A stretch of 52,612 nt of DNA, the filler included, from Jimgerdemannia flammicorona (Eukaryota): the NCBI GenBank assembly GCA_003990765.1. It is 2 parts of 2 records of this genome, joined end to end, with 100 filler letters (N's around TTAATTAATTAA, not from the genome) between each part and the next. Parts side by side here need not be neighbours in the genome. Positions count along the whole stretch, not along the records: positions 1 to 26,257 come from RBNJ01000744.1; 1 more part is not named here. The stretch is one strand, 5' to 3'. The notes under the pieces were generated by a model. The model was not told the origin of the DNA and searched no databases. It saw nothing but the letters and a program-made list of their open reading frames with translations. Position 1 is the first letter of the stretch. The number at the start of each line of letters is the position of its first letter. Shown in pieces: positions 1 to 52,612 of this stretch. The position numbers and the translations under genes are program-made.

Positions 1-9
1 ACTAGTCAG

Positions 10-402
10 GTGTATCTTACTATGATGTGTGAAAAAGTCCTTCCATGGATTATTTTGCATTATGGTTCAATTCACCAAGGTAATTATATTTGGCAACAGG
101 ACAATGTTCCTGCACATAATGCCAGAGTGGTTCGTTGGGAGCTTGAAGAACTTGGTGTCAAGCTGCTAGAATTCTGGCCTGCCAAGTCTCCTGATATGAA
201 TCCAATCGAACATATTTGGAGCTATCTTGGACGTGCTATTCGTCGTCATCAACCATTGCCAAATAATCTCAATACTTTATGGGATGTTTTACAAGAAGAG
301 TGGGATGCTATTCCACAGAAAACTTGTCAACAACTTATTGAGAGTATGCCGCGTCGTGTGCAGGCTTTGATGGATGTTGGTGGTCGATCAACTCGTTATT
401 AA
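10..402 (+). CDS. Tc1/mariner (DD34E-type) transposase, C-terminal catalytic part; 5' end lies outside the window
   Basis: Motifs WQQDNVPAH, WPAKSPDMNPIEHIW and LIESMPRRVQAL...GGRSTRY are typical of the Tc1 DDE_3 C-terminus; frame is open and CpGs are intact. Confidence 0.93.
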   Translation: MYLTMMCEKVLPWIILHYGSIHQGNYIWQQDNVPAHNARVVRWELEELGVKLLEFWPAKSPDMNPIEHIWSYLGRAIRRHQPLPNNLNTLWDVLQEEWDAIPQKTCQQLIESMPRRVQALMDVGGRSTRY

Positions 403-469
403 ATAGCCATTATCATATTTATATAGTTATACAGCATAGCAGTTTTATTAAATAGCCATTATCATATTT
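396..469 (+). repeat. 25-bp direct repeat in the Tc1 3' UTR
   Basis: TTATTAAATAGCCATTATCATATTT at 396-420 and 445-469. Confidence 0.85.
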
Positions 470-497
470 TTTTATCATGTATAGTTATGCTGTCAGT

Positions 498-526
498 GGT
501 CGGTCTACTCAGTTGTATAGTAACTG
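498..526. repeat. Probable right terminal inverted repeat of the Tc1 element
   Basis: Reverse complement reads CAGTTACTATACAACTGAGTAGACCGACC (CAGT start typical of Tc1 TIRs), ~100 bp after the stop; the expected TA TSD is not intact and the left TIR is outside the window. Confidence 0.5.
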
Positions 527-1483
527 AATAAAAATGGATTTGTACTACTAAATTCTGCGGCTAATAATCGACAAATTTGGCTCAGATTGGAATCGCGTGT
601 GGTATGGTGACCGATTGTTACTGTAGCAACCTGCCGGTAAAAATACTCTTAGTCCCATGATTACTAATCTCGTCGCTTCATACTTCTGCATTTCGCGCTC
701 TGCTGTTTTTTTTTTTTTTTTTGTAATATTGCTGTCTGTTCGGATTCCGCGACGCTTCTTCATTGCGCGCTAGCAAAACCATCCAATTGCCGATTACCTC
801 ACGCGTACGCGCAATACGTCAACCCATATTACATATGCACACGAGGACTTGCCGTCTCGTGTGACCACGAAAATGAAAGAAAAACTCAAACTAGCAAAAT
901 CGGAATATGATCTGTAGGGATCCCACTCCACACAGGGAGGTCTCCTCTCCAACTGGTCAATAAATTAGCACGCGCTGACAACTGGTAATGTCGTCCGTAC
1001 ATGACACTTTCGTTCTGGGAATCCACGTGAGATTGCTGAAATAATTTTATGATGTTCAGCGGACTAATATTGCAACAACTTCACCGGACTTTTTTAAGCA
1101 ACGAGGCCGACAGCTTCGTGATCAAATGTGTACGACATAGATCAAATTTGAGGTTTGAGATTACATGAACGCGTTCATTCCACCCCTCACTTCGATCTTT
1201 GGTCCATGGTTGCACCGGACTTTGCGTTCGAGAGATTCGATTCAAATGAACCCTTGGGCTGTAGCCTCGCAACATTCGCCGAATTATGCCCAAACGTACA
1301 AAATGGCCCCACAAATTTGGCGACGGTGAAACACACCAGTAACCATTGCCGGCAACCATTGCCGGCGACTGTTTTGCCTTTTATTTTGAATGCGAGGAAG
1401 TTGAAAGGAACGGTGGCTAAATTCTCAATGCACCAGTGAACTGCACTAGTACGTCCATTGCATTGAGCAAGCAAATAATAAAT

Positions 1484-1524
<41 letters not shown>

Positions 1525-3318
1525 AACTTAATTGTTAGAGATCCTTTAACCCCATCAAGTTTGGATACAGTATACCTGGTTTGGCTATTAGTTAGTTGAA
1601 TTTAGATATTATGATTAATATGAGTCCAAAGATCTATGATAAGTAATAATATAGATAGATAACTATAAATAAAGTATGTAAAGATGATAATACCACTAAT
1701 AAGAAAAAAAATCTCTGATGTTCAATATATATTAATTTATAATATATATATATACAATGATCAAACCATTGCCACTTGAATTTGAATGGTGAACTTGCCT
1801 TAATGTGGCCGCAATCGGCTAAACCCTCGCAAACCTCGAAACCGATCAGCCGTAATTCTTCTAAGACAATGTACGCGCAATTTTGGAGATCACCCCATAG
1901 CAACAATTTGGATGTATGTAGTTTAGGAGGCCATTGATAATGAGGTTGTAATAGTATATATTCGAAATTTTAGACGAGAATGGATGACTTCAATGCATAA
2001 CCTCAAAATGGGCAGGCCTTCCAAACTGGGATACGATCCACATCACATGCTGTTTACAGGACGGAGGGTAAGAATAAATATTGATATTAATTTACTGTAT
2101 TGAAAGTACACTCCAATTTGCTCACAAATACGTCAAACATTCAACATGCTTCTTGGCAGGCTCTGACAAAATCATAAACTTTGTCCTGGAGCTTCTCGTC
2201 AAGAGGGAGAACGGCGGCGTGAACCCACCTCATTGACGTACCTCACGAGGCTTTTGGAAAGCAACAGAAACCCACTTACGAGCGCGACTCATCGAAACTA
2301 CAACTTCGTGGACGACGATTTTGTCATACGCTTTCAAGAAGATGGCCATTTCGGCGAGGAGAGGGAATTCAGTGTTAAAAACGACACTACGTTTCCTCGG
2401 GCCGATACCACAAGGACACTGTCCTATCCTGTAAATGAGCATACACTGGCTTCGCTTTCGTTCCCCTTGCTATTGTCCCGACGCCTAGCCAAATAACGGT
2501 TTAAATATATATTGATATAAGCAATGATATAGCCGGTTCTTGCGATCATTGTATGTTTCTAAAAAAAAAAAAAAAAAAAAAAAAACTCGAAAAAGTTGTT
2601 TACATAAATACAAGGAAGCATATCCAACCTAAAAACGCTTGTTCCGCACTACTAGGTTTCAAAGGACGTGATTCAAAAGCTAATATGCTGGGGTCAAATT
2701 AAAGCATGGACCGTAGACCAACCAGTACTAACTTTCACTTCTCAATGTCGTATTTCCAAATTCATAAGAGGCAATTCTTATCAGAAAAATTCTCTCTAGA
2801 CGGACGACCAGAATTTTTAAATCTTAATGAGTCAGACACTTCTGTTTGTGCAACACACTACTTTTAATATCTCGCCTCGCGTCATTTAGGCTATTCTTCA
2901 AGAATCAAGCGTCGTTGTCCCGTCTCGGCGATTTTCATTTATCTTCCCTCCCTTGAGCGATGGCGAGGTGCCGACGGTATAAAGGTCGCCGCGCGAGCAA
3001 CTACATAAGGTATATGTATCCTAGGCCTTGGTACATGCAACGTTCAGCAATTCCAATCCACCAATCAAAATGGCTTGTTGGGGGCAAGAAAGTAAACACT
3101 CATTCTCGGGCAGTGATGTTGCTGTATAAACAGGTATTTTACCAATCTCGTTGCATTTTTTAAGTTTCGCATCCCTCAAATCGCGATCCTCGCTCGTTTC
3201 GTGGGACCAGAAGTGAAAATCCCACGCCTCAAAAAGAAAATTCATGTTACAAGTCAACAGGCCTTATTTAAAATCAATGAGGCACTTAAACATATGGTTC
3301 CGATTGCATGAGTTACAA

Positions 3319-3355
<37 letters not shown>

Positions 3356-4258
3356 TAAAACATGTAATGACAGGCCTACAAATTCCTTCGAATTTTCGTC
3401 CATAATCGATTAAAACGTCTCAGTGGACCATAACTGTGCTGGCACGGCCGAACCATGTGGTGGTTCCTAATGTTCTTTCGTGAGCGGTTTCTCTCGACGA
3501 TGCAGCTGCTGGGAGGCGTGTCGCGTATAATGTGAATAAGCGGCGGTAGTATGAGGGGAAAATGGTAAAGTGTGGACTGCTCAAAATTAGAGTCGCGATT
3601 TTTTGTGAAATAAGCTGAGCGATGACGGAAATATCATATTTTATTACAGGCATGAATAAATATTCGCCACATCTTTGGTCATTAATCAACTCACTCACTT
3701 AAAAAGATAAAGTCGGTAGATTCACCAACCGCATCTTGCGTTCCCAATTCTCTTTCAATGACGATCTTTTTACATCATTCCATTGACCTCTAACTTCAAC
3801 GGGACAAGTATATATATATATTTTTCTACAAATGGCCGATTGTGGCACCTTTCCCATGTATATTTATTTGACAGATGAACATCAGAGGAATGATATATAA
3901 TTAAATATCAAGATCGTTATGATTTAGGTACTTTAATAATCCTAGTCGTTTGAGTACCACCGTCGCTGGCTAGAGGAAACCCAATCAAGTGAAAATTCTT
4001 TGTGTAGACCTTAAGGGTATATTTCCATTTTCGACAATGTAATTAATTATGATGAGCGCGCCGTCCCATCAGCTGTGAACATTCTGCCCCCTTGTTCGAT
4101 CAACTGTTACTACATCTTGTCACACTGTCTCGTGTCCGTATATATATCAATCTGCTCACAGATGCCGCCTACCATATTAGAAGCTCGTCACGTGATAAAC
4201 AATAGTAAACACCATATGAGAAAAAATTATTGCGGCGAAGCTCTGTCACCTCCACGAA

Positions 4259-4681
4259 ATGGCAAATCCCGCAGACGAATATAACACTGCAGCCGTGTTT
4301 GACGGTAAGCTATTGACAACACAGACGCTGATGTTGGACTGCCGGCCATATGCTAACAGGAGGTGATCTGCAGCCGACGACAGCCTCTTGGCTCTGATAC
4401 GCAACAGCCTCAACCTACTGTATCGCCGACCAGTAGGTGTCGTTCTCGCAAACAGGCGGTATGCATGTAATGCCGAGGAAGGCCATAACCAGAGTATCCC
4501 CAAAATAAATGTGGATAGGCTCGAGAATGACGGTAGGCAAGCCTCTTCCGTCGAATTTTTGTCTGGCGTTAACCAATATCAATTTATACTGAACGCTGGC
4601 CTTTTTCTTAATAGACTATGGAAATTACTGGAAGAACGTGGTGCGTTGAACCTTTCGTTAAAATACATCTTGCTGGTATAA
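4259..4681 (+). CDS. Candidate small spliced ORF, unknown product
   Basis: GTAAGC donor at 4305, GCTAAC branch at 4352-4357, CAG acceptor at 4373; removing this 69-nt intron deletes an in-frame TGA and gives MANPADEYNTAAVFDADDSLLALIRNSL...; no recognisable homology. Confidence 0.25.
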
Positions 4682-6859
4682 CGCCCTTTTGTAATACGGT
4701 AACGAATTCGTGAATACTCTTTACAGAATCGATGGCTTTTCGGAAGTCAGGAGAGCGCTAAAGGTCGAGAGAGGACTCCACTCCTAGGCGGGCAACTTAC
4801 GCATTATCTCTGAACGTTATTGTCACTACATTACTCTGTATATAGTTACATAGTCCGATCCCTCGTTTTGAGCGTTCTTTCTAATATGTATTTTGCTTGT
4901 GCATCGGAAATTCCACGGAACATTTACTGAACTAAACTCTTGTGTTCAATCCACAACACCCAAATCGTTCATCGAAATGAAAACACGTTTATTTCGGCTA
5001 TCTCTCTCCGACAGTTCGACATTTCCTTTATCCAGGCTGTTTTGTGGCTACGGAACCCGCATACATGCAGCTCCTACTCGATTTTGATACTGAGAGGACG
5101 GGATTTGGGAGGGAGCTACTATGATTCCAAAACCGAAGAGGAATCGAGCGCATACTTTGGTTGAGCGTCAGCTTAACTAAGCCTCCTTACACATAATCGC
5201 ATAGACTTCGCAGTTTGCTTAACCTTATGTTAATGAATTTACTTGATCTCAGCTAAACATATATTTTCTGCAGGGATGTGAATCTTCTAAAACCAAAAAC
5301 TGCACGGATGTGAACCTGTAGATGGTGGTCCATTTTCCTCTATGTATCTTCCCCTATGTTCTCAGAGCCCGAAACCGATTTTCAACGTAGAAGTGAGGTG
5401 ATTACCTACAAGTCTCATTTGCTACGGCGACTTTGGTCACCTGTTTAAGTTACGAATAAATTTTTACAAAGATCTTCGGATTTTCCCGAGTTTGATATTG
5501 GGTCCGTTGCCACTACCATTTTGGTGGGCCGAAAACAGAAGCGAGGGTCCTCTGATGGGCTTCAAGATAAACGCCAAGAAAGCGAACACATCAAATTCTA
5601 ACAAACTTTGAGATTTAGTAGCGGAACCCAATGCTCCAATGCATTTAAACACTCGCATGTTGCCTTGGTGTTCCGAAAGCAAAGGGGGAAGAAGTCCGCA
5701 CTTCAGATCAATCTCATCACGGTTAATAGCTGTTAGTGCACTGCATTAGTGGTGGTGCTAAATACTGCGTACAATCCGCTATTACGGAGATATTCTCATT
5801 GCGTGGGTTAAGGTGAGGAAATTTTGGGGGGTTTTTTTTTTTTTTTTTTTTTGATAAAAATTAATACGATCACAGAAACACCTTCTCTTCCCATATACCA
5901 GTATACCGACACTTCTCCATGAGTTAGAAATTTCGTTAAGCACTTAGAAGGTTCCTGTTCTTCATTTTTATTATTGTTGCCTATGTCGAGCATGTCATGG
6001 TCGTGTCCGGTTTCTAATTGTCACAAAGGTATTCTAGCGGTTTCCGCCCTGCCAGGCCAGCCGCGTGGAACTTCGATCCTGAGCTGCTCCGACGAGAACA
6101 TATATCCTCCAGATTACAAGGACACTATCTACAATCTCGGCGGGCGATTTAAACATGCAGTTGGAGGTTTTTCTCCGGGTTACCAGATCGCCGGGTTACA
6201 ATAACACCAGGACATACCAAATTGGCAGGCTACAGAACATCAGGATTCCATGATGCCCAGGTATACCAGGTTACACCAGGCTACTAATGCCGGGAGGTCG
6301 GCGGGTTCTTTAAGCATGCAGCTGGTGGTTACATATTACGTGCCGAGTTGGTTATAACCTTTTTTACTAGTTTTCTTTGATTGCATGCATTGATTATCCA
6401 GGTCGCATTGCCTTTATCGGTATACGTACGATAAATCTACTTTGTCTCACTGTCTCCAAACAAGCAATACACTTTTCTCGCAACTTGCATCCTGAGCCAT
6501 TTCCGCCGCCTCCCATCTCTCTAGGATGTCTCTGACTCGTAAATATCCACGTGTAAAAATATCGCCTGAAACCGCTGGTCATCGGAGTTGCCTAGCATAA
6601 TGGTGGAAAACAGAAAACTTAAAACTATAATAATTATTTGTAATGCCATAATTTTGTGCATACAGCGAATACATAGTAACAGTGTACAAGTGTTTGTGAA
6701 AAATTTCATTCTTGGCGTTAGTTAATTACAGTGTTTATATTTTATTTTGCATCTCAATAATAGTGGCTTAGAGGTGACGTCATTCATGTATAGTCACATG
6801 CCATATCAATATAAACAATCTCCTCCAGTATTCTGAGCTGGCATATTACAATACTAATA

Positions 6860-7230
6860 AAGACTTCTCTTCCTATAAATCAGAATCTTTTTTTTTTTTT
6901 ATTTTTTTCAACTTTTTAACTTCTATAATTCTGAGTTATAATATTGGAAAAATTAATATCTATATTAGCCAATTTTTCTTCTTAACTGTAAAAGAGATTA
7001 TAGAGTTATAATTTTTAGTGATGAGTAGAATTTCTCCAATATAGTCTGAATTAATAACTTTTTCTTTAATTAAAATTTCACTCTTGGCTAGACTACTTCT
7101 TATCTTGAGAATTTCAATATAGTCTTTTAAAAGTTTGAAATAGTTTTTATAACTATAGTAATATCTATTTTAGCTATATTTTTTGATTTATATTTAAGCA
7201 AGACTATATCTGAATAGATTCTCTAAATCT
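6860..7230 (-). pseudogene. dUTPase relic of the old E2-family element
   Basis: Translates to LKIRSSLAKSEILIKEKVINSDYIGEILLI, matching E2 NIRSSLAKSEISVEGGVIDPNYTSKIFLI. Confidence 0.8.
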
Positions 7231-8120
7231 TGACTTTAATTTTTTTTTTTTTTTTTTTTTTTTTAATTAGAAGAAACCAGAACCTATATAGGTCAAAACT
7301 CTCTCCTACTTTACTCTCTAAATACTATTCCTCTATTATTCTTAGATTATAGAGAGAACCAGTAGTCTCACTATTTCAGCTATATAAGAGTAGTATTATA
7401 TATATACTCTTATTCTAATAATATATAGACTTAACTTATCTATTTATCAGAGCTAGATTATCAGTTTATTACTATAAGAGCACATTTATTTATTAGATCT
7501 AATAATACTGAGACTGAATAATATAACTTTTCTGATCTTAAACAAAAGCCAGAGATAAAGAAAAAACTCTCTAATTAATCAACAAAAAGTAGAATAGATT
7601 TATAATAAGTGAGTAAAGAACTTATATATAAGACTCTCTCAAAAGGATTAATATACATATGGGCTAAGACTTAAAAAGACTTCAATTCTACTCTCTGAGT
7701 CTATAGATCTTAATGATATTATTATATCAGCTCTTAGTTCTAGTTAGGTACTATCAAATAAAGAAGGTCTCACTTTTTAAGCCTACAGACCTTGATTTTT
7801 TTTTTTTTTTTTTTTTTTTTTATTTAACAGACTCTATGTCCCGCAGAATTTTATTAGAAGGGAACCTAAACTATATAGGCCAAAACCCTCTCCCACCACT
7901 CACCAAGCACTGCCCCCCCATTAACCTAGGCTAGCTATTGTCCAGCAGCTTAACCATGCCAGGTGCAGCAGGGTAAAGAAGCCCGCACCTCATTCTATGT
8001 ATCATGCTCTCCCTACCACCAAGAGAAACCCAGCCATATATCAACGACCGAAAGCGCATGCCCAAGAACCCAACATATACATATACAAGGCCATGCCCGA
8101 GCCGAATAGAATAGCCCCTG

Positions 8121-8523
8121 TATAACATTTTAGCATAGTTTATTCCTTTTCTTTGTCTTTCTTCAATATTCTACAACCTTCTGATACTTTTCAAATGTTT
8201 AGAAATTCTTTCTTAGCACCAAGCATTAACTAGTACTTATTTAGTTAGTCACTGAATGCCCTGAAAACTTGTAGAACTTTATTTGTCATCATTTGTCACC
8301 TTCGCCAAGAACTTTCCTCTTGGCATTTTTCCTTTGATTTCTCAGATCCTTCCGGATCCTTCTTTCAGATCTTATATAAATATCCCCTTTGTTCTCAGGA
8401 ATAAAGCTTAGAATATTTTCTTCTAGAAATCCTTCGAGAATACTTGAATCCTTAGTATCTCTTCGAGCTACTTAGGACCACCAGAATTAGTCGCTTCCTC
8501 ATTTAGAAACTAGAACTGTTACA
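8121..8523 (+). repeat. E1 5' LTR (403 bp)
   Basis: TATAAC...GTTACA; direct repeat of 13755-14157; TATAAATA box followed by AATAAA. Confidence 0.96.
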
Positions 8524-8525
8524 CT

Positions 8526-8537
8526 TGGTAGCAGTGG
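8526..8537 (+). promoter_or_regulatory. E1 primer-binding site (initiator-Met-tRNA-like)
   Basis: TGGTAGCAGTGG 2 nt after the 5' LTR. Confidence 0.8.
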
Positions 8538-8591
8538 TGAAGTTATACCTAGCCTTATCAAGACACCTCTCAAGATATCAGTCACAACACT

Positions 8592-9626
8592 ATGGAGGAC
8601 AACGGGTAGAACCCTTCATACAGCACCTACAGTCCAGGCAATGCCTCTTACTACCAGCAAGAAGAAGAAGAGGAACAGCCAATCCCCACCCAGTCAACCG
8701 GGTCTATTGAGAGTCTTTTGCAAACTGCATTAGCTCAGATCACCCAACTTCAAGAACACATAGAAAGAAAGGAAAGCAAGACCTCGTCTCATACCTCCGC
8801 ACCTCCACCGATATCAATACATCCGACAGCAGTCACTATCAAGCCTCAGAAGCCTGACACCTTTGATGGTCAAAGAGGAGGACTGTCTACCGACGCCTGG
8901 CTTTTCCAATTGGAGCAATATGGAGAACTGACCAATTTGGAAGAAACAACGCTAGTCCAATTTGCTGCCACACTCCTCCGAGGGAATGCTGCAATCTGGT
9001 GGCAAAATCATGTCCAGAATACCAGATTCTCTGGCCGAATCAAGACCTGGGGTGAATTCTCTGATGCTATTCAAGGCCAATTCAAACCAGTTAACAGCAC
9101 CAAGGCTGCGTGAGACCATCTGGCAAACATCAAACAACTCAAGTCTGTACAAGCATACAATGCACAATTTCTGTTAATTCTGCTAGAACTACCACATGTC
9201 ACTGAAGACAAGAAGGTTGACAAGTACATCTGAGGTTTGAAAGGCCAAACCCGAGTTCGTGTTGAACTAGAAGAACCCAAGGACCTAGACACAGCAATGA
9301 AAATTGCTGATAGGTTTGATATCATCACCTATAGTCACTGCTTTGAACAGAAGAGACTGCCTTTCAACAACAATAATAATAAAAACCACAGAAGGGAGGA
9401 ACCCAAAGTCAGAACTGTTGGACCTGCCCCCATGGACCTAGACACTATCAACAAGAGCAAGAAAGGAAAACTTATACCCGAGGAAAAGGAGCACCTCAAG
9501 AAGGCTGGAGCCTGCTTCTTTTGCCATCAGCCTGGTCACATTGCAACCAAATGTCCCAAGAAAACCACAGAACCAAAGAGGATCCTGGTCCTGTCCAAAG
9601 ACACTCAAGGTCAACCAGTCGAATAA
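8592..9626 (+). pseudogene. gag: E1 gag (capsid + CCHC zinc knuckle)
   Basis: KPQKPDTFDG...WLFQLEQY, LRGNAAIWW, GPAPMDLD, CFFCHQPGHIATKC; in-frame TAG/TGA stops consistent with C->T changes. Confidence 0.92.
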
Positions 9627-10045
9627 GAAGTTGTACTCAATTTCATGTGAGTCAACCCCAAGGCCCAGACCCCTCAAGCATAGTCAGAAGGAGCTATTGG
9701 TTTAGACATTCAAGCAGTACAACAAGTCACTATTCCAGCACATGAAAGAAGGCTCATCCCAATGGCCTTTCAGTTGAAATCCCCAAGGAACATTATGTAC
9801 AAATTGCACCAAGATCTGGCCTCAGCTTCAAGCACTCATTGGATATTGGTGCTGGAGTCATAGACCCTGACTTCCGAGGTAAAATGCAAGTTCTGCTAGT
9901 CAACCACAAGAACCAGCCATATACCATCAATGAAGGAGATATAATTGCACAGCTCATTCTGGAGCGAGCCACCCTACCAGTCATCAAAGAAGTTATCAAG
10001 CTGTCTTTCACTAAGCGAGATCAGAAAGGCTTTGGCAGCACTGAC
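9627..10045 (+). pseudogene. dut: E1 trimeric dUTPase domain between gag and protease
   Basis: All five motifs: GAIGLDI, IAPRSGL, GVIDPDFRG, IAQLI, RDQKGFGST; stops and one frameshift. Confidence 0.93.
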
Positions 10046-10081
10046 AAAGTTGCAAGCATAGCTGAGAACTGAGCCAATTCA

Positions 10082-13000
10082 ATGCTCATTTTCAAAGGTC
10101 TAGTCAAGGGACAAGAACTAGATGTTCTCATAGACAGCAGAGCTGTTGGGAACTTCATCAACAAGAACCTCATCAACAAGCTCAAGATTCTCACCAAACC
10201 AGCTGACAAGAATGGCAGAGTTGTCACTGCAGATGGCACCACCTTACCAATTGACTCAATTGCTGCTAAACTTCCCCTCAAGATCTAGAAGTATTGGGAA
10301 TGTTTAGATTTCAAGGTAGCACCACTAGGAGACCATGACCTGATCTTAGGCAAACCCTGGCTTATATGGCATAATCCTCAGATTGATTGGACCAAGAATG
10401 AAGTCACCTTGATTCAAGATGGAGCCAACATTACCATCAAGCCAGACAAGACTCAGACGAGAACCCCAATTGCTACCCTTTCAGCAATCCAGTTCAAGAA
10501 GGCCCTCAAGAAAGCTACCTGTGCCTTTGTGGCACTGATCTGACCAAAGAAAGAAGACAAGAAGCTATCAATTGATGAAAGCATCAAGTTACTGCTGAAC
10601 AAGTACAAGGATGTCTTCCCAGACAAACTACCTAGTCTGCTACCTTCAAGAAACCATGACCATGAAATCAAGTTGGTACCTGATGCAGCTATACCCAAGA
10701 AGAAAATGTATTATATATCTCTACTCGAAATTGAAGCAGTCAAGAAGGAACTCAATGAACTCATTGAGCAAGGAGCCATTCAGCCAAGCAAGTCACCCTT
10801 TGGCTCCCCAGTCCTATTTGTCAAGAAAAAGGATGATACTCTGCGAATGTGCATAGACTACTGAGCACTCAACAAGATCACTGTCAAGAACCACTATCCG
10901 CTACCACTCATAGATCAAATTTTTGATGCTCTCAAGAATGCAAAGTACTTCACCAAGATTGATCTCACCTCTGGGTATTACCAAATTCGAATCAAGCCAG
11001 AAGACATACCCAAGACTGCCTTCATGATACCCTTTGGACTCTACAAGTTCCTAGTCATGGCCTTTGGTCTCATCAATACACCAGCAACCTTTCAAGACCT
11101 CATGCAAACTGTCTTCAAGGATCAGCTTTATATCTTTGTACTTGTGTACATTGATGACATCCTGATCTTCAGTAGCACTGAAGAAGAACACCTCAAGCAC
11201 ATCAAACAAGTTCTCAAGATCCTCCACAAGAACAAGCTCTATGCAAAGCTCAAGAAATATGAATTTTTTAAGGATCAAGTTGAATATCTTGGACACATTG
11301 TATCAGCCAAAGGAATTCAAGTAGACCCAAGGAAAATACAAGCCATTGAACAGTGGCCTGTATCTGCAAACCTCACTGAACTCAGGTCCTTCCTTGGTCT
11401 GGCTGGATACTACCATCGATTTGTCAAGAACTTCTCTGGCATCGCAGAATCTTTGACAAACCTCCTGCAAAAGGAACCCAACTCTGACCTCTATGTTCTC
11501 TACATCTGGGATGTCTTCTGTCAATAAGCCTTTCAAGAACTCAAGAACCACCTGATCCATGCACCTGTCCTTAGAAATATGAACCCAAACTTGAAGTTTA
11601 CAGTCACTACAGATGCATCTAACTTTGCTATTGGTGCAGTCATTTCTCAAGATGATGGTCAAGAACACCGACCTATTGCCTTTGAGTCAAGAAAATTGTC
11701 CCCAGCAGAACAAAAGTTGGCTACTCACGAAAAGGAACTCCTGGCAATTATACATGCCCTCAAGACCTGGCGATACTATCTAGAAGGAGTTGAGTTTGAT
11801 GTGATCACTGATCACAGATCCCTTCAGTATATCAACACCCAACTAACCCTTTCTCACCAACAAGCCAAGTAGAGTCAACTGCTTCAGACCTTTACCCCAA
11901 ACATCATCTACAAGCCTGGCAAAACTCTAGTTGTACCAGATGCACTTTCAAGGAGACCTGACCTTGCTGCAATTTTACAAGTCACTGTGGCACCTGAATT
12001 CCTCAATCAGATCAAGAAGGCATATGAACAAGACTCTCTGGTTCTACAAAGGAACACCAAGGAATTCAAGGAAAAGTACACCATCAAGGACAACCTCGTG
12101 TACTATCAAGACAAAGTATATATTCCTACTAACCCTGAACTATAGTATAAGATTCTCCATGAACACCATGACTCCCCACTAGCTGGCTACCTTGGAACTG
12201 AGAAGACCATCAAGAATATCCAACAAGGCTACTACTGGCCAAACATGCTCAAGGAAATCAAGAAGTATGTCCAAAGCTATGATCTTTGCCAAAGAAACAA
12301 GTCAAGCAATCAAGCACCTGCCAGTCTTCTACAACCCTTGTTAATTCCAACCAAGAAGTTCGAACAAGTCACAATGGACTTCATTGTATAACTCCCACGA
12401 ATCAAAATAGGCTATGATGCTATTGTTGTGTTTGTGGACCATCTCACTAAGATTACAATCGCCAAGCCAACCACAACTAATGCCACTGCCTCAGAAATTG
12501 CAAGAATCTTCTTCAAGACTGTCTTCCACCATTATGGACTTCCCTGAGTAATTATCAGCAACTGTGACCCCAAGTTCATAAGTCACTTCTGGCAAGCACT
12601 CTTCAAGACCCTTGAAACCCAAATTGCTATGTCTATGGCCTTCCATCCTCAAACTGATGGACAGACAGAGCAAATGAACAGAACACTTAAACAAATGCTC
12701 AGAAACTACGTGTCTTATGAGCAAGATGATTGGGACCACTATCTGACCTATGCCAAGTTCACCTATAACAATGCCAACCAATCATCAACTGGCCTTTCCC
12801 CATTTCAGCTACTTCACAGTCAAAACCCCGAGACCCCTGCAAGTCTAGTCCAATTCCAGCAATCCAGTCACACACAAGTTCCCACAGCCCAGAACCTTAT
12901 CGACAAAATGGATTCCCTTCTCAAGATCACCACTACAAACCTGCAAAAGGCTCAGCAACATCAAGCTAAGTATGCAGATAAGAAGCAGTGAGATGTCATA

Positions 13001-13441
13001 TACAACATTGGTAATATGGTTCTACTCAAAGCCAACAACATCAAGGCTCAATCTCAAGTCAACCGTCAGTCAGCCAAATTCCAGCCCAAGTACCTTGGAC
13101 CCTTCAAGATCACCAAGCAAGTCTCTACGTGGTCTTACCGTCTCAACTTGCCAACAACCATGCATATACATCCAGTATTCCATATGTCACAACTCAAGGC
13201 CTGGAACCAGTCACCCCCATACCCTGGCCGAATTCCAACATCATCAGCACCAGTCATAGTTGAAGACCACATCGAGTATGAAGTCGAGAAAATCTTAGAC
13301 AAATGAGTCTGATACCATTGCATAGAATACCTAGTCAAGTGGATGGGTTATCCTAAATATGATGCTACCTGGGAATCTGCCGCCAACCTCAAGAACTCCC
13401 AAGACCTCATCCAAGAGTTCGAGCAAAAAGGAACTCATTGA
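10082..13441 (+). pseudogene. pol: E1 pol: aspartic protease, reverse transcriptase, RNase H, integrase, chromodomain
   Basis: LIDSRA (DSG motif), LRMCIDY, YIDDILIFS, TTDASNFAIGA, HPQTDGQTE, GPFKI, EYEVEKILD...YLVKWMGY...TWE. Confidence 0.95.
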
Positions 13442-13653
13442 CTGCCCATGAGGTTCTCCCCTTAGATAGTAGATGACCTACTGTGCTGATCAGACACATT
13501 ATGCATCAGAGCTCTCTAAGGGATACAGCATCAGAAGCAAGAGATATAGGAGAACCCTATAAATCCTGCAACCAACGAGGTTCGAACCAGTTCTCATCTG
13601 ATCAAGATGATACTTTGGCCCTCGCCTTATACAAGGATGGCCAATCCTTGCCA
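13439..13653 (+). ncRNA. Candidate conserved structured RNA element in the E1 3' UTR
   Basis: Shares invariant blocks and covarying helices with E2 20376-20582 (see findings). Confidence 0.6.
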
Positions 13654-13741
13654 ATGAGTCAGTATATTTAATTTGAAGTTTCTTTTAGTCTTATTGTTTA
13701 TCATATGTAACTTTGAGAATTCAACGAGGATATTGATTCTT

Positions 13742-13754
13742 AAGGAGGGGAAGA
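13742..13754 (+). promoter_or_regulatory. E1 polypurine tract
   Basis: AAGGAGGGGAAGA immediately before the 3' LTR. Confidence 0.9.
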
Positions 13755-14157
13755 TGTAATATTTTAGCATAGTTTATTCCTTTTCTTTGTCTTTCTTCAA
13801 TATTCTACAACCTTCTGGTACTTTCCAAATACTTAGAAATCCTTTCTTGGCACTGAGCATTAACTAGTACTTATTTAGTTAGTCACTGAATGCCCTGGAA
13901 ACTTGTAGAACTTTATTTGTCATCATTTGTCACCTTCACCGAGAACTTTCCTCTTGGCATTTTTTCTTTGATTTCTCAGATCCTTCCAGATTCTTCTTTC
14001 AGATCTTGTATAAATATCCCCTTTGTTCTCAGGAATAAAGCTCAGAATATTTTCTCCCAGAAATCCTTCAAGAACACTTGAATCCTTAGTATCTCTTCGA
14101 GCTACTTAGGACCACCAGAATTAGTCGCTTCCTCATTTAGAAACTAGAACCGTTATA
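13755..14157 (+). repeat. E1 3' LTR (403 bp)
   Basis: TGTAAT...GTTATA; about 24 differences from the 5' LTR by manual count, all transitions. Confidence 0.96.
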
Positions 14158-15990
14158 CCCTGCTACCCCAAAGAGAATGACAGGTAAAGAAAAAACCCTC
14201 ATCAAAGCACAACATGGTGGGTAGGGCCTGGTTCTCCCAGTTGAGATGAGTAAAGGACTTATACGTGAGACAGGAGGAAGCCCCCAATACCCCACTACTC
14301 AAGTCTGTGGGCCTCGATCATGTTGTCATATCAGCTCCCAGTTCTAGTTGAGTGCAGCCAAGATACCTGAAATGAGTAGCCTCGGGCCCCCCAACCCCCC
14401 CTGATGACTGGGGCCTCATCTCGCTATCCGCCAAAAGAAGCCAAGAGTGACACCTACCATCTAACCACACTGCACCAATCAAAAGGCCCCACCGAAGCAG
14501 CACCTGCCCCAGCCCCGATGACTGCCCCCAGCCTGACACCCTACTGGTCCACCATTATTGCCCTTCCTCCTATCTGTAATAGCCATCTCCCCTCCCAACC
14601 TGACAACACCCGAAAAGCAGTCACCTATGTATGCCAGAACCGCACTTGCCAGGAAGCTCGCCAAAGCCAGAGGGCCCCACCACAGGCACCGAAGACCTGC
14701 AGGTAACCTACACTGGGCACTTGATGCCCAAGGTCAGCCGACTCCCTACATAGCCTGAGACACACTGAGACAACTCCTTGTTGGCGACGGCAAAAGGAAG
14801 AAGGTGCCGCACCAAAACGGATACACCTCAGATGCAGCTGAAGGCACCAGAATCCGCGAAAAAGTGGAGGAAGCACCGATCTGATATTGATAAAGGGGTA
14901 ACTCATCACCATTGCCCTCCTCCCACCATGCCCCTGCAGGCACAGCAAACCAACCTGAGGTAGAGGGGGTAATATTAGGGAAAAGGAGACTTGAAAGGTC
15001 ACCTATCAAACCTTGTGACTGGTAAGGTAGTGGAGAAAGGAGCTGCCTACAGACCTTGATCACATTACTATATCAGCTCTTAGTTCTAGTCAGATATAAC
15101 CAGAATACTAATCACTACACTACCCTACTGTCTGTTAGCCAATTAAAAGGCCCTACTAAGATAATGCTCATCCTAATCCTAATAACTCTCTCTAACCTAA
15201 TACTCAATTAGTTTACTGTTATTATTCTTCCTCTTATCTATAATAGCCATCTCTCCTCCCATCCTGACCCTACCTGAAAAAGAATTATCTATATCAGAAC
15301 TATACTTATCAGAAAGCTTGCCAAAGCTCAGAAAGCTCTACTATAAGTACTAATAATCTATAGATAACCTATACTGATACTTGATGTCCAAGGTCAGCCA
15401 AATTCCTATATAGTCTGTAATATATTATAATAATATCTTATTGATGATAATAAAAAGAAGAAGATACTATATCAAAATAGATATATCCTAGATATAGCTA
15501 GAGGTATATATATATCAAAAACTATAAAAAAGTGGAGAAAGTACTAATCTGATACTGATAAAGAGGCAACTCATCACTATTGCCTCTCTCTCACTACTCT
15601 GCAATAGGTATAACAAACCAATCTGAGGTAGAGGAGAAATAAGTATAAAAAAGAAACTCAGAAGATTACTTACCAAAATCTTATAACTAGTATAATAGTA
15701 GAGAAAGAAGTACATACTGATTTTAATTTCTTCATTATTATTACATTCTTTAGAAGAGCTAGTAACTTCTTCTCTTGATTTTTATTTTCTTTCTTTCTAA
15801 GATTTTTTATATCTTCTTCAAATATCTTTATTCTCTTTTAGTATATAATAGATCTTTTAGATATTAATTATATATTGATAATAGTTATCAATATACTTTA
15901 TACAGTATATCTAAATTCTATAAGAATAGATTCTTTAAGAGATATATCTTTAGATAATCTTTTTGTATCAATCTTCTTTACTAATTTATC

Positions 15991-16061
<71 letters not shown>

Positions 16062-16440
16062 CTAAATAATTACTATATAAGTTCCTTTTTCTAATTTACT
16101 AACTTCTTCCTTAATTCTTAAAAGTACTTCTTTATTGATATTGATTAAAATTTATATCTTTTATCTATAGTAGACAATTTATATCTTTTGGATATTTATC
16201 TCTAGTCTTATAAAGTTACTGATTATTAATAAGTATATTATAATTAATAGTATTAGTTATAATTATATCTACTGAGATATGTAGTTACTCCTTCAAACTT
16301 GATGAAAATATCTGAGATTTTTTTCAAAAAATATAATCTTAGTACTATCTATTATAATAAATATCAGCTTTATAGCTTTTTTAATTTTTTAATCTAAGTA
16401 GTCTATAGCTTTTTTGCTAAAGAGATATTCTTTACTAAGA

Positions 16441-17310
16441 ACTAGATTTGGACTGGGAGGTAGAGTCAGATAAGTTAAAAGATATTAGTAACTCTAGTGA
16501 ACAGGAGAGGTCTGGGTCTGGTAGACTTTCCAAAAAGGATATATTGCCTTAAGGCTTAGTAATTGAAGAGAGCTATCAAGTTATAGAGCAGAGAGTGAGT
16601 ATTATTAATGTAGAAGGTCTGAGAGACAAGGTTCTCTCTTAGAGATTTTTTAAAAGATTTATATATATAGAATTCTGATAAAGAGTAATAGAGAGAGCTC
16701 ACTATATTAGTTTATATTGATATAGTAATAAGAGAGAGATATAATAGAGATCTGCAATATAGAGGTGGAATAGGCTTCTATTGGACAGTTTACTATTGGT
16801 GGACTTTGATATTAGTATTAGTATAGAGTATCAATAGGAGGTAGGACAGGATCTATAGCCAATAAACTAGTAGTCAGTAGGTATTGGTGAGATATAGGAC
16901 TGGGCTAGAGTCTGATCTTAAAGTACTGAGATACAGCAGTGGCTTTCTCTAAAGTTCTAGATAATATAGTAATATATCTTAAAGAGAAATATCATATTAA
17001 ACTTTTAATTAAGATACTTAATGGAAAAAGGAATTTTCAAGTATAAGAATTATTATAATATAAAGCAAGAGAGAGAAATTATACAAATATCTAAACATTG
17101 ACTAAGTGAGTATAAGATACTCAGTAACTTTTAAACAATAGTTAGGAGTTACCTAGAGATAAGATAGTAAGATAATGGAGAGAAGAGAAGATAGAATAAC
17201 TTGAGAGAACAGTTGGTAAAGTGTATTGGTAATGAGTGACTCACTATTGGATAGGTATTAGTAATATAGGTAGAGTTAGCTGGATACTAAAAAAAAAAAA
17301 AAAAAAAAAA
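16441..17310 (+). mobile_element. 5'-truncated L1/Tx1-type LINE 3' fragment
   Basis: Similar to the RT C-terminal region of the LINEs at 27050 and 33709-36470; ends in poly(A) at 17289-17310. Confidence 0.7.
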
Positions 17311-18173
17311 CTTTCTCTAGTTTCTATATCAATGATAGCTTTAAAGATCTTATTTTTAATTTGATAAATAGTATAAACAGAGATATTATAATTATCTTCA
17401 CTCTCTTTACTAGTCTTTTTGAGTATTGTTAGTTTCTACTATCTTTTAGTCTTAATCTTTAAGAGTTTTAGTTAGTCTGAGGTTTATTTATAATTTAAAG
17501 TAAAAATTTTGACCAATTGTCCAAAGGTTATATTAACTTTTATTAACTGAGATTTTTGAAGATATATATTATACTTAAAGGTTTTACTCTTATATAACTT
17601 CTTCTCTTTTACTTTTTTACTAGTAGAAGTAGTATTCTAAATAATATCTTCAACTATTTATTTGAGCTTTATATTTTGATCTATTTTTTAAGATATAATT
17701 TTACTTTTATAATTACTTCTATTTATTCTTCTATAGATCTTTTGACTGAATTCTTCTTAGATCTTCCTAGTGATCTCTTATATGATTTTTTATAAATATT
17801 TTTCTTAGATATCTAAATAGAGTAGATTTCTCATTCTTACTCTTTATCTATTTTTTTAATTTTTTTTTAAAGTTAACTATTTATAGTTTTTATTATTATT
17901 ACTTAGCTAGATCTTATACTTAATCTTACTTATATATTTATAGAAGTAGTAGTCTGCTTCTCTACAGATATATATAATAGATATCTCTCTTCTTGTCTAA
18001 GATAGTAGCAAACTTTTAAACTAGGCAGTAATCTCTTTATCACTATATCTTCTAGATATATAATAATTTTAATAACCTTCTTAGTAAGTTTCTCTATAAA
18101 GTCTCTATTTCTTTGCTACTTTATAGTCTTGAGTTAAGATATATGTATTTCAATTAACTGGAGTTATAATAAT

Positions 18174-18514
18174 TAATACTTCTAATGAATCAAATCAAAG
18201 ATCTAATTCAATTCAATTCAAATTGAATCAAATACTAATTTAATTTGAAATTTAATTCAAATACTATTTTTTAAAATAAAATAACTCAATGAATATATAT
18301 ATATTCAAATTTAATAGTCTTTAGCTTATTAGTTTTTTCTATATAAGATAAATCTAATAAGCTAAAGGTTAAATTTGGATATATTTTCATTGAGTTATTA
18401 TATTTCTAAAAATAGAGTTCAAATTGGATCCTTGATTCAATTCAAATTCAATTTGGTTTGAATGATCTTTAATTTGATTTTATTTAAATTGATTCAATTT
18501 ATTTATAAGTACTA
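18174..18514. mobile_element. Palindromic (foldback) AT-rich MITE, probably hAT-type
   Basis: Ends TAATACTT/AAGTACTA; internal inverted arms (CTTTAGCTTATTAG/CTAATAAGCTAAAG; ATAACTCAATGAA/TTCATTGAGTTAT); 8-bp TSD ATAATAAT/GCAATAAT differing only by transitions. Confidence 0.75.
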
Positions 18515-18739
18515 GCAATAATTATATTAATAATCTTAAGTACTTCTATTCTAACTCTAGTGACTCTTATTATTATATAGTCTTAAAGATATCTAACAAT
18601 CTAATATTACTGAGTATAGATTACTTTTTATAGCAGATTTAGGATTATTAATAAGTATTGGAATACTAGAGCTATTTCTAAGTAAATTCTTTTTATAAAG
18701 ATTGCTTTGAATACTTAATCTCTAATAGTATCTATATAG

Positions 18740-19334
18740 TGTCACATAGTGATCACTGAGTCCTTCAAATATACCAGATTCTCTTCAAGGTATATCTCTT
18801 AGACTAACTCAAGTTTGTTATAAGCAAGTTCTTATTAGAGTGCCTTTCCAAGATCTTATAGTCCTCAAACTTCTTATCTTTAAACTGTCTTGTTATCTCT
18901 TAGATTGCTTGCAAGAAAGTATGTGTATTGTACTGAGAGGAACTAAATAGACTAACTTTATTTCAGAGGAAATAAGAGGGGTATTTATATAAAATATAAT
19001 TCAATAGTTACTAATATATAAAGCTAAATATAAATTCCAATAACTAAAATAAAATGCCAGGACAGGAAAAACTGCTGAGTTCCAAGGTCAATACTGATGG
19101 TTGTACAGATTCAGAATACTGGTATAATTCAGTATTACATCAGAATGCCAGTACTGACATTATTCAGTATAACTAAGAGACTTAGAGCAGAATGTTCAGA
19201 ACCATGGGAGCTTCATTCTTATCATTACTGAAGGAAATGAGATCTGCAAATTCATCATTGTCATGTACTTCATATATATCGCATATCTCGCATATATCAT
19301 GCAGGATGATGTCATCACTAATGACATCATCACA
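18740..19334 (-). repeat. E2 3' LTR (inner boundary inferred)
   Basis: 18740-~19080 matches 25917-26257; inner end placed at CATCACA (TGTGATG on the minus strand). Confidence 0.75.
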
Positions 19335-19499
19335 TTTGGCAGCAGGAAAATCGAGAACTCTCCAATCTATGAGGTTCTCTTCTACAAAATAGGGAACAAA
19401 TGTGGGGTCTTGGAGAGGTCTAATCTGAATGCTTGGGCCTTAGAATACTGAGATCAATCCTTACAGGAATTGATCTGGGTTGTCCTGGAGAATGGGATA

Positions 19500-20543
19500 T
19501 CAGAAGTCTTCTACTTCATCACTATTGAGAGTGATAGTGGACTGGGCCTCTGTAGCCACTCTGGCTTCTAGTATATTGATACAGCAGAATAACAGGTCTC
19601 TGAAGTCTGAGACTCTAATATACTCCAATTTGGGGATTGACTATGATGCATGCCTAAAGATCTGATAGATCTTCTTAGCTGTCTTTGTTTTATATATATC
19701 TATGGGAGTGGTATCTTGTAGCTCTTGAGTACTGGTCTATAGGAACTCTCGATAGAGGAGGTTTTCTATTTCATACTCCTGCTACATTTGGAGACATTTG
19801 GTAGCAATGGTGATTCTTGTTTCCATTTTATGGCAGTAGAGAATATAGTAATAAGAGTTACCAGTACCCAGGTTGATACTTGGAGTCCTTCTTGAGTGGG
19901 TCCTCATGGTTCTTCTGATGTCTTGGAATATCCTTTCTTTGACTGAGATGCCTTGATGGTTCCTTGACCTTGAGGTTTGGCAAGCAGTAGGCATTTTGTT
20001 TATGGTAAGTCTTTGAGCTATTTTGGGATTGGTGGGTCTTGTTGGTTGCTGCTACTGCAGTTCCTTGATCCTTCTTTTATATTCCTCAAGATACTCAACT
20101 ATAGTCACAATGACTCACAGTTGGTCACCATTGCTCATCTTATATACTATATGATCTTCTTGTGCTCTGATCTGGTAGCTTGTAAGGAAAGGCTGTCTCC
20201 TGTGCTGATGTCATCATTCTGAGATCACTGTTATATCTTCCTCCTGAATAAGGATCTTCTCAAGTATCTTTATTCATTGGGCCAGTTCTGAAAATTTGCT
20301 GATCCCATAACCTCTGGCAAGGGGTTGAAAAGTAGTGTTTATGGGCTAGCATCTTCTCTATGTATTTTGGTATAATGGTGAAGGGTTGCTCCCTTCATAT
20401 AGAGCAAGGGTCTGATTCTGATCTTGACCAATCAGTTGATAGTTTGAACTCCTCTGGCTTCAAAAGTCTCATGGATGAGTAGTTGCTAGTGCTGTATCCC
20501 TTAGAGAATGGTCCAGACAGATAGTCTGCTGGTCATGGGACAT
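19500..20543 (-). pseudogene. E2 accessory ORF (~348 codons, unknown function) between integrase and 3' LTR
   Basis: One frame from ATG 20543 to TGA 19500 interrupted only by TGA/TAG stops explicable by C->T or G->A; includes track ORF 19782-19994. Confidence 0.6.
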
Positions 20544-20582
20544 ACTGTTATGATTCACAGACTAGAACCTCACAGGTGGTCA
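20376..20582 (-). ncRNA. Second copy of the candidate structured RNA element, just downstream of E2 integrase
   Basis: Homologous to 13439-13653 with compensatory changes. Confidence 0.6.
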
Positions 20583-20589
20583 TTATGTT

Positions 20590-23500
20590 TTGCTTCTCTT
20601 ATATAGGTTCATTGTACTTCTTGAGTCTGTTTCTATATACCATGATAGGCAGTATGGTCTCTGAGATTTTTCTAAGCCAGAAGGTAGTCCTCTTGATATC
20701 TTGTATATAGAAGGGTCCTTCTCATTTGAGCTCCAGTTTTTATGACTATGAGGCTTCTACTATATTTTGATACAGTAGGACCTTTTCTCCAATTCAGATG
20801 GATTCTAGGGTCTTGTGATTCTTTTCTGCATTCTTCTTTATTAGCGCTTGTGACTTGATAATGTAATCTTTAGCCTTCTTCCTGATTTGGTGTAGTCTCT
20901 GGATTTCTGTATCAATCTGTCTCCAAGTTAGGTCTAGGTGGCTGAGGTTCCATCAGAATCTTCTTCTCTGAAGAGCAGTTCCCTTGAAGTAAAGTGTGTG
21001 CTCTGTGACCATATGTCTCATAGGACAGAGAGGGCAGTTGGGAGATAATTATCCCAATTCTCATATATCTCTAAGATCTTTACCAGGATGTTCTTGAGGA
21101 TCTTGTTGGTTCTCTCTATCTGTCCATTTCCTTGAGAGTGGTACACAGTGGTCTTGATGTACTGAATCTTGTATTTCTGATACATTATCTCATAGAATCT
21201 ATTGACAAATTCTATACCATGGTCTGTTGTGATTTACTTTGGTATCTTGTAGTAGTAGATGATTTCTTGGTGCAGGAAGTCAGCTATAGAGAGGACATTG
21301 GCTTCTTGTAATACTTCTGCTTCTATTTATTTGGTAAAGAAGTCTATAATAACTATAATATAGCAGTTTCCTGATAGTGTTACTGGTAGTGGCCCAATGA
21401 TATCTATTGTAATGTGGTAGAAGGAGATAGGCTTAATTCTTGATGACCTGAATGCCTGGTCTTATTGATCTTATTTCTGTTTTTGGTACTTATCACACTC
21501 TTTGACAAATTGGCACAAATCTTCTTCCATCTTGGGCCACTACATGGTTCTTCTTGCCTTATAATATATATTGGTTCCTCCTAGATATCCTTACTCATGT
21601 ACTTCCTTCATTACTTGATACTTCTTATGTTCAGGTATTACTAGCTTTCTTTCTTTTCTGAGTATAGTATTGTCTAGTTTAAACTGTTTCTAAGTCCAGT
21701 TGATGATGGTGATTGTCCAGGGTTTGAGGTGGTTGGGTATCTTCTGCTGCCCAAGATAGCTGATTAATCCATAGTATAGCTCCTTATTCATATTAAATAG
21801 TCTTTATGGGGGTATTTCAGGGTGTTCTTGAGAGTACATCAGTATTAGTGTTGGTTCTTCCTGAGCAGTGCTTGACAGTATAGTCATACTCTTACAGTCT
21901 GTAAATTTATCTGGTATATATTTCTATGGAGTTCAGAGTGTGGAATAGCCAGGTAAGAGCAGAATGGTCTGTTTGAATAGTGAAGTATTTTCTGGCTAGG
22001 TAGTAGTGGAACTTGTCTACTGCCCAAACTACTGCTAAGCATTCGAGCTTGCATGATTCATAGTTCTGTTCTGCTCTGTGAGTATCTTGGCTTGCATAGG
22101 AGATGACATATTCATGTCCATCTTTCTTCTGAGCTAGGACTGCTCCAAGTCCTATAGCACTTGCATCTGTCTGCAGGATGAATTCTAGATTCCAATCTGG
22201 TCTTCTGAGGATAGATGCTTGGGTCAACCTGGTCTTGAGTTCATTAAAGGTTTCTTGGTATTCTTTGGTCCATTCAAATTTGGTTTCCTTCTTCAGTAGC
22301 TTGTAGATAGGTGCTGCAATATTGGAATATCCTTTGATGAATCTTCTGTAGTAGCTGGCCAGTCCAAGGAAGGCATGGACTTCTGTGGTCATTCTGGGTC
22401 TTGGGTAGGCTACAACAGCCTCAATCTTCATGGAGTCTGTGTGGATTCTGGTCTGGTTGATGAGGTATCCTAGATAGGTGATTTCTTGAGCTGCAAACTT
22501 ACATTTCTTGGGCTTAATGTAAAGGCTATACTCCTTGAGCTTCTTAAGGGCTAGCTGTATATAATTGATATATTCCCATGCAGTATTGCTAAAGATGATT
22601 ATATTATCAACATAAACAAAGAGCCATTTTCCAATCTCATTGCTGAAGACTCTGTTCATCATTTGCTGGAAACTTACTGGGGCATTGCATATTCCAAATG
22701 GCATTTGCAGGTAGATATAGGTGGCATCAGGTGTGATGAAGGCTGATTTCTCACTGGCATCTTGAGTAAGATCAATCTGATAGAAGTCTGAGAACAGATC
22801 CAGAGTGGTGTAGTATTTGGCTTCACTTCCAAGGGTGGTAAGGATTTCTTGAATATTTGGTAAGACTGCCTATCCTTCTTAGTAATAGCATTGAGCTTCC
22901 TGTAGTCAATGCAGAGTCTTGGTGCAAACTCTCCAGGCTTGCTTTCTTTCTTTGGGGCAAGAATAATGAGTGAAGCCCAGGGACTGATAGCTTGCTTGAT
23001 GATTCCAGCTTCTTCCATTTCCTTGAGTTCTGCTCACAGCCATTCTCTGTAAGTAGGTGGTATGGGTCTGGCTTTCTGGTAGATGGGCTTGATATCACCA
23101 GTGTCAACTTTATAATAGTACTTAGGTTCTTGATTGTAGATATCCCTGAAGTTCATAACAAGTACTCCTTCATTCTGGTGCAGGATCTTGAGAAGTTGTT
23201 CCTCTAGGGGAAAGTTTTCTCCAATAGTATATATGTGCTTATTCTGATCCTTGTCTTTCTTGTATTCAAGTTCGGTAATCTTAGTGGCAGTATAGACTCC
23301 TCTTCCAGTAGATCCAAAGCCTTGTTCTCCTCTCTTGATCTTGATGAGTTCAATGGTTTTAGTGATCTTGGATTTCTTGATTTCATGGATCAGCATCTGG
23401 CCAATCCTGTCATGCTTCTTGATTTCGAATAGGGTGGTGGGGTTGTGATTCCTGACTATGAGGAAGATCTTACTAGTGTAATTGGGGTCAATTACTCCTC

Positions 23501-25860
23501 CTTCAACTGAGATTTCACTTTTGGCCAAACTGCTTCTGATATTGATAATTCTAGTATAGTTTTGTGGTAACTTGACTTCAATTCCAGTGCCAAGTAGGGT
23601 GGTGATCTGTGGTTCAAGGATAGCATCTTGAATGCTGGCAAGGCCCATTCCTATGGCTCCTTCAGTCTTGTATTCTGGGATCTTGGCTTTGGGGTGAAAC
23701 TTCTTCACCTTGAGGGTGATTTCTGATTCTTGTTCCTCCTTATCATTACTGTCAGCTTAAAGCTCTGGGGGCTGGTCATCTTCTTTGATTTTCTTTTTTG
23801 CTTCAGCAGCTTCTTGCTTGTATTTCTGTTGGTGGATTTTCCTGACTTCACTGATACAGGACCAGCAGTTATTCAGGTGTTCAGAGCAGTACATCCTAGT
23901 ACCATAGGGGTATCTTCCTTGAGGGACATAGCCATCAATAATCTTATTATACTACTGCTCATCTGTGAGCTTGGGTGTCTTGTTCTTGTTCTTGTTCACT
24001 GAGTACATGAAGACCTCTGTGTTCTCTTCATCACTTTTCTCCATATCTGGTAGAACTCCTTTGTAGACATTGATAGAGACTCATACCTTTCTTTCTCTAT
24101 AGTTGATCTGCATCTTCTGGGCATTGAGGTCAATGATGGTCTTGGCCTTGTAAAGTCATTGGTTTCCAATGAGAATGTTATAGTTAGTGGTGCTTATAAC
24201 AATCACATCTACTGAGATGGTAACTCCTCCTATCTTGATGGGAACTTCTCAGATTTTGTTAAGGGGGATAGCTCATATACCATCTACTGTGACATAGACC
24301 ATTTTGGTGGACTCTTCAATATTCCAACCTAGGTGATCAATTGCCTTCTTGCTTATAAGACATCCTCCAGCACAGTATCAATGATGGCATCAAAGATATA
24401 GTCTTCAATCTGATATGGGGTATAGGCTGATGTCTTGCACTGGTCTTCAGATTCTTTACCTGAGTTTTCGGATTCTTCCTGTACATTGTGAGCTTCTATA
24501 ATCTTGTACTCTTGATTCTTAGCAGTAGTTGCAAGTCCTACTCTCAACTGCTGTCTGAAGGCAGAAACTTTGGCTAGCTGTCTAAAAGTAGCATTGATCT
24601 TCTGTTCCTTGAGGTCCTTGTAGATATCATACTGGTGGACCTTGGTCTTATGCAGCTTCTGTTTCTTCTTACTTTCACTTTCTCCTAAGACTGGAGTAGT
24701 GTCTTCAATAATTTGGCAGACAGCTTCATCTAACTCCATGTCTTGATCAATCTCCTCAAGTTGAGTCTTGCTTTGAATAGTGATAGCTGGGGTCTTCTTT
24801 GGTCTTCCCACTGGCTTGCTGTTACTCTTCTTGTCATAGGGCTTGGACTGGGTTCTGTTATCTTCAGTAGTAGGGTAGAATTCAAACTCCTCATAGTATT
24901 CTTCATCATCAGTGTTGCCAATCTCCTCGATGACTACTGCATTGATTTGTTCTCTAGTTCTGCTGACATTGCTTGGTTGGGCTTTGCATCTTATTTCAGT
25001 TATACAATTCTTTGCATAGTGGCCTTCTTCTCTATATCTGAAGTATGTGATATTGCATTCTTCTGTAGCAACTGCAAATCTCTGCACTGGTCTCCTGTTG
25101 GCACTTCAGACTTCTCTAACAACATCACCAAGGTGTGCTGTCATCTTGGCAAACTGCTTGGTAAGTTCCTCCACTGAGTTAGCTTTGGCTACCTTGGGGG
25201 TAGGTGGGGTTGGTTGTCTGTTTACAACTGTAGCAGATATGATACTAGTTAGCTTTGATGGCTCTATCTTAATACTAGTTATTTTCTCCATTGAGTATTT
25301 AGCAGAGTGTCTGGTAGTCCAATATCTCTGTGCAAAGACCACTTTCTGATCAAGGGTCAGTATAGCTAGGGTAGACCAGATTGCTAAGACAATTTCAGGG
25401 TGAACTCCTTTGAGAAAGGTTGAATCTGCTATTTGTTCCTTGAGGGCATCATTATAGTCAGCCAAGATAATCTGGTGACAGATTTGAGTATAGAATGAGT
25501 TGGGATCTTCACTAAGTCTCTGGCAGATAGTGTTGAGTTGATCCTTGAGAGCTTGCTTGATCTCTTTGGTATAGTATGTTGTTCTGAGGAAGGCATTCAT
25601 ATTGGCAAGTTTGGCTGCACCATTATCAGCAATAGTAGCTGCATTGAACTTGTCTCTAGTAGGTCCTCTGAGGCTGAGTGGTAGAAGGGCCAATTGTGCA
25701 TTCACACTATAGTGGTGAATTATTCAAAGTCTTCAATGAAGGTCAGGATTAACTCTTCTGTAGTATATCCATAGAATATAGGGGGTGTATTTTCATCTTG
25801 TCTTGAATTCTTGCAGAGGTGACTCTTGTAGTCAGGGTAGTTGTTATAGGGGTTGTTCAT
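20590..25860 (-). pseudogene. pol: E2 gag-pol polyprotein (gag, degenerate Zn knuckle, PR, dUTPase, RT, RNase H, IN with GPF/SH3 tail)
   Basis: IIDT(G)AGGCLISK, RLCIDYRKLN, MPFGICNAP, YVDNIIIFS, LQTDASAIGLGAVL, EGPFYI...VYRNRLKKY. Confidence 0.93.
23295..23708 (-). pseudogene. dut: E2 dUTPase domain between protease and RT
   Basis: GAIGMGLAS, IRSSLA, GGVIDPNYT, RIGQML, RGEQGFGSTG within ORF 23034-23708. Confidence 0.93.
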
Positions 25861-25916
25861 TTTTCAGCTTGAAAGTGAGAGATTCATCTTGAATCACCAG
25901 CCAATGGACACTAAGT

Positions 25917-26257
25917 TGTCACATAGTAGTTGCTGAGTCCTTCAAATATGCCAGATTTCTTCAAGGTGTATCTCTTAGACTAACTCAAGTTTGTTATAAG
26001 CAAGTTCTTATTGGAGTGCCTTCCCAAGGTCTTATAGTCCTCAAACTTCTTATCTTTAAACTGTCTTGTTATCTCTTAGATTGCTTGCAAGGAAGTGTGT
26101 GTATTATACTAAGAGAAACTGAATGGACTGACTTTATTTCAGAGGAAATAAGAGGGATATTTATACAAAATATAATTCAATGATTGCTAAGATATAAAGC
26201 TAAATATAAATTCCAATAACTAAAATAAAATGCCAGAACAGGAAAAACTGCTAAGTT
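25917..26257 (-). repeat. E2 5' LTR (partial, runs into the N-gap)
   Basis: Matches 18740-19080; followed on the minus strand by ACT + TAGTGTCCATTGG (decayed TGG-PBS). Confidence 0.9.
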
Positions 26258-26357
26258 NNNNNNNNNNNNNNNNNNNNNNNNNNNNNNNNNNNNNNNNNNN
26301 NTTAATTAATTAANNNNNNNNNNNNNNNNNNNNNNNNNNNNNNNNNNNNNNNNNNNN
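26258..26357. other. Assembly gap with artificial all-frame-stop linker
   Basis: N-run containing TTAATTAATTAA at 26302-26313. Confidence 0.95.
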
Positions 26358-28267
26358 AAAAAAAGGGTCTGACTAGAGGGGGTGCTGAAATGGGTGGGAG
26401 TTCCCCCAGGGTTCAGGAGGTCACTAATCAGTCTATTGGAGAACAGTCAAGCAGTATTGATGGTAAATGGGTACAGAGGTGTGACTTTTCCACTAGGTCA
26501 AGGAGTGGTATAAGGAGATCCTTTGTCATCCATCTTATATTCCCTTTTCTTGGAGCCCCTATTGGACAGAATCAGGTGTCAAATCGGGGGTTTGGACATT
26601 TTGAGAATTAACTGAAAAGTGGGGGTCTTTGTGGATAATATAGTGGTTGGACTGAGTTCATTGGAAGATGTGGCAGAATTAAGGAGGTCTGTAGAATGGT
26701 ATGAGAGGGGCTTGGGTGCCAAACTCAACTAGTACAAATGTGAGACTCTGGTGCTAGGTAGTGGAATAGTTGGCAGCAATGTGATTGGAACAGTGGTGCC
26801 AGTAGGAGAACCAGTCTGATATTTGGGGATCTACTTTTCAGTATATGGATCTCTCCTGCCCCATGTATGGTGGAAACAGCAGCTTCTAGTATGGGGAAAT
26901 GTGCTCTTGAGGTGGAGTGGTCAGCATATATCCTTGGCAGGAAGGGTGATAGTGCTGAATGTATACTGACTGCCAAAGCTGTAGTATATAGAGTATTATC
27001 TAGACTTCCCAGCATAGGTGGTCAGGTGACTTCTGAAGATGGTAAGATCATGGATCTGGGCTAGATGGCAAAGTCAGATTGGATGGGAGGTTCTGACTCT
27101 GTTTATTGACAGAGATAAGCTAGGCTTGGTAGACTTTACCAAATACCTTCACTGCTTGAGAGTATAGTAGCTAAAGAGAGTGAGTGAGTTGAGGGGCCAG
27201 AAGTGGGTACCACTCATACAGAGGGTGTGGGAAGTCCAGTATTTCCCTCATGGAGTAACTGATGACCTGCTTACAACAGTGGCCCTGGATGGAAGCAAGA
27301 GGATATAGTATAAAGGCTTTGGTGGGGAGTGGTGGATGGCATAAGGAGAATTAGACTTCAGTGGCAAAGTGATGAGGGGGAGGAGGACTGGGGCCTGCAG
27401 ATGTGGAGATTGGACAGGCTATTGCTGAGAGGTATGTTGGTGGAGGATTTCCAGCTTAGTGATAGAATGGATTATATGCGGAGCCTAGGAGGGGACCTAT
27501 GGCCTGTAGCATAGCAAAGAGTAGAGATTGACAAGATGTGGAACTGGAATGGTCTTTGGTCTTGGAGTAAACAGGAGATATGGTGGCTTCCCCCCAAGTT
27601 CTGAGTAGTATGGTGGAGGTTTCTGAGGCGAAATGTGATACTGAACTATTGATCTGGGCACTTGATGGTAGATAGCATATTTGAGTGTGAGGAATGTATA
27701 GATGTTGGCCAGGAGGGGGGAGCAGTACAAATGTCTAAATATTGGCTTTGTGAGTGTGAAGCCTTGGGGGAGTTTTGGTATCATATTGTGAACTAATTAG
27801 GACTGTAGACCCTGGTGGGGGGGGAAGGGGGGAAATGGGGAGACCTCTGCTGAAGGCTAGTGGGCAGGGTTGGGGACAAGTGGTTAACCTTGGGCTGGGT
27901 TTTGGCAATTTGGGTTGGGCTGGTCAGGCATTGGTTATATATATTTGAGGAAGGTCAGCAGGTTGAGGTTGGGATAAGATGGCACAATAGGAATGGTTAA
28001 TACTTGATATTTTGAATGGCTGGTAGAGAGGGTGGGGACCAGATAGGGGGGGGCCAATGGAGTTTGGTAAATTGTATTTGCCAGAAAAGTGGAGGGAGGG
28101 TTTGGGTAGCAGGTGGCTAAATTATCCTCCAACAGAGAGAGATGGAGAGTGGAGAAGGAGATTCAAGGGGTATTGGGTGAGGGGTGGGGGGGGAAATTGT
28201 ATTATTATTTATAGATTGAGGTAATAAAGGGAAGTCTGAGTGACTATAAAAAAAAAAAAAAAAAAAA
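26358..28267 (+). mobile_element. L1/Tx1-type LINE, RT-containing 3' part with poly(A) tail
   Basis: VLMVNGY...GQGVV*GDPLS..LY...LEPLL, VFVDN (decayed AFADD); AATAAA and poly(A) at ~28246-28267; same family as 45843-47071. Confidence 0.88.
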
Positions 28268-29499
28268 GACTAGTAGGAAGGTTACTCAGCCACTAAGCAT
28301 AAAATCAGTGCCAAGATTATCAAAGATCAATTTTGAGAGTGTTTTTCAGAAAGGTGGCATCTATATATTTGCATGAGACCATGGCTATAGTGAAATAACC
28401 TTAAACATACAGAACATTCTAGATTTAAAGAATTGTTATAGAAATTGTGAGATATTTTTGAATAGGCTCTTGAGACAGAAAACTATTTTATATATCCTTT
28501 GTAAATTCAATCATATAACAAATTTAAATAGTCTCTTTAATATATATCTAAGCAAAAATAGTTCATCTTTAAAATAGAATATATACAGTAAAAAACACAG
28601 ATAAGCCTATAAATTTTAAATAATATTTAGAAGAGAGTTAATTATATATAAGGTTTAATTATTGATAAATATATTATATTGATTATTACTCTATTATAAA
28701 GAGGTTAATTTTATTGAAGTTGTATAAGTTGTATATTTTATATATTACTGATAAATGATATAAAACTGATGAGATAGTATAAGTTATATACTGATATATC
28801 AAGATGCTATTTCAATACTCTTGCTTAATGAGATATATATATAATAAAAAGAATACAAACTAGAATAAAAAGCAATGTAGAATATATGCAAAACTAGAAC
28901 TATATATAATTCAGAATTACAATTATTTAGAAATTTTTGCAGATTGAAAGTATTCTGAAATATCTATAGAAATATCTGCTCATAGATGAGAAATGTGAAT
29001 ATAATACCTATAAAAATATAATATATATATAGAATATAATATAAATCAACTAATAAATATAGGAACTGAACTTTAAGCTAAAGAAGAACTATTTATACCT
29101 ACTTAAAGCATAGGCAATTTGGTGAAAATATAGATATAGATGTTGAACTGTAGTAAAAATATAAGATATAGATATAAGATATATAGTTATACTTTATTGG
29201 CACTTTAAGACCCATTTCTTAAATATAGAGCTCAAACTTAGGCTTTGGAAGAGCTTTTATAAGTAAATCAGCAATCATATAGTCTATAGAGATATATTCA
29301 GATAAATATATAGTACTGTTTTCTATAATTTTCTATATAAAATGATAGAGTATATTGATATATTTTATTTTGCTATAATGGACAGAACTCTTTGCAAAAG
29401 CAATCATTAATTAGTTATTTTGCTTAATAAGTATAAAGTTTCCTAGAGTAAAGCTAAGCTCTTTTAGTAATTCATGGAGTTATATAGTCTCTTTTATTA

Positions 29500-32400
29500 T
29501 CAATGACAATACCTAATATTTAGCTTATATAGATGATATTACTACTGTACTCTGCTTCATATTTATCATAAGGTAACTTCTTTGCCAATATAAAAGAGAT
29601 ATCCTATCATGGATCAGCAATCATCCAGATCTCTAACTCAATTAATATCATATTTACTAGATAGTCATATGTTATTAATATTATTACTTCTGCTTAATCT
29701 ACTAAGAGTGAGTATATAGTATACTATATTCTAAATATATCTGAAAATTCTTTTAATTGTTGACTAATGTAAATTGTTATAGTAAGAGGAGTATAGTATC
29801 ACCTTATTTATAGTATATGATATATCAGATCACATTTCTAGTATCTGATATATAATAGAACTGACTGCTTACTAATAAGGAAATTATTATTAATAGATAT
29901 AATATAATCTAACTCAGTTATAGTGTCAGGCTTTCTTAACTTTATAAAAGTCATTAAAGTGCTAATAAGCTTGTATTTATTTATATTGAAATATTTAAGA
30001 ATTATCTGTAAATATAATACTTGCAAGAAGTATATAGTATATATATATATAGTGAATATCTCCAAAAGAAAAAAATATATCACTTATATTTATTATCTTG
30101 AATTGTTGGTATAAAGCTTCTTTAACTCTGTAATATATATAAGTCTGTTCTTACTAGCAATGATTATAATATCATCTACTTATATATCAATAAATATTAT
30201 ATCACTATCATCAAAATGTCAGATATATATATAATCATCTACTTTGTAAAATATGAATCTATTGTCAAGATTATACTTATCAATTCTTTAATTCCACTTG
30301 ATTGATACTGTATAGTCTCTTATATAATCTGTATATAAGGTCACCATTCTGGCTATAATATAGTTTATATTCTTTAGGTTAATAGATATATAGTTTAGAA
30401 TTAATATTACTATTTAGAAAGGCTATCATAATATCTATTTGATGGATTTTTAGATTATATAGCATGCTAATTATAAGCAGTATTCTTAGTGAGGTAAGCT
30501 TAAATACTAGAGAGAATATTTCATCATAGTCTATCATATAATCTTATGAATAACTCTGGGCTATAAAATGTATTTTTTTTTTTTTTTTAACAGACTCAAA
30601 GTCCCACAGATTTTTATTGAAAGGGAACCTAAACTATATAGGTCAAAACCCTCCCCCACCACCCATCAAGCACTGCTCCCCCATTAATCTAGGCTAGCTA
30701 TTGTCCAGCAGCTCGACCATGCCAGGCACGGTAGGGCCTATGGTGACCTATACCTCATTCTGTACACCATGCTCTTCCTACCACCAGGGGGAACCCAGCT
30801 ATATGCCAACAACTGAAAGTACATGCCCAAGACCCCAATGTATGTATAAGGCCATGTCTGAGCTGAATAGAATAGCCCCTGTCACCCTAAGAAGAATAAC
30901 AGGCAAAGAAAAAAACTTTCATCAAAGTATATCACAGTAGATAGGGCCTGGTTCTCCTAGTTGAGGTGAGTAAAGGAATTATATATGAGGTGGGAGGAGA
31001 CCCCCAATACCCCACTACTCAAGCCTGCAAGCCTTGATCACATTGCCATATCAGCTCCCAGTTCTAGTTAAGTGTAGCCAAGATATCTAAAATAGATAGT
31101 CTCAGGCCCCCTGACCCCCTCCAATGACCAGGGCCCAATCTTCTGAATTGTCAAAAGAAGCCAAGAGTGACACCTACCACCTAACCACTCTACACCAATC
31201 AAAAGGCCCCATCAAAGTAGTACCCACCCCAGCCCTGATGACCACCCCCAGCCTGGTACTCTACTGGTTCACTGTAATCACCCTTCCTTCTATCTGTAAT
31301 GGCCATCCCCCCTCCCATTCTGACAATACCTGAAAAACAGTCACCTACACCAGAACTGTACTCACTGAGAAGCTCATCTAAGCCAGAGGGCCCCACTACA
31401 GATACTGAGGACTTGTAGGTAATCTATACTGGGCACTTGACACCCAAGGTCAGCTGACTCCCTATGTAACCCATGACATACCAAGACAGTACCTTGTTGG
31501 TGATAGCAAAAGGAAAAAGACACTGCACCAAAACAGATGTACTCCAGATATAGCCAAAGCCATCAGAAACTGTGAAAAAGTAGAGAAGACACCTATTGGA
31601 CCCCAATAAAGGGGTAACTTATCACCATTGCCTCCCTCCCACTACCCTACAATAGGTACAGCAAACCAACATAAGGTAGAGGGGGTAATAATTGTGGAAA
31701 GTGGACTCAGAAGGTTGCCTACCAAACTATTATGACTGATAAGATAGCAGAGAAAGGAGTATGGACTATGAAATGTATGTTATACTACTCTATGTTTCTA
31801 TTAGTATTATATTTTATCTTATATACTCACTTGGATCTAATTGCTTAACAGTTTGACAGAAGAAGTACTAGATCTCTTATATTATTCTTAACAAGTAAAT
31901 CTTATTTATCATCTATAGCTTATTTCTATATCCTGCTATCTAGACTGATTACAGCTTTATTTTATATATGTATATAACTTATTATATATTGTAATATATA
32001 TATATTTATATACTTTGACATATGTAGCTTATACAGTTCTTATATTAAGAGATTTTTGCCATATCTCAATAATTTCTTAAATCAGAACAGATTTCATAGT
32101 AAATATTAGAATAATTTTGTATTTCTTTACTCTTGATAGATCCCTCATTGCTAGAGAATTCACTATTATCTTTATCTTTAATCTCTATTATTCCAGACTT
32201 AGCAAACTCTGGCTCATATAATAGTTGAAAATAATTTTGATTTACTACTAAAGAGATATATAAAAAATAGTTGTATTAACTTCTATATTTATACTAGCTG
32301 AGAAATAGAGATAAAGGTTCTGACTGATATTTCTATATAAATCTCTTTAGTTTTATCTTTTTCTCAAATATTGCAAAGCTGATAGAAATTACTACTATAT

Positions 32401-33700
32401 CTTAGAAATATATATTTATTAGCTTTTGACTTAAATTTATATTAGTTGATATTACTTTTATTGAGAATATATACATATATTACAGACAAATATATATAAA
32501 TAAGATATATCAGATATGTTCTACTCCATAACTCCTCAGGGGTATGATCAGTGTCTCTGGATTACTGATTATTATTATCAGATTTCTTACTTAGGACTTA
32601 AGAAATATACTAGTTATATATATATAGCTGTATTAATAACTTCAACTTAATATGAATACATAGTATATACTCTATATTCTATCTCATTCTCAGTAACTAC
32701 TTTAAATTCTTTGAACTCTTCCAAGGCTTCACTATTTATTAATAAGAAGTATATAATAAGTAGACTTGCTCAAGACTATAGATAAATGAATATAGAGATA
32801 TCTTGGATGCCTAGTATCTAAAATATATTTCAATACTGATGTTTCATCTAAGATATACATAAATCAGACATAGGCTACCTTTCATAATATTAGTATAATA
32901 TATATACTATTTCTATATATAATCTATCATTTTACTTAACATTCAATATTCTGTATGGGCTTTATACTTATGCTCTGTACTTTTATATATTTATATATAT
33001 TTTTCATTACCACCTACTCCTCTCTATATATTTATATATACTTAGTGACTGGGCTGGTTTTTTATATCATATATTTATCCAAATACAGAATAATGATTAT
33101 TTATTTTAAGTTCTCAGATTCTGAGATTGTTATATAGTTATTTATTATTTAGTAAGAGGTTATTGATTAGCAAGAGGTTATAGATATATTCTCTTCATTA
33201 TATAGTTTAACATTATATAGGTGTAGTATAGTTAACATTATGTAAGTATAGTATAGTTATTACTATATCATTATAGTGTAGATTGATATTATGATAAAAC
33301 ATTAAGATATCTTATATATAATAATAAATATAATGAAATATCTCTTCTTACTATAGAAAGAAGTATATATCAGCCTAAATATATCTATATATATGAGGTC
33401 TATAATCTTAGATATATACTTTAATCATTTCTCAAATAGCTATCAGGATACTTTGTTTTTCATACATACTGTATAGAAACTCTCAGAATATATTATCAGT
33501 AATTCTCTATAAATTCATTCTTTTTCATCCTCTCTAGATTTATATTATCTATATACCCTATCTTATATATTAGATATATCAGATATAGTTACTACATATA
33601 TAGAAGTTTTTATATTATTTGGAATTTTCTTAATTATATAAATATTGCTAGTTTTGATATAATCATCAACTTTTTATCATTCAAGTTATAAGCTATTATA
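29500..33700 (-). mobile_element. Highly decayed Ty1/Copia internal region (IN-RT-RH order), interrupted by the 30573-31761 retroposon
   Basis: Minus-strand relic motifs: EVINTAIY (IN), DLV...AIRSK*VYK, IAQSYS..MIDYDEIFS.V.KLTSLRILL, I*VDDIII (YVDD), MIAD (RNase H end). Confidence 0.75.
30573..31761 (-). mobile_element. Uninterrupted copy of the ~1.2-kb non-autonomous poly(A) retroposon
   Basis: Poly(T) 30573-30588; 16-bp TSD TGGGCTATAAAATGTA (30557-30572) / TGGACTATGAAATGTA (31762-31777). Confidence 0.92.
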
Positions 33701-33708
33701 CTCTTTGA

Positions 33709-36470
33709 TTTTTTTTTTTTTTTTTTTTAAAAAAAATTTCTTTATTAACTAATCTATAATATACTCATGGTACTCATACTATACTAGTAGCCACACCTAA
33801 CTACTACTCTACTCTACTCCAATACTCACCCTCTTTTTCTCACTTTCACTCCAAAATGCAACCAAGTTGCTGACTATTATAACTCACTCCCCACTCTGCT
33901 TATATATACTTTCTACTAATTACCTATAGCAACTCCATGGAGGCCACATCTCTTCCACCAATTAGACAGAATGTCCACTAATAATCCCTTTCACCTTACT
34001 ACTCTCTCTCTTAATAATATCTGTTGTTCAGTCAACTCTACTCATATCACCAATACCTACTTAACTATTGCTAATACTTCCCACCAATCTCTCTCTCAGA
34101 TCATCCCACCTCCTCACATCTCCACCCACTTGATACCACACTTGAAGATAATTCTCAACTACTGTCCAGAAGTCAAAAAATACTATATACTCTTCTAAAC
34201 AATATTCTGGAGTCTGCACCACTTCCTCCTTCTGCTCAACATTGAAGTATTTCTCATACTCAAAGACCCTACCATTGACTAAGTATCTAGACCTAAAGTT
34301 CAATATGATATTTCTCTTTAAGATATGCTACCATATTACTAAAAACTTAGTAAGAAGCTATCTCTTCATCTCAGCACTCTAGGACTAGATTTTAGCCCAA
34401 TTCTATTTCTTATCAATATCTGCCAGCTATCAGCCCATAGGATACAGATCATCTCCTATACTCTGTTGATACTCTATACTAGTCCTGATATCAAATTCTA
34501 TTATAGAAAAGCCACTCAAAAGAAGCCAGTTCCACCTCTATATCCCAGGTCCCCAGGGTACCTTCTTCTGATTTCCTTATCAGTATAGATCAATACAGTG
34601 AGTCCTCTTTACTACTCTCCACCAAAATCCTCTATACTTTAGATGTCTATATCTCTTTAATCTTATTAAAACAACAGATTACCAGAAGATCCTCTCAGAG
34701 AGTATCTCACCTTCTAGATATTCTACAATAAAGGCACTCACTCTATTCCCCTCAGCTCAATAGCCCTCTTCAGCCACTGAGCTTTAAGACAGTATAGCCT
34801 CTTGAAGAAGTCTACTAGATATAAATTTCTTTTTCTACTTGGGCTACCAGAACCTTTCAATAGACCTGGCTCTGTCTCTCTGCCCATATCTAGTCTCTAG
34901 TTAATTTCAATAGTCTGCTTATCATCTATTTAGAGAAGTTTGAGTAATATGCCAGATATTATAACTTCAGCAACCAGTAGATATTCAGAATTACACCCAC
35001 CTTATATGGGATATATAATACCCCCCCCCAACTCCTGTGAGCCTCTCCCTACTCTGTTACCTTCTTTTTCTATCAGATCTTGAGCCAGACTGATCCATAC
35101 ACTGACAGTAATATGCTCAGATATTATCCCACCTTCTCTGCTGATATAATAGTAGTTATAATATCTCTACTAACTAAACTATTCTCTAGTACTATTATCT
35201 CACACTTGTGCCAGTAGAGCTTAGTTCCAGAGTATTCATCATATCAATCAACAGCAGTATTCAGATTACCAATATCCTCAACTGAGCCAAGCCCCACTAC
35301 TATATTATTTATAAATACCCCACCTTCTATACTATCCTCAAGACTGATAGTCCTGCCACCTTATAACAAATTCTATTCATCAAAGACACCAGTGATAGAG
35401 CATATAGAATAGATTACAAAGGATCTCTATAGCCCACTCCTCTCTCTGATAGAAATAAAATACCACTATCTCTATTAATAAAGATTACTTCTCAGCTCCA
35501 CTTCAAAAAACTGACTATCACTAACTAAAATTCTAGAGAGATACTAATCTACTCTAATACTTTCTTCAACCAAATCCTATATATCTGATTATAAGTCTTC
35601 TCCTGATCTAAGAATACTAGCCAGCCATCTAATCCACTAGTTATCACTCTCTTAATCACTTCATATATCCAGAATATTCTATCTCTTATCAACCTACTAC
35701 TAACAAAACTCTACTGCCTATCTCCCAGCATCTATTGAACCACCTTCTACAACCTCACCACAATCACCTTTATTAGTAACTTCTGGTCTATAATTGGGAG
35801 CATAATTAGCCTCCAGTTTTTCCAATCCTCTCTTCTCCTTCTGTCCTTATAAAGTAATATACCAGTCTAAGTTCATGATTTCCTATCCACTCTCTAGAGA
35901 TAAGGATCATATTACATAACTTAGTTATCTCTACTGAGACCTTTTTAATACCCACTATCTTCTCCCAAAAGTCCCAATGCAAGCCATCCTTACCAGGTAT
36001 CATATCTAGTTTTATAGTAGACAAGACACTCAAAATCAACTCCTCTCTAACAGACTGAGTCAATTTCCAAGTCCAACCACCCTTAGGAGATACCAGTCTT
36101 CTAGGTATCACCCAATTGCCATCTCATCAGCCCCACTCTCCTTTTTACTCTATGAGGTTTCTTATCTAATCTTTAATAATTTCTAGATTCTCTATATCTC
36201 ACTCACTATCATATCATCATTATCAAGCATCCCCCATCTCAATACTGCCTCACCCTTCTCATCTACAGAAGCCTCAATAGATACTTTATTGATCTCTCCC
36301 CTTCCTTAAGCCCCTGCTATTTCAGCTATACTATTATATCTATACATATAAGTCCCTCTTTCTCCTCTCTTAACACTTTCTTCAATTTCTCTACTTCTAG
36401 TTATACTATCTCAGTCTCCAATCTTTCACATCCTTTTGTATCAATATATCTGTACTCTAAGCATACAACC
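33709..36470 (-). mobile_element. Decayed L1/Tx1-type LINE ORF2 fragment with poly(A) tail
   Basis: Poly(T) 33709-33728; PGKDGLHWDFW and NWRLIML motifs on the minus strand. Confidence 0.8.
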
Positions 36471-39400
36471 TCCAAGTCACTGAAATTGTATATTACTCTC
36501 AGAACAAATTTAGAAATCATCTGCCAGATTATGAAGCTGAGTCAAACCAAAGTTACAGATCATGAAGCTGAGTTAATATGAAGTTACAGAATATAAGATT
36601 TATGAAAATGAGATCTTACCAATCAGAACTAAAAGCATATCTATCAAACATACAGCATATCAAAATGGAGAACTACAATAAATCAAACCAAATAACCACA
36701 ACTCTCAAATTCATATATACCCAGCCATGACCACTGATGTCTACAATTATATCTGCAATAATATTTAGAATGCTATTCTCAACTGAGCCACAGTACTCTT
36801 ACTTCTCATGAATATCTATAGTTTAGTACTTCTTTATTTTATAAAAGCTTGATGGAATGTCCTGAACATATTTGGCAAGACCTACTGAATCTGATAAATC
36901 TCAAGCTACTACTGGATTGACTAGATATGGTTAATCATCACTATAATATAGATATTACTGAGATGTCACAATATCAGAAACTCATTGTTTACAAATACTG
37001 AGAACTTTTCTATAAGTATAGTATCTTATTCTCTATCTTTAAGTCACTACTGCTAAAATGGTTGCCATACTGACCTATGGTCAAATCAATGACATAGTGC
37101 TAGAACTCAACCATAAGTATATTAAGTATACTCAAACTACAGACCCTTTCTATATACTGATAACTATATCCTGCAAATACCTCAAGTTGGATATGTTATA
37201 AAAGATGCCTATGATATAATTCAGTTTAATAATAATGAAGTAGAAGACAATAACCTCTCTAATATCAACATGACCTCTAGTCAAAAATTCCTGCCAGCCC
37301 TGATCACTCTGCCAACCTTATCAATGAACTTACAATAGTTTATCACTACTTACAAGACCTATTAAGATAATGACTACTGGTATGAGTATCAACCTACATT
37401 TCCACCTAACTACATCAGCTACAATGAAGAGACTGGAGAATACAATCTATATCTCCAGATAACTCTCGAGATAGAATCAACAACTCCACCTCCTGAGTAT
37501 GAGTGAAATAAATAACAGTCACTAGTATACTACAACTCTGTAACATATTGTACTATAACCTACTGAAGGTATGCTGACAGTGAATCTGATAAAAGCAAAA
37601 ATAATACACTCCTTCTCTGCCCACCAATACCATACTCAGCATATGAGACAAATAAGATCATTCCATGAGACAGTGATATGGTTCCAATATATTACTATAT
37701 GAATGATCAGAGAGATATAATCTAAGAACTGCTCTTTTTAGATAACTACTTCATCATAAATGATATCATTAATAGTGACCTTATTGAAGAATATTCAAAT
37801 AGTATCTAAACTTATAAATAGTATAGCAGTCATTAGTATAGTTAGATTAGTCTTATACTATTTAACTATATACTAATTCAGCAAGTAGTCAATCTTTTGA
37901 CATATCAGTTCACACTTATACTATATGATTGTATTCTGACTCATCAAAGTACTAAAGTGCTATACCTATATTTAGTATAGTTCAGATAGCCCCCTATTAG
38001 TATAAATACCTACTCTCTCAGAGCTTAAAAATACAGACAAAAATATAGATGTAAGTAAGTAAAGAATACTTCTCCATACAAATATTTCTTCGTACACTAC
38101 TTTTAGCCAATAGTAATATCATGAATGGCAAATAAACCTATTTAATAACCCACAAACTACTCTTAAGTAAACTCATACTATATGAGATCTCACTTCTAAC
38201 TAGATCTCAAAATTTTCTAATTGTGTATTATTTATACAGTATATCAATTTAACTAAACTGGTCTTAGTTTCTTAAACTTTCTGAAAACCCTTCTAGAACT
38301 ATATAATGGTATTCTAATAAGGTACTCTATTACAACTTGGTAGTAGTAGTTTATAATCCAATTCTGCTTTAAGATGCTTCCTCACTTAGCTATAACCTAC
38401 AATAGAAATTTCTATAAGTTAATATTAAGCTCAATTACTGAACTGAAATTTATTCTGAATCATTTGACAAACTGAAGTAAATTGAATCTGACTTATAAAG
38501 ACAATTAGACCTTCATGTCTGTAATAAGTGGGACAAGCTTTACATAACCAAAGAAGTACTCCAATTAAATCAGCAGATAGGTGAAACCCTATTCACTGAA
38601 CTCTTTACTCTATACTCTACAAGTTAAGATGAAGAAGGTCTTATAGAAGCCTTCATTAATAATCTTAATAAGAGTTTTATAAGCTCTACCAACTCAAGTA
38701 ACCTAGGACAACTAGTAGCTATATTCCTAGTTTTGTTCCTCATAAAGCCCAAGCCTCCAAAGCTAAGTAGCTCAACTCTATTGACTATCATTACACTAGA
38801 ACCAAGACTGCCCTATACTATTGTTTCAAGAATTACAAGATCTACCATATTCTTAAAGAAGAAGCCAGAGAAACTCTTTGTTAACAACTTGACCCTGAGC
38901 CAGAAGTAGGCCTAGCTACAATCTTATCTAAACTTAAAGTAGAACCAGAACTAGCTTTTGATTTAAGCCCATCTGAAATCTGTTATATAACTGATATAAT
39001 CTACATTGATGCTGAATAAACCCAATTACATAAAGACCAAAGTGAAGAGAAGGAGGAGTATCTCACTAAATTTGATATCAGATATACTACTGAAGAAGAC
39101 AAATCTTCTTTAAGACAAAACATACCTATAGAATAACAGACAGTTATCTATCAAGCTCTTATACCAGATCTATAACAGTCACTACAACAACTTATACAGA
39201 CTCAAAGAATACCATCATACTCTATACTAGTATCTCAAGTTATATTAGTATCCCTACTATAAGTAGTTCAACTACCTTTAGTAAATAATATAGCAAACTA
39301 GTAAATCCTAGACCTCATGTTCCAGATAGCTATAATGGTAACAACCATTACTGTCCTAGCTGAATGGACCTAACCAACAAAGAGTCTGAGTTTACTTACC

Positions 39401-40339
39401 TTTAATAGTACTATATAAGAAGTCCAAAACTTCATTAGAGAGTAGATACTAACTTCAAAATCAATCAATAGACCAATGAGTGAGTTGCTAACTACCTCTC
39501 AACAAACAACCAAAACCACACTATCAAACAACTTATTGCTACTATCATGGCTTATGTCAATTGAATTATTACATTCTTCTGAGAACCCACTGAAGAATAG
39601 TAGTAAACTCTTTCTGAATTAACCCCTCATATAGGACTTCCAATCTGTTGTTATTGTCCAAAATGCAGCAAATGATGCCTCTGGATATAGAGACCACCCT
39701 ACAGCCCCTGGGCTCAAACAACTCATGAGTGCCTAATATTGTAGTGAAACTCTGATTGCCTAATCTTAAGTAAAACTCTGCAATCTCAAATTGGATATAT
39801 ATAGCAAAGAGGAGTTCAAAACCTTCTATACAAAACTTGAGTCTCTCTTGAATACTATTGGCCTAGAATATATTACCAATGATGAAGTACAGAATAGTAT
39901 AAGAGCAGACTATTTATTCAATATACTACCAGAATGGCCCATAAGAAAAATCTGAGAACAAGGATTCCTAATTGGTTGTGATTACTAACAATAGTGTCTG
40001 GCTAGAATCAAGACCATGGTTAAGTAAATCCTAACAGCTGGACCAATTCTGCCTTAAAAACAATTCAATAACAAGAAAAAATCTTAGACCAAGAATGAAG
40101 AACCCAAGTATAAAGTATTAAGCTCCCTCTATATTCACCTCTTAAATACCCCAAAATTCTGAACCCACTCAGCTGAGTATCTTTAAGAAACTCACTGAAG
40201 GAGAAAGAAATAAACTCTGAAGAAGTAGAGTATGCTTCTATTGCTGAAAGATAGAACATATGGCTAGTATCTACCCTAACTAAAAATACTATACAAAAAT
40301 ATGAGCTACTGTTAATACACTGCATCATCTCAATAATTT

Positions 40340-40760
40340 GACTACTAAGATACTAGACTTCATTAAGTTAAGGATAACAGCTATGGCCCCAATCAAAGAA
40401 AGCCAAAAAGCAGTAAGATATGACCTATATATAGCTGAAGAAGCTATAGTTTTTAATCAAGAAGCCAAGGAAGTCTATATAAGAATCAATATTCAAATTC
40501 CTGAAGAATATATTGGAAGGATATGCTGTTACAGCAGCCTAGCATTAAAAGGACTCTCAGTAGAAGGAGGAGTCATTGATGAAGATTATATAGATGAAAT
40601 TATCATTCTTATCTAAATCTATAATCAGACACTATTCAAGATTCCTATTTGTTATTATATTACTCAGATTCTACTTGAGAAAATTGAATCAATTCTGATA
40701 GTTAAGGAAGTTCCTGAACTACTATCTACTATCCAAGGATTCAAAGGATTTGGCTTATCA
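40340..40760 (+). pseudogene. dut: E3 dUTPase domain between gag and protease
   Basis: AVRYDLY, YSSLALKGLSVEGGVIDEDY, ITQILL, GFKGFG. Confidence 0.88.
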
Positions 40761-40979
40761 AAAAAAGCCCCAGCTCAACCTACTGTAAATAAGAAGGAAT
40801 AGTTTTAAAGGAAAATTGAAGATGGATTTGTACTAAGTAGTCAATACCCCCATGGTATTGAAATGTACTCTTCCCAAATAATTGATGATTGCTTCTCTTA
40901 TATCAATGAACTGATCCATCAGAGAGCCAATAGAAGAAAATCTTCTATAACTGAGATTACTATCATTAGATTGGACAAA

Positions 40980-41340
40980 CTGCTCACCCTCCAAGCTTTT
41001 ATTAATTGGGCTCCTATCAAGATTGTAATAGACAGTAGTGCATCTAGCAATTTCATTAATGAGAAAACAGTCAATATACTTAAAGTCCTGACCTCTCTGG
41101 TACAACAAACTCAAGCAGTTTCTATAGCTTATAGAACCTCATATCTCATTAGCAAGGAAGTCCACAACTTATCCTTTAGAATTATTGATACTGAGTACAT
41201 TTTACTCTCTAAATCATATTACTTTCTGACAATGAGATCATCCTTGAGACCCTATGATTAAAATAAGAGAACTCTATAATTGATTGGGTAAACTATTTTC
41301 TAATCATTAAGAAAGGATGCTACAATTTCAAACTGCAAAG
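40980..41340 (+). pseudogene. E3 aspartic protease
   Basis: INWAPIKIVIDSSASSNFI (decayed DSGA). Confidence 0.8.
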
Positions 41341-41360
41341 CAAAAACGACTCACTCAGTT

Positions 41361-42503
41361 TTTTTTTTTTTAACAGACTTGAAGTCCTGCAGATTTTTAT
41401 TAAAAGAGAACCTAGACTATATGCCAAAACCCTCCCCCACCACTTATCAAGCACCATACCCCCATTAAATCTAGGCTAGCTTTATCTAACATCTCAACCA
41501 TACTAGACACAGTAGGGCAAAATGCCTATATCTCATTCTGTACACTATGCTCTTTCTATTACTAGAGAGTAAACAACTATATATCTATAACTGAAGACAT
41601 ATGTCTGAAAACCCAATATATATATAAGACTATATATGAGTTAATTTACATAGTCCCTGCTATCTCAAGAAGAGTGGTAAAGAAAAACTCTTCTCAAAGC
41701 ACAGAATAGTAGATAGGACCTAGTTCTCTCTGATGAGGTAAATAGAGAACTTATACATGAGATGAGAGAAGACCTCCAATACCCCATTACTCAAACCTGC
41801 AGGCCTTAATTATATTGCCATATCAGCTCCTAGTTCCAGTTAAGTACAGCCAAGATATCTAATCTAGATAGCCTCAGGCCCCCCAACTACCTCCAATAAC
41901 TGGGGCCTAACTCTATATATTATGAAAAGTAGCTATGAGTGACACATACTATCTAACCACCCCATACCAATCAGAAAGTTCCACCAATACAGCACCTGCT
42001 CCAGCCCTAATAACAGTCTCTAACTTAGCACCCCACTGGTTTACCATAATCACCCTTCCTCTTATCTGTAATAGCTATCTCACCTATGCCAGCATCATAC
42101 TCACTGGGAAGCTTGTTAAAGCCCAGAGAGCCCCACTATAGATACTGAGAACCTGTAGACAATCTATACTAATACTTGACACCCAAGGTTGACTGATATT
42201 CTATATAGTCTGTGATATATTGAGATAGTATCTAGTTGATAACAGCAAAAGGAAAAAGATGCCAACATAAACAGATATGTATACTCCAGATGTAGTCAAA
42301 GATACCAGAAACTGTGAAAAAGTGAAGAAAGCACTGATCCAATACTAATAAAGAGGTACCTCAATACCATTGCCTCTTTTTCACTATACCCTTGTAGGCA
42401 CAGCAAACCAACCTAAGGTAGAGAAGGTAAAAGTAGAGGAAAGGGGACTTGGAAGGTCGCTCACCAACTCTGTAACTGGTATGGTAGTAGAGAAAAGAGT
42501 GGA
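41361..42503 (-). mobile_element. Fourth copy of the ~1.2-kb non-autonomous retroposon, inserted in E3 pol
   Basis: Poly(T) ~41359-41371; TSD GACTCACTCAGTT (41348-41360) / GACCCACTCAGTT (42504-42516). Confidence 0.9.
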
Positions 42504-44639
42504 GACCCACTCAGTTCTAGTGGCCCAGATCTAAAGATCACTTATATTAATAAACTACAGCTCAAGAAATTAGCTAAGAAATGTTCTCTCTTTGCTATCT
42601 CTATATGACTATCTAAAGGCGAACCTGAGAACCTTAGGAAGACGTTTCCAAAGTCAATAGTTCTCTTAGACCCTTATTCTAGAAATTCTGAGACATATTC
42701 TCAAAGGACCTTTCAAAAGATCTATCACCTAAATAAGCAGTAGTCCATACAATAAAGACTATTATATAATTCAGTTCAATAATAATGAAGTAGCAGATAA
42801 TGACTTCTCTGATACTGAGATAACTTCTAGCTAAAAATCTCTGCTAACTCTAATTATTCTACCAATCTTACTGATGAACTTATAATAATTTATAATCATT
42901 TATGAGACCAATTGAGATAATAATCACTTGTAAGAATACTAACCTGCATTCATATCTGACTACTTAAACTATAATAAAAAAATAGGAGAACACAATCTGT
43001 ATCTTCAGACAACCCTTGAGATTGAACTAATAATCCCATCTCCTAAGTATGAGTAATATAAAGAATAACCACCAGCCTACTATAACCCTGCAATACATAG
43101 TACTATAATCTACTAGAGGTATACTGATAGTGAATTAAATGAAAGTAAAGATAATTTATCCCTTCTCTATCCACCAATACTATATCCAGCATATGAAACA
43201 GATGATATCATCCTTGAGATGATAACTTTATTCCACTATTATATGAATAAACAGAGAGATGTAATCCAAGAGCCACTCTTCCTGGACAACCATTTCATCA
43301 GAGATAATATTATCAATAGTGACCTCATTGAAGAGTATCCAGATAGTGTCTAAAATCTATAAATAGCTTAGAAGTCATTAGTATAGTTAGATTAGACTTA
43401 TACTATATAACTGTGTTCTGACTTATTGGCCAGTTAATCTCTTAATATATTAATACACACTTTGTACTATATGACTACATTCTAACTCATTAAGCACTAA
43501 AGTGCTATATCTATATTTAGCTTAGTCCAGATAGTCTCTCATTAGTATAAATACCCCCTCCTCTAGCTCTTAGAAACTTAGACAGAAATTGATATAAGAA
43601 TCAAATAAATACTTCTTTATACAAATAAATCTAATTCATAACTTACAAAATACACTTAAGTAAATCTATACTTTATTAGATTTTACTTCTAACTAGATTT
43701 AGAAATTTCTGAATTGGATATTGTTTACAGTAATATGCTGATTTAACTAAGCTGGTCTTAGTTTTTTGAACTTCCTGAAATAAGAAAAATCCTGAACATC
43801 CAGGACAAGTCCAAGAAGAAAGGACTTTGGTTGAAATGTCAATCCAATCTCAAAATCAATAAGGATAGAGGATATACTCTATATAAAATTGATCTTGATC
43901 TTAAGAAAACAGTGTTCTAGAATATTTAGAACTTCCCAAAAACTCTTCTAGAACTATATAATAATACTCTTTAAAATACCCTCTTATAACTTGGTAGCAG
44001 CAGTTTACAATGAAATTCTGCTTCAAGATGCTTCCTCACCCAGCTATAACTCTCTACAGAAAATTTCTACAAGTTGGTATAAAGTCCATCAAATGAACTG
44101 GAATTTATTCCAAACTATCTAATAATCTAAAATAAAGTAAACCTAATATACAAGGACAATTAGACCTCTGTCTGCAATAAGTGAAATAAGCTTTATATAT
44201 AAAAACAAGTGCTCTAATTAAATCAGTAGATAAGTAACCAAACTCCTTACTCTATATCCTATAAGTCAAGCTGAAGAATATTCTATAGAAGCCTTTTTTA
44301 TAGAGTTTATAAGGTCTGTAAACTCAAGCAACCTAGAACAACCAGCAGTTGTCTTTTTAGCCTTAGTTCTACATGAAGCCCAAGCCTCTATAGTTAAGTA
44401 TCTGGTAGTATCTTACTTAGGAGCCTTATAAACTCCAGAACTATAATGAAATTGGCCTCTTTACATATTAATATAAATAGCAGGCCTGGGAAGTATATGC
44501 TTACATAATAGCCAAACTCATATTCTTCTTATCTTCTATTCTTTCTCATATTAGATATTTTGGTTTACATTTATTTGCTGTCCTTTTTTGCACCCCTCCC
44601 CTTTTACATTGCTTCTGGTAATATAATACTTTTTTATCA

Positions 44640-45100
44640 CTATAACCTACAGCCAAATCAATGATATAATACAATAACTCAATCTGAAATATATTTAGTA
44701 TGCTCAAACTATAGATAGACTCTTCCTGTACTCAGATAACTATATTCTACAAATGTCTTAAGTAGGATATACTATGAAGGATATCTATAATATAATCTCG
44801 TTTGACAATAATAAAGCAGAAGACAATAATCTCTCTGATACTGAAATGACTTTCAGCTAAGGATCTCTGCCAACCCTGATTACTCTGCCAATCTTATCAA
44901 TGAACTTACAATAGTTTATAACTATTATGAGAACTATTGGGATAATGACCACTTGCATGAATACTAATCTATATTGATACCCAACTACTTTAACTATAAT
45001 GAAGAAATAGGAGAATACAACCTATATCTTCAAACAATCCTTGAGATAGAACTAATGATTTCACCTTCAGAATATGAGTAATATTAAGGACAACTGCTAT
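44640..45100 (+). mobile_element. Third fragment of the E3 accessory-ORF region
   Basis: Aligns to ~37070-37520 (TY.QINDI...DNYILQ...GEYNLYLQ). Confidence 0.75.
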
Positions 45101-45279
45101 GACCCTACCAAAGGAAGCCAAAAAGTCATGCCTCTTGCTCTGGTAACATTTGAGTTACACAAACTTCTGGCAACACTCAAGACATCATTTTTGGAGAAAA
45201 GGTACTAGCAATATAGTAACTGATGAGTATTCCAAGGTACATACTGAGCAGGGCAGCTCTAGTGCATTTGACTAGTAGT

Positions 45280-48200
45280 ATGTGAGAGGAGTTATAGCTT
45301 AGAGAGAAGTATGAGAGGCTTGCTGACTGGGGACTAGGCAGATGAGCTTTGCAGATAAGGTAAAGTGGGGTTGTCTGATGACTAGACTGGAGGGCTGGCT
45401 GCAAAAGGGTAAGAAGATGGTGAGGACTATAGGGTCTGGTGGAGTAGTTCATGGCAGTGAGGGCAGCAGGGCTGGGGGAGTAGTGGCTGGGGGGAGTGGG
45501 ACTGCTGATGGCAAGGAGACTGCTAATTTGGAAAAAAATCCAGATATGATGATTGATAGTGGATCTGGACAGGGAGTGGGCATAAGGTCCAAGAATCTAG
45601 CAGATAGTATAACAGATCTGGTGGCAGCACTATTACCCAAGAAATCAAGATCAGAATTTGCTATTATGTTGTGTTTCTAAGGTTTAGTAGTGACAGTGAG
45701 GATGATTCAGGAACTTCTGGCCCAGGAGGTAAAGGGAGCAGCATCAGTGAAGTTTTGGAAGAGTCTGGAAGGGGTGGAGGTAGGCTTCAAGAAGGAGGAT
45801 GTACTATTGAAAGCAATGGAGAAGAGAGTAGTAACCTGGTGTTGGTGGTCAGGCAACTTCTGAAGATGGCAAGATCATGGATTTGGACTGGACAGTGAAG
45901 TCAGATATGCTGGGAGGTTCTGACTCTATCTGTTGACAGAGGTGGACTGGGCTTAGTGGACTTTACCAAGCACCTTTACTGCCTGAGAGCGTGGTGGCTA
46001 AAGAGGGTGAGTAAGTTGAGGGGCTGAAAGTGAGTACCACTCATGCAGAGGGTGTAGGAAGTCTGGTATTCCTCTCATAGAGTGATGGGTGACCTGCTTG
46101 CAATGGTGGCCCTGGATGGGAGCAAGAGGATGCATTATAAAGGCTTTTAGTGGGGAGTGGTAGATAGTGCAAGGAGAATTGGACTTCAGTAGCAGGGTGA
46201 TGAGAGAGGGACCACAGATGTGGAGATGGGACAGGCTTCTGCTGGGAGATGTACTGGTGGAGAATTTTTAGCTTAGTGATGAAATGGAATATATACAGGA
46301 TCTCAGGGGGGACCTGTGGCCTGAAGCATGGCAGAGAGTAGAGATTGGCAAAGAGTGGAACTGGAATAGTATTTGGCCCTAAAGCAAGAGAGTGATGCAG
46401 TGGCTTCCCCCCAAGTTCTGGGTGGTATGGTGGCAGTTTCTAAGACAGAATGTGATGCTGAACTATTGGTCAGAGCACTTGGTGGCAGATGGCATGTTTG
46501 AGTGAGGAATGCATAGATATTGGCCAGGAGGGGGGAGGGGTACAAACACCTGAACATTGGCTAGGAGAGTGTGAAGTTTTGGGAGAGTTTTGGCACCACA
46601 TTGAAAACTGGTTAGGACTGTGACCTCTGGTGGGGGGGGAAGGGGGGAGATGGGGGGACCTCGGCAGAAGATTAGTGGGTGGGATTGGAGATAAATGGTT
46701 GACCTTGGGATGGGCTCTGGCAATTTGGATTGGGCTGGCCAGACATTGGCTTTATGTCTTCAAGGAGGGCCAGCAGGTTGAGGTTGGGGCTAAGATAGCA
46801 CGTTGGGAATAGTTAATACTTGACATTTTGAATAATTGGTGGAGAGGGTGGGGACCAGATGGAGGGGGGGCCAGCAGAGTCTGGTGACGGGAGGGTTTGG
46901 GTGATGAGTAGCTGGTTATACTCCAGTGAGGAGTAATGGAGAGTAGGGAAGGGAATCTGAGAGGCATTGGTTGAGAGGTTGTGGATACAAATGTATTATT
47001 ATTTATAGATTGAGTGGTAATAAAGAGAAGTCTGAGTGACTATAAAAAAAATAAAAATAAAAATAAAAAAAGAGAAGCAAGTGATAATGAGAGGGGTGGC
47101 AATTTCTATGGCCTGGTACTTGTGCTGAGATCTCTGAGTAATACAGCTGATGGTGCTGAATATTCCTAGTATCAAAGGAAATGGTCAAGGGGTTGATTAT
47201 AGAGGCCATCAAGGAGTATAGAGATATTATAGATATTGGGTTTTGGGTCTATGAAAGTACAGAATTCAGGACAGGAGATGTGGATATCAGAGTGCAGCAG
47301 CAGGCAGGGAGAATATGGGGAAGGCAAGAGGCTGGCTGGCAGTTCTCAAATGGGGACCAGTGGAGTATAAGGTCTCAAGAGTGAAAGGAATGCTGGAGGA
47401 AGAAGAGGACTTGCTGAAGGCATTAAAGGATCTGACTAGAGCTGTAGATAGAAGAAGATTGGCCAGGAAGAAGTTTGAGGCCAAGACAGTTGTAGAGATT
47501 GTGAATAGCAAGAAGGTGTGGCTAAATTGGACAGCCTGGGAGTGGGTGCAGGGGAGGTACATTTAGAAGATCTGTTGGCTAAGTTGGGAGAAGGGCAGCT
47601 AGAGGGACTACTACTGAAGAAGCTAGATCAAGGGTGAGTGCCTGAGCAGAGAAGAAAGGAGCAGCACCAGAGGTGACCCCAGGAGGGGGGGAAGGCTCAG
47701 GGCTGAGTGTTTTTGTAGAGGATATGGAGATGGTAGAGGGGGAGTGCTCTCAGTATGGGGTTCCTAGTGGGGCTAGAGGAGGAGACAAATTGCAGAATGT
47801 GCTAGAGGAGGATTGGGATGAGTTAGTGAGGAGAAATACAGAGGGTGGACAGGTGGAAGGGGGGAAGAGAGTGGCCCAGGGATTGGCAGAGGCTGAGGTT
47901 AAGGAGAAATGGCTGTGAAAAATGCTTGAGAATATAGTAGCTGAGAAACTAGGGGGAGAGGACTTCCAGGTGCTGAGTAAGAGATACTGGGGTGAAATTC
48001 TGCATAGTGAGAAGGTGCTATTAAATCTCTGAGATGAGATAATGGTGGCATTGCTAGAGGCTAATACATATCAGGTAGATGATTATAGAGAGGTGCCACT
48101 TCTGGTAATTGCAAATGATAGGGCTGTATATATGTGGGGTATGAGGAAAGGGCTGGCAAAGTGGCAGATGGTATGTAAGGAGTACTGAATGAAGATGGAG

Positions 48201-50085
48201 GCTATGGTTGGTGTGGATTTTCAGGAGATCTTGGAGGCACTAGAGGCTCAGCAGGGAGAGGTGGATGAACTAGAGGTAGAGAGGAATCTAGATGTGGTTG
48301 GTGATACAGTGAGTATGGAATTATAGAGTGTACAGCTATTCTTCAAATAACATTTTTCCATATAAACAGTACAACTAAAATCTTATCTTAGAATGTCAAT
48401 GGACTATGAGGAGTGATGTGGTGGCAAAATATCTTTAGATAGCTGAAGGGGATAGAAGCTGATTTATTTCTACTGCAGGATATTAGGTGTGATAAAGACT
48501 TGGATATTCTGAACTGGATGAGGGAATGGGGTGGTGTGGCTGTTTGGCAAGGACATGTGGGAATTCTGGTTAGAAAGGGCAAGGGGGACATTAGAGACAT
48601 TGAACATTGGGGGAGCAGGGTAGTTTGGAGAGTTTGGAAGAGACCAGGCTAGAGGCCCTTAATGGTTGGATCATATTATTGTCCAGCAGAAAGAGGGAAG
48701 AGAGTGACATAGATTCAAGAACTACAAGAGTCTGGAGCATTAGTGGAGGCAGAGATTGATTGCCTAGAAGGGGACTTTAATATAATATGTGATGGAAAGC
48801 TAGACAGAACTGATAGGGGAAGGGGGATGGTAGGTAGAAGTAGTGGTATGGAAGTCTGGGAGGAAGTTGAACATTTGAGCTCTTTAGTAGATACTGGGAG
48901 ACTTTGATAGGGGGATTATAGAGTCTTTACTCACTAAGTGGTAGGGCTGTACTCAAGGATTGACTGGATGTTAACTGCTGATTACTGGGGAATTGATATC
49001 TGGAGAACTTTGAAAACTATTTGATATCTGTGGTCAGATCACTGGGGTCTTCTAGAAGGAGGGTATTTTGGAGGAAGTGGGGAGGGATCTGGACATTGAT
49101 GACTAAATACCTCCTTACTTAGAGAGCCCTCTCTATGGGAGGAGTGGGTGGTAGATATTAGTTAAAGAATTCTTAGTTGGAGAGCAGAGGGGCTGGAGAT
49201 TGGGGATTACTGGATACAACTGAAATCTGAGGCACATTGATACTGGGGAGAGGCAGGAAGGATGTGGGATACTCAGAGCAAGTGAGATAGGTCTTCCAGA
49301 GATTGGACAACTTGGGCAGAGTTGAATTATAGAGAGAATAGAGATTGGTGAATACAGTGGATCAGGCTAGAGGTGGAGGAGCTGAAGGGTATACTGAGAC
49401 AAGAGAAGGACCTACAGGTTAAGGATATGGTGGCTCAGTTGCAGTAGCAGGGATTGAAGGAGGGAGAAAGGCCTACTAAGTTTTTGTTGTGGCTTCTGCA
49501 GGTGAGGAGAGTATGACAGTAGTGAGAGGGGATTTTGGATGAGGCTAGAGAGTTGGTTGTTGGGACACTGGAGATTCTGGACCAGTTGAACAGACAGTGG
49601 GAACATTTGTAGAGTGAGGAGGATAGAGGAGTGGGGGTGCAGGATAGTGACAGATACTTGGAGGAATGGCACTCTGATCTAGCAGTGGGCTTAGGTGATC
49701 TTGGTGCTACTGTCTAAGGGGAAGAGATTCAGTGGGTTCTAATGATGATGAGCTCTGGAACTATACCTGGGGAGAATAGCTTACAGTGGGATTTTTGGAA
49801 GAAGATGGTAGGAGTTGAGTTAATCCTGGAGGAAATAACAGTAATGTGTGATGAAGTGGTTGGCTAAAGGGCATGGATTGGAGAAGAGCTTGGGTCTTAT
49901 GGCTCTGCTGTTTAAGAATAAGAGGAGGAGAGAGGAGTGGAAGAACTGGAGGCCCATCATGCTTCTAGATATGGATTGCAAACTGGTCATGAAGATACTA
50001 GTAACTAGGCTACAAGGAGTGGCTCAATAGGTTCTGGGGGCTGAGCAGAGAGGATTTGTAGGGGGACATCTGATCAAAGATGAAA
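45280..50085 (+). mobile_element. Older L1/Tx1-type LINE (ORF1, APE endonuclease, RT N-part), interrupted at 45843-47071 and truncated by the younger LINE at ~50090
   Basis: ORF1 matches 50181-52206; APE motifs LNVNGL, LLQDI, GDFN, SRIDW, SDH; NWRPIMLLD..QRGFV. Confidence 0.88.
45843..47071 (+). mobile_element. 5'-truncated LINE 3' end (same family as 26358-28267)
   Basis: Colinear with ~27017-28267; A-rich tail 47044-47071. Confidence 0.85.
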
Positions 50086-50180
50086 CAGCCTGCGCGGACG
50101 ACCTCTCTCCACTACAATTCATGTTACACACACTTTTCAACACACTTTCGAAGCATTTATTGGTAAGAGATACTAAGGCA

Positions 50181-52206
50181 ATGTTAACCAGCAAGCAAGC
50201 TGACGCACATACTAGGTCAGGTGGATCTGGGGCCTTTGACTGGCAGACTGTCGGGAGAGGGTATGGATTGGGGATGGGGTCTTTTGGTGGCTCGAGTGGG
50301 CAGGGCGGCTCAGGTAGTGGAGGTGGCACTGGTGGGGGGACTGGAGGGAAGCAGGGGAGGAGCTTTGCGGACACACTGAGGGATGGAGGCTGGCCGATGG
50401 GCACTCGTGGTGGACCGGCAGGAGGGAAGGGGAAGCAGAAGGATGGAGCCGCTGGGGGAGCTGGACCTTCGCGGGGGGGAGGTGGGGGTAGTGGAGGGCC
50501 GGCTGGGGGCAGTAGCGGGACTGCTGATGGTGGCGTGACGGCGAATCTGGAAAAAAAAAGAGATGTGACTGTTGATGGCCAGGGGGGGCAGGGGCTCCCA
50601 ATGCAGAAGAGGGACCTGGCTAATGGTGTAACAGGACTGGCGGTGGCCCCATTGCTCAAGAAGTCAATCTCGGAGTTCGCGGCTACCTTGTGCTTCTGAG
50701 GCTTGGCGGTGATGGCGAGGATGGTCCTGGGGCTTATCTCGAAGCAGGTGGCTGGGGCGGCTTTGGTGAAGTTCTTGAAGGGCATGGAGGGAGTTGAGGT
50801 GGGCTTTGAGGAGGCGGGCCTACTGGATGAGGCCATGATGAAGACAGGCATGGTGGTTGGGGAGGTGGTGGTCCCCATGGTGAGGTGCTTGAGGTGGGAC
50901 CCCAGAGTGGTGCAGCTTCTGGTGAGGGGGGTGCCCACGGTGACTAAGGAGGAGACGAGGAGGAGGGTGGAGGAGGTGATGGTTGAGTATGGGGACATGG
51001 TGGACATCGGCTTTCAGTTGTGGGAGGGGACAACTTTCAGGACAGGCGATGTTGATGTCAGGATTCAGTTGGCAGGGAAGAAGGCCACAGGGAAGACAAG
51101 TGATTGGCCCTTGGTGCTAATGTGGGGGGCTATCATCTGCAAGGTGTCGAGGGTTAAGGGGAGCGAAGAGGAGGAGGAGGACTTGTTGGAGGCACTGGAG
51201 GAGTTGGGTGGTGCTGTGGAGAGAAGGGCGAAGGCCTGGAGACTGTATGAGGAGTCGACACATTTGGCGGTGGTGGGTGGGAGGCGTATCCGTATGGATA
51301 AGAAGCAGTGGGAGTGGATTCAGAGATGCAAGAAGTAGAAGGAGCTGTTGGCGAGTATGACTGATGGGGGGAAGAAGAAGTCGGGTGGTGCTGAGGAGGC
51401 GGGAGGCATTGAGGCTAGTGTCTGGGCTGGCAAAGCAGGAGAGGAGGTGGAGGCAAAGGAGGCCGGGACTGGGAAGGGTCCGGATAAGGACCCATTTGCT
51501 GATGGTACCTTTGAAGTATGGGAGCCAGTGCTGGATGCCACCCCCCCCCCCACTTATCAGGAGGGGCCCAGTTGGGAAGCGAGGGGGGACAGAGGATACA
51601 CAGATGCAGGGGGCCCAGCAGGTGTGATTTGGGGTCCCTGATATGGCTCAAGGGGGTCAGGTGGTGGCAGTTGGCGAGGATGAGCCAGTGGAGGAGTGGG
51701 ATGAGGCTGCTAGTGTAGGAGCTGACACCACGATGTTGGATGCAGGGCGACCGGCGACTCCAGGAGGGAAGGAGGTGGGGAACTTGTTGTGGGTACACAA
51801 GGTGATGGATAACCTTGCAGCAGAAGCATTGGGGGAGGTGGACCTGCGGGCGATGCCTGAGGAGCATTGGGCAAGGATCCTGTATGGGGATGGAATGGTG
51901 GAGGCACTGAGGGTGGAGATTCTAGCGATTTTGATGGAGGAGGAGGGATATGAGGTTGATGAGGTGAGGAAGGCAGAGCTGGGGGTGGTTGCTGGTGAGA
52001 GGGCGGATTACTGTTGGGCAGAGCATCATGGTCTACAGCTCTGGCAAGAGGCCTGTCTGGAGTATCGTGAGGATTTTGAGGAGCGTGAGGATGGGGCAAT
52101 GGTAGAACTTCTGGGAGAGTTGGAGGCACGGGAAGCTGGGGAGAGGGAACTGGCTGCTGAACTTAACTTGGACTTGGCGCAGGAGAGGCAGGATGCTGAC
52201 TTATAG
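50181..52206 (+). pseudogene. LINE ORF1 (Gly-rich N-terminus, RRM-like core, acidic C-terminus)
   Basis: VQLLVRGVP...VMVEYGDMVDI...FRTGDVDV (RRM-like); two in-frame stops and a frameshift near the C-run at ~51540. Confidence 0.8.
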
Positions 52207-52209
52207 AGG

Positions 52210-52612
52210 ATGGGCCCTGACATATATCATTATTCTTTATGAACAGTACAACCAACATTTTTTCCTTGAATGTGAATGGGCTAAGGGGCTCTGGGCGGTG
52301 TAGGAACATTTTTACTTGGCTCAAGGGACTGGAGGCTGATCTCTTTTTATTGCAGGATGTTCGATGTGAGGATGAGGACAATCGGGTGGAGTGGACTAGG
52401 GAGTGGGGGGGGGCTGCTGCTTGGTTTGGAAAGGTGGTGATTCTGGTGAGGAAGGGCAGAGGAGACTTGGGGGAAATCAGGAGCTGGGGCGATCGCTTGG
52501 TCTGGGGAGATTGGCATCAATCAGGGTGGGAATCAGTGAAGGTGGGCTCTTGCTACTGCCCTGCGGTTAGGGGTGAGAGGACTGCATGGATTAGGGGATT
52601 GCTGGAGGAGGG
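52210..52612 (+). pseudogene. LINE ORF2 N-terminus, APE endonuclease
   Basis: SLNVNGLRG...WLKGLEADLFLLQDV...GSCYCPA; one early TGA. Confidence 0.85.

Follow-up and report, generated by a model that had tools for sequence, protein, structure and literature searches.

A conserved segment directly after pol in two Ty3/Gypsy lineages of Jimgerdemannia flammicorona: a candidate folded RNA signal

We analyzed a 52.6-kb stretch of the Jimgerdemannia flammicorona genome (hereafter referred to as the window), in which two decayed Ty3/Gypsy elements, E1 and E2, each carry a segment of about 220 nt right after pol (E1 13439-13653, plus strand; E2 20582-20376, minus strand). The domain order of E1 is dUTPase-PR-RT-RH-IN-chromo, and that of E2 is PR-dUTPase-RT-RH-IN, without a chromodomain in the three sense frames upstream of its segment. 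A PF00385 match in E1 (E = 8.7e-15) separates this chromovirus from the non-chromoviral E2; in lists of the 120 best relatives of each element, read by eye, the domain appeared in almost every E1 relative and in no E2 relative. An earlier sequence-only reading had described two lineages with differing domain order, which is confirmed by the chromodomain found in E1 only and by the different placing of dUTPase. Its observation that the E1 segment begins exactly at the pol stop was also correct, as the TGA at 13439-13441 ends the chromodomain frame. However, its statement that the LTRs share no visible similarity does not hold, because one common 45-nt block with 82% identity was found around the TATA/AATAAA region. 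The 5' primer-binding sites (PBS) differ (TGGTAGCAG... in E1 vs TGGTGCCC... in other E2-family copies). Identity to the named pol relatives, among which are algae, plants, animals, and Rhizophagus, is only 40-50%, and the E1 pol frame holds 31 stops. The parts of the E1 copy are as follows.

13433..13659, plus strand: whole domain, from closing helix to closing helix, with the originally proposed 13439-13653 inside
13433..13440, plus strand: 5' strand of closing helix P1, ACTCATTG; pairs with 13652-13659, with three compensatory pairs relative to E2; present in the minimum-energy fold
13439..13457, plus strand: conserved block 1; matches E2 at 15 of 19 bases
13487..13494, plus strand: 5' strand of the long-range helix, TGATCAGA; pairs with TCTGATCA at 13597-13604, with one compensatory pair
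13501..13671, plus strand: open frame of 56 codons, ATG to TAA, the basis of a rival coding reading
13513..13530, plus strand: invariant 18-mer, TCTCTAAGGGATACAGCA
13545..13561, plus strand: small hairpin TATAGG / CCTATA, in the region with a 9-nt indel
13579..13588, plus strand: 10-nt palindrome, GGTTCGAACC
13594..13610, plus strand: hairpin TCATCT / AGATGA around TCAAGAT; competes with the long-range helix
13632..13650, plus strand: terminal hairpin CAAGGAT-GGCCA-ATCCTTG; five of seven pairs compensatory; one base before the 3' strand of P1
13652..13659, plus strand: 3' strand of P1, CAATGAGT; starts inside the conserved CCA (13651-13653)
13721..13754, plus strand: hairpin TCAACG-AGGA-TATTGA, TTCTT, and PPT AAGGAGGGGAAGA, the canonical chromovirus module

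The 5' strand of P1 covers the final codons of pol together with the first two bases (T-G) of the TGA stop. Position 13494 is G in other copies, which gives a G-U pair in the long-range helix, and TGAGG (13449-13453) can pair with either CCTCG (13620-13624) or the 5' half of the 18-mer. Downstream of the segment there are 88 nt and then the PPT (13742-13754), with the 3' LTR starting at 13755; the 3' arm of the canonical hairpin departs from a perfect stem at a CG/TA step. The corresponding parts of E2 are listed below.

20371..20587, minus strand: whole domain, both strands of the closing helix included
20581..20586, minus strand: 5' strand of the closing helix, ATAATG, inside TAATGA (20585-20580); pairs with CATTAT at 20377-20372
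20529..20535, minus strand: 5' strand of the long-range helix, TGACCAG; pairs with TTGGTCA at 20431-20425
20490..20507, minus strand: invariant 18-mer
20379..20397, minus strand: terminal hairpin TGAAGGG-AGCAA-CCCTTCA
20236..20245, minus strand: likely PPT, AGGAGGAAGA, 130 nt past the segment

The E2 PPT is putative because the contig end cuts the 5' LTR, so that the LTR start is not confirmable. Position 20371 is G (minus strand) in other copies, which adds a C-G pair with 20587. In one E2-family copy, pol end and segment lie together on a metagenome contig of 192 nt that has 34 differences.

All of the ordered blocks that had been quoted as common to the two segments were found at their coordinates in both elements: the pairs TGACTGCCCATGAGGTTCT / TGACCACCTGTGAGGTTCT and GGTTCGAACC / AGTTCAAACT (E1 vs E2), TCAAGAT, CCCT(C/T)GC, CCA, and the 18-mer, which is identical in E1 (13513-13530) and E2 (20507-20490). 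With up to three mismatches allowed, the 18-mer has only two sites in the window (shuffle mean 0.09; 0 of 100 shuffles give at least two). The global alignment of the two segments scored 74, compared with 10.9 +/- 5.0 in 500 dinucleotide shuffles (maximum 31; z = 12.8); among 500 real E2 windows, the highest score was 22. By local z, the segment is the most similar DNA between E1 and E2 (7.6 vs 5.4 for the RT core), values elsewhere being 2.3-2.8 for the LTRs, 1.9 for the IN C-terminus, 0.3 for the leader, -0.1 for gag, and -0.4 for the spacer. The 75 nt from the GTTC block to CCA contain zero indels, a single 9-nt indel lies between the 18-mer and the GTTC block, and the copies differ by 1 nt in the spacing between block 1 and the 18-mer. 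In a gap-poor alignment the segment is about 50% identical, and RT core DNA is 55-58% identical; the segment is distinctive in its block pattern and alignment score rather than in overall identity. Judged from these alignments, the E1 and E2 segments are homologous. The 88-130 nt between the segment and the PPT are unconserved. We also considered TCAAGAT, which occurs in both leaders, as a special signal there, and rejected it because the word occurs nine and seven times in the sense strands of E1 and E2, respectively.

Eight of 34 related loci have a canonical layout, in which a hairpin (NNNNCG-(A/G)GGA-CGNNNN) lies at +2 to +17 past the stop and is followed by the PPT; a description of this hairpin was not found in the portions of the literature covered by our search. 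The stretch 13721-13754 of E1 is very like loci L023 and L027, but its hairpin (13721-13736) starts 282 nt past the pol stop, just before the PPT, with the segment occupying the space in between. In E1 the segment is an added module, because E1 keeps the hairpin-PPT module but at about 280 nt past the stop, compared with 2-17 nt in the related loci.

Two helices of the segment have changed in step between the copies. The terminal hairpin, as had been claimed, has 7 bp, a 5-nt loop, and five compensatory (double-change) pairs, in the same alignment columns in both copies. The closing helix P1, which is absent from the six helices of the sequence-only reading, joins the region of the pol stop codon to the 3' CCA through 6 bp in the same alignment columns, three of them compensatory. 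Among 1000 column shuffles, none reproduced the terminal hairpin, 14 gave a helix like the closing helix, and none gave two such helices; five RT control windows yielded a helix of at most 5 bp with one double change. Over 19 scored pairs, 97.4% of cells were paired and eight pairs had changed on both sides, compared with 0-1 double changes at six slid positions (3 of 500 shuffles reach the observed value). Transversions on both sides account for three of the eight double changes, and within-family changes are about ten-fold transition-biased (632 vs 64 places in X1). Covariation is thus beyond chance for the terminal hairpin and the closing helix, and is limited to eight pairs in these two helices because only two sequences (E1 and E2) were compared.

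Both helices are present in the minimum-energy folds, computed with flanks, of E1 and E2 alike. The consensus-fold z was -6.28 on the sense strand, and four coding (RT/RH) controls from the same elements gave -1.35, +0.54, +0.35, and +0.98. Two results count against structure: the antisense z of -5.44 is near the sense value, and E2 alone has a fold z of -0.40 (equalled or bettered by 65 of 200 shuffles). A forced nested P1-P2-P3 model lies +15.7 kcal/mol above the minimum-energy fold in E1 and +6.4 kcal/mol above it in E2. The long-range helix was recovered as proposed (8 and 7 bp), with a single double change in an alignment anchored by hand, and it overlaps the hairpin around TCAAGAT; that hairpin exists in E1 and E2, but its register relative to TCAAGAT is shifted by one base. 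The helix between TGAGG and CCT(C/T)GC was likewise found; of its 5 bp, one has changed from G-C to G-U and none on both sides. The small hairpins are equally far from the GTTC block in E1 and E2, but the stem has 6 bp and the loop 5 nt in E1, compared with 4 bp and 4 nt in E2, and the palindrome is perfect in E1 but self-complementary at 8 of 10 positions in E2. G-U pairs in the weaker helices are compatible with the sense strand only. The original claim of a structured RNA survives as a conserved, folded, and probably non-coding module in two lineages; four of its six helices are ambiguous (short, invariant, or register-shifted) or mutually exclusive.

We compared the segment with known RNA families and found no match among the Rfam 15 covariance models, as had been suggested for checking: in a scan up to E = 10, the best matches reached 12-17 bits (E = 3.8-9), compared with gathering scores of 40-75, and included no ribozyme or retroelement family. 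The proposed ribozyme accordingly finds no counterpart among known classes. The string GATACAG...GGCCC...CAAGGATG, which we take to look U6-like, had no Rfam U6 match and was rejected as such. ARAGORN reported 0 tRNA genes in the whole window, and in both copies the C and A of CCA form pairs with the stop-codon G and T (columns 12-229 and 13-228), so that CCA is not a free 3' end; the RNA runs on for 88-130 nt past the segment to the PPT. These results speak against the tRNA mimic that had been envisaged, and the idea of an IRES loses ground with merely 88 nt and a PPT downstream of the segment in E1.

No third copy of the segment was found in the window by BLASTN, nhmmer, or a covariance model. 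Scanning metagenome contigs for the 18-mer gave 15 loci, which are chance matches because none extends past 18-28 nt; viral contigs gave one chance match, on a contig that had already been matched, and 0 relatives of the E1 RT. A search with the pol alignment A2 found 79 loci in prokaryote genome bins (misbinned eukaryote contigs) and two viral loci. In the 79 loci, BLASTN and nhmmer found nothing better than E = 1.9 for the segment, and covariance model R1, run over the 81 loci and the window, recovered the two known copies only (next best E = 0.36). The segment is absent from these 81 other Ty3/Gypsy loci, and its distribution may therefore be narrow. A dUTPase was seen in three of the Ty3/Gypsy loci, none of which includes the pol 3' end. 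Parts of the window occurred in only two soil-metagenome runs (word shares 0.10 and 0.05), made up of contigs of 150-270 nt; among the 40 listed of 950 differences, three fall in the two segments, and no RNA runs were listed among the sequencing runs with parts of the window.

Given that two helices have changed in step, the segment is most likely a folded RNA signal, and its structure has probably been selected. We favor, with slightly better than even confidence, a folded RNA domain of about 225 nt that acts in cis from the 3' untranslated region of the full-length retrotransposon transcript. The domain is closed by a helix in which the last pol codons and the stop-codon U-G pair with the C-A of CCA and the bases beyond. 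Its 7-bp hairpin ends one base short of the 3' strand of P1, and its sequence is nearly (block 1) or completely (18-mer) preserved in the two blocks. A single gain followed by recombination between co-resident families may explain the module, or it may have been retained from a common ancestor, and selection on the RNA fold may have held it. Its most likely job would be the post-transcriptional handling of intronless genomic RNA (nuclear export, expression, stability), which fits a site downstream of the last ORF and upstream of the 3' LTR, like that of the MusD MTE, the IAP RTE, and the retroviral CTE; by analogy with these elements, a role in the export, expression, or stability of the RNA is a tentative proposal. 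The unpaired conserved bases may form a protein-binding site. Moreover, the fold could distinguish translated from untranslated RNA, because a terminating ribosome must open the closing helix. A bolder proposal, to which we give little credence, is a new class of RNA element, in which a module exchanged between unrelated lineages of one host acts as a translation-coupled switch: untranslated RNA would keep the fold and be exported, stabilized, or packaged via a protein reading the 18-mer, and translated RNA would lose it.

The same structural evidence would also suit a packaging or dimerization signal bound by Gag/NC, with the 10-nt palindrome as the kissing/dimer initiation site, which we consider unlikely. 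Palindromes serve as kissing/dimer initiation sites in retroviruses and Ty elements, and this one occupies the same place in both copies (perfect in E1, 8-of-10 in E2, with flanks G..C vs A..T); however, we estimate that about 0.2 such 10-nt palindromes are expected by chance in 215 nt, and it overlaps the alternative helix CGAGG/CCTCG. In the available portion of PMC11381356, Ty3 localization and packaging need both UTRs and palindromes were screened as dimer sites, but the known packaging and dimer sites of Ty1, Ty3, and HIV-1 are at the 5' end.

It is improbable, in our view, that the 3' two-thirds of the segment encodes a small protein of 56-61 residues (E1 13501-13671; E2 20543-20358), in which case conservation there would be partly protein-level and possibly overlap RNA structure. 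The frame is kept from the 18-mer onward (one 9-nt indel, none in the last 75 nt), and both frames begin at ATG and stop exactly five codons past CCA. Moreover, the last 33 codons show a weak codon-level signal: they comprise 4 identical, 9 synonymous, and 20 non-synonymous codons, compared with 3 and 1 synonymous in the other two frames, and differences by codon position are 17/10/20 (permutation P = 0.013 for 33 codons, before correction for three frames). However, there is no synonymous change at all in the most conserved 18 nt, the codons of the terminal hairpin have no residue in common although pairing is kept, and the block 1 frame differs between the elements (-1 relative to pol in E1, +1 in E2). 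Two in-frame stops within five codons of each other interrupt the E2 frame, which is not decisive because both elements are decayed. The search for protein homologues found no word-sharing candidate of 35-112 residues, a two-sequence profile had 0 matches at E <= 0.001 among 1.84 billion protein representatives, and no Pfam family matched the small ORF at E <= 10; close copies could not have appeared, because the pol genes of both families are themselves absent above 54% identity from the same protein collection. An extension of pol by frameshift was rejected, because E1 and E2 have different frame offsets. The figures and supplements of PMC2864245 reportedly list fungal elements that have an "additional ORF", which could bear on the small protein.

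A part in reverse transcription, as a second, 3' portion of the PBS or a strand-transfer aid with a T-arm-like GGTTCGAACC annealing to tRNA, is very unlikely. The palindrome seems to resemble a tRNA T arm, but the 88-130 nt between segment and PPT are unconserved, and no leader-segment complementarity of at least 8 nt common to both elements emerged from an exact search (one match in E1, 0 in E2). Ty3 has a 5'-3' bipartite PBS whose 3' part is at the other RNA end (PMC11381356, available portion); in contrast, the conserved blocks of E1 and E2 are the same although their 5' primer sites differ.

We hold it just as improbable that the segment acts as DNA or antisense, that is, as a protein-binding inverted repeat, an antisense promoter, or an antisense transcript. 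The antisense fold (z = -5.44) is almost as good as the sense one, because the helices are symmetric, and E1 contains several palindromes (TGATCA twice, TTCGAA); however, binding sites do not need compensatory changes over 200 nt or inside a 7-bp stem, and the G-U pairs of the weaker helices would become A-C mismatches on the other strand. Finally, a small independent repeat (MITE/SINE) landed in both elements, or a recently swapped functionless piece that drifts, is highly unlikely: the inverted ends ACTCATTG / CAATGAGT, a putatively B-box-like GGTTCGAACC, and the position of the segment as an extra to the canonical chromovirus layout would suit a repeat, but the segment sits at the same place directly past both pol stop codons, shows no target-site duplication at its ends, has no further copy in the window (BLASTN, nhmmer, covariance model), and has inverted ends that differ between copies by matched changes, unlike repeat families, and a recent swap would be expected to leave more than about 50% identity.

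Cis-acting structured RNAs for export, stability, and packaging are well studied in retroviruses and mouse elements. The folded domain that we favor resembles the Rous sarcoma virus RNA stability element, which is structured, begins right past a stop codon, precedes a long 3' UTR, and is thought to protect the RNA from nonsense-mediated decay; that element follows gag, whereas the E1/E2 segment follows pol, and the likeness is one of description, with a blank Rfam scan. In the available portions of PMC4588558 and PMC12786077, the MusD MTE, IAP RTE, and retroviral CTE likewise lie between the last ORF and the 3' LTR, measure a few hundred nt with several stem-loops and long-range contacts, and act in cis on unspliced full-length RNA. 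The segment has this position in E1 (stop 13439, PPT 13742, LTR 13755), and in E2 if the putative PPT is right, and its fold may be similar, in that two helices covary and one long-range helix has a single double change. It differs from these elements in having no Rfam match up to E = 10 and a host that is not an animal, and from the MTE in being shorter than roughly 400 nt and anchored on the stop codon. Ty3, of the same superfamily, has functional RNA in a short 3' UTR near the PPT, according to the available portion of PMC11381356. Cassandra retrotransposons carry cellular 5S RNA, according to a title in the reference list of PMC12786077, and offer a precedent for an LTR element with an added structured-RNA module, but their module is a recognizable host RNA in the LTR, whereas the segment matches no known RNA family. 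In the portions of the literature covered by our search, we found no comparable structured RNAs in Ty3/Gypsy elements outside yeast Ty3 and animals.

The lineages that share the segment differ in domain order, primer site, LTR, and chromodomain. If the shared module is real, co-resident retrotransposons trade non-coding functional parts, and a host-specific step constrains retrotransposon RNA. A helix anchored on the stop codon is a simple and testable design, and the alignment (A4), the model (R1), and the coordinates given here provide a seed for a family search.

Two Ty3/Gypsy elements were compared, E1 (chromovirus-type, + strand) and E2 (non-chromoviral, − strand), whose main features are as follows:

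8119-8524, +, 5' LTR of E1, with a tRNA-type primer site 3' of it
9746-10040, +, dUTPase of E1
13439-13653, +, E1 copy of the segment following pol
13742-13754, +, PPT of E1
13755-14158, +, 3' LTR of E1, 94% alike to its 5' LTR
18740-19081, −, LTR piece of E2
20582-20376, −, E2 copy of the segment
about 23300-23700, −, dUTPase of E2
25917-26257, −, LTR piece of E2 (5' LTR), truncated by the contig end at the joint
26258-26357, joint reading 44 N-TTAATTAATTAA-44 N, the window being joined contigs

The pol of E1 occupies a single frame with 31 in-frame stops (dUTPase-PR-RT-RH-IN-SH3-chromodomain), and that of E2 reads PR-dUTPase-RT-RH-IN, in which we looked for a chromodomain and found none. The dUTPase thus lies on opposite sides of the protease; its position varies among fungal Ty3 elements, according to PMC2864245. 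The two pols are collinear (RT identity 36-41%). Because their best relatives differ, namely chromodomain-bearing proteins on metagenome contigs for E1 (≤54% identity) and PR-dUTPase-RT proteins for E2 (~50%; named relatives at 44-45% include Rhizophagus, the other named ones being from animals and plants), we assigned them to two lineages. The sequence-only reading had seen no LTR similarity between them, which holds except for one 45-nt block (82% alike; 14003-14045 / 26171-26128) around TATAAATA...AATAAAG, likely promoter and poly(A) signals.

The copies of the segment in E1 and E2 are homologous. All shared blocks quoted in that reading were found in place, and the identical 18-mer occurs, at up to three mismatches, at only two places in the window (shuffle expectation 0.09). 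Global alignment of the copies scored 74, versus 10.9 ± 5.0 for 500 shuffles and at most 22 across 500 real E2 windows. Under more stringent local scoring, z was 7.6 for the segment, 5.4 for the RT core DNA, 2.3-2.8 for the LTRs and 1.9 for the integrase end, and near 0 for the pre-PPT spacer, leader and gag. Judged by sequence, the segment is the sole non-coding part of the two elements with any conservation. In gap-poor alignments its identity (~50%) is not above that of the RT core (55-58%); therefore, it is kept like the best-conserved coding DNA, not better.

Two helices covary between the copies. The proposed terminal hairpin is real, with five of its seven pairs altered on both sides. 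A second, closing helix, overlooked previously, encloses the whole domain and anchors it at the pol stop codon: ACTCATTG (13433-13440) pairs with CAATGAGT (13652-13659) in E1, and ATAATG with CATTAT in identical alignment columns of E2, with three pairs altered on both sides, two of them via transversions. The stop-codon T-G pairs with C-A in this helix, so that TGA and CCA are both kept. The consensus fold gave z = −6.28, whereas four alignments of coding DNA from E1 and E2, used as controls, ranged from −1.35 to +0.98. Among 1000 column shuffles, none contained a 7-bp helix with five double changes, 14 contained a 6-bp helix with three, and none contained a pair of such helices; the best helix in five control windows from RT had ≤5 bp and one double change. 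Pair counting gave eight double changes, a value reached by 3 of 500 shuffles, versus 0-1 with partners slid by 1-3 columns. Four of the five changes in the hairpin are transition pairs, which prompted a check of both helices for one-sided decay; none was found, apart from one C-A cell that is restored to a pair in other copies. Base 20371 is G (E2 strand) in other E2-family copies, which adds a C-G pair to the closing helix.

The inner fold is less settled. The suggested pairing of block 1 (TGAGG) with CCTYG near the 3' end is kept in both copies, as is a rival pairing in which the 18-mer's 5' half is the partner of block 1, and both show only G-U type changes. The long-range helix (TGATCAG with CTGATCA in E1; TGACCAG with TTGGTCA in E2) survives as 7-8 bp with one double change in a hand-anchored alignment, but overlaps a local hairpin around TCAAGAT. 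The nested model, when forced, costs 15.7 kcal/mol (E1) and 6.4 kcal/mol (E2). Folded singly, E1 is better than its shuffles (z = −3.07) and E2 is not (z = −0.40). The antisense consensus fold is nearly equal (z = −5.44), and G-U pairs weakly favour the sense strand.

The segment is also an extra module. Of 34 related chromovirus loci, 8 (L023, L027, L038, L041, L042, L044, L051 and L056) have a perfect hairpin, NNNNCG-(A/G)GGA-CGNNNN, starting 2-17 nt past the pol stop; after a spacer of 5-8 nt come a PPT like AAGGAGGGG and then the TGT that starts the LTR. A literature search turned up no description of this hairpin. E1 holds the matching hairpin-PPT module (13721-13754; CG/TA difference in the 3' arm) 282 nt past its stop; in between lie about 65 AT-rich nt and the segment, which thus represents an insertion when set against the canonical layout. 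The other lineage that carries it differs from E1 in domain order, LTR and primer site. In another E2-family copy, pol end and segment are joined on one metagenome contig (82% alike); the junction therefore belongs to the family and is not peculiar to this locus. We found no Rfam match up to E = 10, no third copy in the window, no copy in 81 other fetched Ty3/Gypsy loci and no complementarity to the 5' leader common to both elements. A tRNA identity was rejected, the tRNA search having found none.

Several further repeats were observed nearby. A third LTR-like structure (37141-44924), possibly a tandem element or a non-autonomous one, has repeats at 37141-38411 and 42691-44065 (62-80% alike), each finishing ...ACA ACT TGGTAGYAGYAG with a primer-site look, a dUTPase-like stretch (40485-40766) and no RT match to E1. 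Another repeat (71-88% alike; 14190-15072, 30573-31725, 41525-42467) lies directly past the E1 3' LTR and also precedes the LTR-like repeat that starts at 42691, which suggests that E1 lies within or next to another element of that family. Between window 13200-20800 and copies in two soil-metagenome runs (X1, X2), differences are nearly all transitions (X1, 632 transition places versus 64 transversion places), often with A or T in the window and G or C in every other copy, which fits deamination-type decay of the window copies. Many metagenome contigs end at 19048/19049 and at 19358, so other E2-family copies differ over ~310 nt (19049-19358), part of the presumed long LTR of E2.

Possible rival roles for the segment are a packaging or dimerisation signal, a 3' primer site like that of Ty3, and an action at the DNA level. 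That its 3' part is a small coding frame is improbable: one frame is kept in both copies from the 18-mer to the end, with an ATG start, a stop five codons past CCA, and nine synonymous differences in the last 33 codons versus three and one in the other frames (permutation p = 0.013, uncorrected), but two stops interrupt it in E2, the 18-mer has zero synonymous change, the codons of the terminal hairpin have no residue in common, block 1 falls in another frame, the offset relative to pol is unequal, and a search for a protein homologue or domain found none.

The preferred reading is a cis-acting RNA. Its location, after the last ORF and before the 3' LTR, and its multi-stem build with possible long-range contacts come closest to those of the known export/expression elements in MusD, IAP and simple retroviruses. 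A second model is a stability element located after a stop codon. On evidence that is thin in depth, coming from two copies, the segment is a real, probably functional and undescribed structured RNA module.
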